In this document: piece by piece, positions 1-64,000 of the stretch
Position numbering within the stretch: the first letter of the stretch is position 1
How the letters are laid out: each line of letters opens with the position of its first letter
Assembly (NCBI GenBank): GCA_964016885.1
Contig: OZ024752.1
Span: forward strand, 14,508,001-14,572,000
DNA from: Eledone cirrhosa
Lineage: Eukaryota
Length of the DNA stretch: 64,000 bases
Reading direction: 5' to 3'
Made by a program: the position numbers and the translations under genes
Notes under the pieces: model-generated
Database searches by the model: none
The model's input: the letters and a program-made list of their open reading frames with translations, nothing else
What the model was told of the DNA's origin: nothing

Positions 1-1
1 T

Positions 2-1018
2 ATGTTTTTCCACCCAGTATTTAACCGCCTTTATTCCTAAATCATGTGTAATGTTGGTGTAAAGGCTTACCACATCAAAACTGAGTAGAAGTGAATTCGT
101 TTCCGTGGTTTTGGGAAGATGGGACAGGAAGTCGATATCATCCCGGATGAAACTGGGTATGTGAATACATAGTGGTTTCAAAATAATGTCAACAAAATTG
201 CTTAGACGGTGAGTGGGGCATGTTGGACCAGCTATAATAGGTCTAAGTTTTAAGTCTTTTGGGTATAATAATTTAATGTACTCACTGTTTTGTTCTCTTA
301 CTGCCAGTTGTATTTCTTTTGACTTGTGAACTTTCGGTAGGCCATACAGGTTGCTGGATTTCGGCTCAAAATTGGTGATGTAGTCTCTTTCCTTATCAGT
401 AAATGAGTTGTGGTATTTTGAAGCCAGGTTGTTGATCTTCTTCATGATGTTGTGGTCTATATTTGACGGTATTTCATGATAGAATGTTGTGTCTTTCAGT
501 TGTTCCTCAACCAAATCCTTGTAGTATTCAGTATCCATTATAACAACTGCACCCCCTTTATCTACTTGTTTAATTATTATTGTTTTATCATTTTGTATAC
601 GTTTAAGTGCAGACATTTCTGATTTGTTAATGTTTGACCTAACATTAGTATTATGTCTAAGAGGAAATTTAGACAGGATGTCAATGTATTGGTCGAGATA
701 AATATTTCTTCCTTTTGGCGGAGTGAAATTTGATTTATTCTTTACTAGTGATTCATCACTCTCATTATTTTTATCAGCGAAGAATTCTACAAGACGTAAT
801 TTTCGACAGAATTCTTGGGTATCCTCCTTCACTTCTTGGAGGTTGACTGTTGGAGTCGCTGAGACTTTCAGTCCTTTTGACAGAATTTGCATTTCATCAT
901 TGTCAAGATCTCTTTTAGATAAATTAATTATTTTAGGATCTACGTGTACAGCTGTTTTGGGTATGTTTCTTCCTGGAGTTTTTCTTTTTCCGGTTGTTGT
1001 TGTCCTGACGTTTAAAAA
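2..1018 (-). CDS. Penelope-like element reverse transcriptase ORF (ORF2), runs off the left edge
   Basis: Hand translation of the minus strand gives IINLSKRDL..LSKGLK, DKGGAVVIMD, LYGLPKVHK, LRPIIAGPTCPT and FDVVSLYTNI, which are typical PLE RT motifs. The frame is consistent from 1018 to 2. It is missing from the ORF track because there is no stop in the window. Confidence 0.92.
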
Positions 1019-2289
1019 TGAATTTTTCTCTGTTCAGGATTTATATTCCTGTTGGTGTTCGCTTGATGAATTTTTGGTCGTAATATTATATTTGGTTTCG
1101 TTATGTATTTTGTCCTATTTTTGGTATTCTGTATATTATTTTTCTTCCTGTTAGCATTATTTTTAACAATCTGGGAAAATGACCTAGGTTTGCTTTCAGG
1201 TTTAGATCGTTTTTTCGTCCAGTTTCTTGTGGGCAATCTCTGTTGAGATCTTGAGAGTGATCTGGTTATTCTACGTTTTGTTTCCACATTCCTTGTTGGT
1301 AGTCTCTGTTGAGATCTTGAGAATGATCTCCTGGTTTTACTACTTCTCATGGTCTGGTCAAAGGAATACCTATCGTGTTTGTGCTTTTTGTTCATGTTGT
1401 GTGCGATAGGGTGTTTTTGTAGAAAAAGCGATGAGTTATTACCGTAGTTCTTCTTTGATTCAAGGTAAGGTGAGTGTTTGTGTTGGCACGTGTTCTGGCG
1501 TATGTTGTGTTGATGAGATTGTCCACTTTTAATGCTTTTTCTCAGGGTTCCAGAGTCTTTACCGTAATTTGCAGCATATTCATCGAGAAATAATTGTTTC
1601 TGCTGCCATACCTTTCTTGATTTGTTTTCTTCTTTTGAGATATCTCCGATCCATAGTTCTCGTAGTTTTTCAGCTATAATACCAGTCGTTAGCTTTGAAA
1701 TTTCAACTTCAATTTGGTCATCAATAGCTTCATATTTGGCTTTGTAGCGGGATTGTTTACATTCAGAAATGGAGATGTCGGTCCTGAATTTTGTCAATGT
1801 AAGTTCCCATTGGAGTTTTGTTTCTTCTTCTGGTTCTCCTGCAATTTCTGTAATTAGGTATTTACGAGGGAGTATGGGTGCCGTTAGAGAGAGCCATTTC
1901 GAATGTGTTTCGACATATTTTTTGTATCTGTATGCTTTCCAGAAATTTTGTTTTCTTATGTTAAGGAATTTTTTCCATGTCTTCCACATTTCTTTTCTTA
2001 TTCGATGTGTTTTGTTTTCCAAATTTCTTTCGTTTATTTCTGACATCCAAGGGGGTTGTGGTAGGCTTTCTCTTGTATCTTTGATAACTGTTGGTTTAAT
2101 TTCAGCTAAATTCTTAATTTCAGAGTTTATATGTTCAGTTATAAGTTTTCCGTCTGTAGATTGTTTTTCTATTTCCTTTAAAATAGAGGATTGTGTGTCC
2201 ATCATCGTGATAAGTGTTGATAATTTCGATGATATCTCCTTTAGAATTCTTTCTGATTCTGTTGGTTTCATTTGTTGCTTTCCAGACAT
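1012..2289 (-). CDS. PLE ORF1 / N-terminal coiled-coil and basic protein (~425 aa)
   Basis: Long open frame directly upstream of and overlapping the RT frame. The N-terminal half is helical and K/E-rich; the C-terminus is R/S/K-rich with a duplicated SRSQQRLPTRN. ATG at 2289 (the track starts at an upstream GTG). Confidence 0.75.
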   Translation of the reverse strand: MSGKQQMKPTESERILKEISSKLSTLITMMDTQSSILKEIEKQSTDGKLITEHINSEIKNLAEIKPTVIKDTRESLPQPPWMSEINERNLENKTHRIRKEMWKTWKKFLNIRKQNFWKAYRYKKYVETHSKWLSLTAPILPRKYLITEIAGEPEEETKLQWELTLTKFRTDISISECKQSRYKAKYEAIDDQIEVEISKLTTGIIAEKLRELWIGDISKEENKSRKVWQQKQLFLDEYAANYGKDSGTLRKSIKSGQSHQHNIRQNTCQHKHSPYLESKKNYGNNSSLFLQKHPIAHNMNKKHKHDRYSFDQTMRSSKTRRSFSRSQQRLPTRNVETKRRITRSLSRSQQRLPTRNWTKKRSKPESKPRSFSQIVKNNANRKKNNIQNTKNRTKYITKPNIILRPKIHQANTNRNINPEQRKIHF

Positions 2290-2336
2290 GTTGGCATACA
2301 CACAATAGGAATATATATATATAGATATAGAAAGTT

Positions 2337-2913
2337 AAATATACACGGGTGTGTATGATTGTGTATAGAAGATTATATTAATAAGAGGAATTCCAACTTT
2401 GTCTGATTTACTCGTTTTATTTACAATCCTTTAAAATATATATAATACAGTATTATAATGAAATAGTATGATAGAATATTAAATTCTAAGTGTTAATTGA
2501 ACAAGTACTTTCATGCTTTCGCAATCTTCATTAAAAATAATGAGAGTGATGAATCACTAGTAAAGAATAAATCAAATTTCACTCCGCCAAAAGGAAGAAA
2601 TATTTATCTCGACCAATACATTGACATCCTGTCTAAATTTCCTCTTAGACATAATACTAATGTTAGGCCAAACATTAACAAATCAGAAATGTCTCGACTG
2701 TCACCACATATCATGAACCTGAAGATTGCGAAAGCATGAAAGTACTTGTTCAATTAACACTTAGAATTTAATATTCTATCATACTATTTCATTATAATAC
2801 CGTATTATATATATTTTAAAGGATTGTAAATAAAACGAGTAAATCCGACAAAGTTGGAATTCCTCTTATTAATATAATCTTCTATACACAATCATACACA
2901 CCCGTGTATATTT
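2337..2913. repeat. Inverted pLTR pair at the 5' end of the PLE (arms 2337-2530 and 2720-2913), enclosing an inverted copy of RT sequence
   Basis: The arms are near-perfect reverse complements. The spacer ~2533-2693 is the reverse complement of ~612-772. Confidence 0.9.
2714..2752 (+). ncRNA. Minimal type I hammerhead ribozyme in PLE pLTR
   Basis: tgaac CTGAAGA t-tgc-gaaa-gca-t GAAA gtac TT gttca. Stem I is tgaac/gttca, stem II has a GNRA loop, and stem III is palindromic (AGUACU). Confidence 0.8.
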
Positions 2914-3355
2914 ACCTATCTATATCTATATATATATATATATATATATACACATTCAACAGAGAGTAAAGAGTTTGACAACAGGTCGATGACTTTCGTC
3001 TAGATAGGGTAATGACATGTGATGGTGGGGAGAGAGTGTAGAAGTTATTGTGGTGGCGGGGCACAGTGCGATGTATCTAGTTCATTTGACCGTTTTCTTC
3101 TCTTTGCAAAATTTGAATTTTAGCCATGTTATATTGAGATGTAAGTAAATGTAAAATGAAAATATAAATAAGGATTGCTCTGCTAAAATCTACTAAAATA
3201 TTTGTGTAACTTCCACAAACTTCTGTCGTGACATTCCCGAGTCCAGTGACCAACAAATTGTTGTATTTTGATGTTTCAGAATACAAAAATTAATTAAAAA
3301 CTTACCCCACGAAAAGACAGCGTGTGTTGTCCTATCTATAAGCTCCCTCATGTAT

Positions 3356-3960
3356 ATATGGTGGCTGCCAACTCGTTTTCGAGTACGGCCACTACTTTAT
3401 ATCCATGTAGGAGAACTCCCACCGATCCGCTGAACAAGTGACCTTTTAGTCCAGCCAGCGACTTGAAAACTCTGGTACAAACACTAAATTTGTGACAATT
3501 ATTGACACATAGTGCTGGGCCCATGGGACCATGTGACGACAAGTGCAGAGAGATCTCCAGATATAAAGCAATGCCTGTGCCATGAAGCTTTTATAGTGAG
3601 CAAAGGCACTGCACAAAGCCAGTCCCACTCTCTTAACCAAGATGATATTTAACAAAAAGAAGAACATGTCAACATCATTGGATACCATCAGGGTTGCAGG
3701 TGTTATATCAGAGTTTTCCTTCTCCTAGAATTCTGCCTTGACAAAGGCTAAGGGGTCATCTCTCCCGGTGATTTTGGATGGCTATTGACTCTTTAAGAGC
3801 TCCTTTGCCCTTTGGCAGGTTTTGTTTTTAGTCCTGCAGGATGTCCAAAGTCACCCTCCTCACCAAGAAACCTTGGTGGTGTTGCCAGTTTAGTCGCCAA
3901 CGACCCGACCATGAGACAGGTTGTACTGGGATACATGTTACCAGTAGCACCAACTGGGAT
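3356..3960 (-). mobile_element. Non-autonomous RTE-derived bipartite retroelement, copy 1
   Basis: The minus strand has an RTE-5'UTR-like motif (ggagaaggaaaactctg) joined to a 3' end encoding a C2H2-like CxxC..LKxH remnant. It is directly repeated at 4227-4656. Confidence 0.55.
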
Positions 3961-4226
3961 ACATACATATACATTCATACATACATACATCCATACATAC
4001 ATACATACATACATACATACATACATACATACATACATACATACATACATACACACGATGGCTGCAAACTCTGCTAAGAGTGTTGCAATCACTTGTCAGA
4101 TTATAGAGTTTGGTGCACTTTTAGGCTACGGCCAGGATTTTTACATGAACAGGAACCAGAACAAGAACCTGGTAACATGTTATACATACATACATACATA
4201 CATCATATACACATACATATACATAC

Positions 4227-4656
4227 ATATGGTGGCTGCCAACTCGTTTTCGAGTACGGCCACTACTTTATATCCACGATGCGCTGAACGAGTGTGACGT
4301 TTTAGTCCAGCCAGCGACTTGAAAACTCTGGTACAAACACTACACTTGTGACAATTATTGACACATGTTGCTGGGCCCATGGTACCATGTGACGACAAGT
4401 GCAGAGAGATCTCCAGATATAAAGTAATGCCTGTGCCGTGAAGCTTTTATAGTGAGCAAAGCCAGTCCCACTCTCTTAACCAAGATGATATTTACCAAAA
4501 AGAAGAACAAGTCAACATCATTGGATACCATCAGGGTTGCAGGTGTTATATCAGAGTTTTCCTTCTCCTAGAATTCTGCCTTGACAAAGGCTAAGGGGTC
4601 ATCTCTCCCGGTGATTTTGGATGGCCATTGACTCTTAAGAGATCCTTTGCCCTTTG
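4227..4656 (-). mobile_element. Same RTE-derived element, copy 2 (5'-truncated), with (TATG)n tail
   Basis: Direct repeat of 3356-3814. It encodes CSVCTRVFKSLAGLKRHTRSAH and has a (CATA)n tract on the + strand at its 3' end. Confidence 0.55.
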
Positions 4657-4862
4657 ACATATACATACATACATACATCATATATACATACATATACATA
4701 CATACATACATATACATACATATACATACATACATACATCATATGTACATACATACATACATACATACATATACATATATATATACACACACACATATAT
4801 ATATATACATATATATACATATATATATACACATATATATTTATATATATATATTTATTATT

Positions 4863-4897
<35 letters not shown>

Positions 4898-5050
4898 GAT
4901 GGCTGTCCCCTCGTTATGGCGTATGGCCATTGCACGAGAAGAAAAAAAAAAAAAATAAAATAAATAAAATAAAATAATAATAATAATAATAATAATAATA
5001 GCAATAATAATGATAACGACAACAATATATATATATATACATATATCTAT

Positions 5051-5104
<54 letters not shown>

Positions 5105-5134
5105 TTATTATTTATATATATATATTTATGAATA

Positions 5135-5171
<37 letters not shown>

Positions 5172-5190
5172 ATATTTATATTTATTTATT

Positions 5191-5227
<37 letters not shown>

Positions 5228-5398
5228 TTATGAATAAATGTATATATATATTTATGAATAAATGTATATATATATTTATGATTAAATGTATATATATATT
5301 TATGAATAAATACATATATATATATATATATATGAATAAATATATAAATATATATATATATATATATTTATTCATAAATATATATATATATATATATG
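4657..5398. repeat. Compound (CATA)n/(TA)n/(AAT)n microsatellites
   Basis: Direct inspection. Confidence 0.95.
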
Positions 5399-5742
5399 GA
5401 AAGTTATATTTACAATTGTTGGGTTACAACTAGTAAATATTTATAACTGATATAAAAGCACTCGACAAATATTTGGAGTATATTTACAATATTAAATAAA
5501 TGGAAACTATATTTATAAAACCATATTTATTTCATTATATATATTTCGGGGATATCATATTAACAATATGCTATGCCTTCCTCAGACAAAATACAATATA
5601 AACAGTTTTATAGATAAATATATTCGACATACCTTAATAACACCGACTTGCATTTGGAGAGGTTAAAACAGGCAGTGAAAAAATTTTACACAGAGAGAAA
5701 GAGAGATTATTTTTCAAAGCTAAATTATTTTTTTTCAAAGCT

Positions 5743-6357
5743 AAATTATTTTTCAAAGCTCTTGATAATCGCTTCCCTAGAACACATAGGTATCACTCTA
5801 TTTTCAATAGGCATACAATTAAATTAACCTACTCATCCACCAAAAATTTAGCACAAAATATTAATAGAATAAATAATAGGAACTTAAAACCTAGTGATAA
5901 TAGCATAAATAATATACAAGTTAACAAATGTAACTGTAGAGATAGATCTAAATGTCCGTTAAATAACAACTGCTTAGTTAAAAATATAGTATACAATTGT
6001 AATGTTAATACTGACTCTAATTCTTTTAACTACGTCGGTTCCACATCGACGGAATTTAAACTTCGCTATAATAACCACAAGAATTCTTTCACAGATCCAA
6101 GTAAAAAATTTTCAACGGCACTATCAGGCGTACTCTGGCAACTTAAGCTAGATAACGTTAGATATTCGACGGCTTGGAATATAGTCTCAAGAGGGATTCC
6201 TTTTAATTCATCCTCTGAGACATGTGACCTCTGCGCAGAGGAGATATTCTTTATACTAAAATCTAAAAATTCCCTTAATCTACGGACAAATTTATTCAGT
6301 TGTTGCAAACATAGATTAAACTCAACGTTTAAATATAAATTTAAATTTAAAATGTAG
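5743..6357 (+). pseudogene. PLE linker + GIY-YIG endonuclease fragment
   Basis: Open frame without ATG: CNCRDRSKCPLNNNCLVKNIVYNC..YVGSTSTEFKLRYNNHK..CDLCAEE..SCCKH..*. It is homologous to the C-terminal part of the ORF at 62047-63999. Confidence 0.88.
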
Positions 6358-7754
6358 TATATTTAGTTTGATTTATGTTTATATGGGAAACTAGCCGATA
6401 CATTTTTGATTCCTTAAATTTTTGATTCCTTCTTTTTATTCTTTTTTTATTGTTTATTTATTTTTATTTTATTTTTATTTAAACATTCCTCATGAAAAAT
6501 TAAGCTACCCTAAAAGCTGATGCTCCAAATATTTTGAATAAACCTTACACTAGATAAACTTCTATATTAAATATAAGAACACATGTAGACCAATTCGGAC
6601 ATCATAAACTTTTTGAAATGATCTTTGCTAGATGTGATTTGATAGATAATTTTTTAACTTTGTCTTATAATGAACTTGGCAATATATTGTCAATTAATTT
6701 TGAAGGGTTGATCTTTGTGGTTTATTTTTATTTTTATTTTTTATTTATTTTTTATTATTGTAGTATTTTATAATATTTTTTAATATCTTTAATATGTAAA
6801 AAAATTTTAATACGTAATATATTTTTTAATATGTAATATTTTTAATATGTAATATTCTTTCGTAATTATTTTTTAGTTTTCTATTTTATTATTACTTATT
6901 ATTATTATTATTGTTATCTTTTTATTTTTTTAGTTTTGCTTTCTGATATATATTTTTTATTAGTATATTGAAATCTGCTCTCTATTTCTGCTTGATAGAT
7001 AATCTTGTAGAGTAAAGACAGGAATAATAATACACATATATGTATACTCAAATTTTTATACCACATTTTTTATACCACATTGAGAATGTTTTCTGTGAAC
7101 TTGGAGTTTGCAGAGTTGATCATGTGGATATTTGTAGATATCACATAAACATATGAATTTTTTTAAAAAACTAAACATAAGATAATTAATTTTCACACAC
7201 TATGGATACTTGTCTCATTCAGGAATACTGATATTTACAATATAGTGGAAGTTTTATAAATACTAATACATTAAAACATAGGGTTTTTACGCCTCGATTA
7301 TATCTGGCTATTTTTAAATTTTTTCTCTCGCTATTTTTTCTCTCTCTATATTTTTTTCTCTCTATATATATCTCCCTTACATTAATACTTGAGCTAAATA
7401 AATAAATAAATAAATAAATGTATCATTGATACATTTACTGAACTGACCTCCCATTACCTAATTTTCTATATATTATGTATCTATCTCTATTTCCTCTCTC
7501 TCTCTATATATATATATATCTCTTTCTGTTTCTTTACATGAAGTTCTTCTCTCTATCTATCTTTCCATCTCTCTATTTTGTTCCATGCATTTCTTCTTTT
7601 TCTTCCTTTTCTTCGTTTTCTGTCTTTCTTTCTTTTTTCTCTCTCTCTTTCTCTCTGTGTAAAATTTTTTCACTGCCTGTTTTAACCTCTCCAAATGCAA
7701 GTCGGTGTTATTAAGGTATGTCGAATATATTTATCTATAAAACTGTTTATATTG

Positions 7755-7820
7755 TATTTTGTCTGAGGAAGTCATAGCATATTGTTAATATGATATCCCC
7801 GAAATATATATAATGAAATA
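7755..7820 (+). ncRNA. Type I hammerhead ribozyme in PLE 3' pLTR (inverted copy at 5528-5593, minus strand)
   Basis: tattttgt CTGAGGA [stem II with catatt/aatatg] GAAA tatata TA atgaaata. Stem I has 8 bp including G-U pairs; stem III is palindromic. Confidence 0.72.
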
Positions 7821-7886
7821 AATATGGTTTTATAAATATAGTTTCCATTTATTTAATATTGTATATATATATATATATATATATGA

Positions 7887-7924
<38 letters not shown>

Positions 7925-8033
7925 TTATTCACAAATATATATATATATATATTTGTGAATAAATATATATATATATATACATATTTATTTATATATATAT
8001 ATATATATTTATTCACAAATATATATATATATA

Positions 8034-8082
<49 letters not shown>

Positions 8083-8139
8083 TCACAAATATATATATAT
8101 ATATTTATTCACAAATATATATATATATATATATTTATT

Positions 8140-8176
<37 letters not shown>

Positions 8177-8177
<1 letters not shown>

Positions 8178-11100
8178 TAAATGAAATTGCTGAAAAAACA
8201 GCCCAAACATTTACGACGAGATCTGCTAAGCAGATACACAACAAACTAAAACACGTCGAAGTCTCTTTCAAACTAATTCAAAACCATTTTGAAAAACTTC
8301 AACATATTTACTCTAATTGACAAACACAACAACAAGAACAACAACAACAACAACAACAACAGCCACAACAACAGCAACAGCCAATAAGCCATGACCAACC
8401 ACTACTGAATTCAAGCATAATCGCTGAACTACTAAATGAAAGTATCACTCAGCCACTCACTCAGCCATCATTATCGCCATCACCATCACCACCATCACCA
8501 TCTCCTGCCACACCTACACCCTCTGCCACACAAACTGCTAGTAATGGACTACTGCTCTCTCTCCCACCACAGTTGTCATCATCATCATCATCACCACCAA
8601 TGCTTTCTTCTCACACTACTCCAGCCAGCCATGCCATAGTCAAAAGAACTATAACAAAAAGAGTTCTCTGGAGCTGTATGCACCTCCCACTACACATACT
8701 AGAAACCCCCAATTATGCCGCTACTCACTACGTCAGAGGCTATGCACACGTAGCGACTGCATATTTACCCATTTACCGGGTACTAGGCGCACTAACACTG
8801 CCAGCCATCACCAAAGCACGCTGCCTTCACGTCTAGGTCGCAGTCCCAAAATCTGCCATCATTCCCAACGTGAGAGGCTATGTCTGCTGACTGACTGTCC
8901 CTTCACTCATCTTCCTGGGACACAACGCACGAACAGAAAAGGGGCTTCATGCCAACCCACAAACCACAATAAAGCCACCCCCTGCTGCGGTAATACTGCT
9001 CCAGTCTCCTCACAAAGACATGATTACAACAACAAAAGTAATGCTGCTCCAGTCTTGTCACAAAGACACGATCACAACAACAACAAATACAACAACAACA
9101 AAAATAACGCTGCTCCAGTCTTTTCACAAAGACACAATTACAATAAATACAACAACAACAACAACAAAAGAGGGAACTGCAACCCTATCCAATGCTGTAA
9201 CCACAAATCTAATGAAAAACTGCTCCCTGAACAAAAAAAAAATCCCCTGTAACAATCAAAACCAGCCACCACACTAGCCTCCACATTCTTACTCAGTACA
9301 CAAGGTATCAGCCCATCCATCAATGCACAGAAATGGAAGATCCAATTCATTGAGGATTGGGTTGGTAACCATCCATTTCACATCCCCTTCTTCATTCTTA
9401 CTGAGACCCACCTTGACAACTCCCACTTGGAGGCCGAAGTAAGAGTGAGCAATTTCACAACCATCCGTGCAGATCGTGTTGGCAGAAGAAAGGGTGGAAC
9501 TGCCATTTTCCTGCATGATTCCTTTACGGCAGATGGCAACACAACATTCTCTAATGGATACTGTGAATCAATCACAGTGCACAATAAAGCCAATGACCTG
9601 ACATTAGTTGGGCTCTATAGGCCGCCACAAACACCCATAATCTGTTTCATAGAATCCTCAACAGTATTAAATGCTTTATCAAACAGTGCCATTCTAGCAA
9701 CATACTTTTGATGGGAGACTTTAATCTACCCAGTGTCGATTGGTCTACATGTAGTTTGAAACCAGGCTCCACAGCCTCAACCACTGACAAAGAGGCTGTC
9801 GAGTCACTTCTTGACTTCATGAATGAGTTTTTCTTGTCACAACTTGTCCTTGCACCAACGAGGCATCAGAAGAACATTCTGGATCTAGTGTTTAGTAACC
9901 ACACTAACACTAACATAATATTACAGTGGAAAAAACCCTTCTCTCAGACCATGACATGGTTCTTTGTAACCTGAGATTCCACCAGCCGAAAGCTAATCCC
10001 AAGGTCCTCTCTCCAGCCCACCCATTTGATAACATGGATGCAATTATGAACGAACTATCACATGTCGCCTAGTCTTTTACACACGCACACACTTCCACCA
10101 ACATCAAAACATCTTGGCAGATCTTTGTAGACACTGTCACAAATATATGTACAAAACACACACCACCAAAACCTGTGAACAAGACCAAGTGCAGTATCCC
10201 CCAAAACAGAAAAACAATTATCCGAAAAATAAAAAGAACAAACAAAAAAATGAACACACTAAAATACTGCCAACAGCAACACACAGATTCGATGGCTATC
10301 GCCCTGCTTGAGAAAAAAAAATATAACCTCCAGCAATACATGATGACCATCATCAATAACCAGAGAATAGCTGAAGATAGGTGGGCCATTGAGAAAATAA
10401 AACTCAACCCCAAAGTGTTCTTCTCATTCGCTAAAAAAACACAAGGTCACCGTCTCCACTGTTGGCCTCATAGTTGATGAAAATGGCACACTCCAGGACA
10501 ATGCCAACACCATGGGCGAGATAATGCAGACACAATACTGCTCTGTTTTCAGCAATCCTGATATGGCCGATCTGGGCCGTATCAGTGATATAAACCCCCC
10601 AACACACTATATCAGACATAACGTTTGGCGTCCCTGATGTCTTAGCGGCAATAAACGAAATTAAACACAATTCAGCAGTAGGCCCCGACAGGTTCCCTGC
10701 TTGTGTCCTGAAGGTGTGTCGACACCAACTTGCATCTCCTCTTGCTAATCTGTGGAGGAACTCACTGGACACTGGCTATATATATTCCTGAAAACTTTCT
10801 GTTCCAGTCCGTTGTCCCATTCTTCAAAAAGGGAAATAAGTCCCTTGCAGTGAACTACCGTCCGATCTCACTCGCCTCTCATATTATCAAGGTATTTGAG
10901 AGGGTGGTGAGATCACGAATAACCCACTTTCTTGAAAGCAACGGCCTGCTGAACTCCAACCAACATGGGTTCCGTAATGGAAGGGACTGCCTAACGCAGC
11001 TCCTGCATCACTTTGACAATGTTCTGAGAGCCTTGGGAGAGGGCTCCAACACTGATGTCATCTACCTTGATTTCAGCAAGGCCTTCGACAGGGTTGATCA

Positions 11101-12228
11101 TAAGATTCTACTGAAAAAACTATCCAATGTTGGTGTCTCTGGAAGGTTACTACAGTGGATCAAATGTTTCCTGACAGGCAGAACCTAGCATGTTGTAGTT
11201 GAAGGAGTAAAATCAATCCCTGCCAATGTCAGCAGTGACGTCCCACAAGGCACTGTGTTGGGCCCACTTCTTTTCATCATCTACATTAATGACATTACTG
11301 ACATCATCAAACACAGTAACATCAGAATCTTCGCAGATGATTCCAAGCTCCAAAGGGTCATTAATGAGGTGGGTGACCGGACTTGCCTTCAGTCAGACCT
11401 AGTTGCTGTTATCCAATGGGCAGAGATGAATAATATGCTGTTGAATGAGGATAAATTTGAACTAATCCACTTTGGAAAAAAGGATGCTCTGAAACTACCA
11501 TACTCTCTTCCTTCGGGTGAAACCCTGGTGGCTTCCAATAACATCAGAGACCTGGGAGTAATTGTGGACAACAATATAAGCTGGGCCACTCATATAAACA
11601 GCAAAGTTGATATGGCCCGCAGAATGTGTTCCTGGATTCTCAGAACTTTCCAGTCGAGAGATAGCCACACTGTTGTCCTTCTCTTCTCCACTTTTGCCCG
11701 ACCCCATCTTGAATACTGTTGTCCACTGTGGTCACCCCACACGAAACAAAGTACCATGAAAGTTGGAGCACCCAAAGGTCAATTACAAAAAAAGATAGTT
11801 GGCATGACAGACCTTGACTATTGGGGTCGATTAGAAAAGCTCAAACTCTATTCTCTTCAACGTCGCCGTGAGCGCTACATTATCTGTATGATGTGGAAAA
11901 TATTCCATCAGCTTAGCCAAAAATCCCACTCGCATCACATAACAACAATACGGCACAATTATTTCACCTCAATTGGCCCTGCACTCTTTAACATTACACC
12001 AAAACACATCAAAGCAGAGACAGACCCCATCAAGTTCAAGAAGTCTTTGGATAAATTCCTTCAAGAAATCCCGGATAAGCCTCCTACACCCGGATATGCC
12101 TCCGTAAACAATAACTCTCTGCTCGAGTGGGCCATGGTGCCCAAACACTGATTTGTAAGACTTCGCCAGGTGGTGCTGTTAAGTTAGACATGGCCTGGGC
12201 CAATACTGGCCGAAACCTATCAAAGTTA
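8177..12228 (+). mobile_element. Decayed CR1/L2-group LINE (APE endonuclease + RT) with frameshifts and stops
   Basis: APE motifs (LTETHL, RADR..RKGGG, GLYRPP, GDFNLPSVDW, PTR..NILDLVF) at ~9380-9960. RT motifs (YRPISL, QHGFR, YLDFSKAFD, PQGTVLGPLLF, FADD, EYCCPLWSP, LQRRRER) at ~10670-12151. It ends in (TA)n. Confidence 0.9.
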
Positions 12229-12236
12229 TATATGTG

Positions 12237-12280
<44 letters not shown>

Positions 12281-12647
12281 AAGGAGGAAGTTATAGTCAC
12301 TTGAAGCATTGTGTAATGGGGTATAAACGTTTGTATATGTATAAAAAGCCAAAACAATGCAGGTATGAACATAGAATAAAGAATGCATTCCTGTCAGCAT
12401 GACTTGTCCAACTATTTAGAACACTGGTTTAACCGCTTTCCTCCGCTTTCCTTCCCCCCGAAGAAGAGATATTATCTCGAAAATTAAGGACATTTAAATA
12501 AATCTAAGGTAAAAGACTGATTGTCAACAATATCTTTTGCATCTGCATTCTTTATTCTATGTCCATACCTGCATTGTTTTGGCTTTATTATACATATACA
12601 AACGTTTATATATATTTATATTTATTTATGTATATATAATTTTTAAA

Positions 12648-15584
12648 TGTATATATATAAAAGAGAAAATTCTGCCTGGCCTGTCCGTCTGTCTGTGTAC
12701 CCGCATGCATTTCTACATTTTACAACCGATTTGCATCAAATTTCATATATAGGTTTCTGAAGTTCTATTACGCGTCGTAGGTTATTTTAATTAATAAAAA
12801 AAGCACCATAACCTCGGAGTATATACTTGATTCTTACAAAAACTAAACGGAATGGTTATTGCCTGCAATAAGATAAAGCACTACACATTCGTTATCACTT
12901 GGATTTGCAAGGTATTTTGTGAGGGTAGTGAGCTCTTTGGACCACTTTTAAAGTTCATATTATGGTTGCAGCAAAGCATTTCAACTTCTGGAAATAAAAG
13001 TCAATTTAAACGAAGTTGACGCATTTGGTTACTCATGTCCTACAAATGGAGTAGCGAATTTTAAAATGCCCCTTACTTAACTTTAGTTTGTTTAGTTAAC
13101 TTAAGGTGATTGTATTCAATTTTGCACCCGGTTGCACCACAATTAATTGCGGAATGGAGAGTTAAGTATTTTCCTTGAACTTTGGCGTCATTGTTTTGGC
13201 GTCATTGTTTCCTTGAACATTGGCGTCACACTCCTAACCAAGAAAGCGCGATTTAACCCAGGTGTAAATTTTAACGCCTACTCTATGTGGATTGTGCTAT
13301 TTCACACTCATGCCTAAACTGTGCGAATGATTGATTAGTTTTTGCACCCGGTTGTCTCTCCCGTTTAATTGCACCTCAATTAAGTGCGAAATGGCGACCT
13401 CTGGCCAACCACACATCAGTGAGTTGTGTTCATTTGATTTCATCACACTTATTATTTAACCAATCAGACAACTCTAGTGTTGTTCATTGAGCGAAATCAT
13501 TCCTATTTATATCGGTTAATTCCGACCTAGGATGACACTTCTTTTTTGGCTTTTGACAAGTGGTAGGTTTTTTTTATATGCGTACTCTCATAAGCTACCC
13601 CATGATTCTGAAACGCAAGCTTCTTCAACATTTGATACCTTAAAGGAGGTTTAGTTAATGTGTTTTTGGTCATAAGGTTCCAGTTTATCATGCTGTTATT
13701 TTTCGGCCACTTTTACCTGTATCCTTTCAATGGTTAGCACTTACTTATTGCTATGTTCGAACTGAACAAACATACTGACACTTATATACCTACCACTGTA
13801 GCCACACTATTTAATTTCCTTTATCACAGGTAGTCCGTATGCTGCGTTGCCCCTAACTTAAAACCTGAAATTTGACTGGTACACAAAATCTTGCAAAGCA
13901 TACCCACTTTCTCAAACCACATAGATTTATCACGTTTTCACAATTTATATCCGTGTTTAGATTTGCTTTTAAACGTTATTTGTTCACTATTTATCGTTAT
14001 CCCTGGTTAATTTTCTAAAAACAATGCCTCCCAAGAAAAACATTTCATTGGTCGATTATCTAAGTAGGGACGCCACTGCAACAGCCGCTGCTCGCGCTCG
14101 AGAGGATGAAGGATGACGCAGCGTTCGCTGAATCAGGACGCTTCTGCAACAGCCGGTGCTCCCGCTCGAGAGGATGAAGGAAGACGCGCCGTTAGAAGAA
14201 GCAGGGACACCACTGCAACAGCCGCAGCTCGCGCTCGAGAGGATGAAGGACGAAGTGCCGTTCGACCAAGCAGGGAAGCCGCTTCCACTGCTGCTGCACG
14301 AAATACTGAAACCATAGAGCAACGACGTGGCCGACCTCTGCAAAGTGAACAGCGGCGATCATCGTTACGTGGTATTTCTAGGCCTTGCAATTCACGATGG
14401 TTGTTGAAGGCCTTTAACTACGCCCCCTCCTCCTGTCTAGGTTGTGGAAACCTGCAAGTCTACAAGTCCCTTGACTGTATGGTTGATCCGGACGAAGTTG
14501 TAAATTACCCCACAGAATTTCTTAACTCACTAGACTCTCCCGGATTGCCACCACACTTACTGCGGCTTAAGAAAGGTGCCCCTGTCATGCTCCTCAGTAA
14601 TTTGGAACCCCGAAGGCTTTACAACGCCACGCGTGTGGTCGTCCGAAAGGCGATGCCTCATGTTATTGAGGCAACAATACTTATAGGATATGGTAAGGGG
14701 GCTTTTGTCTTCATACCAAGGATACCTCTCATTCCATCCGGTAAAGACATTCCTTTCACATTCAGAAGGCTGCAGTTCCCTCTCCGACCCAGTTTCCCCA
14801 TGTCGATTAACAAATCACAGGGTCAGACGCTGTCGGTTGTATGGCTTAATTTATGAGAACCGTGCTTCTCCCATGGTCAAATATATGTTGGCTGATCTTG
14901 AGTGGGGAGCCGAGATAACCTATTTGCTTTTGCAACTCGCGAGAAAACCCGAAATATAGTCTATAAGGAAGTTTTGTAGGCACCTCTCCGCCAACAAGTA
15001 ATGGCTGTTTTTTTTTTTTTTTTTCTGTATCCGTGTGGTATTTTTGCCCTTTTGACAATACCACGAACGCCTCTGAGGTTGCTTTTGCTATACGTTATAA
15101 ATGTTTAATTTCTCTGTTTTTCGCATTTTTATGTTGCTATTACGCTTTGCTCTCGATGTTCCGTAGTTTTAACCTAAATAATTTACTTGTTCCTACATCT
15201 TATTTACACATTACACATTTTTTTACATTCCAGCGTGATCTTGCCAAGCCGTTTTTGTGGCCACCGACCGTTACATGCTTTTCTAGGTTACAATCTCAAA
15301 TAACAAGCAAAACAAATACGACAGACCAAAATCGTGTGAAGGATTTCTTAAGGGTCACCACCTCTAATAGGGGTCGTCTTTGCTGACAGCTCTGCCGCTG
15401 GGACTTTTAAGAGTGAACGATCCAAGGCCCACTTCAGGGCCACCAGGTTTAAATTGTTACCATCGGATTCATCTTTGCTGGCAGCAACGCCGCTGAGATA
15501 TTTCAAAGTGAATGTTAAAAGGTCCTCTTCAGGGCCACCAACTATACATTGTTATCGCTGGATTCGTCTTTGCTGGCAGCACCG
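12648..15584 (+). mobile_element. Internally deleted non-autonomous Helitron, related to the 44159-50256 element
   Basis: The 5' terminus matches 44159-44300. The N-terminal repeats match 45075-45339 and join at ~14433-14445 directly to the helicase C-terminus matching 48886-49419. The 3' UTR matches ~49420-50000. The 3' terminus is missing. Confidence 0.88.
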
Positions 15585-15586
15585 CT

Positions 15587-16167
15587 GATCAGCCAGATTT
15601 GCATATCAGCAGACTGGCCAGTCAGTTTCCTGTATACGAACGATAAATAGCCGGCTTTGCCAAATTCAAAGAAAAAAGAAAATTTCGCTCTACGTGAATG
15701 AATACAATAAATGTAATCTGAGTTTTTAGAATATTAACAAAAACATTCGATTCGTTTGCAATTTTGCAAACAAGCCTCAATTCTATAGCCATGTCAGTAG
15801 AATGAACACTTCATTCTTGCTCTTTTGTTGGCATGCGAACAGAACGGCTGATCAGTGGATATCCTAATATGCAGATCTGACTGATCGGCCAGTCTTCTAA
15901 TATGCAAATCAGGCCGATCAGTCACTGTGTATTTTTGAAAATAGCATATATTTTCACTAGCTCTGTCAGTTTGGCAGGTAAACAGTGCGCTGTACTGATG
16001 AAGGGAGATACCCAGAAACAATAGTGTCTGCAGTTCTGTTCGCATGCCAACATAAGACCAAGAATGAAGTGTTCATTCTACTGACATGGCTATAACATTG
16101 AGGCTTGTTTGCAATATTGCAAACGAATCGAATGTTATTGTTTATATTCGAAAAACTCAGATTACAT
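15587..16167. repeat. Nested inverted repeats, probable PLE pLTR remnant (e.g. ~15711-15845 vs ~16033-16167)
   Basis: Diverged reverse-complement arms ending at (TA)n, with an HHR between them. Confidence 0.75.
15990..16033 (+). ncRNA. Type I hammerhead ribozyme
   Basis: ctgta CTGATGA a-ggg-agata-ccc-a GAAA ca-atag-tg TC tgcag. Stem I extends via aacag/ctgtt; the cleavage triplet is GUC. Confidence 0.8.
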
Positions 16168-16293
16168 CTATATATATATATATATATTAATCAATGAAAA
16201 ATAAGTTAGTTGATTTGTATTCAACTGATTCTTATATATAACAGATGCCAAGCACTCAACGGTATGCATTTATACGGGGTATTATTATAATAA

Positions 16294-16412
16294 TTGTTTC
16301 TACTTTTGGCACAAAGCCAGCAATTACTGGTCCTTTATTTTATCGACCCCGTAAGGATGAAAGGAAAAGTTAACCGCGGCGGAATTTGAACTCAGGCCAT
16401 AAAGGGACGTAA
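16294..16412 (-). mobile_element. tRNA-derived SINE fragment (cephalopod-type family)
   Basis: Minus-strand B-box GAGTTCAAATTCC followed by the conserved ctttcatcc..ggggtcgataaa..accag body. Related copies lie at 50760-51170 and 56028-56190. Confidence 0.75.
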
Positions 16413-17157
16413 TAATTTTCGCATCATAATCTTCAATCTCAATGCCAAAATACATTAGAAATTATCTTTGTTTTTGTTGTGTCTATTGTCACATCATTAG
16501 AAATCAATTACTTCGGTAATCTGTGTAACAACTAGAATTCGTGGGTGATTATCATTTGAAATTCTTCCGTCTAATAATAAAATGCTCTTCTATATTAAAC
16601 GAATTTAACAATTTGAATATACAATTACCTACACCATTCAATACACATATCCCTTAGAATTTCTAAAAACCATATCGAATACATGTAACTGGGAAAAAAA
16701 GAAACGTTTTACATGTTAAATTAAACAAATATATAGGGCTACATAAACATATGTTTTCATATAATCATGTATACACAGAAATGTTCAGCTCAATATAGAT
16801 CCAGACTGGCAGACTCTGAAATAGATTGGCTCGTGGTTCCGGTGAAAATGAAAGGCTAATTCCTTCCAATGGAATATAGCATGTGGTAACGGTAAGCAGT
16901 AGGCCAAAATATTTCGAACGTTGTAGGCTCGAAATCTTAATCAAAGAGGTTTAATTAAGACACAGCTGCATAGTTTATATGTGATTTGCATTTATAAGCT
17001 CGCATATCTGCCCAGATGTCGAAAGAGAGTTAGAAGCCGTTATTTTGATTGTACACTGAGCTGATCGATTTGTAATCTGTGGTAATATGCAAATAAAGTC
17101 GGTACATATACTGCAACCCTACTACGATTCTACTTAATCTCTCTCTCTCTCACTCTC

Positions 17158-17194
<37 letters not shown>

Positions 17195-17334
17195 GATAAT
17201 AAGTTATCGTTATAGTTATTCCAGTTAGAGGTTGTGAGTACTCTGAGTCGTGGATAGTTTCAACGTACGGTAGTTATACAGCGAGTTCGCGGTAATTTCT
17301 ATGAAGATTATACTTGGAGTAATACTAGTTAAAC

Positions 17335-17648
17335 AATGAAGATTGACATGTTTGGCTGTACAATAAGGGCTTTATTTAAAGTACTGACAATTGTTTCGTT
17401 GATCGTGTGGGTCTAGAGTTCGATAGTCGCTTGAGGTTGTAGTATTCGATCCCCAATACATTATTCACCTCTGGTCAATACATCAGAGTACGTACTCTGA
17501 TGTATTGACCAGAGGTAAATTATGTATTGGAGATCGAATAACGCAACCTCAGGCGACTATCGAACTCTAGACCCACACGATCAACGAAACAATTGTCAGT
17601 ACTTTAAATAAAGCCCTTATTGTACAACCAACCATGTTAATCTTCATT
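17335..17648. repeat. 314-bp near-perfect palindrome of head-to-head HHR-containing arms
   Basis: Centre agagtac|gtactct at 17491/17492. Each arm reads gtact CTGATGT...GAAA caattg TC agtac. Confidence 0.9.
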
Positions 17649-17707
17649 CTTTAAATATATATATATATATATATATATACATAGAGAGAGAGAGAGAGAG
17701 AGAGACA

Positions 17708-17915
17708 GAAGGCACGCGGCCTAGTGGTAAGTGTGTTGGACTTACGATCAAAATATCGGTTGCGTATTGTGTTCTTGAGCAAAACACTTAATTTCACGTT
17801 GCTCCAGTATACTCAGCTGAAAATGCGTACCACCAATAGCTGGGAGTTTAATCCAGCGCTGGACTCTCAGTCGCTTCACGCCATAAACCCGGGATACACC
17901 CCGGCTAAATGAGTC
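17708..17915 (+). mobile_element. tRNA-derived CORE-type SINE
   Basis: A-box-like ggcctagtggtaag and CORE-like gtgttcttgagcaaaacacttaa. A related copy lies at ~42976-43290. Confidence 0.65.
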
Positions 17916-17969
17916 TTCTGGCTTCAGACAGATTTTAGACTTATATATATATATATATATATATATATG

Positions 17970-18031
<62 letters not shown>

Positions 18032-18577
18032 TAGATTGATAAAGAGAGAGATATGTTTGTAGAAAAAATTCAAGGAGATGATTCTCGTGTTTAATTTAAC
18101 ATAACTTTCTTAACAATACCTATTTTGTTTTAGAATATGGAATATATTTTCGAAATTTTAGATTATGATTAAACTGATGAAATATATTTTTTCGATGCTG
18201 TTGAGAGCAATATGTTGCGATTACTTGGAAATATAGAAGGAACATAATACTTTTATTATAGTTTTATTCTTCCGATTGAAAAAATTGTATTACTTTCAAT
18301 TCGAGAATATTGTAGGAAAAATGTAAAGTCGGAAGTACGTTATCATGATTTGTACTATCATAACGATAATGAATATTATCAATAAATATTATGATAAGCA
18401 TGATGATGATGTACGTCATTTTCTAAATCAACATCATGTCATCTGTAAAATCAGCAATCGCATTAAAAAAGCGGACTTTCAGAAAATTTCATAAATAGAA
18501 TGCATCAACAGAGTTATGGTGGAAAAGAGTCTGCATCCGCAGTGTAATGTTGTACAGAAGGTATATCATATTATACA

Positions 18578-20540
<1,963 letters not shown>

Positions 20541-23500
20541 ATAAAAACAAATAACGAAACGAAATTAAATTTCGTTTCGTTTGTAACTCACTTTTGTATG
20601 ACTGGCGCTTAAACAATTAAGTTAAAAATGTACATCCACATATGTATACTGAAATACTAGTATGCATATGAATACACACACGTGTACATATGTAGATGTA
20701 CCGAGTTTTCACTGGTCACTTTACTGTGAGTGTCCAGCTATTCCGTATGTAGACACACAGACAAACCGGTTCTTAGAGTCATACTGGTTTTTGAGGAAAC
20801 ACCTTTCCTCTATTCTCCAGAAAGCCAGACAAGGAATATTGGACTAGTTTCGATGTTGTTACATCTCATCAGCAATATTTACCTATCTTCCGGCTTCTCT
20901 AGAGAATCGTGAAAGCACATATCGTTATATGCTTTTTCTATGAAAATTAGTAGTGGGCAGACCAATTTGCATAGAGCGTGAGTACGTACCGGTTCAACGG
21001 AGACGATAAAAACAAATAACGAAACGAAATTAAATTTCGTTTCGTTTGTAACTCACTTTTGTATGACTGGCGCTTAAACAATTAAGTTAAAAATGTACAT
21101 CCACATATGTATACTGAAATACTAGTATGCATATGAATACACACACGTGTACATATGTAGATGTACCGAGTTTTCACTGGTCACTTTACTGTGAGTGTCC
21201 AGCTATTCCGTATGTAGACACACAGACAAACCGGTTCTTAGAGTCATACTGGTTTTTGAGGAAACACCTTTCCTCTATTCTCCAGAAAGCCAGACAAGGA
21301 ATATTGGACTAGTTTCGATGTTGTTACATCTCATCAGCAATATTTACCTATCTTCCGGCTTCTCTAGAGAATCGTGAAAGCACATATCGTTATATGCTTT
21401 TTCTATGAAAATTAGTAGTGGGCAGACCAATTTGCATAGAGCGTGAGTACGTACCGGTTCAACGGAGACGATAAAAACAAATAACGAAACGAAATTAAAT
21501 TTCGTTTTGTTTGTAACTCACTTTTGTATGACTGGCGCTTAAACAATTAAGTTAAAAATGTACATCCACATATGTATACTGAAATACTAGTATGCATATG
21601 AATACACACACGTGTACATATGTAGATGTACCGAGTTTTCACTGGTCACTTTACTGTGAGTGTCCAGCTATTCCGTATGTAGACACACAGACAAACCGGT
21701 TCTTAGAGTCATACTGGTTTTTGAGGAAACACCTTTCCTCTATTCTCCAGAAAGCCAGACAAGGAATATTGGACTAGTTTCGATGTTGTTACATCTCATC
21801 AGCAATATTTACCTATCTTCCGGCTTCTCTAGAGAATCGTGAAAGCACATATCGTTATATGCTTTTTCTATGAAAATTAGTAGTGGGCAGACCAATTTGC
21901 ATAGAGCGTGAGTACGTACCGGTTCAACGGAGACGATAAAAACAAATAACGAAACGAAATTAAATTTCGTTTCGTTTGTAACTCACTTTTGTATGACTGG
22001 CGCTTAAACAATTAAGTTAAAAATGTACATCCACATATGTATACTGAAATACTAGTATGCATATGAATACACACACGTGTACATATGTAGATGTACCGAG
22101 TTTTCACTGGTCACTTTACTGTGAGTGTCCAGCTATTCCGTATGTAGACACACAGACAAACCGGTTCTTAGAGTCATACTGGTTTTTGAGGAAACACCTT
22201 TCCTCTATTCTCCAGAAAGCCAGACAAGGAATATTGGACTAGTTTCGATGTTGTTACATCTCATCAGCAATATTTACCTATCTTCCGGCTTCTCTAGAGA
22301 ATCGTGAAAGCACATATCGTTATATGCTTTTTCTATGAAAATTAGTAGTGGGCAGACCAATTTGCATAGAGCGTGAGTACGTACCGGTTCAACGGAGACG
22401 ATAAAAACAAATAACGAAACGAAATTAAATTTCGTTTAGTTTGTAACTCACTTTTGTATGACTGGCGCTTAAACAATTAAGTTAAAAATGTACATCCACA
22501 TATGTATACTGAAATACTAGTATGCATATGAATACACACACGTGTACATATGTAGATGTACCGAGTTTTCACTGGTCACTTTACTGTGAGTGTCCAGCTA
22601 TTCCGTATGTAGACACACAGACAAACCGGTTCTTAGAGTCATACTGGTTTTTGAGGAAACACCTTTCCTCTATTCTCCAGAAAGCCAGACAAGGAATATT
22701 GGACTAGTTTCGATGTTGTTACATCTCATCAGCAATATTTACCTATCTTCCGGCTTCTCTAGAGAATCGTGAAAGCACATATCGTTATATGCTTTTTCTA
22801 TGAAAATTAGTAGTGGGCAGACCAATTTGCATAGAGCGTGAGTACGTACCGGTTCAACGGAGACGATAAAAACAAATAACGAAACGAAATTAAATTTCGT
22901 TTCGTTTGTAACTCACTTTTGTATGACTGGCGCTTAAACAATTAAGTTAAAAATGTACATCCACATATGTATACTGAAATACTAGTATGCATATGAATAC
23001 ACACACGTGTACATATGTAGATGTACCGAGTTTTCACTGGTCACTTTACTGTGAGTGTCCAGCTATTCCGTATGTAGACACACAGACAAACCGGTTCTTA
23101 GAGTCATACTGGTTTTTGAGGAAACACCTTTCCTCTATTCTCCAGAAAGCCAGACAAGGAATATTGGACTAGTTTCGATGTTGTTACATCTCATCAGCAA
23201 TATTTACCTATCTTCCGGCTTCTCTAGAGAATCGTGAAAGCACATATCGTTATATGCTTTTTCTATGAAAATTAGTAGTGGGCAGACCAATTTGCATAGA
23301 GCGTGAGTACGTACCGGTTCAACGGAGACGATAAAAACAAATAACGAAACGAAATTAAATTTCGTTTCGTTTGTAACTCACTTTTGTATGACTGGCGCTT
23401 AAACAATTAAGTTAAAAATGTACATCCACATATGTATACTGAAATACTAGTATGCATATGAATACACACACGTGTACATATGTAGATGTACCGAGTTTTC

Positions 23501-26500
23501 ACTGGTCACTTTACTGTGAGTGTCCAGCTATTCCGTATGTAGACACACAGACAAACCGGTTCTTAGAGTCATACTGGTTTTTGAGGAAACACCTTTCCTC
23601 TATTCTCCAGAAAGCCAGACAAGGAATATTGGACTAGTTTCGATGTTGTTACATCTCATCAGCAATATTTACCTATCTTCCGGCTTCTCTAGAGAATCGT
23701 GAAAGCACATATCGTTATATGCTTTTTCTATGAAAATTAGTAGTGGGCAGACCAATTTGCATAGAGCGTGAGTACGTACCGGTTCAACGGAGACGATAAA
23801 AACAAATAACGAAACGAAATTAAATTTCGTTTCGTTTGTAACTCACTTTTGTATGACTGGCGCTTAAACAATTAAGTTAAAAATGTACATCCACATATGT
23901 ATACTGAAATACTAGTATGCATATGAATACACACACGTGTACATATGTAGATGTACCGAGTTTTCACTGGTCACTTTACTGTGAGTGTCCAGCTATTCCG
24001 TATGTAGACACACAGACAAACCGGTTCTTAGAGTCATACTGGTTTTTGAGGAAACACCTTTCCTCTATTCTCCAGAAAGCCAGACAAGGAATATTGGACT
24101 AGTTTCGATGTTGTTACATCTCATCAGCAATATTTACCTATCTTCCGGCTTCTCTAGAGAATCGTGAAAGCACATATCGTTATATGCTTTTTCTATGAAA
24201 ATTAGTAGTGGGCAGACCAATTTGCATAGAGCGTGAGTACGTACCGGTTCAACGGAGACGATAAAAACAAATAACGAAACGAAATTAAATTTCGTTTCGT
24301 TTGTAACTCACTTTTGTATGACTGGCGCTTAAACAATTAAGTTAAAAATGTACATCCACATATGTATACTGAAATACTAGTATGCATATGAATACACACA
24401 CGTGTACATATGTAGATGTACCGAGTTTTCACTGGTCACTTTACTGTGAGTGTCCAGCTATTCCGTATGTAGACACACAGACAAACCGGTTCTTAGAGTC
24501 ATACTGGTTTTTGAGGAAACACCTTTCCTCTATTCTCCAGAAAGCCAGACAAGGAATATTGGACTAGTTTCGATGTTGTTACATCTCATCAGCAATATTT
24601 ACCTATCTTCCGGCTTCTCTAGAGAATCGTGAAAGCACATATCGTTATATGCTTTTTCTATGAAAATTAGTAGTGGGCAGACCAATTTGCATAGAGCGTG
24701 AGTACGTACCGGTTCAACGGAGACGATAAAAACAAATAACGAAACGAAATTAAATTTCGTTTCGTTTGTAACTCACTTTTGTATGACTGGCGCTTAAACA
24801 ATTAAGTTAAAAATGTACATCCACATATGTATACTGAAATACTAGTATGCATATGAATACACACACGTGTACATATGTAGATGTACCGAGTTTTCACTGG
24901 TCACTTTACTGTGAGTGTCCAGCTATTCCGTATGTAGACACACAGACAAACCGGTTCTTAGAGTCATACTGGTTTTTGAGGAAACACCTTTCCTCTATTC
25001 TCCAGAAAGCCAGACAAGGAATATTGGACTAGTTTCGATGTTGTTACATCTCATCAGCAATATTTACCTATCTTCCGGCTTCTCTAGAGAATCGTGAAAG
25101 CACATATCGTTATATGCTTTTTCTATGAAAATTAGTAGTGGGCAGACCAATTTGCATAGAGCGTGAGTACGTACCGGTTCAACGGAGACGATAAAAACAA
25201 ATAACGAAACGAAATTAAATTTCGTTTCGTTTGTAACTCACTTTTGTATGACTGGCGCTTAAACAATTAAGTTAAAAATGTACATCCACATATGTATACT
25301 GAAATACTAGTATGCATATGAATACACACACGTGTACATATGTAGATGTACCGAGTTTTCACTGGTCACTTTACTGTGAGTGTCCAGCTATTCCGTATGT
25401 AGACACACAGACAAACCGGTTCTTAGAGTCATACTGGTTTTTGAGGAAACACCTTTCCTCTATTCTCCAGAAAGCCAGACAAGGAATATTGGACTAGTTT
25501 CGATGTTGTTACATCTCATCAGCAATATTTACCTATCTTCCGGCTTCTCTAGAGAATCGTGAAAGCACATATCGTTATATGCTTTTTCTATGAAAATTAG
25601 TAGTGGGCAGACCAATTTGCATAGAGCGTGAGTACGTACCGGTTCAACGGAGATGATAAAAACAAATAACGAAACGAAATTAAATTTCGTTTCGTTTGTA
25701 ACTCACTTTTGTATGACTGGCGCTTAAACAATTAAGTTAAAAATGTACATCCACATATGTATACTGAAATACTAGTATGCATATGAATACACACACGTGT
25801 ACATATGTAGATGTACCGAGTTTTCACTGGTCACTTTACTGTGAGTGTCCAGCTATTCCGTATGTAGACACACAGACAAACCGGTTCTTAGAGTCATACT
25901 GGTTTTTGAGGAAACACCTTTCCTCTATTCTCCAGAAAGCCAGACAAGGAATATTGGACTAGTTTCGATGTTGTTACATCTCATCAGCAATATTTACCTA
26001 TCTTCCGGCTTCTCTAGAGAATCGTGAAAGCACATATCGTTATATGCTTTTTCTATGAAAATTAGTAGTGGGCAGACCAATTTGCATAGAGCGTGAGTAC
26101 GTACCGGTTCAACGGAGACGATAAAAACAAATAACGAAACGAAATTAAATTTCGTTTCGTTTGTAACTCACTTTTGTATGACTGGCGCTTAAACAATTAA
26201 GTTAAAAATGTACATCCACATATGTATACTGAAATACTAGTATGCATATGAATACACACACGTGTACATATGTAGATGTACCGAGTTTTCACTGGTCACT
26301 TTACTGTGAGTGTCCAGCTATTCCGTATGTAGACACACAGACAAACCGGTTCTTAGAGTCATACTGGTTTTTGAGGAAACACCTTTCCTCTATTCTCCAG
26401 AAAGCCAGACAAGGAATATTGGACTAGTTTCGATGTTGTTACATCTCATCAGCAATATTTACCTATCTTCCGGCTTCTCTAGAGAATCGTGAAAGCACAT

Positions 26501-29500
26501 ATCGTTATATGCTTTTTCTATGAAAATTAGTAGTGGGCAGACCAATTTGCATAGAGCGTGAGTACGTACCGGTTCAACGGAGACGATAAAAACAAATAAC
26601 GAAACGAAATTAAATTTCGTTTCGTTTGTAACTCACTTTTGTATGACTGGCGCTTAAACAATTAAGTTAAAAATGTACATCCACATATGTATACTGAAAT
26701 ACTAGTATGCATATGAATACACACACGTGTACATATGTAGATGTACCGAGTTTTCACTGGTCACTTTACTGTGAGTGTCCAGCTATTCCGTATGTAGACA
26801 CACAGACAAACCGGTTCTTAGAGTCATACTGGTTTTTGAGGAAACACCTTTCCTCTATTCTCCAGAAAGCCAGACAAGGAATATTGGACTAGTTTCGATG
26901 TTGTTACATCTCATCAGCAATATTTACCTATCTTCCGGCTTCTCTAGAGAATCGTGAAAGCACATATCGTTATATGCTTTTTCTATGAAAATTAGTAGTG
27001 GGCAGACCAATTTGCATAGAGCGTGAGTACGTACCGGTTCAACGGAGACGATAAAAACAAATAACGAAACGAAATTAAATTTCGTTTCGTTTGTAACTCA
27101 CTTTTGTATGACTGGCGCTTAAACAATTAAGTTAAAAATGTACATCCACATATGTATACTGAAATACTAGTATGCATATGAATACACACACGTGTACATA
27201 TGTAGATGTACCGAGTTTTCACTGGTCACTTTACTGTGAGTGTCCAGCTATTCCGTATGTAGACACACAGACAAACCGGTTCTTAGAGTCATACTGGTTT
27301 TTGAGGAAACACCTTTCCACTATTCTCCAGAAAGCCAGACAAGGAATATTGGACTAGTTTCGATGTTGTTACATCTCATCAGCAATATTTACCTATCTTC
27401 CGGCTTCTCTAGAGAATCGTGAAAGCACATATCGTTATATGCTTTTTCTATGAAAATTAGTAGTGGGCAGACCAATTTGCATAGAGCGTGAGTACGTACC
27501 GGTTCAACGGAGACGATAAAAACAAATAACGAAACGAAATTAAATTTCGTTTCGTTTGTAACTCACTTTTGTATGACTGGCGCTTAAACAATTAAGTTAA
27601 AAATGTACATCCACATATGTATACTGAAATACTAGTATGCATATGAATACACACACGTGTACATATGTAGATGTACCGAGTTTTCACTGGTCACTTTACT
27701 GTGAGTGTCCAGCTATTCCGTATGTAGACACACAGACAAACCGGTTCTTAGAGTCATACTGGTTTTTGAGGAAACACCTTTCCTCTATTCTCCAGAAAGC
27801 CAGACAAGGAATATTGGACTAGTTTCGATGTTGTTACATCTCATCAGCAATATTTACCTATCTTCCGGCTTCTCTAGAGAATCGTGAAAGCACATATCGT
27901 TATATGCTTTTTCTATGAAAATTAGTAGTGGGCAGACCAATTTGCATAGAGCGTGAGTACGTACCGGTTCAACGGAGACGATAAAAACAAATAACGAAAC
28001 GAAATTAAATTTCGTTTCGTTTGTAACTCACTTTTGTATGACTGGCGCTTAAACAATTAAGTTAAAAATGTACATCCACATATGTATACTGAAATACTAG
28101 TATGCATATGAATACACACACGTGTACATATGTAGATGTACCGAGTTTTCACTGGTCACTTTACTGTGAGTGTCCAGCTATTCCGTATGTAGACACACAG
28201 ACAAACCGGTTCTTAGAGTCATACTGGTTTTTGAGGAAACACCTTTCCTCTATTCTCCAGAAAGCCAGACAAGGAATATTGGACTAGTTTCGATGTTGTT
28301 ACATCTCATCAGCAATATTTACCTATCTTCCGGCTTCTCTAGAGAATCGTGAAAGCACATATCGTTATATGCTTTTTCTATGAAAATTAGTAGTGGGCAG
28401 ACCAATTTGCATAGAGCGTGAGTACGTACCGGTTCAACGGAGACGATAAAAACAAATAACGAAACGAAATTAAATTTCGTTTCGTTTGTAACTCACTTTT
28501 GTATGACTGGCGCTTAAACAATTAAGTTAAAAATGTACATCCACATATGTATACTGAAATACTAGTATGCATATGAATACACACACGTGTACATATGTAG
28601 ATGTACCGAGTTTTCACTGGTCACTTTACTGTGAGTGTCCAGCTATTCCGTATGTAGACACACAGACAAACCGGTTCTTAGAGTCATACTGGTTTTTGAG
28701 GAAACACCTTTCCTCTATTCTCCAGAAAGCCAGACAAGGAATATTGGACTAGTTTCGATGTTGTTACATCTCATCAGCAATATTTACCTATCTTCCGGCT
28801 TCTCTAGAGAATCGTGAAAGCACATATCGTTATATGCTTTTTCTATGAAAATTAGTAGTGGGCAGACCAATTTGCATAGAGCGTGAGTACGTACCGGTTC
28901 AACGGAGACGATAAAAACAAATAACGAAACGAAATTAAATTTCGTTTCGTTTGTAACTCACTTTTGTATGACTGGCGCTTAAACAATTAAGTTAAAAATG
29001 TACATCCACATATGTATACTGAAATACTAGTATGCATATGAATACACACACGTGTACATATGTAGATGTACCGAGTTTTCACTGGTCACTTTACTGTGAG
29101 TGTCCAGCTATTCCGTATGTAGACACACAGACAAACCGGTTCTTAGAGTCATACTGGTTTTTGAGGAAACACCTTTCCTCTATTGTCAAAGCCAGACAAG
29201 GAATATTTGACTAGTTTCGATGTTGTTACATCTCATCAGCAATATTTACCTATCTTCCGGCTTCTCTAGAGAATCGTGAAAGCACATATCGTTATATGCT
29301 TTTTCTATGAAAATTAGTAGTGGGCAGACCAATTTGCATAGAGCGTGAGTACGTACCGGTTCAACGGAGACGATAAAAACAAATAACGAAACGAAATTAA
29401 ATTTCGTTTCGTTTGTAACTCACTTTTGTATGACTGGCGCTTAAACAATTAAGTTAAAAATGTACATCCACATATGTATACTGAAATACTAGTATGCTAT

Positions 29501-32500
29501 GAATACACACACGTGTACATATGTAGATGTACCGAGTTTTCACTGGTCACTTTACTGTGAGTGTCCAGCTATTCCGTATGTAGACACACAGACAAACCGG
29601 TTCTTAGAGTCATACTGGTTTTTGAGGAAACACCTTTCCTCTATTCTCCAGAAAGCCAGACAAGGAATATTGGACTAGTTTCGATGTTGTTACATCTCAT
29701 CAGCAATATTTACCTATCTTCCGGCTTCTCTAGAGAATCGTGAAAGCACATATCGTTATATGCTTTTTCTATGAAAATTAGTAGTGGGCAGACCAATTTG
29801 CATAGAGCGTGAGTACGTACCGGTTCAACGGAGACGATAAAAACAAATAACGAAACGAAATTAAATTTCGTTTCGTTTGTAACTCACTTTTGTATGACTG
29901 GCGCTTAAACAATTAAGTTAAAAATGTACATCCACATATGTATACTGAAATACTAGTATGCATATGAATACACACACGTGTACATATGTAGATGTACCGA
30001 GTTTTCACTGGTCACTTTACTGTGAGTGTCCAGCTATTCCGTATGTAGACACACAGACAAACCGGTTCTTAGAGTCATACTGGTTTTTGAGGAAACACCT
30101 TTCCTCTATTCTCCAGAAAGCCAGACAAGGAATATTGGACTAGTTTCGATGTTGTTACATCTCATCAGCAATATTTACCTATCTTCCGGCTTCTCTAGAG
30201 AATCGTGAAAGCACATATCGTTATATGCTTTTTCTATGAAAATTAGTAGTGGGCAGACCAATTTGCATAGAGCGTGAGTACGTACCGGTTCAACGGAGAC
30301 GATAAAAACAAATAACGAAACGAAATTAAATTTCGTTTCGTTTGTAACTCACTTTTGTATGACTGGCGCTTAAACAATTAAGTTAAAAATGTACATCCAC
30401 ATATGTATACTGAAATACTAGTATGCATATGAATACACACACGTGTACATATGTAGATGTACCGAGTTTTCACTGGTCACTTTACTGTGAGTGTCCAGCT
30501 ATTCCGTATGTAGACACACAGACAAACCGGTTCTTAGAGTCATACTGGTTTTTGAGGAAACACCTTTCCTCTATTCTCCAGAAAGCCAGACAAGGAATAT
30601 TGGACTAGTTTCGATGTTGTTACATCTCATCAGCAATATTTACCTATCTTCCGGCTTCTCTAGAGAATCGTGAAAGCACATATCGTTATATGCTTTTTCT
30701 ATGAAAATTAGTAGTGGGCAGACCAATTTGCATAGAGCGTGAGTACGTACCGGTTCAACGGAGATGATAAAAACAAATAACGAAACGAAATTAAATTTCG
30801 TTTCGTTTGTAACTCACTTTTGTATGACTGGCGCTTAAACAATTAAGTTAAAAATGTACATCCACATATGTATACTGAAATACTAGTATGCATATGAATA
30901 CACACACGTGTACATATGTAGATGTACCGAGTTTTCACTGGTCACTTTACTGTGAGTGTCCAGCTATTCCGTATGTAGACACACAGACAAACCGGTTCTT
31001 AGAGTCATACTGGTTTTTGAGGAAACACCTTTCCTCTATTCTCCAGAAAGCCAGACAAGGAATATTGGACTAGTTTCGATGTTGTTACATCTCATCAGCA
31101 ATATTTACCTATCTTCCGGCTTCTCTAGAGAATCGTGAAAGCACATATCGTTATATGCTTTTTCTATGAAAATTAGTAGTGGGCAGACCAATTTGCATAG
31201 AGCGTGAGTACGTACCGGTTCAACGGAGACGATAAAAACAAATAACGAAACGAAATTAAATTTCGTTTCGTTTGTAACTCACTTTTGTATGACTGGCGCT
31301 TAAACAATTAAGTTAAAAATGTACATCCACATATGTATACTGAAATACTAGTATGCATATGAATACACACACGTGTACATATGTAGATGTACCGAGTTTT
31401 CACTGGTCACTTTACTGTGAGTGTCCAGCTATTCCGTATGTAGACACACAGACAAACCGGTTCTTAGAGTCATACTGGTTTTTGAGGAAACACCTTTCCT
31501 CTATTCTCCAGAAAGCCAGACAAGGAATATTGGACTAGTTTCGATGTTGTTACATCTCATCAGCAATATTTACCTATCTTCCGGCTTCTCTAGAGAATCG
31601 TGAAAGCACATATCGTTATATGCTTTTTCTATGAAAATTAGTAGTGGGCAGACCAATTTGCATAGAGCGTGAGTACGTACCGGTTCAACGGAGACGATAA
31701 AAACAAATAACGAAACGAAATTAAATTTCGTTTCGTTTGTAACTCACTTTTGTATGACTGGCGCTTAAACAATTAAGTTAAAAATGTACATCCACATATG
31801 TATACTGAAATACTAGTATGCATATGAATACACACACGTGTACATATGTAGATGTACCGAGTTTTCACTGGTCACTTTACTGTGAGTGTCCAGCTATTCC
31901 GTATGTAGACACACAGACAAACCGGTTCTTAGAGTCATACTGGTTTTTGAGGAAACACCTTTCCTCTATTCTCCAGAAAGCCAGACAAGGAATATTGGAC
32001 TAGTTTCGATGTTGTTACATCTCATCAGCAATATTTACCTATCTTCCGGCTTCTCTAGAGAATCGTGAAAGCACATATCGTTATATGCTTTTTCTATGAA
32101 AATTAGTAGTGGGCAGACCAATTTGCATAGAGCGTGAGTACGTACCGGTTCAACGGAGACGATAAAAACAAATAACGAAACGAAATTAAATTTCGTTTCG
32201 TTTGTAACTCACTTTTGTATGACTGGCGCTTAAACAATTAAGTTAAAAATGTACATCCACATATGTATACTGAAATACTAGTATGCATATGAATACACAC
32301 ACGTGTACATATGTAGATGTACCGAGTTTCCACTGGTCACTTTACTGTGAGTGTCCAGCTATTCCGTATGTAGACACACAGACAAACCGGTTCTTAGAGT
32401 CATACTGGTTTTTGAGGAAACACCTTTCCACTATTCTCCAGAAAGCCAGACAAGGAATATTGGACTAGTTTCGATGTTGTTACATCTCATCAGCAATATT

Positions 32501-35500
32501 TACCTATCTTCCGGCTTCTCTAGAGAATCGTGAAAGCACATATCGTTATATGCTTTTTCTATGAAAATTAGTAGTGGGCAGACCAATTTGCATAGAGCGT
32601 GAGTACGTACCGGTTCAACGGAGACGATAAAAACAAATAACGAAACGAAATTAAATTTCGTTTCGTTTGTAACTCACTTTTGTATGACTGGCGCTTAAAC
32701 AATTAAGTTAAAAATGTACATCCACATATGTATACTGAAATACTAGTATGCATATGAATACACACACGTGTACATATGTAGATGTACCGAGTTTTCACTG
32801 GTCACTTTACTGTGAGTGTCCAGCTATTCCGTATGTAGACACACAGACAAACCGGTTCTTAGAGTCATACTGGTTTTTGAGGAAACACCTTTCCTCTATT
32901 CTCCAGAAAGCCAGACAAGGAATATTGGACTAGTTTCGATGTTGTTACATCTCATCAGCAATATTTACCTATCTTCCGGCTTCTCTAGAGAATCGTGAAA
33001 GCACATATCGTTATATGCTTTTTCTATGAAAATTAGTAGTGGGCAGACCAATTTGCATAGAGCGTGAGTACGTACCGGTTCAACGGAGACGATAAAAACA
33101 AATAACGAAACGAAATTAAATTTCGTTTCGTTTGTAACTCACTTTTGTATGACTGGCGCTTAAACAATTAAGTTAAAAATGTACATCCACATATGTATAC
33201 TGAAATACTAGTATGCATATGAATACACACACGTGTACATATGTAGATGTACCGAGTTTTCACTGGTCACTTTACTGTGAGTGTCCAGCTATTCCGTATG
33301 TAGACACACAGACAAACCGGTTCTTAGAGTCATACTGGTTTTTGAGGAAACACCTTTCCTCTATTCTCCAGAAAGCCAGACAAGGAATATTGGACTAGTT
33401 TCGATGTTGTTACATCTCATCAGCAATATTTACCTATCTTCCGGCTTCTCTAGAGAATCGTGAAAGCACATATCGTTATATGCTTTTTCTATGAAAATTA
33501 GTAGTGGGCAGACCAATTTGCATAGAGCGTGAGTACGTACCGGTTCAACGGAGACGATAAAAACAAATAACGAAACGAAATTAAATTTCGTTTCGTTTGT
33601 AACTCACTTTTGTATGACTGGCGCTTAAACAATTAAGTTAAAAATGTACATCCACATATGTATACTGAAATACTAGTATGCATATGAATACACACACGTG
33701 TACATATGTAGATGTACCGAGTTTTCACTGGTCACTTTACTGTGAGTGTCCAGCTATTCCGTATGTAGACACACAGACAAACCGGTTCTTAGAGTCATAC
33801 TGGTTTTTGAGGAAACACCTTTCCTCTATTCTCCAGAAAGCCAGACAAGGAATATTGGACTAGTTTCGATGTTGTTACATCTCATCAGCAATATTTACCT
33901 ATCTTCCGGCTTCTCTAGAGAATCGTGAAAGCACATATCGTTATATGCTTTTTCTATGAAAATTAGTAGTGGGCAGACCAATTTGCATAGAGCGTGAGTA
34001 CGTACCGGTTCAACGGAGACGATAAAAACAAATAACGAAACGAAATTAAATTTCGTTTCGTTTGTAACTCACTTTTGTATGACTGGCGCTTAAACAATTA
34101 AGTTAAAAATGTACATCCACATATGTATACTGAAATACTAGTATGCATATGAATACACACACGTGTACATATGTAGATGTACCGAGTTTTCACTGGTCAC
34201 TTTACTGTGAGTGTCCAGCTATTCCGTATGTAGACACACAGACAAACCGGTTCTTAGAGTCATACTGGTTTTTGAGGAAACACCTTTCCTCTATTCTCCA
34301 GAAAGCCAGACAAGGAATATTGGACTAGTTTCGATGTTGTTACATCTCATCAGCAATATTTACCTATCTTCCGGCTTCTCTAGAGAATCGTGAAAGCACA
34401 TATCGTTATATGCTTTTTCTATGAAAATTAGTAGTGGGCAGACCAATTTGCATAGAGCGTGAGTACGTACCGGTTCAACGGAGACGATAAAAACAAATAA
34501 CGAAACGAAATTAAATTTCGTTTCGTTTGTAACTCACTTTTGTATGACTGGCGCTTAAACAATTAAGTTAAAAATGTACATCCACATATGTATACTGAAA
34601 TACTAGTATGCATATGAATACACACACGTGTACATATGTAGATGTACCGAGTTTTCACTGGTCACTTTACTGTGAGTGTCCAGCTATTCCGTATGTAGAC
34701 ACACAGACAAACCGGTTCTTAGAGTCATACTGGTTTTTGAGGAAACACCTTTCCTCTATTCTCCAGAAAGCCAGACAAGGAATATTGGACTAGTTTCGAT
34801 GTTGTTACATCTCATCAGCAATATTTACCTATCTTCCGGCTTCTCTAGAGAATCGTGAAAGCACATATCGTTATATGCTTTTTCTATGAAAATTAGTAGT
34901 GGGCAGACCAATTTGCATAGAGCGTGAGTACGTACCGGTTCAACGGAGACGATAAAAACAAATAACGAAACGAAATTAAATTTCGTTTCGTTTGTAACTC
35001 ACTTTTGTATGACTGGCGCTTAAACAATTAAGTTAAAAATGTACATCCACATATGTATACTGAAATACTAGTATGCATATGAATACACACACGTGTACAT
35101 ATGTAGATGTACCGAGTTTTCACTGGTCACTTTACTGTGAGTGTCCAGCTATTCCGTATGTAGACACACAGACAAACCGGTTCTTAGAGTCATACTGGTT
35201 TTTGAGGAAACACCTTTCCTCTATTCTCCAGAAAGCCAGACAAGGAATATTGGACTAGTTTCGATGTTGTTACATCTCATCAGCAATATTTACCTATCTT
35301 CCGGCTTCTCTAGAGAATCGTGAAAGCACATATCGTTATATGCTTTTTCTATGAAAATTAGTAGTGGGCAGACCAATTTGCATAGAGCGTGAGTACGTAC
35401 CGGTTCAACGGAGACGATAAAAACAAATAACGAAACGAAATTAAATTTCGTTTCGTTTGTAACTCACTTTTGTATGACTGGCGCTTAAACAATTAAGTTA

Positions 35501-38500
35501 AAAATGTACATCCACATATGTATACTGAAATACTAGTATGCATATGAATACACACACGTGTACATATGTAGATGTACCGAGTTTTCACTGGTCACTTTAC
35601 TGTGAGTGTCCAGCTATTCCGTATGTAGACACACAGACAAACCGGTTCTTAGAGTCATACTGGTTTTTGAGGAAACACCTTTCCACTATTCTCCAGAAAG
35701 CCAGACAAGGAATATTGGACTAGTTTCGATGTTGTTACATCTCATCAGCAATATTTACCTATCTTCCGGCTTCTCTAGAGAATCGTGAAAGCACATATCG
35801 TTATATGCTTTTTCTATGAAAATTAGTAGTGGGCAGACCAATTTGCATAGAGCGTGAGTACGTACCGGTTCAACGGAGACGATAAAAACAAATAACGAAA
35901 CGAAATTAAATTTCGTTTCGTTTGTAACTCACTTTTGTATGACTGGCGCTTAAACAATTAAGTTAAAAATGTACATCCACATATGTATACTGAAATACTA
36001 GTATGCATATGAATACACACACGTGTACATATGTAGATGTACCGAGTTTTCACTGGTCACTTTACTGTGAGTGTCCAGCTATTCCGTATGTAGACACACA
36101 GACAAACCGGTTCTTAGAGTCATACTGGTTTTTGAGGAAACACCTTTCCTCTATTCTCCAGAAAGCCAGACAAGGAATATTGGACTAGTTTCGATGTTGT
36201 TACATCTCATCAGCAATATTTACCTATCTTCCGGCTTCTCTAGAGAATCGTGAAAGCACATATCGTTATATGCTTTTTCTATGAAAATTAGTAGTGGGCA
36301 GACCAATTTGCATAGAGCGTGAGTACGTACCGGTTCAACGGAGACGATAAAAACAAATAACGAAACGAAATTAAATTTCGTTTCGTTTGTAACTCACTTT
36401 TGTATGACTGGCGCTTAAACAATTAAGTTAAAAATGTACATCCACATATGTATACTGAAATACTAGTATGCATATGAATACACACACGTGTACATATGTA
36501 GATGTACCGAGTTTTCACTGGTCACTTTACTGTGAGTGTCCAGCTATTCCGTATGTAGACACACAGACAAACCGGTTCTTAGAGTCATACTGGTTTTTGA
36601 GGAAACACCTTTCCTCTATTCTCCAGAAAGCCAGACAAGGAATATTGGACTAGTTTCGATGTTGTTACATCTCATCAGCAATATTTACCTATCTTCCGGC
36701 TTCTCTAGAGAATCGTGAAAGCACATATCGTTATATGCTTTTTCTATGAAAATTAGTAGTGGGCAGACCAATTTGCATAGAGCGTGAGTACGTACCGGTT
36801 CAACGGAGACGATAAAAACAAATAACGAAACGAAATTAAATTTCGTTTCGTTTGTAACTCACTTTTGTATGACTGGCGCTTAAACAATTAAGTTAAAAAT
36901 GTACATCCACATATGTATACTGAAATACTAGTATGCATATGAATACACACACGTGTACATATGTAGATGTACCGAGTTTTCACTGGTCACTTTACTGTGA
37001 GTGTCCAGCTATTCCGTATGTAGACACACAGACAAACCGGTTCTTAGAGTCATACTGGTTTTTGAGGAAACACCTTTCCTCTATTCTCCAGAAAGCCAGA
37101 CAAGGAATATTGGACTAGTTTCGATGTTGTTACATCTCATCAGCAATATTTACCTATCTTCCGGCTTCTCTAGAGAATCGTGAAAGCACATATCGTTATA
37201 TGCTTTTTCTATGAAAATTAGTAGTGGGCAGACCAATTTGCATAGAGCGTGAGTACGTACCGGTTCAACGGAGACGATAAAAACAAATAACGAAACGAAA
37301 TTAAATTTCGTTTCGTTTGTAACTCACTTTTGTATGACTGGCGCTTAAACAATTAAGTTAAAAATGTACATCCACATATGTATACTGAAATACTAGTATG
37401 CATATGAATACACACACGTGTACATATGTAGATGTACCGAGTTTTCACTGGTCACTTTACTGTGAGTGTCCAGCTATTCCGTATGTAGACACACAGACAA
37501 ACCGGTTCTTAGAGTCATACTGGTTTTTGAGGAAACACCTTTCCTCTATTCTCCAGAAAGCCAGACAAGGAATATTGGACTAGTTTCGATGTTGTTACAT
37601 CTCATCAGCAATATTTACCTATCTTCCGGCTTCTCTAGAGAATCGTGAAAGCACATATCGTTATATGCTTTTTCTATGAAAATTAGTAGTGGGCAGACCA
37701 ATTTGCATAGAGCGTGAGTACGTACCGGTTCAACGGAGACGATAAAAACAAATAACGAAACGAAATTAAATTTCGTTTCGTTTGTAACTCACTTTTGTAT
37801 GACTGGCGCTTAAACAATTAAGTTAAAAATGTACATCCACATATGTATACTGAAATACTAGTATGCTATGAATACACACACGTGTACATATGTAGATGTA
37901 CCGAGTTTTCACTGGTCACTTTACTGTGAGTGTCCAGCTATTCCGTATGTAGACACACAGACAAACCGGTTCTTAGAGTCATACTGGTTTTTGAGGAAAC
38001 ACCTTTCCTCTATTCTCCAGAAAGCCAGACAAGGAATATTGGACTAGTTTCGATGTTGTTACATCTCATCAGCAATATTTACCTATCTTCCGGCTTCTCT
38101 AGAGAATCGTGAAAGCACATATCGTTATATGCTTTTTCTATGAAAATTAGTAGTGGGCAGACCAATTTGCATAGAGCGTGAGTACGTACCGGTTCAACGG
38201 AGACGATAAAAACAAATAACGAAACGAAATTAAATTTCGTTTCGTTTGTAACTCACTTTTGTATGACTGGCGCTTAAACAATTAAGTTAAAAATGTACAT
38301 CCACATATGTATACTGAAATACTAGTATGCATATGAATACACACACGTGTACATATGTAGATGTACCGAGTTTTCACTGGTCACTTTACTGTGAGTGTCC
38401 AGCTATTCCGTATGTAGACACACAGACAAACCGGTTCTTAGAGTCATACTGGTTTTTGAGGAAACACCTTTCCTCTATTCTCCAGAAAGCCAGACAAGGA

Positions 38501-38751
38501 ATATTGGACTAGTTTCGATGTTGTTACATCTCATCAGCAATATTTACCTATCTTCCGGCTTCTCTAGAGAATCGTGAAAGCACATATCGTTATATGCTTT
38601 TTCTATGAAAATTAGTAGTGGGCAGACCAATTTGCATAGAGCGTGAGTACGTACCGGTTCAACGGAGACGATAAAAACAAATAACGAAACGAAATTAAAT
38701 TTCGTTTCGTTTGTAACTCACTTTTGTATGACTGGCGCTTAAACAATTAAG
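20541..38751 (-). repeat. Tandem array of 39 full 465-bp monomers plus a partial one, each with a hammerhead ribozyme core (retrozyme-like satellite)
   Basis: Monomer 20541-21005 recurs every 465 bp (for example ORF-track starts 20662, 21127, ... 38327). Copies are near-identical. The HHR is on the minus strand. Confidence 0.97.
20835..20879 (-). ncRNA. Type I hammerhead ribozyme of monomer 1 (repeated every 465 bp)
   Basis: Minus strand: aatattg CTGATGA gatgt-aaca-acatc GAAA ctag TC caatatt. All core nucleotides are canonical, stem I has 7 bp, stem II has 5 bp, and the cleavage site is GUC. Confidence 0.93.
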
Positions 38752-39709
38752 TTAATTGTTTAAGCGCCAGTCATTAATTGTTTAAGCGCCAGTCATACAA
38801 AAGTGAGTTACAAACGAAACGAAATTTAATTTCGTTTCGTTATTTGTTTTTATCGTCTCCGTTGAACCGGTACGTACTCACGCTCTATGCAAATTGGTCT
38901 GCCCACTACTAATTTTCATAGAAAAAGCATATAACGATATGTGCTTTCACGATTCTCTAGAGAAGCCGGAAGATAGGTAAATATTGCTGATGAGATGTAA
39001 CAACATCGAAACTAGTCCAATATTCCTTGTCTGGCTTTCTGGAGAATAGAGGAAAGGTGTTTCCTCAAAAACGAGTATGACTCTAAGAACCGGTTTGTCT
39101 GTGTGTCTACATACGGAATAGCTGGACACTCACAGTAAAGTGACCAGTGAAAACTCGGTACATCTACATATGTACACGTGTGTGTATTCATATGCATACT
39201 AGTATTTCAGTATACATATGTGGATGTACATTTTTAACTTAATTGTTTAAGCGCCAGTCATACAAAAGTGAGTTACAAACGAAACGAAATTTAATTTCGT
39301 TTCGTTATTTGTTTTTATCGTCTCCGTTGAACCGGTACGTACTCACGCTCTATGCAAATTGGTCTGCCCACTACTAATTTTCATAGAAAAAGCATATAAC
39401 GATATGTGCTTTCACGATTCTCTAGAGAAGCCGGAAGATAGGTAAATATTGCTGATGAGATGTAACAACATCGAAACTAGTCCAATATTCCTTGTCTGGC
39501 TTTCTGGAGAATAGAGGAAAGGTGTTTCCTCAAAAACCAGTATGACTCTAAGAACCGGTTTGTCTGTGTGTCTACATACGGAATAGCTGGACACTCACAG
39601 TAAAGTGACCAGTGAAAACTCGGTACATCTACATATGTACACGTGTGTGTATTCATATGCATACTAGTATTTCAGTATACATATGTGGATGTACATTTTT
39701 AACTTAATT
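38752..39709 (+). repeat. Inverted arm of the 465-bp array (two monomers; HHRs at 38980-39024 and 39445-39489)
   Basis: Reverse complement of the monomer, with a 22-bp tandem duplication at the fold-back junction. Confidence 0.95.
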
Positions 39710-40757
<1,048 letters not shown>

Positions 40758-41086
40758 AATATTATAATGAAATGACAGGAGGCTGGATTTGTGTAAATCC
40801 TTGAAAGGTTTATTATACTATGATCATTTCAATGACCGGGTTCCGTATGAATCCGGTGATATCATCAGGTATTCGAAATATAATATGTGAATGTAATAGA
40901 TAAAATCCATGGGGCTGAAAATCGAGGACCCGAGGGCGACCGCTATTCTGTTCCTTCAACCTCAGCCGGTCGCCCTGGATGATATCACCGGATTCATACG
41001 GAACCCGGTCATTGAAATGATCATAGTATAATAAACCTTTCAAGGATTTACACAAATCCAGCCTCCTGTCATTTCATTATAATATT
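40758..41086. repeat. Inverted repeat (40758-40866 / 40978-41086), pLTR-like, with an HHR at 40815-40872 on the minus strand
   Basis: Perfect 109-bp arms. Minus strand: atac CTGATGA [accgg..ccggt stem II] GAAA tgatca TA gtat. Confidence 0.85.
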
Positions 41087-41218
41087 TAACTCCGTAATAG
41101 CACCACCAACTACAAAAACAAAGACGGTTGTACTGCTTTACGTTGAGTACTCTCTATATTATTGCATTACGATTGACCATACGGAATAGACCAGCTCTAT
41201 ACCTCAAACCTGAATAAA

Positions 41219-41282
<64 letters not shown>

Positions 41283-41300
41283 TATATATATATATATACA

Positions 41301-41366
<66 letters not shown>

Positions 41367-41386
41367 TATATATATATATATATACA

Positions 41387-41442
<56 letters not shown>

Positions 41443-41757
41443 GGACGTAAAATGTTCGTAGATATACTAAATTCTCTATATTTATCTACAAATTATTTAT
41501 TTGTTGAGCAAAGCTGTCAAAACCACTACTAATTCATTGGAGTGGTAGTAGGCTTCTGTCATCTTACCATCCCACTCCTTCCGACTAGCCTCAGTGTCAC
41601 GTGATTGATTCTTTAGAATCTGCCATTTGACCGGAGACAGCGAGCTTTTCAGTGCATGGAATCCAGTCCCCGCTAGCTGTTCCATCTACCGAATTATTAT
41701 TATTTTTATATGAGTCCCCAGTGTCCGCGCATTGCCTGGAGACTTAGCTGAGAATAG

Positions 41758-41839
41758 ATTCCCTGATGACGCAATGAATTCTCGACGGTTATATTACGTA
41801 ACTGTCTTTATCCCATTGCAGAAACTAATTAGTTGGAGT
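41758..41839 (+). ncRNA. Type I hammerhead ribozyme with long stem II in a small pLTR-like element (~41436-41910)
   Basis: attcc CTGATGA c-gcaatg..gacggtta/taactgtc..cattgc-a GAAA ctaattag TT ggagt. The element is bounded by inverted atatgaaggacgtaaaat. Confidence 0.8.
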
Positions 41840-42149
41840 GAAAATTTTAGTAAGTAAGTTAATTTTTTAAATCTTTTTTTTTTTATTTTCTTATTTTACG
41901 TCCTTCATATTATTGTTCTGCATCCTCCTGCATTGAACCACCTAGGTACTATGACATAACTTATGTATTTGCTAGCATTAGCGTACATCTGTACGCATAT
42001 GTTAGTTGATATACTAAATTCTCTCTCTCTCTCTATATATATATACATCTATATATATATATACATATATAATATACATCTATATATATATATATACATA
42101 TATATATATACATCTATATATATATATATATATACACATATATATATAT

Positions 42150-42789
42150 TAGAAATTGAGGTTTTTTTACAAAATGAAAAATAACCGAGGTGTCCTACAC
42201 GAGTGAAAGTATAAAGAAAAAAAGATGAAATCGAAAATGCAACTGGAGCCTTATTTTTTTAAAAATATATATATTTATTTGGTTCCTTTACCGGTTTCGC
42301 AGTTCTTCTGCTATTCAAAAGTAGAGTTGAGATGGAGGTTCTGTGAATTTTCTCACATCTGTCAAAATACACACACGCAAACGCATGCGCAAAGAATACA
42401 AAATAAAATAAACAAATAAATAAATATATAAACAGACTAACTAAAATGGCGTAGAAAATACAATGTAACGGGAGGAAAAAATAGCACCACTGACGATGTT
42501 GCAGATGTGCAACGAAAGAACTTTGATAAACTATATATATGTGTTTGTGTCTATATTGTATCTGTATTATTTTTGACCGTTGGTCAGTCAATGGCACATT
42601 GAGGACCGAATAAATCAGATTACCGATATAAAAGACACAGAAGCGAAAAGCGAAAACCAACCAAACAGTGAGTGTGTTCTGTTATTAATTCTGGCAATAT
42701 TACACAAATATGACCCTCCCCAAGTATAACAATATTTGTTTCGACACACGATTTCATATCAAAAACCTCGCAAAACTAATTCATCCCCG

Positions 42790-42790
<1 letters not shown>
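42150..42790 (+). mobile_element. Solo pLTR/3' end of a PLE related to the 58141-59955 element, with an HHR-like motif at 42488-42525
   Basis: Shares blocks with 59610-59955 (gcatgcgcaaa, aaaatggcgtag, ctcccaa.gtataacaatat, acacacgatttca). Motif: ca CTGACGA t-gttgca-gatg-tgcaac GAAA gaac TT tg. Confidence 0.7.
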
Positions 42791-42827
<37 letters not shown>

Positions 42828-42975
42828 GTAATAAATACAAATACCAAAACCCGTTGATGTCTCGATAAGGTTTGTATAATTATGAATATATATATATACA
42901 CACATCCATACCTATCTTTCTCTATCTCTCTCGATATCTGTGTTTGTGTGTGTGTTCATCTGTGTGTATGATGGG

Positions 42976-43290
42976 GAAGGCGCACGCCTTAGAAATTAGA
43001 GAGTTGGACCTGGCGAGGTAGTATGTCGTTGAGCAAGAATCTTTATTTCACGTTGCTTCGGTTCACTAAGCTTAAGAAATGAGTTGCGCCGTCTTTGGTG
43101 CCACGTTGTATCGGCCTTGTTTACCTTGGACTACATCCCTGGCATGGATAAGGTTGGCTGGTATTTCCCGTTTCTAGAAATTGCTGGACTTCCACCAATG
43201 CTAGAAAGAAGTGTTGGGAGTGTTGATGTAAAATATTTCACAGGACTACTTGTAGTTTGAACGAAGAGGTAAAAACTAATGCAATGCCAG
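42976..43290 (+). mobile_element. Diverged tRNA-derived SINE
   Basis: Similar to 17708-17915 (gaaggc.cacgc..tag, ttgagcaa, tttcacgttgct). Confidence 0.55.
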
Positions 43291-45074
43291 CGAATGATAA
43301 TAAATTCTTTATTAATAGGGTTAGAATGTCTCGGAATGTAATCGTTTGAGAGATTTTAGGGGCAAAACCAACCATCATGTGCTTATGGAATGGTTTGCCA
43401 CTTGTTACCTAATATTCCACGTAGTCGGTTCCCTTGGTCAAACAACTGGAACATGCCTCGTAGAAACCGACGAAGATCCATTTCATTTTATTCTCCCTCC
43501 CCATCATCACTCAACCTCTCCCACTCTCTCTCTCACTCACTCACTATCTCTCCCTCCTGTCATTTACTCAACTTCTCTCACTCTCTCTCACTCTCTGTCA
43601 TTCCCTCAACCTCTCTCCCTCCCTGTCATTCACTCAACCTCTCTCACTCTCCCACACTCAATCTCTCACTCCCCGTCATTCACTAACCCTCTCTCACTTT
43701 CTCACCTTTTCCTCTTTCTTTTATTCTCGTCTTTATCACTACTATTTAATTGATATTTCGTTCAGTTATATTTATTGTTTAAATATTCCCGTGATTTATA
43801 TCAGATTTCTTTCATTTTCCCACAAACCTTGTAAGCTTCACTATTATACTTGTACATTTAGATATTATTTTCGTTTTGCCAGCATCTCTGTCATTCTTAC
43901 AGCTTGCCGTTATTTTGATTAACTACCTTAAATTAATGTTACGCAATTCCATACGCCAAATTTAATTTATATGTGCTATTTTTCACCCAAACTATAGTCT
44001 TGCTTTCCTCGGCTGTCTTCTCAATTTCATTTCTGGGTCTAATATTCTCCACTACATTTGTCAACCTCTAGCTCTGCTATCAATTCTTTTTGTTGCAGTA
44101 TTGCTCATTTTATAATTGTGTTATTTCTCCCTGAAAACCAGAGTATTGTTTTGTCTAATCTATATATCTATATATGTAAAACAGAAGATTTCTGTCTGTC
44201 TGTCTGTTTGTGTAACCGCATGCATTTCTACATTTTACAACCGATTTGCACCAAATTTCATACATAGGTTTGTGAAGTCCTATTACGCGTCGTAGGCTAT
44301 TTTATTTAGATTCTATTTGGATTGTGGGGCTCCCCAGAGGCAGGTAATCCCCTTAAGCCTCTCGCTTGGAGTCAGCAGTACTACTGTATAAAGGCCCGAT
44401 AATCCCTGCAGTTTGCCTCCCATCTTCACCAAAATTAATCTTTTGTTTCCTTATAGCCTACAAATAAATTTGCAGGCATGCACTTGCGCAGAAATTCAGG
44501 TAGGGGACCACTTGGTAGCAGTAAACCGACTTGATGAATGTTGAATTTGATATCATCAATGCAACAAAACGTCATAACTGCTTGAGTTGGTATTTTTTTT
44601 TCACGAAGCGAGACGTATTGCTTACCCATGGCTTATAAAGGAAGGTGAAACACATGAAGTTTTACTTGAACTTATCAAGGGGACCCCGGGGGGGGCAGTA
44701 AGCCCCTTCGACTTATCTATTGAAGTTCACATTAACACTGTATTAGTACCTGATAACTTTTGAAGCTTACGTTCGATCTTCGTTTTCACTTCCAAAACAA
44801 CAATCATCGTCGGATGAAATTTCAGAAATGTAAGCATCTGATTCATTGGAAGATAAATCACTAATATTATCTTTTGTTTCTTGTTCATTTTGAATGTCGT
44901 CGTGTGTAAAAACTTCAAAGTCGGTATCGCTACTTTCATTAGCCATGTTGATACAAACAAAAAATCTGTTCTACATTCAACGTTAAAAAACATATGTTGT
45001 TTTATGTTGTTTCTCTATATTAAGTGTTAATTTTCGCGGTAAGGGCCTAATCTTTCAGTAATCTCGGATTGACG

Positions 45075-48000
45075 AGATTTTGAAGGACGACGTGCCGTTC
45101 GGCGTAGCAGGGACGCCGTTGCAACATTCGGTGCTCGCGCACAAGAGGATGAAGGACGACGCGCCGTTCGATAAAGCAGGGACGCCACTACCACTGCTGC
45201 AGCACGAAATACTGAAACCATAGAGCAACGACGTGGCCGACTTCTGCAAAATGAACAGCGGCGATCATCGTTATGTTGCATTTCTAGTACTTGCAATTCA
45301 CGATGGTTGTTGAAGGCCATTAACTACGACCCCTCCTCCGACTACGCCGTCCATGCAGATATTCAAATTGGGGAAATGACCTCTACTTGCCACTTTTGAC
45401 GTACGAAATAGTGGCCAGGGGCGAGAGATGGAATGTGTTGTTCAAACGGTAAAGTTAGACTACCTCCTATTCACGACCCTCCAGAGACATTGCAACTCCT
45501 TTTGACAGACACGACAGAGGAATAATCGAGGTTTCTGCGTAATATCCGCCGCTACAATTCCGCTTTTAAGATGACATCCTTCGGAGCAAAGCTTGACTCG
45601 GAACGTGGGTTCATGCCAACTTTCAAGGTCCAAGGGCAGATCTACCACTTGATTGGGTCTATTCAGCATCTGGCAGAAAAAGATCCTCAATTTCTTCAGT
45701 TATACTTCGTTGGAAACTATCAGGAGCTGGCAAAGATGCGAAACTCTATTTCATCCGAAATTAACATTGGAACCATAATAACACTTCCAGAAATGCCTCA
45801 TGACAGAAACAGCTATGTTCGCAGTTTCAAGTACACTTTGGAAACAGCCACCGACCAAAACTTTAGTGTAGTCATACTTGCTGACCGAAGGCCATCTGGA
45901 GTACACGCTGGTCGGTTCAACGCACTAACATGTAATAAGATTGCTGCGGTTATTTGTGGTGAACAACACAACAAGAGAGATATCATTCTAAAGCAGCGAA
46001 ACAGCACATTACAGCGTATCAATGAGACACACAGGTCCTACGATGCACTCCAGTATCCATTGCTATTTGTTAACGGCGATGATGGATACCATTTCGGCAT
46101 TCCTAAACATTTGGCAGGCAATGGTGAGGCACATCCTAGCAAAACTGTCACCTGCATGGATTTCTACGCTTTCCATTTATGGCAAGGGACAATTCATTCA
46201 ACCATCTACACCATTCCCGGGACCTTTTCCAACAATTTGCTGTTGATATGGCCGCTAAAATGGAGTCCGAGAGATTATGGTTCATTAAATTAAATCAAAA
46301 GAAACTTCGATCTGAATGCTAAATTCATCTACGCGATAGAATTAACAACGACGTATCCCCAGACAATTTAGGGCAAGTGTGTATTTTGCCTTCAACGTTC
46401 ATAGTGGGACCCCGATACATGCAGGAGAGGACTCAGGACGCCATGACCTACGTACATTATGGGCGCTCCGACGTTTTCATAACGTTTATATGCAATCCCA
46501 AGTGGAAGGAGATTACAAACGAACTGTTCCACGGTCAAGCACCAACACACAGGCACGATCTCATAGCAAGAGTGTTTCGCCTGAAATTATCCAAATTAAT
46601 GGATTTATTAAAGAAAGGAATGTTTTGGGGCCTGTCAGGTGCGACATGTACACGGTTGAATGGCAGAAACGAGGGCTGCCGCATGCCCATATGATGATTT
46701 GGTTGGTTACAAAAATCGGTTCAAACTAATTCATTTCTGCCGAACTACCTGATCCGTCGATTAACAAGGACCTCTATAGTCACATCAAACATGGTACATG
46801 GTCCTTGCGGACATGGACTCAATATGAAGTCCCCGTGCATACACGACGGAAAGTGTACAAAACGATATCCCAGGCCGTTTTTTACAGCAAACACAGACTG
46901 GCGGTGACGGATATCCGTTGTGTAGGCACAGGAGACCTGAAGACGGTGGGTTTACAGCAAAAGTTGGTGAACGCGAAATCGATAACAGCAGGATAGTGCC
47001 ATATTGCCCCCTCCTCTTGAAAGCGTTCAACGCCCATATAGACGTCGAATTTTGCAACTCAGTAACATCAATTTAATACGTTTGTAAGTACGTAAACAAC
47101 GGAACGGATGCTGCCGTCTTTGGTCTTCGTCATGAAAACAGTAGAGATGAGGTATCTGACTACCAAGCAGGCCGATACATTAGCAACAATGAAACCTTTT
47201 GGCGTGTTTTTAGCTTCCCACTGCACCAACGACACCCCGTCATTAAACAACTTACCGTCCACCTTGAAAACGATCAACGGGTGTATTTCAACGATGCAAC
47301 AGCTGCTCAGCTAGCGATCTCACCAACGGAATCTACACTCACCGCTTTTTTCAAAATGTTGTCAACACGACGACTTCGCTCGAACTCTGCTGTATTCTGC
47401 AATACCGTCTTACTATACATGGAACCAGAAACAATGGCTACGAAGGAAGGTCATGCAAGAGGTGGTTGGACATCCAGGCATCAAATTCGACAATTGCCTT
47501 GGGCGAGTTTATACGGTCTAGCCTACCCAACACGAATGCTTCTACCTGCAACTTCTGCTTCATGAGGTATGAGGGCCGACCAGCTTCACTCATCTGAGAA
47601 CCGTCGATGGATACGCCTGCGGAACGTACAGGGAAGCCTGCCTGAGGCGTGGATGTTTAGAAGATGACGTACAATGGGATGAAACCTTGACGGAAACTGC
47701 CATCTCACAATCATCCCGCAGTCTAAGGGCACTTTTTGCTATCCTCTTGCACGTCTGTGAATTGAGCGATCCTTTCTCTTTATGAAAAAAGCTTAAAGAT
47801 GATTTCGCAGACGAATATAGGCATCTCGCTCAATTGCAATGTCCAAACTTAGATGTCGGCTTTTCATACGCTATATATAACAGAGCTCTGATAGTTATTG
47901 AAGACAGAGTGGCTTCAATGGGCGAATATGTCTTGGAAATATGGGCTTCCGCAAACACTTCGAGATGCGCTATCTGACATTTCCAACGACATTATACGTG

Positions 48001-49419
48001 AAACGTCATATGATGTTGACGAACTCAAAAGATATGTTGAAGAAAATGAAACATAACTTCTAATGGATCAAAAACAAGGCTACAACTTTATAGTTGATTC
48101 CAACCGTAATCGAGGAGAGGGCATATTCTTCCTGAACGCACCTGGAGGCACGGGCAAAACATTTGTAATCAAACTTTTACTCGCTGCAGTGAGGAAACAC
48201 GGATACATCGCATTGGCCTTGGCTTCTTCCGGCATTGCAGCAACTTTGCTGCCTGGTGATAGGACGGCCCATTCTGCCTTCGTCTACCTCTCAACGTGGC
48301 ATCATCCGAGACACCCACGTGCAACATCAGCAAGTCTTCAGGAAAAGCACTGGTGTTAAAGCGCTGCCTACTAATTTTTTGGGACGAATGCACAATGGCC
48401 CACAGGGCGGCTTTCGAGGCATTAGACCGATCACTCAGAGACATCAGGGACTGTCAAGAACCAATGGAAGGTGTCACTTTCTTGTTATCTGGGGACTTCC
48501 GACAGACTCTGCTTGTAATCCCAAAAGGTACAAGGGCTGATGAGGTTGGTGCATCCCTTAAGGACTCCCCACTTTGGCGTTATGTAAGAAAGCTGACGCT
48601 TACAACAAACATGAGAGCACAACTGCAAGGTGATGAGACATCAGCGGGTTTTGCTGCTGCCATTTTGTCGTTGGGAGATGGCAAAGTCCCACTCGACGGA
48701 GATGGTGCAGCGGATCTCACAGGGATTTGCAGATGCGTTAAGTCAATTGCTGAGTTACGGACGTCTATTTTTCCTAATCTTAGAGAGAACTACACAAATC
48801 AAGAGTGGTTGTGTGAACGCGCAATATTGACTTCGAAAATCCACATAGTTGGAAGCATCAATGAACAGCTCATGTTGTGCTCGTCTGGAAACCTGCACGT
48901 CTATAAGTCCCTTGGCTGTATGGCTGATCCGAACGAAGTTTTTAAATACCCACATGATTTCTTAACTCCCTAGACCCTCCCGAATTGCCACCACACTTAC
49001 TGCGACTTAAGAAAGGTGCCCCTGTCATGCTCGTCAGGAATTTGGAACCCCAAAGGCTTTCCAACCTCACGCGTCTGGTCGTCCAAAAGGCGATGCCTCA
49101 TGTTATTGAGGCAACAATTCTTACAGGATGTGGTAAAGGGGATACTGTCTTAATACTAAGGATACCTCTCATTCCATCCGGTAAAGACATTCCTTTCACA
49201 TTCAGAAGGCTGCAATTCCCTCTCCGGCTCAGTTTCGCCATGTCGATTAACAAATCACAGGGTCAGACGTTGACGGTCGTAGGGCTTAATTTATAAGAAC
49301 CGTGCTTCTCCCATGGTCAACTATATGTTGGCTGCCCTCGAGTGGGGAGCCGACATAACCTATTTGCTTTTGCAACTCGCGAGAAAACCCAAAATATAGT
49401 CTATAAGGACGTTTTGTAG
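45075..49419 (+). pseudogene. Helitron RepHel (HUH Rep + PIF1-family helicase) with multiple stops and frameshifts
   Basis: Motifs CCSNGK, YDALQYPLL, FITFICNPKW, VEWQKRGLPHAH, YVCKYVN, APGGTGKT, WDECTM, GDFRQTL, SINKSQGQT and CFSHGQLYV, spread over several frames. Confidence 0.93.
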
Positions 49420-49792
49420 GCACCCCATCCGCCAACAAGTAATCTCTGGGTTTTTTTTCGTATAAATGCTTACATTTGCTGTATCCATGTGCTACTTTTG
49501 TCCTTTTGACAATACCACGTACGCCACTGAGGTTGCTTTTACTATATGTTATAAATGTTCAATGTCTGTGTTTTCCGCATTTATATGTTGCTATTACGCT
49601 TTGCTCTCGATATTCCGTAGTTTTAAATTAATTAATCTACTTTTCCCAACATCTTATTTACACATTCTTTTGACATACCAGCGTTATCTTGCCAAGGCCG
49701 TTTTTGTGGACATCGACTGTTACATGCTTTTCTAGGTTACAATCTCAAATAACAAGCAAAACAAATACGACACACCAATTTGGTGTGAAGGA

Positions 49793-50165
49793 GTCGTCTT
49801 TGCTGACAGCTCTGCCGCTGGAACTTTTAAGAGTGAACGATCCAAAGCTCTCTTCAGAGCCACCAAATTTAAATTATTACCATCGGATTCATCTTTGCTG
49901 GCAGCACCGCCGCTGAGATATTTCAAATTGAACGTTAAAAGTTCCTCTTCAGGGCCACCGGCTATAAACTGTTATCGCTGAATTCGTCTTAGCTGGCAGC
50001 ACCGCCGCTGAGACTTTTAATAGTGAACGATCCAAAGCTGTCTTTAGGGCCACCAACTTTAAATTGTTACCATTGGATTCGTCTTTGCTGGCAGAACCGC
50101 CGCAGATATATTTCAAATTGAGCGTTTAAAAGCCCTCTTTAGGACCAACACCTATAAATTGTTAC
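49793..50165 (+). repeat. ~80-100-bp subterminal tandem repeats of the Helitron
   Basis: Recurrent tctttgctggcagcaccgccgctgaga...gggccacc; also present at ~15370-15584. Confidence 0.75.
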
Positions 50166-50759
50166 TTCTACAGTCGTGTTTAACGGAAGTCTTTCGGTTC
50201 ATTTAAAGGCTACTCCATTGACAGTTATATCGGGCAACGCCGGGTACCTATGCGAGTACCAATATAAAGTACAACAATTTTATCTTACACTTCTGTACTT
50301 TATTTACATGTATTATATTTTACGAGGCCTCTCCTTACCGCGTGACTACAAGATGTGCGTTTCTTTTTCTTTCCTTTAAACTTTATGTTTTATAATAGTA
50401 GGGCGGTGTAGAACTTATTTTGTTATTAAGTTTGAACTTAAAAGTTAATGTCTTAATCTTGGATTAGAGAGAAAACTCTAAAATTATAAACCCGATGAGG
50501 GAGCCAGTTAATTGTTTGGTGTTCTTTACTGTTACAACTGTAGAGGTCTTTCAGACACCTCTACGTTTAACTATTCCTTGTTTACTTTTTGCATTCTCAA
50601 AGGATATAGGAATGGAATTTGGTGAAGATAAATGTTCATATGTAACTCTAAAGCGGGGTGGGTGAAATAACAGCTGAAATGCTAACATTGCTTAGAAACA
50701 TACTCGACACGTCATGTTCCATCTTCCAACAAAGGAAGCTATAGAGATTATAATAATTA

Positions 50760-51170
50760 TTTCTACTTTTTGCACAAGGCCAGCAATTACTCAGTACATT
50801 ACTGGTACTTTATTTTATCGACCCCCGTATGGATAAAAGACAAAGTTAACCTCGGCGGGATTTGAACTCAGATCGTAAAGGGACGTAACTCTATGCTAGA
50901 AAGCATGCCCGACCCTCTACCGATACTGTCAATTCACCATAATAATGGATGGTTTCTTATACAGACATAAGGCCAGCAATTTTGGGGGAAGGTTAAGTCG
51001 ATTAAATCGACCCCAGTGCGTGACTGGTGCTTTACTTTATCGACCCCGTAAGGGTGAAAAGCAACGTTAACCTCAGCGGGATTTGAACTCATATAATAAA
51101 GGGGCGTAACTCTATGCTGCAAAGCATGGCGTCCGACCTTCTACCGATACTGCCAATCCACCGCCTTATG
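50760..51170 (-). mobile_element. Two tandem tRNA-derived SINE copies
   Basis: Two copies of ..tttatcgacccc..aagttaacctc.gcgggatttgaactca.., with the B-box on the minus strand. Confidence 0.78.
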
Positions 51171-52117
51171 GAGACTATAATAATCAGAGAACTCATTTCG
51201 TTTTCATACCAGGAAGGGTTTCCTTTACTGTTCTACTGAACAGGTTCCGACAATAGATGAGGAAGCATTGCAAGGATAAGCAGGGTTCAGTTTAACCAAT
51301 AAAGCACCGCAAGTTTCATATTATTAACTTCATGTACATAAAAAAACATTTTACTTTAATAGCATCCAGAAAATATCAAAGGTAGATCCTACTTTCATAA
51401 CTGTACCTCAGCATCATTCAGTTTATTTACAAAATGTATCAGGACAGATACTTGCCGCTCCGACGTCGATAAAGGAACATATCCTTACCAATCTTCCTTT
51501 TGTTAACGGTTGATATGTTAATGAAGAAGGAAGCGAATGGCGGCAATGCAGGTCTTTCCTAGGATAAAATGTAAAGGCTTTGCGCTCTGCATTAGGCGAT
51601 GCCAAGAACAAGCTAGATATATTGGGCTCAGGAATAGCTGACAACCAACGGGTGCCGAAATGTCCGTCCACACACACACACACACACACATACTTACACC
51701 CCCCCCCACACACACACACAGGCGACTATTTATTTCATTCAAACTCACCCACAATTATGGAAATAATCGATAAAACAAAATACATGACCACTTACCCCTC
51801 TAATAGAATCTGATCACCTCTCTCTACTCCCCTTAAAATTCAATAAAACTACATACATGCTTACAAACTTCCTTTAGGAACGCCGAAGAGAGAGAGGGGA
51901 GAGAGAGAACGTTTGTTTTTGAGTGTGGAACAGTCAAACATTTATTTACTTCAATGACAAAGAGAACTTATTACATTTCATACGAAACAACAATTATTCA
52001 AAAGCAACAGATAAATGTATTCAACAACAACAAAAAAATAGCGATAAATCTTTTTTAAAACCTCTCAACGAACGTGGAAGAAAGAAGTATCAGTGTATTT
52101 ACTATTCACAATAATAT

Positions 52118-52385
52118 ACTCTATGAGGTCACTAAACCTGCTAGAAACAGCAGCTAACTCTCCCCCATATCAGACCACTTCTACTGTCTTAAATTTAGAA
52201 AACATATCCTCTATGAGGTCACTAAACCTGCTAGAAACAGCAGCTAACTCTCCCCCTATCACACCACTCCCTACTGAATTAAATTTAGAAAACATATCCT
52301 CTATGAGGTTTCTAAACTGCTAGAAACAGCAGCTAACTCTCCCGCCTATCACACCAATCCCTACTGTTTTAAATATAGAAAACAC
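52118..52385 (+). repeat. ~90-bp tandem repeat x3 (likely SINE-tail derived)
   Basis: ctctatgaggtcactaaacctgctagaaacagcagctaactctccc recurs at ~52120, ~52210 and ~52300. Confidence 0.8.
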
Positions 52386-52653
52386 ACATTAGACAACCAT
52401 GCAGAACAACTCCATCGCCGCTCTGTTAATCGGCTGGCATCGTCTACGCGCGTGTTGCGCAACTACTGTGAAACAATAAATTTCAACACTTCTTTGCACC
52501 GAGATAATATCCATAGGCGAAACTACAATTGTCACTGCTGGCGCAGCTCCTGCTTCGGCAGTACAGGTCTGCAATTCATTCACCCAGTGCCTGACAGACA
52601 AAAAAGTGCTGCCATAAAATGGGTGGTGTAACCTAACTTTGGTAACTTACTGA

Positions 52654-52682
52654 CCCCGAGCAACGCCGGGCTTTATTGCTAG
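52654..52682 (+). mobile_element. 3' terminus of a second Helitron
   Basis: cccgagcaacgccggg hairpin followed by CTAG|T; same motif as 50231-50256. Confidence 0.65.
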
Positions 52683-53603
52683 TATATATATATTTGGCAC
52701 GGAAACTGGGAAGACCACACATCAGTGTAGTACTCAATACATGATATTATGATGCAGAGTGGGTATATCAGTGAGGTAGAGTATCGAGCACGATTTCAGG
52801 TGGTTAATATAACATAGGCATATTTATGATAGCCATATTCTCCTCGATCAACTAATCAGGAAGATATAGATTATTTTAGTTGTTCCACGACATTATATTT
52901 TCTGTTAGTATTCATCAGTAGCAAGTTATATCTGATTACATAATGCTAATAATTTTGATAATAGGTACGTTTTATTATATTGAATAATATGACGAAGCAA
53001 CTTCATTGAGAGGTTTTACGCAGCACATAAATTGATGAATATGAAATATCTCACTAAATATTATTGGTGATTTTCTGACTGTATATACATTTCTCTAGCA
53101 ATAATAAGATAATAAAATGTTTGGAGAAATGAATATGGTTGTTTTCTATCTAATAAAATTCACAGTCGATAGATCTGTGTAAATATTTACAGAAACTTTC
53201 GACCCCTTTGTCTCAAATAACAAATGTGTATCTTTCTATGAAGTTTAAATGCCAAAGTATGCAAGCAGTAAAATAAAAAATAATTTTAAAAAATCAAATG
53301 TTACAATTTAGCCTCTTGGAAAGTTGTATTAGGAACATCGTCTACAGATATAATTCAGCATTATATCAGGATGACATTCAAATAAACAGACGATTCCGAT
53401 TGTTACAACTTGACATACGATATTTTTTTCATGCTAAGATTTTTGTTTGCCACAATTCTCTACAAGTTATGGGGAGTCTAAGTGTTTACACTTATAAATC
53501 ATTCATTTAATGTATTATATATTCAAACTATAATGATCATGATTCTCTCTTGAAGCAGATATATTTGAATAACAACAATTATAATTGTTATTACATATAA
53601 AAG

Positions 53604-53691
53604 TCTTTTATGCAAACATTCTTTACACACTTCCTATTGTTTAATAATTATTAAACAATAGGAAGTTTGTAAAGAATGTTTGTATAAAAGA
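53604..53691. repeat. 88-bp near-perfect palindrome
   Basis: Centre ttaataa|ttattaa at 53647/53648. Confidence 0.85.
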
Positions 53692-54628
53692 TCACACATA
53701 CTCTCATTTATTTCGTCTTCATATTTATCATTTAATTTTCTGTAGCATAACATGAATTACAATATTCACCTTATCCAATTAGTCATAGCCAATATTTGTT
53801 AGAAAGAGATATGTATGTAGTTGTCCACTCACACAAATGTAATTTCCCTCGGGAAAATGAAGAAATGAAAATTATCGAAAATGATCGTGATTACCGCTAG
53901 AAAACATCTTTCAGTTTCGGATGATAGAAATTCCTTTTTATCATAAGGTATTATTGAACTGTAATTACTTACATTATTTTCATTTTCATTTGATATATCA
54001 CCTTGCAAATAAAACTGTTTTCCTCGTGCACACCCATCATATATATTAAACACTCATATCATTTGTGTAATTCCGTTGCAGTAGCTACTTATATCCATTT
54101 GAAATATTGAGTTTCTCTAATGCTTGGTGAAATAGTGTTACTTTAAGTAATTTATATATCAGAGAAATAGATTACAAATGATCACATTTCCATATAGGGT
54201 AAACACAATCATAATTATTACGGCATCAATAATGGATTATTATAATAGGCATTATTATAATACATCGTTAAGAGTATCTGAAAATGAATAGATCATAGTT
54301 TATAAAGTAAAGTATTTAATTAAGTATGATACGAAGACGTTTAACGGAAATAACAGTACATACAGTCGTTTCTTAATAGTTACTATACTGGTCAACAAAG
54401 AGGTTTTCTCAATCATAGATCAGAGTTGACAACACTAGTGCCGTGTCTTTAACTGAATCGACAACTGGTCTTTAATTAATTTATAGTTGCTTTCTAAGGA
54501 TTCAAACTATAAATAGGAATTCACAATGCCCGTCACAATATGAAAATACGCTCTTCACATGTGCAATGTGTCCGAACACGGAAGAGCCGAACTACCGCTG
54601 TCATCGCCTCCACCTCTCTTGCTCCACC

Positions 54629-54800
54629 TCATGTCTCTGTATAGTGAGCAAATTGGGCCCCTCGTGCTGGCCACCCCACAGCTCCGGTGGACAGAATGGA
54701 AAAGGTGTTTCTCCGGAGGATGGTAAGGGAGATACGCTGGAAGAGCCATTCCATCTCACTAGTCTCACACCTACAGCTGTCCAAACTTTTCAGTAACACA
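54629..54800 (-). pseudogene. 3'-terminal fragment of an RLE-type (CRE-like) non-LTR retrotransposon ORF
   Basis: EMEWLFQRISLTILRRNTFSILS resembles the LFQRLS...QRGNA.SIL C-terminal motif of CRE-clade ORFs. Confidence 0.55.
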
Positions 54801-56027
54801 TGAATGTCTGCCACGCGTCATGAAAAATAAAACCCCCCCAAAACAACATATTCTTCTTATCTAGATTTAATTCCAGAAAATGTTGGTACTGTAGGCTATC
54901 ATTACAATGTAGGATTAAATAAAATAGCAGAAATTATGAAATGCAGTCACAATGGCCGACTATTACTGGCGCATATATTGTACATATCCACACTATGTAT
55001 ATAGGTGAAAGTCATACCTATAACACTTAAAAAAACTTGCATATGTATTCATCTATTGCTCGTGTGTATAATTGGATATACAATAAATTTCAGATAAATT
55101 GTGCACGTAATAAGCTAGTGCATGTTGTTGTTTCGTTTCAAGGCATAAATCAAATCAACCTGTATGAAATAGAATGTAAAACACCACAGGGTCTCATAGA
55201 ATTAGAACAAATAAAATATGTATTTTATAAAACTAGAATTGATGGGAAACACGTCTAAATCATATTACAACTTACCTCTGACACCAGATTCGGAGAAGCT
55301 TGAATCCATCTCCGCAGAAATAATTGTTTATTGTGTTGACAAATCTTATCTCATATGATCTATAAACAATTATATGCCATACTACATGAGTATTAGACGA
55401 CATGTTTACAGGTTCATTGGAGTACCGGCGTATGAGTCGAGGTTTCTTGAAACTCTTATTTCTTTTGCTCGATGCTTTGTGTCTACGTCTAACTAATTTA
55501 GCACACAGTTGTACACACCAGTTAAGTGTGTACATACTATATGGTGCGCAGCGATTTAAATGTGTATTTACCATGTATTTAGCTACACCATAGCTTCCGA
55601 AGGAGGAGTTCCTATCAGATATTCTACATATGAATCGATGTCAGAAAGACCATATGAATGTTCATGTTTAGATACTGGTGGATTATACCTATTTGTGTCC
55701 TTTAATTACCATATTACAGTAAGATAAAAAGAGTTCTATTGATGTAAGGGAGTAACTGTATCAAGTAAATATATTCACGTGTAAGCCACCTTTTTATCAG
55801 CTTAATTTTCAGTTCTAACCAACAGTTTGTGCACCACAAGATGTAAGATGTGTCAAATTTCTTTAGGTAGGCAAACCTCAAGATAGTATATGAAATGAAA
55901 TTGCTTAATGTGAGATTAAAATGTAATTATATGAACAGTTATACATAAGCATAAATATTCTAACGTATTGAATGTAAATGAGACTGTTAGAAATGCTATC
56001 ATTACATGCATAACGTATGTATATAAT

Positions 56028-56190
56028 TGTTTCTACTTTTGGCACAAGGCCAGTAATTAGCCCAGTGTATTACGTAAGGATGAAAGGCAAAGTTAACATC
56101 GGCGGGATTTGAACTCAGAATAGCAAGGACCGTAACTCTATGCGTCAAAGCATGGCGTCCGACCCTCTACCGATACTGCCAATCCACCAC
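56028..56190 (-). mobile_element. tRNA-derived SINE copy
   Basis: Same family as 50760-51170. Confidence 0.75.
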
Positions 56191-56312
56191 CTGTATGTAT
56201 ATAATACCATATAATACATAAGCATGATCCTCATACGAAAGGAGTTATGTAGCTTGCATTGTACCAACCTGGTATTAGGGTACCACAGGCAAATAGTCAA
56301 CACCATAAATCG

Positions 56313-56600
56313 ATCATGTGAAATATCGTTCCTAATAGAGATAATACATATAGATACACAACTGCCTGTATATAGAAGAGGTAAATCGATCATCTGAAAT
56401 ATCGTTGCTAATAGAGATATTATATCGATAGAGAACTGCCTTTATATAGAAGGAGCAAATAGATCATGTCAAATATTGTTGCTAATAGAGATAATATATC
56501 GATACACAACTGCCTTTATATAGAAGGAGCAAATAGATCATGTGAAATATTGTTGCTAATAGAGATAATATATCGATACATAACTGCCTTTATATAGAAG
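56313..56600 (+). repeat. ~74-bp minisatellite x~4
   Basis: atcatgtgaaatat..ctaatagagat..aactgcct.tatatagaag recurs at 56313, 56389, 56463 and 56537. Confidence 0.85.
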
Positions 56601-57833
56601 AGAGTAATATCTACCAATAATTATATTAACTGCAACGTTTCATTGATTTCAATAAAATATCTTTCTACGTGTTGGTGGATGTTTCTTGTAGACCTTATTT
56701 TCCACTTAAGGTGTTCACCAGTTTTTATTTTGTCGTACTTATTCATCCTACGAAGCCGTACCTATTAAAATTACGCGTTGTACTTTGGCACTGACGGAAT
56801 AATTAAGAAATACTTAAAATGTTATGATCAAATTATGATCAGATTATTGAACACTTTCAATTTAATTTGCTGTGTATTATATGTTTGCTCCTGTATTGTA
56901 CACCGTCTCTAGCTTAATGTGATGTTGTAGATATATTGTCATTTAATTAATGTTAATTTACTTTTCGTCAACTTTACAAATTATATTTGAATTGTATATC
57001 CTGGTATTCCATAATAAGATTACCAATATAATCTTCCATTCGTAAGAAATTAGCATTTCTAGCATTGCTAATTAACGAATATGATAATTGATTTAGATCC
57101 GTTTTTAAAGGTTTCGTACTTGTTATTTAGATTTGATGTGACTGCTTAAAAAGATGATATTTCTAGTGTCTTCAATTGAGTCTTATTTCTCAAGAGTTTA
57201 CCAGGAAATTATTTTATATACAGTGGCCGTACATTTACATATACCATTATGAATAAATTATTTCATAGCCGCAATGTTTATTATACTGCCTTGAATATGA
57301 ACGTGTCCCCTTATTTTCCTTTGAAAGGGAAACATCTATATTTCACAGGTAAATACAGCATATAGTTTTAAAAAACACCAACGTAATTACTATACACGAA
57401 ATATCAATTGCAATATGCTTGTCTTAATTATGCTTCATTAATATCAATAAAATATTTACAAACGCACGGATAGAGTTATTCTTCTTTCACATCCGCATTG
57501 TTTTCTCTGCCTCGAAATGGAAAGAACTTCCGACAAGACTAATTTTCGTCTGACGATAAAATATAATTAGGAGTTGTATATATTCTTTTACGTTGTTCAT
57601 ATGAGTATTTGCAATGAAATATAATTTTCACTAATTGTTTCTGCATGAATATATATGTTACACTTGAGAGTTATGTAATATAGTTAAGATTACAGTGATC
57701 GACAAAAAACCCGCATATCTCTTACTGTAGATGTGTTGATAAGAAGAAACGATATAGGCAATATATAGAATGGAATGGATCTCCCTCGCTTTCGACGAGG
57801 CGTGACCCGAGTTACACACACGCACACACACGC

Positions 57834-57888
<55 letters not shown>

Positions 57889-57890
<2 letters not shown>

Positions 57891-58002
57891 GGAAAAGAGT
57901 CAGGACACCTACGGCTGAGCTCCGGCCGTTTCGAGAGGTAGATCCGGATCTAGCTGTCAAAACGGCCGGAGCTCAGCCGTCGGGGACCTGACTCTTTTCC
58001 TA
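57889..58002. repeat. 114-bp GC-rich fold-back palindrome
   Basis: taggaaaagagtcagg...tagatcc|ggatcta...cctgactcttttccta, centre 57945/57946. Confidence 0.9.
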
Positions 58003-58080
58003 TTACTCACTCTACTACACTAAGTATAGAATACTCTGGTGCGTTATGGTCCACCTGGTATCTTAACACACCTTCTTTGT

Positions 58081-58145
<65 letters not shown>

Positions 58146-58570
58146 TAAGGAACATATGTTAAAATTTAATGGTAAAACATATGCCCAAGAGGAAGGAGCA
58201 TCCATTGGTGTTAGCATTGCAGGCGACATAGCTAACTTATTTATGGTATGGTGGGACAGTAGACTTAAACAAAAACTTAAAGAACAATTAGAAGACAGCT
58301 TAACCCTGATAATGTACTCCCGCTACGTAGATGATATAAACATTGTAGTTAAGACACCCCCACTAAAGAACAGTCAGGAACTAGAGAAAAACACAATGGA
58401 AAGCATCCAGCAAATAGCAAACTCCATCCACCAGAGCATTAGAGTTACTAGTTGCTATAGACTACCCAAGTAGACACCCCAACCATCGATTACCTGTACT
58501 AGACACAGAGCTCTGGTTAGATACCATTAACAACGAAAAACAAATCCTCCATTCCCATTATACCAAACCC

Positions 58571-59461
58571 ATGACTTCCAAACATCTGATCCACCGAAAC
58601 TCGGCCATTTCGGACCATACCAAAATCAACATACTGATTGCGGATTTGGTACGGGTGATGAGAAATGTGTCCCGTATGTGCAACCCCGAAGAACTAGAGA
58701 GCCACATACAACACTTCATCCACGGTATGCAGTTCTCTGGCTACAATCAGAGAGATAGAATCAGAGTGTATAAAGGAGCCAGAACCAAATGGGAAAAAAT
58801 GGTAAATACTGACATAAATGGGACCTGCCCCTTGTATAGGAGCAAATTTTGGAATAGAATAGAAAGAACTAGGAACAAGGCCAATAGAATAAACTCATGG
58901 TACGATAGCAATAAATACCAGAGTGTAATGTTCATCAATACAACCCCTAGAGGCGAACTAGCCTACAAATTTAGAAGGGCCCTAAATAAACATAAACTCA
59001 ATATTAAGATAGTAGAAAGACCAGGTACCTCGGTAAAAACACTTATTAGCAAGACATACCCGTTCCAAAGACCCTCATGTATAGATAAGAAATGTATAAC
59101 CTGTAAAATAAGCCCCCATATTAACTGTAAAACTAGAAATATAGTGTATATAATAAGATGTACTGAAGGACAATGTAGAAACAAAAATATAGTGTACATA
59201 GGTGAGACAGCTCGTAGTATAGGGGAACGAATAAATGAACACTGGCGAGACCTTCAAGATAATAAAGAATCATCTGTGCTCTACCAACATGCTGAGATAG
59301 AACACAGGGGTAGATTAGAGAACATAGAAATAAAAATAGAATCCACACACACAAAAGATGCAATGTTTAGGCAAATTACAGAGGCAGTAAGCATAAAAGA
59401 ATTACAACCAAAATTAAATACAAAATATGAGAGGAACAACAACATCACAACTTACAATTAA
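58571..59461 (+). pseudogene. PLE thumb/linker + GIY-YIG endonuclease (296-aa open segment)
   Basis: ORF track; IVY..YIGET..ER..EH GIY-YIG signature. Confidence 0.88.
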
Positions 59462-59687
59462 GGACAAAATGAAAACACACACAGGACAAAATGAAAACAC
59501 ACACACACATAGAACAAACAACCACCCAACAATAAATAAATAAATAAATAAACAAATAGATAAATGAACACAAACACACACAGACACCCGGATGTGGCGC
59601 ATGCGCAAACTGAGCACACAACACACAGAAACAAAATGGCGTAGGATAGAAGAAAGGAAAGGCACAGAAACAAAGAAAGGAATCCCC

Positions 59688-59732
59688 AGTCACTGAAGAG
59701 GTCACAGACTGTGTGACGAAAGAACTATGACT
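59688..59732 (+). ncRNA. Minimal type I hammerhead ribozyme in PLE 3' pLTR
   Basis: agtca CTGAAGA g-gtcac-agactgt-gtgac GAAA gaac TA tgact. Confidence 0.8.
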
Positions 59733-59954
59733 ATATATAAACAACTATCTGGTTGTGGAACCAACCAACCAACCAGAAATTTATAAATTTGTAGATTTGT
59801 AAATTTATAACTTTATAAATATATAATAAATTGAAGTGAATGTATCTGGTGCGTGTGTTTCTTATTGGCAACATGACACTCCCAAAGTATAACAATATCG
59901 GTTTCAACACACGATTTCAGATAAAGAATCTTGCTAAACAAATTCAGAAACGAA

Positions 59955-60025
<71 letters not shown>

Positions 60026-60169
60026 GTGTACTTTACCATACACTGTATGCTTAATCAAAAACATTTTGAAGACCTTACGCTATTGTTTTAAAGTAGTAAC
60101 AATGTCACTTACTTATATTTTCTATTAACCACGAACTAGATCACAATAAGCGTTTTCCTGCTTCCCTAA

Positions 60170-60588
<419 letters not shown>

Positions 60589-60778
60589 TAGATAAATCTA
60601 CCAAGAGTTTACGGTAGTGTCCAATCCGTATGAAGAACTCAATGTATTCCGGATATCATGGAAAGAAGAGATGTAATGAAAAACCACTTTCGGTGAAAGA
60701 TAAACGGTATACAGAGTCAAGATAAAATATTAAACAAATAATGAATAAACAATTCCTTATATTAAACAAAAAAAGTTC

Positions 60779-60927
60779 ATTATTTAACGATCGTTTCTAG
60801 GATATATATGTGTTAGAATTGGTATGCATATTCAACAGATCTATGTACAAAATTATACAAAATTATACAAATTATCAAGATTAAATATACATACCAAACA
60901 CATATATACGCCGTCTTCAGAAATAAT
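60779..60927 (-). ncRNA. Type I hammerhead ribozyme with very long stem II, in the inverted pLTR of the downstream PLE
   Basis: Minus strand: attattt CTGAAGA ..tatatatgtg..(~115 nt in total)..cacatatata.. GAAA cgatcg TT aaataat. Stem I has 7 bp; stem III is palindromic. Confidence 0.72.
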
Positions 60928-61745
60928 GAAGTATATTTATTGATAATAACAACAATTCAAAATTTCAGTTCAAAATTGACCAATGAAAACACAAATGGTT
61001 AAATGCAGTTTGGTGTGTGTATATACATGTAAAACCCTTACACATATTTTACAAAAATGTATGTATAATTTGTATACGCATACTAAAAGGATGGATGCAA
61101 ATACAAAATTTCAAGGTTAATGTCTCTGTAAGCTTACAATGCGCAGATAAGATGCGCATTGATACTTATGAAATCAAGTATATAAATATATTTTTTCATA
61201 CTCACACATATCAGTACAATCACACATACACGCGCGTATATGCATAAATATACACATAACCACGAACATACAAACACACACACACCCCCACTCACATTTA
61301 TATATGTGGATATAAAATCATAAGCACATGGATATTAATTCACTCACATAAAACACTGGTACACACATTTTTAGATCAAGATACAGAAATTAGGTGGGAG
61401 GGGGGGGGAGGGGTCAGTATTCAATTGTCTGAGCAGACTGCCTAATATAAATGTATCTATAAATTAAGAAAAATAAAAAAATAAAACAATAAAATATAAT
61501 AAATATAATATAATATACATACACATACATATATATACACATACATACATGTACACACACATAGAAATATTTACGCATACACATACACACATACATATAC
61601 AGTCATACACACACATACACCTACACGAACATACACATACACATATATAAAGATATATATATACACACACACGCACGCAACACATACACACATACACATA
61701 TATATAAAAAATAAATAATAAAGATATATACCCATATATATATAT

Positions 61746-61777
<32 letters not shown>

Positions 61778-62046
61778 ATATACATACACATACATCTAAA
61801 TATACATACACATACATACACACATACATGTACATACATGTACATATACGCACATCGACATACATATATATATATATATATACACACACATAGACATATA
61901 GATACATACACACACAACTTACATACACACATATATATATACATGTATATTCATACATAGAATTAGATATATAATCATACATACATATGTACTTACTTAT
62001 ACTCATATATACAAATACATACGCATCCATATATGCGTATATACAT

Positions 62047-63999
62047 AAAAAACCACTACAACCTCACATAAACTCAGACATACAAATAAAAATCCATGTC
62101 CACTCGGACAAAACTGGTAACTTGTATCATATGGATATTGAACATTATAATGAGTTCATATATAAAGAACTCAGAAAAAATTATAAAAAATCTAATAATG
62201 TGTCACTCACCAACATCAACAACAAAACACACAACATAGTAAAAAAACTAAACATTGAAGATAGAACTGAACCTTTGGCATTGAAAAGACCACACTTCAA
62301 CCTGAAAGATCACAAATCTAACTTTAACTCAAATCCTTCTATTAGACTTATATGTCCCTCCAAATCAGATATTGGAATAATTAGCAAAAAAATTTTAGAT
62401 AGAGTCATTCCACAAATAAGAAAACACGTTATTTTACCACTCTGGGAAAACACCTCCCAGGTAATTAACTGGTTTAAAAATATTAGGTGTAAATCTTCTG
62501 CTTCTTTCCTACAATTTGATATAGATAATTACTATTCTTCTATATCACCTATACTCCTGAACAAAGCATTGATATTTGCTAAAAATAGATCTAACTTAAC
62601 TTTGGATGACATTAACATTATTACACATGCTAGACTAACACTTATTGAATTTCAGAATGAATACTGGACCAGAAACACATACAGTAATCTTTTTGATATT
62701 ACTATGGGTTCAAGCGATTCCGCCCAAATTACTGATCTTGTGGGCCTCTTTCTCCTTTTCAACATAAATGCCTCTTTTCCCCACCTCAAAGGTGGTTTAT
62801 ATCGTGATGACTGTCTTCTTCTTTCTAACAACCTTAGCCTTTCAGAAATCGAAAAAAACAAAAAACATATTAGAACTTTCCTTAAAGACTATTATAATCT
62901 TAATATTACTTTTGAAAAAACAAGTAAAGTAGTAAATTTCCTAGATATAACTTTAGATTTAGCTACGGGTATCTACCAACCTTACCATAAACCTAACCAA
63001 AACTTACATTACATACACTCACAATCTAATCACCCTAAATCTATCCTTAAAAACCTTGCATATAATATATCACTTAGAATTTCTAACCTTTCTTCTAACC
63101 AAGATGTATTTGATAAAAATGCGACCTTCTATAACGAAGCTCTAGATAGAAGTGGCCACAAAAATAGATTAGAGTATATACCTTCTACTAAAAATACTGA
63201 AAGCATACAACATAATATTACCAACAAACACCAAATGAAAAGTACACACCTAAATGCCACCCACACTATACCCCAAAATACTAAATCTTCTAATATAAAG
63301 TATAGTAACTCTCAAAAAACTACTCATCATACAACTATAATAAATATTAATAATAAAACTCCTAATAAAAAGGATAAAACACCTAAATCTACAAATATAA
63401 CTAAAAATAGTTGTGGTGAGATCATTAACATTAATCCTCCTAGTAAAAATCACGATACAACCTATAAAAATAATAAAAATAATAAACAACATAGAAACCG
63501 TAATAGACGGGTTACTTGGTATAATGCTCCTTTTAATTTACAAGTTAAGGATAATATTGCTAAAAAATTTTTTTATATCCTTGAGAAAAACTTCCCGCCA
63601 AACCACAAATACCATCAAATCTTAAATAGGTCTACAGTTAAATTCTCATACTCTACAACAAATAACATAAAACAAAATATAAGTGCATATAATGCATATA
63701 AATGTAAGAAAACCATAAGTATACCACCAGTACATCAAATTAACCATAATATCTCCTCAAATACAGAATTAACGAAAGGATGTAACTGTAGAAACAAAGC
63801 AAACTGCCCATTAAAAGGGAATTGTCTTGTTAACAACATAGTCTATAAATGTAATGTTAAAACTAAAGATTCTATTTGCTCATATATAGGAGCTACCTCT
63901 AACAATTTTAAGACAAGGTTTAATACCCACAAGCATAGTTTTAAAAATGCCGCACTGGCTAATACAACATCTCTAGCAGAAAAAATCAATAGTTATAAA
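62047..63999 (+). CDS. Naiad-like Penelope element RT + GIY-YIG ORF, 5'-truncated, runs off the right edge
   Basis: Hand translation is open for ~650 codons: DKTGNLY, LKDHK.NF..NP..RLI.PSKS.IG, FDIDNYYSSI, FDITMGS.DSA, GLYRDD, VNFLDI, SNHP, WYNAPF, CNCRNKANCPL.GNC, IVYKC..YIGAT..FKTRFNTH. Confidence 0.9.
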
Positions 64000-64000
64000 A

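Follow-up and report, generated by a model that had tools for sequence, protein, structure and literature searches.

A 465-nt tandem array between two (AT)n tracts

Within the window, the 64-kb stretch of Eledone cirrhosa contig OZ024752.1 that was analysed, TRF resolved a tandem array of period 465 comprising 39.2 head-to-tail copies, as assembled, followed by 2.0 copies in inverted orientation, the whole lying between (AT)n tracts (Table 1). A count of hammerhead anchors gave 39 on the minus strand and 2 on the plus strand, so that both methods confirm the 39 direct and 2 inverted monomers described in an earlier note made from the sequence alone. The near-identity of the monomers was likewise borne out: divided at its cleavage sites, the long arm gives 37 segments, 28 of them identical (one segment comprises two merged units). 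The unit has a GC content of 0.37.

The long arm runs from a 5' junction at unit position 217 to a 3' end at unit position 301 (site S2), which abuts (AT)n at 20541, and the 3' end of the short arm lies at unit position 227 (site S1), also abutting (AT)n. The tail between the two sites contains a 13-bp hairpin and is found at one insertion end only, that at 20541. Both arms are of the same haplotype, and beside the insertion one and the same variant unit is interspersed in the left and right (AT)n tracts. The short unit piece repeated at the head-to-head junction looks like an aborted start or a template jump. The earlier note called the array a satellite; we find that it did not grow locally but is one insertion with two arms, belonging to a dispersed family, and the two inverted copies, being its second arm, are the informative feature.

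Table 1. Positions, within the window, of the retrozyme insertion, its target and the resident Penelope-like elements (PLEs)
Feature	Position	Strand	Basis or remark
(AT)n target microsatellite, left part	18589..20540	.	TRF, sequence
Long arm, 39.17 units of 465 nt, hammerhead-sense RNA	20541..38755	-	TRF, anchor count
Tail, 74 nt between S1 (unit 227) and S2 (unit 301)	20541..20614	-	
Type I hammerhead of first unit, extended stem I	20819..20897	-	repeats every 465 nt
Head-to-head junction, 22-nt unit piece repeated before second arm	38752..38773	+	
Short inverted arm, 2.01 units, hammerhead-sense	38774..39709	+	cores at 38987 and 39452
(AT)n target microsatellite, right part	39710..40757	.	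TRF, sequence
PLE-H two-armed head-to-head insertion between (AT)n tracts, second candidate mobiliser	5398..7862	+	
PLE-A 5'-truncated copy, candidate mobiliser	58145..59958	+	ends at own tail site in (AT)n

The unit carries a conserved hammerhead and no coding sequence

A type I hammerhead is present in 41 of 41 window units and reads as the earlier note gave it (stem I aauauug/caauauu, CUGAUGA, stem II gaugu/acauc, GAAA-cuag-UC), with the anchor on one polarity of the unit only. In the first unit, the core and short stem I occupy 20835-20879, and the cut is predicted between 20842 and 20841. Rfam at gathering thresholds returned 0 matches in the whole window; for a unit dimer, the best match was Hammerhead_HH9 (38.9 bits, E 3.6e-8, the cut-off of 52 not being reached), and Hammerhead_1, the model that the earlier note had named, was absent among the 44 matches listed. 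Rows for miRNAs and sraA were also below cut-off and were taken as hairpin matches. The unit folds far better than its shuffles (z -9.85, 0 of 100 as good), with predicted pair probabilities of 0.65-1.0 in stems I and II.

Comparison of 71 loci, in which 77 of the 465 unit positions are polymorphic, revealed 13 invariant core positions (40 loci for the last three) and a compensatory pair in stem II, A443-U454 in 45 loci versus U443-A454 in 26. The invariant core and this covarying pair show selection on the ribozyme. Genome-wide, the exact core pattern was counted 3,136 times and its reversed control 0 times. Outside the hammerhead, the predicted circle fold showed 2 compensatory, 16 one-sided and 18 breaking changes; given this weak covariation over the whole circle, we claim only the hammerhead helices. 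Because helix III is a single base pair closed by CUAG, a palindromic loop, cleavage of the transcript would be expected mainly as a dimer, by analogy with the axolotl/newt motif.

The unit contains 5-11 stop codons per frame in all six frames, and its sole ATG ORF of at least 20 aa, 61 aa long on the antisense strand, was rejected since it is crossed by indels common in other loci; the view that the monomer holds no credible ORF therefore stands. There is likewise no ORF for an RT or a GIY-YIG endonuclease, as an autonomous PLE would have. Searches found no tRNA, no LTR pair in the retrozyme insertions and no match in phage records. To the extent that sequence can tell, the predicted cleavage site and the proposed retrozyme identity are supported: the unit is a new family of non-LTR retrozymes, a kind already described. 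The suggestion that the family may be undescribed agrees with the literature searched, which held no described match and included the main texts of PMC7229834 and 10.64898/2026.07.22.740005. A centromere atlas preprint (10.64898/2026.09.17.752431) held no hammerhead or retrozyme passage.

Dispersed insertions use one fixed site per arm

Exact S2/(AT) junctions number 1,994 genome-wide, with 0 in the control, and S1/(AT) junctions number 399 on the forward strand; the window array is one of at least 1,994 dispersed retrozyme insertions. As a matter of anatomy, the arms of these insertions are individually homogeneous. Divergence was 0.64% between arms of one locus (44 loci) versus 5.3% between arms of different loci, and a survey of 226 whole units from 33 loci gave 43 non-modal variants, each confined to its own locus. 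The plus arm of one locus, L149, is a mosaic of two subfamily haplotypes. Most loci in the C1 sample have fewer than six units; in young loci, arms often have 10-18 units, and the window arm has 39. Two private variants recur within the window array, A33T in 3 copies and G303A in 2, with two pairs sharing the same 11-unit offset, so that part of the 39 copies may represent later DNA-level exchange or assembly.

Adjacent pieces of opposite orientation are head-to-head in 51 of 51 cases. In 20 loci plus the window, chosen for similarity irrespective of how they end, 34 of the 35 outer 3' ends lie against (AT)n at unit 300-301 or 224-232, S2 and S1 being two fixed unit positions ~70 nt apart (74 nt in the window). 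Site pairing was scored for 83 insertions in 81 stretches: 53 two-ended insertions are S1/S2, one (L159) is S1/S1 and none is S2/S2, giving one site per arm in 53 of 54, although in 10 of the 53 the second arm was recognised by a short motif match. The other 29 comprise 19 single-armed insertions, 6 with another end and 4 that are cut off. The cleavage site is crossed by 103 of 127 arms, and 5' junctions fall within 5 nt of it in 1 of 123 cases versus 2.6 expected (16 of the 123 being alignment splits). The 5' junctions that piled up at unit 324 were discounted, since a subfamily insertion had split the alignment there. Four of the 83 insertions (L131, L134, L141 and L151) have flank duplications of non-AT sequence, 32-75 nt long; in most loci (AT)n hides any duplication. 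The retrozyme thus bears the insertion signature of a PLE, namely an inverted 5'-truncated copy at the 5' end, a tail at one end and an (AT)n target.

Resident PLEs share this anatomy

Two PLE families present in the window are candidate mobilisers. The PLE-A copy has an RT, a CX4CXXC linker, a C-terminal GIY-YIG domain and a minimal hammerhead near 59690; its family has 41,187 first-look genome candidates, with open frames of ~1,230 and up to 1,261 aa. PLE-H, a second young autonomous family with the Hydra-type motifs DKT and CxCX5C, has 62,453 first-look candidates and open frames of ~745-750 aa. Both have the two-site anatomy of the retrozyme, with tails of 60 nt in PLE-A and ~88 nt in PLE-H; among 20 PLE-A loci fetched, 14 of 15 two-ended ones show it, at sites 171 and 231. 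Local alignment of the unit to the pLTR/3' regions of PLE-A, PLE-B and PLE-H gave scores of 20-29 against shuffle maxima of 29-38, so that this comparison neither singles out a mobilising partner nor reveals a pLTR-derived origin.

One locus joins the two kinds of element. In L040, an 8.6-unit retrozyme arm ending at S2 is joined head-to-head to the PLE-A ORF at 98% identity; this junction is unique and was met once, on a small contig that is unplaced and breaks off within the PLE arm. A second candidate, L115, was not counted as a chimera because its neighbour, a decayed Poseidon-type copy, is without a clean tail/(AT)n end, and in L126 and L157 the insertions lie side by side or one within another. 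None of the 81 retrozyme stretches holds a chimera with PLE-H. The PLE-type ends, the anatomy shared with PLE-A and the L040 chimera bear out, insofar as genomic DNA can, the PLE link mentioned in the earlier note.

A model for mobilisation and its alternatives

Together, these findings point to a non-autonomous, non-coding retroelement, a non-LTR retrozyme, that rides on an endonuclease-bearing PLE. We regard mobilisation by a PLE as highly probable, a circular rather than an uncleaved linear template as moderately probable, and the full reading as likely. The array would first be transcribed in the hammerhead sense, and the hammerheads, probably as dimers, would cut the transcript to 465-nt monomers that are ligated to circles; cutting and circles are taken from the known retrozyme family, and the selection on the ribozyme is our own observation. 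A PLE RT/GIY-YIG protein would then bind the RNA near the 74-nt tail and open an (AT)n tract, the target being observed and the enzyme presumed. Both target 3' ends would prime reverse transcription inside the RNA, one at S2 (unit 301) and the other at S1 (unit 224-232), a proposed cause for an observed geometry. Each RT would pass the cleavage junction and circle the template for 0.1 to tens of turns, yielding two homogeneous arms, after which the 5' ends of the two cDNAs would be joined, at positions that vary and in many cases with short templated pieces, and then be repaired. An array may subsequently grow by unequal exchange.

Uncleaved linear multimers could also serve as template, because PAc in vitro used unprocessed RNA without needing a hammerhead (PMC11167929). 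An explanation built on this point, which we consider unlikely, retains the same PLE machinery and two start sites but has a long uncleaved read-through transcript as template, the hammerhead and circles being by-products or acting at another step. PAc inserts unprocessed RNA and hammerhead mutants leave its insertion unchanged (PMC11167929), helix III of the unit is weak, and one of nine predicted retrozyme dimers was cleaved in vitro, the other eight remaining uncut (10.64898/2026.07.22.740005). Homogeneous parent arrays would also yield homogeneous daughters, and the L149 mosaic fits such a template. However, the common 10-18-unit arms and the 39 units here would demand RNAs of 5-18 kb in which no hammerhead had cut, subfamilies alike retain the catalytic core and the pairing of stem II, and none of the 43 private variants has passed between arrays.

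Twin priming, established for L1, yields head-to-head polarity, and a microsatellite-targeting LINE might therefore have mobilised the RNA, with the inverted arm arising in this way. LINE RTs occur in the window and a few loci have the 32-75-nt flank duplications noted above, but we judge this very improbable: the second arm begins at a fixed site, ~70 nt away from that of the first, and not at internal sites that vary; the ends carry no poly(A); the two-site anatomy recurs in PLE-A and PLE-H of this genome; and the sole clean chimera joins the retrozyme to a PLE. Spread as an ordinary DNA satellite, by unequal exchange or extrachromosomal circles reinserted at breaks with the hammerhead an inherited relic, is largely excluded as the mode of dispersal, since, despite the 11-unit offset, which means that some of the window array's length may have arisen so, and a published preference for local amplification of PLE termini (10.64898/2026.07.22.740005), it predicts neither fixed 3' ends, hammerhead-strand polarity nor one site per arm, and sits poorly with the predominance of short loci in the C1 sample and an invariant core with its compensatory pair.

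Returning to the PLE-driven circle, we tentatively suggest, as a possibility about which we remain rather doubtful, that a PLE RT dimer grips one small RNA circle at the 70-nt tail and, from two fixed priming sites, completes up to ~39 turns in one event, for 18 kb of cDNA; such a dimer could also carry two different RNAs, in L040 the retrozyme and the PLE's own RNA. If this rolling-circle reading is true, the ~2,000 insertions would document for the first time in a genome the rolling-circle target-primed reverse transcription of a circRNA made by a ribozyme, with an RT whose terminal repeat is unlike the passenger, and the one-site-per-arm rule would explain the tail and inverted repeats of PLEs generally.

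Relation to known elements

PLEs have been called a strong candidate for retrozyme mobilisation because the two have hammerheads and a tandem form in common and occur together (PMC7229834), the mechanism is stated to await elucidation (10.64898/2026.07.22.740005), and the complex tandem and inverted structure of PLE insertions has been described as unexplained (PMC8557442). The present family provides insertion-level evidence on both how retrozymes return to DNA and how PLE insertions are structured: start sites at nucleotide level, a polarity rule, a one-site-per-arm rule common to the resident PLEs, candidate enzymes that are young and full-length, and a chimera. The suspected PLE route of RNA-circle spread becomes directly testable, and our best reading, if correct, would point to an RT capable of turning an RNA circle into long concatemers.

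With metazoan non-LTR retrozymes the family shares non-coding tandem units of GC below 50%, one type I hammerhead in each, a strongly self-paired predicted RNA and coexistence with PLEs, and with axolotl HHR_Amex1 a one-pair helix III with a palindromic tetraloop. The earlier note described a large monomer and high tandem copy number, but both fall within published ranges: 465 nt lies just above the 150-450 bp of one survey, which reports 62-mers in coral (PMC7229834; Cervera and de la Pena 2020), and inside the 51-972 bp of another, with up to 300 repeats (10.64898/2026.07.22.740005; Li, Clavereau and Pollet 2026). The main texts of these two papers describe no inverted arms, tails or microsatellite targets for retrozymes. 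A pLTR-derived origin has been proposed for Xenopus retrozymes, 24 of 57 families being similar to PLE pLTRs (10.64898/2026.07.22.740005), whereas our unit is without similarity to those of PLE-A, PLE-B and PLE-H.

Inverted truncated copies, a one-sided tail and (TA)n targets are hallmarks of PLEs (PMC8557442), whose 30-40-bp tail (PMC8557442, PMC11167929) is the gap between two internal RT start sites, PAc cutting and extending both target strands (PMC11167929). The retrozyme shares with EN+ PLEs (Poseidon PAc, Neptune/Nematis, Hydra, Naiad) a second arm that is inverted and 5'-truncated, a tail confined to one end, a pair of internal sites for the 3' ends, targets of (TA)n, copies in tandem and a type I hammerhead; it differs in having no ORF, a full-size hammerhead with a long stem I where the PLE type is minimal, and a tail of ~74 rather than 30-40 nt. 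Its arms reach 39 units, whereas the PLE-A loci fetched have about two at most. Chlamys elements such as MRC1 are also non-autonomous PLE passengers with multicopy head-to-tail insertions, but their 3' end resembles that of the autonomous partner and most are without a hammerhead (PMC8557442), whereas our unit has one and shows no detected similarity to PLE-A, PLE-B or PLE-H as partner. The term 'viroid-like' used in the earlier note fits the unit only in size and fold, and nothing here shows RNA-to-RNA replication; size, high self-pairing and a hammerhead are shared with hammerhead viroids and viroid-like satellite RNAs, from which the unit differs in its type I, single-polarity hammerhead and in being DNA-encoded in thousands of copies.

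Fixed ends and head-to-head arms of retrozyme insertions

The anatomy of its insertions is the main result for the 465-nt hammerhead-bearing unit. In the window, the 465-nt array with inverted copies described in the earlier note proved real: the minus strand carries 39 copies of the hammerhead anchor and the plus strand two, a 22-nt repeated piece separates the long arm from the inverted arm, and the array is flanked by about 2 kb and 1 kb of (AT)n. With position 1 of the unit set at the predicted cut (window 20841, minus strand) and numbers rising in the hammerhead sense, the outer 3' ends of the insertions lie at two fixed sites against (AT)n, S1 (unit 224-232) and S2 (unit 299-302). Across a set of 20 stretches picked from similarity matches, their ends unselected, 34/35 outer 3' ends fell at S2 or S1 adjoining (AT)n. 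Over all the stretches read, adjacent opposite pieces were always head-to-head (51/51). With this polarity the RNA 3' ends face away from each other, the arrangement that inward cDNA synthesis from each target 3' end would give.

A further 40 stretches were read on contig C1, at the first S2 ends lacking a listed S1 partner, and 20 around unpartnered S1 ends; in these 60, where one end was picked by pattern, only the other end counts as a test. Inspection by eye paired about 19 of the first 100 S2 ends head-to-head with an S1 end, and these were left out of the stretches read. The tally comprised 83 insertions in 81 stretches, within which two loci (L124 and L125) look like a single duplicated event. 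One S1 and one S2 end, one site per arm, were present in 53 insertions, 10 of them resting on a short motif match, as against one S1/S1 and no S2/S2; the remaining 29 were single-armed (19), had another second end (6) or were cut off (4). The two arms of a locus diverge by 0.64% (44 loci) versus 5.3% between loci, and young haplotype markers are common to both. Of 127 arms, 103 run across the cleavage site, and 5' junctions show no excess at it (1/123 versus 2.6 expected), which excludes the linear cleaved monomer as the usual template.

A dispersed family with a selected ribozyme

The first look at the 3.0-Gb genome gave 647 candidates for the unit, of which 28 were scored. Exact hammerhead cores number 3,136, exact S2/(AT) junctions 1,994 and forward-strand S1/(AT) junctions 399, each with a reversed control of 0; on the reverse strand, overlapping matches inflate the S1/(AT) count (1,414). 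Older subfamilies (85-98% identity), mostly of fewer than 6 units, are found in the C1 sample. In 33 loci, 226 whole units gave 17 modal haplotypes and 43 non-modal variants; none of these 43 recurs in another locus. Within the window array some variants recur at an 11-unit offset, suggesting subsequent exchange or effects of assembly.

The unit is non-coding, in agreement with the earlier finding of no credible ORF, and a search for a tRNA in it found none. Checked against Rfam, a dimer of the unit scored 38.9 bits to Hammerhead_HH9 (E 3.6e-8); nothing matched at curated thresholds. Folding gave z of -9.85 for the whole unit and -3.18 for the ribozyme region, with pair probabilities of 0.65-1.0 for stems I and II. 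Helix III consists of one A-U pair, with CUAG as its palindromic loop; the axolotl hammerhead shares this form and, according to PMC7229834, cleaves poorly as a monomer and well as a dimer. In per-locus profiles 13 core positions are invariant in all 71 loci, the last three of them in the 40 loci that cover them, and 45 loci have A-U but 26 have U-A at the stem II pair 443-454; on these grounds the ribozyme is under selection. Subfamily variants occupy 77 of 465 positions (39/308 paired, 38/157 unpaired). Outside the hammerhead the predicted fold has weak support, with 2 compensatory, 16 one-sided and 18 breaking changes.

Judged by its sequence, the unit represents a new family within the non-LTR retrozymes, a known kind, and has every sequence-testable feature of these. 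Its size and copy number, which the earlier note took to be large and high, are ordinary beside published retrozymes in the main texts of 10.64898/2026.07.22.740005 and PMC7229834; neither text reports inverted arms or tails of retrozymes, or microsatellites as their targets. Searches of published papers turned up neither an account of this family nor one of any retrozyme from a cephalopod.

Identical anatomy in resident Penelope-like elements

The same genome carries Penelope-like element (PLE) families that we labelled PLE-A, PLE-B and PLE-H. The first look gave 41,187 PLE-A candidates with open frames to 1,261 aa, and 62,453 PLE-H candidates at 99% identity with frames of about 745 aa. PLE-A has a 4,113-nt period, an RT, a C-terminal GIY-YIG, a minimal hammerhead and, like Neptune/Nematis, a CX4CXXC linker; the nearest named relative of its protein is from Octopus vulgaris (70%). 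PLE-H carries the Hydra-clade motifs given in PMC8557442. In 20 PLE-A stretches, chosen for long frames or paired matches, 15 held two-ended insertions, all head-to-head (15/15), and in 14/15 one arm ended at position 171 (169 once) and the other at 231, with AT-rich flanks. These sites are placed like the two end sites of PAc, the PLE protein of PMC11167929, just inside the ORF start. In sequence the unit does not resemble the termini of PLE-A, PLE-B or PLE-H, which speaks against its derivation from the pLTR of any of these three.

Features of the window and of two further stretches
Feature	Position	Observation
PLE-H piece	5398-7862	Young autonomous family; two-armed (AT)n insertion, 88-nt tail
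Broken LINE	9253-12151	Endonuclease-like and RT frames (RVT_1 E 3e-8)
Helitron-like remnants	14062-15585; 45526-50165	PIF1 helicase match (E 3e-33) at 48263-48970; 95-nt repeat at 15377 and 49794
Array, long arm	20541-38755	Period 465, 39.2 copies; S2 end at 20541
Array, second arm	38774-39709	2.0 inverted copies; S1 end at 39709
Imperfect palindrome, 333 bp	40758-41090	Right after right (AT)n tract; two unequal head-to-head arms of another repeat, also beside L112 and L126; a probable miniature insertion from another PLE-like family
PLE-B piece	42150-42790	Short, non-coding; minimal hammerhead-like motif near 42474; ends in (AT)n; tail about 85% like PLE-A; many small two-armed copies at other loci; possibly another non-autonomous PLE passenger
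PLE-A piece	58145-59958	Young autonomous family
Older PLE-H-related copy	62089-63978	45-47% protein identity
PLE-A tandem	L081:2840-6952	4,113-nt hammerhead-to-hammerhead units
Decayed Poseidon-type PLE	L115:1659-2825	RT and endonuclease directly after retrozyme 5' junction

Probable two-ended priming and its template

How animal retrozymes are mobilised is an open question, on which the insertion-level evidence here is unusually clear. We consider PLE-driven two-ended priming on a circle the likely route: the array would be transcribed and its RNA cleaved and ligated, and an enzyme, presumably of a PLE, would prime from both target ends on the circular template. PMC11167929 reports that the PLE protein, a predicted dimer, cuts and extends both strands and that the tail spans the interval from one internal RT start site to the other, and PMC8557442 lists an inverted copy, a one-sided tail and (TA)n targets as PLE hallmarks. 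According to PMC7229834, circular retrozyme RNAs build up in coral, mussel and axolotl, and a PLE is proposed to make tandem cDNA from them. One chimera (L040), whose retrozyme/PLE-A junction occurs once, joins a retrozyme arm of 8.6 units, with its end at S2, head-to-head with the PLE-A ORF, at 98% identity over 616 nt up to the contig end.

A pure single-circle, single-pass model is weakened by the 11-unit-offset variants, by the S1/S1 insertion (L159), by the preference of PAc for unprocessed RNA (PMC11167929) and by a mosaic plus arm (L149:301-1440). Along this arm the sequence changes between the haplotypes of two subfamilies, and at its end it jumps from just beyond the cleavage site to an S2 end of 8 nt, an apparent case of template switching between different retrozyme RNAs. 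Two-ended PLE priming on uncleaved linear multimers is unlikely, and LINE twin priming and DNA-level spread are both very improbable.

Observations in sequencing runs

Runs X4 and X6 (labelled organism B and C) each gave one low-depth contig of 495-496 nt at window 20647-21470, a full unit plus a 30-nt overlap with 7 and 16 differences. Each is a closed assembly-graph cycle, a pattern expected from tandem DNA and from a circle alike, and could come from related species or carry-over. In run X5, one contig (depth 3.2) has seven plus-strand A>G changes within 17 nt of a hairpin (window 21111-21127), five of them at positions invariant in 79 genomic loci; at a depth below 5 and in a run of unrecorded kind, these changes resemble A-to-I hyper-editing of antisense RNA.

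What the first reader, a model, noticed from the sequence alone, without database searches (positions are those of the whole stretch)
38725..38800. Fold-back junction with a 22-bp duplication: PLE-type inversion signature in the array
Seen: the array flips at ...aaacaattaa-g-ttaattgttt..., and ttaattgtttaagcgccagtca is tandemly duplicated (38752-38773, 38774-38795). Both arms start, in HHR sense, at the same ttaatt. The right arm is exactly two monomers plus 6 nt, and both 3' ends point outward into TA tracts. The PLE at 5485-7863 shows the same geometry, including a short triplication (attatttttcaaagct) at its inversion junction, 5706-5760. Inference: the array was seeded by PLE RT/GIY-YIG machinery copying a circular or multimeric RNA.
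Basis: partly seen in the sequence, partly recalled or inferred. Interest (0 to 1): 0.72.

Follow-up and report, generated by a model that had tools for sequence, protein, structure and literature searches.

The report
Two-armed retrozyme with Penelope ends
This is the inner seam of one of over 2,000 insertions of a 465-base repeat carrying a hammerhead-ribozyme motif; the seam is an ordinary joining scar, but the two outer ends of such back-to-back insertions sit at two fixed, different sites, likely because both ends of cut host DNA copied one small, probably circular, RNA with a Penelope-type enzyme.

Summary
The array is one insertion of a 465-bp type I hammerhead retrozyme family with at least 2,085 TA-flanked ends. 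The fold-back and shared start phase are not the signature: inner junction phases are near random, and this exact fold-back occurs 3 times genome-wide. The 22-bp duplication is an 18-nt templated insert plus a 4-nt TTAA microhomology, a common scar here. The signature is at the outer ends. Of 100 consecutive ends at unit position 80 (site A), 77 pair head-to-head with an arm ending at 3-12 (site B), and none with a second A end. Penelope-like element (PLE) copies in this genome follow the same one-tail rule (8 of 8 pairs). Both arms share one haplotype; at 9 loci neither arm contains the other; at one locus a private A>G cluster is in all 4 units on both arms. Best reading: twin target-primed reverse transcription from one, probably circular, RNA by a PLE enzyme. 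No partner PLE was identified, and no raw reads cover this junction. The scan noted this layout before in other retrozyme families of this genome.

The parts
18589..20540 (.). Left half of the (TA)n/CATC compound microsatellite, the target tract
   Evidence: TRF; TACATCTA 19 vs TAGATGTA 0 in 19740-20540
20541..38755 (-). Left arm: 39 units of 465 bp plus 80 nt; outer (RNA 3') end at unit position 80 = site A; inner end at position 461
38747..38755 (.). TTAA-G-TTAA quasi-palindrome native to the unit boundary; supplies the 4-nt microhomology or snap-back seed
   Evidence: same site used at L251 and L252
38756..38773 (+). 18-nt templated junction insert; with the shared TTAA it forms the 22-bp duplication
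38774..39709 (+). Right arm: 2 units + 6 nt; outer end at unit position 6 = site B
38969..39040 (+). Type I hammerhead motif (CUGAUGA...GAAA...GUC; predicted cut after unit position 244); one per unit, second copy at 39434-39505
   Evidence: Rfam HH9 38.9 bits, E 3.9e-8, below the gathering score of 52; core read from sequence; cleavage not tested
39245..39318 (+). Segment between sites B and A (the 'tail', 69-77 nt) with a 13-15-bp hairpin at unit positions 40-68, shown for the second right-arm unit
39710..40766 (.). Right half of the same compound TA tract, in the same orientation as the left half
   Evidence: TACATCTA 29 vs TAGATGTA 1
5399..5706 (-). Comparator PLE-A, inverted arm: 222-nt terminal repeat 5485-5706 plus tail of about 87 nt at 5399-5484
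5707..5739 (+). Comparator PLE-A junction insert: two extra imperfect copies of the first bases of the truncated body
   Evidence: 19 of 19 other copies lack it
5740..7863 (+). Comparator PLE-A body: 5'-truncated, GIY-YIG-type C-terminus, tail-less 3' end in TA
58141..59954 (+). Second comparator, PLE-B, 5'-truncated; the family has two 3' ends about 59 nt apart

Best explanation
38725-38800 is the inner seam of a two-armed retrozyme insertion whose arms end outward at unit positions 80 and 6 in one TA tract, and it likely arose when both cut DNA ends primed reverse transcription, probably by a Penelope-like enzyme, on one probably circular 465-nt RNA. Steps: (1) shown: the target is a pre-existing (TA)n tract, and each outer end has 1-3 nt of T/TA overlap with it. 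(2) Shown as a pattern, inferred as enzyme behaviour: one strand starts at site A (80) and the other at site B (3-12); two A ends or two B ends were not seen in the samples. (3) Inferred: each cDNA runs round the circle for a variable distance and stops at a near-random phase. (4) Shown as scars, enzyme unknown (polymerase theta or the RT): the two cDNA 3' ends join by 1-8-nt microhomology or after abortive templated synthesis. Here the left cDNA ended in TTAAGTTAA, primed 18 nt on itself or on the other cDNA, let go and re-joined, giving the 22-bp repeat. (5) Inferred: the left arm later grew by DNA-level duplication to 39 units.
For: Pairing: 77 A+B and 0 A+A among 100 consecutive A ends on contig C1 (4 second arms end elsewhere, 16 have no second arm, 3 unresolved). 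Of 17 B ends lacking an exact-pattern A partner, 14 have an A-type second end and 0 a B end. Same one-tail rule in PLE-A, 8 of 8 inverted pairs, and in PLE-B, 3 of 3 pairs with both ends visible. Purified PLE protein nicks and extends both strands, starts at two internal sites that delimit the tail, and is modelled as a dimer (PMC11167929). Arms share a haplotype: median 0.2% within vs 3.0% between loci, 42 loci. Neither arm contains the other at 9 loci (L051, L057, L095, L096, L098, L102, L107, L230, L233). 47 of 62 A arms and 54 of 62 B arms run through the predicted cut site. A 27-nt stretch with an A>G cluster occurs only at L087, in 4 of 4 units on both arms. A>G is 13 of 38 locus-fixed changes vs 25 of 254 single-unit changes, p 2e-4. 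Junction classes, 83 of 88 parsed: 43 microhomology, 11 blunt, 9 with 1-3-nt inserts, 20 with inserts of 4 nt or more, 12 of them matching an arm end over 8 nt or more. Microhomology of 3 nt or more in 22 of 54 vs 6% by simulation.
Against: No autonomous partner found: apart from retrozyme copies lying beside them, no match between the unit and 80 PLE-A/PLE-B loci in the part of the output shown. In vitro, the anole PLE showed no difference in start site between strands, initiated without homology to the cut DNA, and used uncleaved RNA, so a linear multimer is a workable template (PMC11167929). A>G vs T>C strand bias among fixed changes is not significant (13 vs 6, p 0.17; 22 vs 12, p 0.12). 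Arm lengths are uncorrelated (rho 0.10, p 0.45), unlike the R = 0.76 reported for L1 twin priming, so lock-step copying is not supported. Gene conversion between arms could add to their identity. One TA-flanked second arm ends at 226 (L223). The A sample was chosen for an exact site-A end.
Confidence: 0.66

Rival explanations
1. Same twin priming at sites A and B by a PLE enzyme, but on an uncleaved linear multimer transcript, or on two RNAs from one source locus, not on one circle.
For: Uncleaved RNA is the main substrate of the anole PLE in vitro. Source arrays are homogeneous, so shared haplotypes follow anyway. Arm lengths are uncorrelated. No RNA-level evidence of a circle was obtained here.
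Against: The L087 A>G cluster is unique to one locus yet present in all 4 units on both arms, whereas independent editing of multimer units should differ unit by unit. 26 of 57 loci have changes fixed in all units on both arms and absent from their 6 nearest neighbours.
Confidence: 0.19
2. Fold-back self-priming: one cDNA snaps back and copies itself to make the second arm, and the endonuclease trims it at the other site (close to the self-priming model of PMC3846280 and the first reader's emphasis).
For: This junction, L251, L252 and L072 are palindromic; snap-back inserts exist (L099); the arms are near identical; palindromes at inverted junctions are reported for rotifer PLEs.
Against: At 9 loci each arm holds sequence the other lacks. 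Matching inner phases are at chance level (2 of 62 vs 2.8). The exact fold-back is 3 of more than 2,000 insertions. The window's right arm lacks the 420 deletion of its mirror unit and has its own C300G.
Confidence: 0.06
3. The RT is not a PLE's but that of a LINE or another element, using L1-like twin priming.
For: Twin priming gives the same outward geometry and microhomology joints; LINE-type RT ORFs lie in the window; no sequence link to a PLE was found.
Against: L1 twin priming uses a poly(A) end plus a spurious internal site and copies mostly non-overlapping parts of a linear RNA. Here both sites are fixed and internal, there is no poly(A), and PLEs in the same genome show the same two-end rule and TA targeting.
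Confidence: 0.06
4. The junction is a fold-back chimeric-read or assembly artefact.
For: No raw reads across this junction were available; palindromic joints are a known long-read artefact (own knowledge).
Against: The arms are not mirror copies. The right arm ends at site B as the family rule predicts and runs on into the same-orientation TA tract and unique DNA. A different haplotype has the same fold-back with its own 13-nt duplication (L251). Contigs of run X1 show 12 head-to-head joints of this family and site-A ends.
Confidence: 0.03

Closest known systems
Metazoan non-LTR retrozymes (Cervera and de la Pena 2020, PMC7229834; Li, Clavereau and Pollet 2026, bioRxiv 10.64898/2026.07.22.740005)
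   Same: Non-coding tandem units of a few hundred bp, GC under 45%, one type I hammerhead per unit, dimers to multimers; PLE mobilisation through a circle is proposed in both papers.
   Different: The text read describes no head-to-head two-armed insertions, fixed paired ends, TA targeting or junction scars ('inverted' and 'inversion' 0 hits in PMC7229834; supplements not seen). The 2026 paper favours local tandem amplification of a PLE terminus and shows pLTR homology in Xenopus; no such homology was found here.
Endonuclease-bearing Penelope-like elements with inverted pLTR and tail (PMC3846280, PMC8557442, PMC11167929)
   Same: Inverted 5'-truncated arm, tail often at only one end, AT-rich or (TA)n targets, hammerhead motif, two internal RT start sites.
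   Different: No ORF; the tail is 69-77 nt rather than 30-40; both arms are multimers of one unit. The one-tail rule is described as 'optional' or 'often' in print and is 77 to 0 here.
L1 twin priming (passages in bioRxiv 10.1101/2024.08.27.596794) and snap-back 5' junctions of R2-mediated insertion (PMC11371274)
   Same: Both DNA ends prime on one RNA; the cDNAs join by microcomplementarity; duplications and snap-back inserts occur at the joint.
   Different: The second priming site is fixed, not spurious; it is the main route (about 80% of insertions sampled); the arms overlap over many units; arm lengths are not correlated.

Membership tests
Metazoan non-LTR retrozyme | Tandem non-coding units of about 150-450+ bp, low GC, no LTR/PBS/PPT | tested here: met
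   465 bp, 37% GC, no ORF of 100 aa or more inside the array; PBS/PPT not searched
Metazoan non-LTR retrozyme | Type I hammerhead in each unit | tested here: met
   Core and stems read from sequence; HH9 E 3.9e-8 but 38.9 bits, under the gathering score of 52
Metazoan non-LTR retrozyme | Self-cleavage and accumulation as circular RNA | not testable with these tools
   No RNA holder listed; contigs cannot show a circle
Metazoan non-LTR retrozyme | Dispersed copies showing mobility | tested here: met
   2,085 site-A ends in TA; arrays on many contigs
Non-autonomous Penelope-like element | Inverted arm with 3' ends outward and tail at one end | tested here: met
   77 A+B, 0 A+A
Non-autonomous Penelope-like element | AT-rich or (TA)n target | tested here: met
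   the 20 loci were not chosen for TA flanks, and all 19 with a resolved outer end have it in or beside a TA tract, one 33-nt arm (L040) excepted
Non-autonomous Penelope-like element | Sequence shared with the pLTR or tail of an autonomous PLE | tested here: inconclusive
   None seen with the two PLE families in the window (80 loci, output cut); other PLE families of the genome not examined
Non-autonomous Penelope-like element | Target-site duplication | not testable with these tools
   The target is a TA microsatellite; no empty allele available
Autonomous PLE (the array itself) | RT plus GIY-YIG ORF | tested here: not met
   No ORF in the array
Fold-back (snap-back) palindrome as the general origin | Second arm is a mirror copy contained in the first | tested here: not met
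   9 loci where neither arm contains the other; matching phases at chance level

The most novel reading that the evidence does not exclude
A Penelope RT-endonuclease dimer binds one circular ribozyme RNA asymmetrically, places one active site at position 80 and the other about 72 nt upstream across a hairpin, and makes two rolling-circle cDNAs from the two ends of a TA break. This obligate two-site, two-strand priming would be the normal PLE integration route, would explain the inverted-pLTR and one-tail structure, and would write A-to-I edits of a single RNA circle into every unit of a new satellite.
Probability: 0.4. Interest if true: 0.82.

Novelty: new variant of a known kind. Interest (0 to 1): 0.6.

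Why it matters
How animal retrozymes get into DNA, and why PLE insertions carry an inverted arm and a one-sided tail, are open questions in the papers read. This family turns both into base-precise predictions: two start sites (unit positions 80 and 3-12), one per DNA strand, on a 465-nt non-coding RNA that fits the existing in vitro PLE assay. It also shows a route from a small catalytic RNA to a 19-kb satellite. The flagged seam alone is ordinary; the value lies in the family-wide end rule.

Tried and rejected
Shared start phase: rejected. An apparent pile-up of junctions in the unit's hairpin was a BLAST chaining artefact; base-level parsing left only a few real cases such as L101 and L242. 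Linear cut monomer read once: rejected, since most arms cross the cut site and only 3 of 62 and 2 of 62 inner ends lie at 240-250. TA tracts as RT-added tails: rejected, since the CATC interruptions face the same way on both flanks. C16 as a window-private mark: only partly, since 42 of 64 matches are in the window and the rest at other loci. A51G as private to L083: rejected, 162 matches at many loci. Lock-step copying of both arms: no length correlation. Raw-read check: no RNA holder listed; X23 and X24 laid no reads; X1 contigs lack the C16 allele and do not show this junction. X4 and X6 each hold one contig of unit length plus 30 (495 and 497 nt), which fits a circle or a tandem array equally, so it is not counted as evidence. 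Rfam at gathering threshold: 0 hits. Pfam found nothing on the PLE-A fragment. Rows dropped: L038 (indel-rich arm); L080 (duplicate of L079) but counted among the 100 ends; L042 (second end unresolved, near the contig end); 5 of 88 junctions outside -15..+40 nt.

Full report
Observation. All stated details hold: a 23-bp-arm palindrome centred on G38751, an exact 22-bp tandem repeat at 38752-38795, a right arm of 2 units + 6 nt, a left arm of 39 units + 80 nt, and TA tracts at both outer ends. Unit positions below count from 39239 (position 1 = TTAATT). The left arm continues naturally to 38755 (position 461) through a TTAA-G-TTAA quasi-palindrome present in every unit. The cleanest parse is left arm, 18-nt insert (38756-38773), right arm from 38774. 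The insert copies either the left arm's own end inverted or the right arm's start directly; the two cannot be told apart here.

The unit. It is 465 bp, folds far better than shuffles (z -10.3) and carries a type I hammerhead core; Rfam HH9 scores 38.9 bits, E 3.9e-8, under its gathering score of 52. The window is G000:C12:14508001-14572000 in a 3.0-Gb assembly. An exact pattern for a unit ending at position 80 followed by TA has 2,085 matches, with 0 for the control. A pattern for ends near position 3-15 has 462 forward matches; the reverse count is inflated by the variable gap.

Outer ends. In 20 arrays picked by sequence identity, 12 were head-to-head, and each had one arm ending at 79-80 (site A) and the other at 3-15 (site B), as the window does. 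I then fetched all of the first 100 listed site-A ends on contig C1. Of these, 77 have an inverted second arm ending at site B (63 by BLAST, 11 read by eye including micro-arms of 9-20 nt, 3 through neighbouring stretches), 0 end at site A, 4 end elsewhere (one of them TA-flanked, L223), 16 have no second arm and 3 run beyond the fetch. Two of the 77 (L079, L080) are one duplicated event. Of 17 B ends with no exact-pattern A partner, 14 have an A-type second end, none has a B end, and 3 are single or unclear. Free choice of site would give half A+A; 0 of 77 has p 7e-24. The flanks are one pre-existing tract split in two: the CATC interruptions face the same way left (19 to 0) and right (29 to 1).

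Inner junctions. Phases are near random. Both arms agree within 10 nt in 2 of 62 loci, against 2.8 expected. The window's exact fold-back occurs 3 times in the genome; L251, a diverged haplotype, has it with its own 13-nt duplication, and L252 without one. Of 88 junctions, 83 parsed: 43 microhomologies of 1-8 nt, 11 blunt, 9 inserts of 1-3 nt, and 20 inserts of 4-30 nt, 12 of which match an adjacent arm end over at least 8 nt; two or three of these 12 may be parsing artefacts. Microhomology of 3 nt or more is seen in 22 of 54 insert-free joints against 6% simulated; the many-haplotype library may inflate this a little. The 22-bp repeat is therefore a common type of joining scar. That polymerase theta makes such scars is my own knowledge; PMC11371274 (passages) describes snap-back 5' junctions for R2 insertions.

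The PLE comparison. The element at 5399-7863 is a 5'-truncated PLE: another copy shows an RT with YRDD followed by a GIY-YIG-type domain, and two of three homologues carry PF26215. A Nematis-like label for it and a Neptune-like label for the element at 58.1-60.0 kb are recalled, not tested. Its triplication is absent from 19 of 19 other copies, so it is junctional. Its left arm carries a tail of about 87 nt and its right arm none; 8 of 8 inverted pairs among 30 matches have one tailed end (one partial) and one tail-less end. The second PLE family has two ends about 59 nt apart, one of each in 3 of 3 pairs with both ends visible. The unit shows no sequence match to either family in the output shown, apart from retrozyme copies lying beside them, so the partner is unidentified.

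Template. The two arms of a locus share one haplotype (median 0.2% against 3.0% between loci, 42 loci). At 9 loci each arm holds positions the other lacks, so neither was copied from the other. Most arms pass the predicted cut site (47 and 54 of 62). A 27-nt stretch at L087 differs from L083 by five A>G changes, three of them private, and occurs 4 times in the genome, all at L087, 1 on one arm and 3 on the other. A>G makes up 13 of 38 changes fixed across both arms but 25 of 254 single-unit changes (p 2e-4); the strand bias against T>C is not significant (13 vs 6, p 0.17). This favours one monomer read repeatedly, but rests largely on one locus and does not exclude gene conversion. Arm lengths are uncorrelated (rho 0.10). 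In the window's long arm, shared variants recur at offsets of 18 and 11 units, which points to later DNA-level duplication, so the RT step seeded rather than wrote all 39 units.

Artefact check. No raw reads cover this junction: X23 and X24 laid nothing, and X1 lacks the window's C16 allele. X1 contigs do show 12 head-to-head joints of the family, five with inserted letters, and site-A ends into TA. The arms are not mirror copies, and the right arm obeys the family's end rule.

Literature. Read: bioRxiv 10.64898/2026.07.22.740005, parts 1-3 of 5 (main text; supplements closed); PMC11167929, parts 1-2 of 4; PMC7229834, passages and Discussion (supplementary figure S9 not seen); PMC3846280, PMC8557442, bioRxiv 10.1101/2024.08.27.596794 and PMC11371274, passages. 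PLE mobilisation of retrozyme circles is proposed in print; the one-sided tail and inverted arm are described for PLEs; two internal start sites are shown in vitro, with no strand difference and no homology to the cut DNA. Six searches listed no paper describing two-armed retrozyme insertions or strict pairing of the two sites; the library lacks most subscription papers, and unseen supplements may bear on this. Earlier scan notes report the same layout for 310-, 422-, 466-, 467/468- and 478-bp units in this genome; they are unchecked, some may be subfamilies of this one, and they are not counted as support.

Verdict. Observation confirmed, interpretation partly supported. The seam is an ordinary scar with a chance-level fold-back. 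The family-wide A+B rule is a clean footprint of PLE-type twin priming on a non-coding, probably circular RNA. New variant of a known kind; interest 0.6.

Noticed in passing
window 40755-41085: Near-perfect hairpin of about 330 bp (long inverted repeat with a short spacer) just beyond the right TA tract; read by eye
   Followed up: no
window 57881-58083; flank of L033: A self-complementary element of about 200 bp between TA tracts; a related sequence abuts the retrozyme arm in L033
   Followed up: no
window 14110-14856 and 45526-49296: Broken Helitron-like Rep/PIF1 helicase frames, with 95-bp tandem repeats at 15377-15585 and 49794-50165 (label recalled from motifs)
   Followed up: no
window 9253-12151: Broken LINE-type endonuclease and RT frames (label recalled from motifs)
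   Followed up: no
L049, L122, L124, L127, L210, L232, L244 flanks: Retrozyme, PLE-A and PLE-B ends often share one TA tract, which suggests common targeting
   Followed up: partly
window 7842-7863 vs unit 456-465 and 1-8: The tail-less end of PLE-A and site B of the retrozyme end in similar letters (TAATATTGT vs TAATTGT) before TA; may be chance in AT-rich DNA
   Followed up: no
L060, L062-L065, L074, L079: A subfamily about 10% diverged obeys the same A/B ends; unit length varies from about 463 to 469 bp between subfamilies
   Followed up: partly
runs X4 and X6: Single contigs of unit length plus 30 nt in other coded organisms; circle or tandem array cannot be told apart
   Followed up: partly
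L038 5452-8049: One arm is riddled with indels while the other is clean; possibly low-quality assembly
   Followed up: no
L088 1978-2031; L104: Second small or neighbouring insertions facing tail-to-tail in the same TA tract
   Followed up: no
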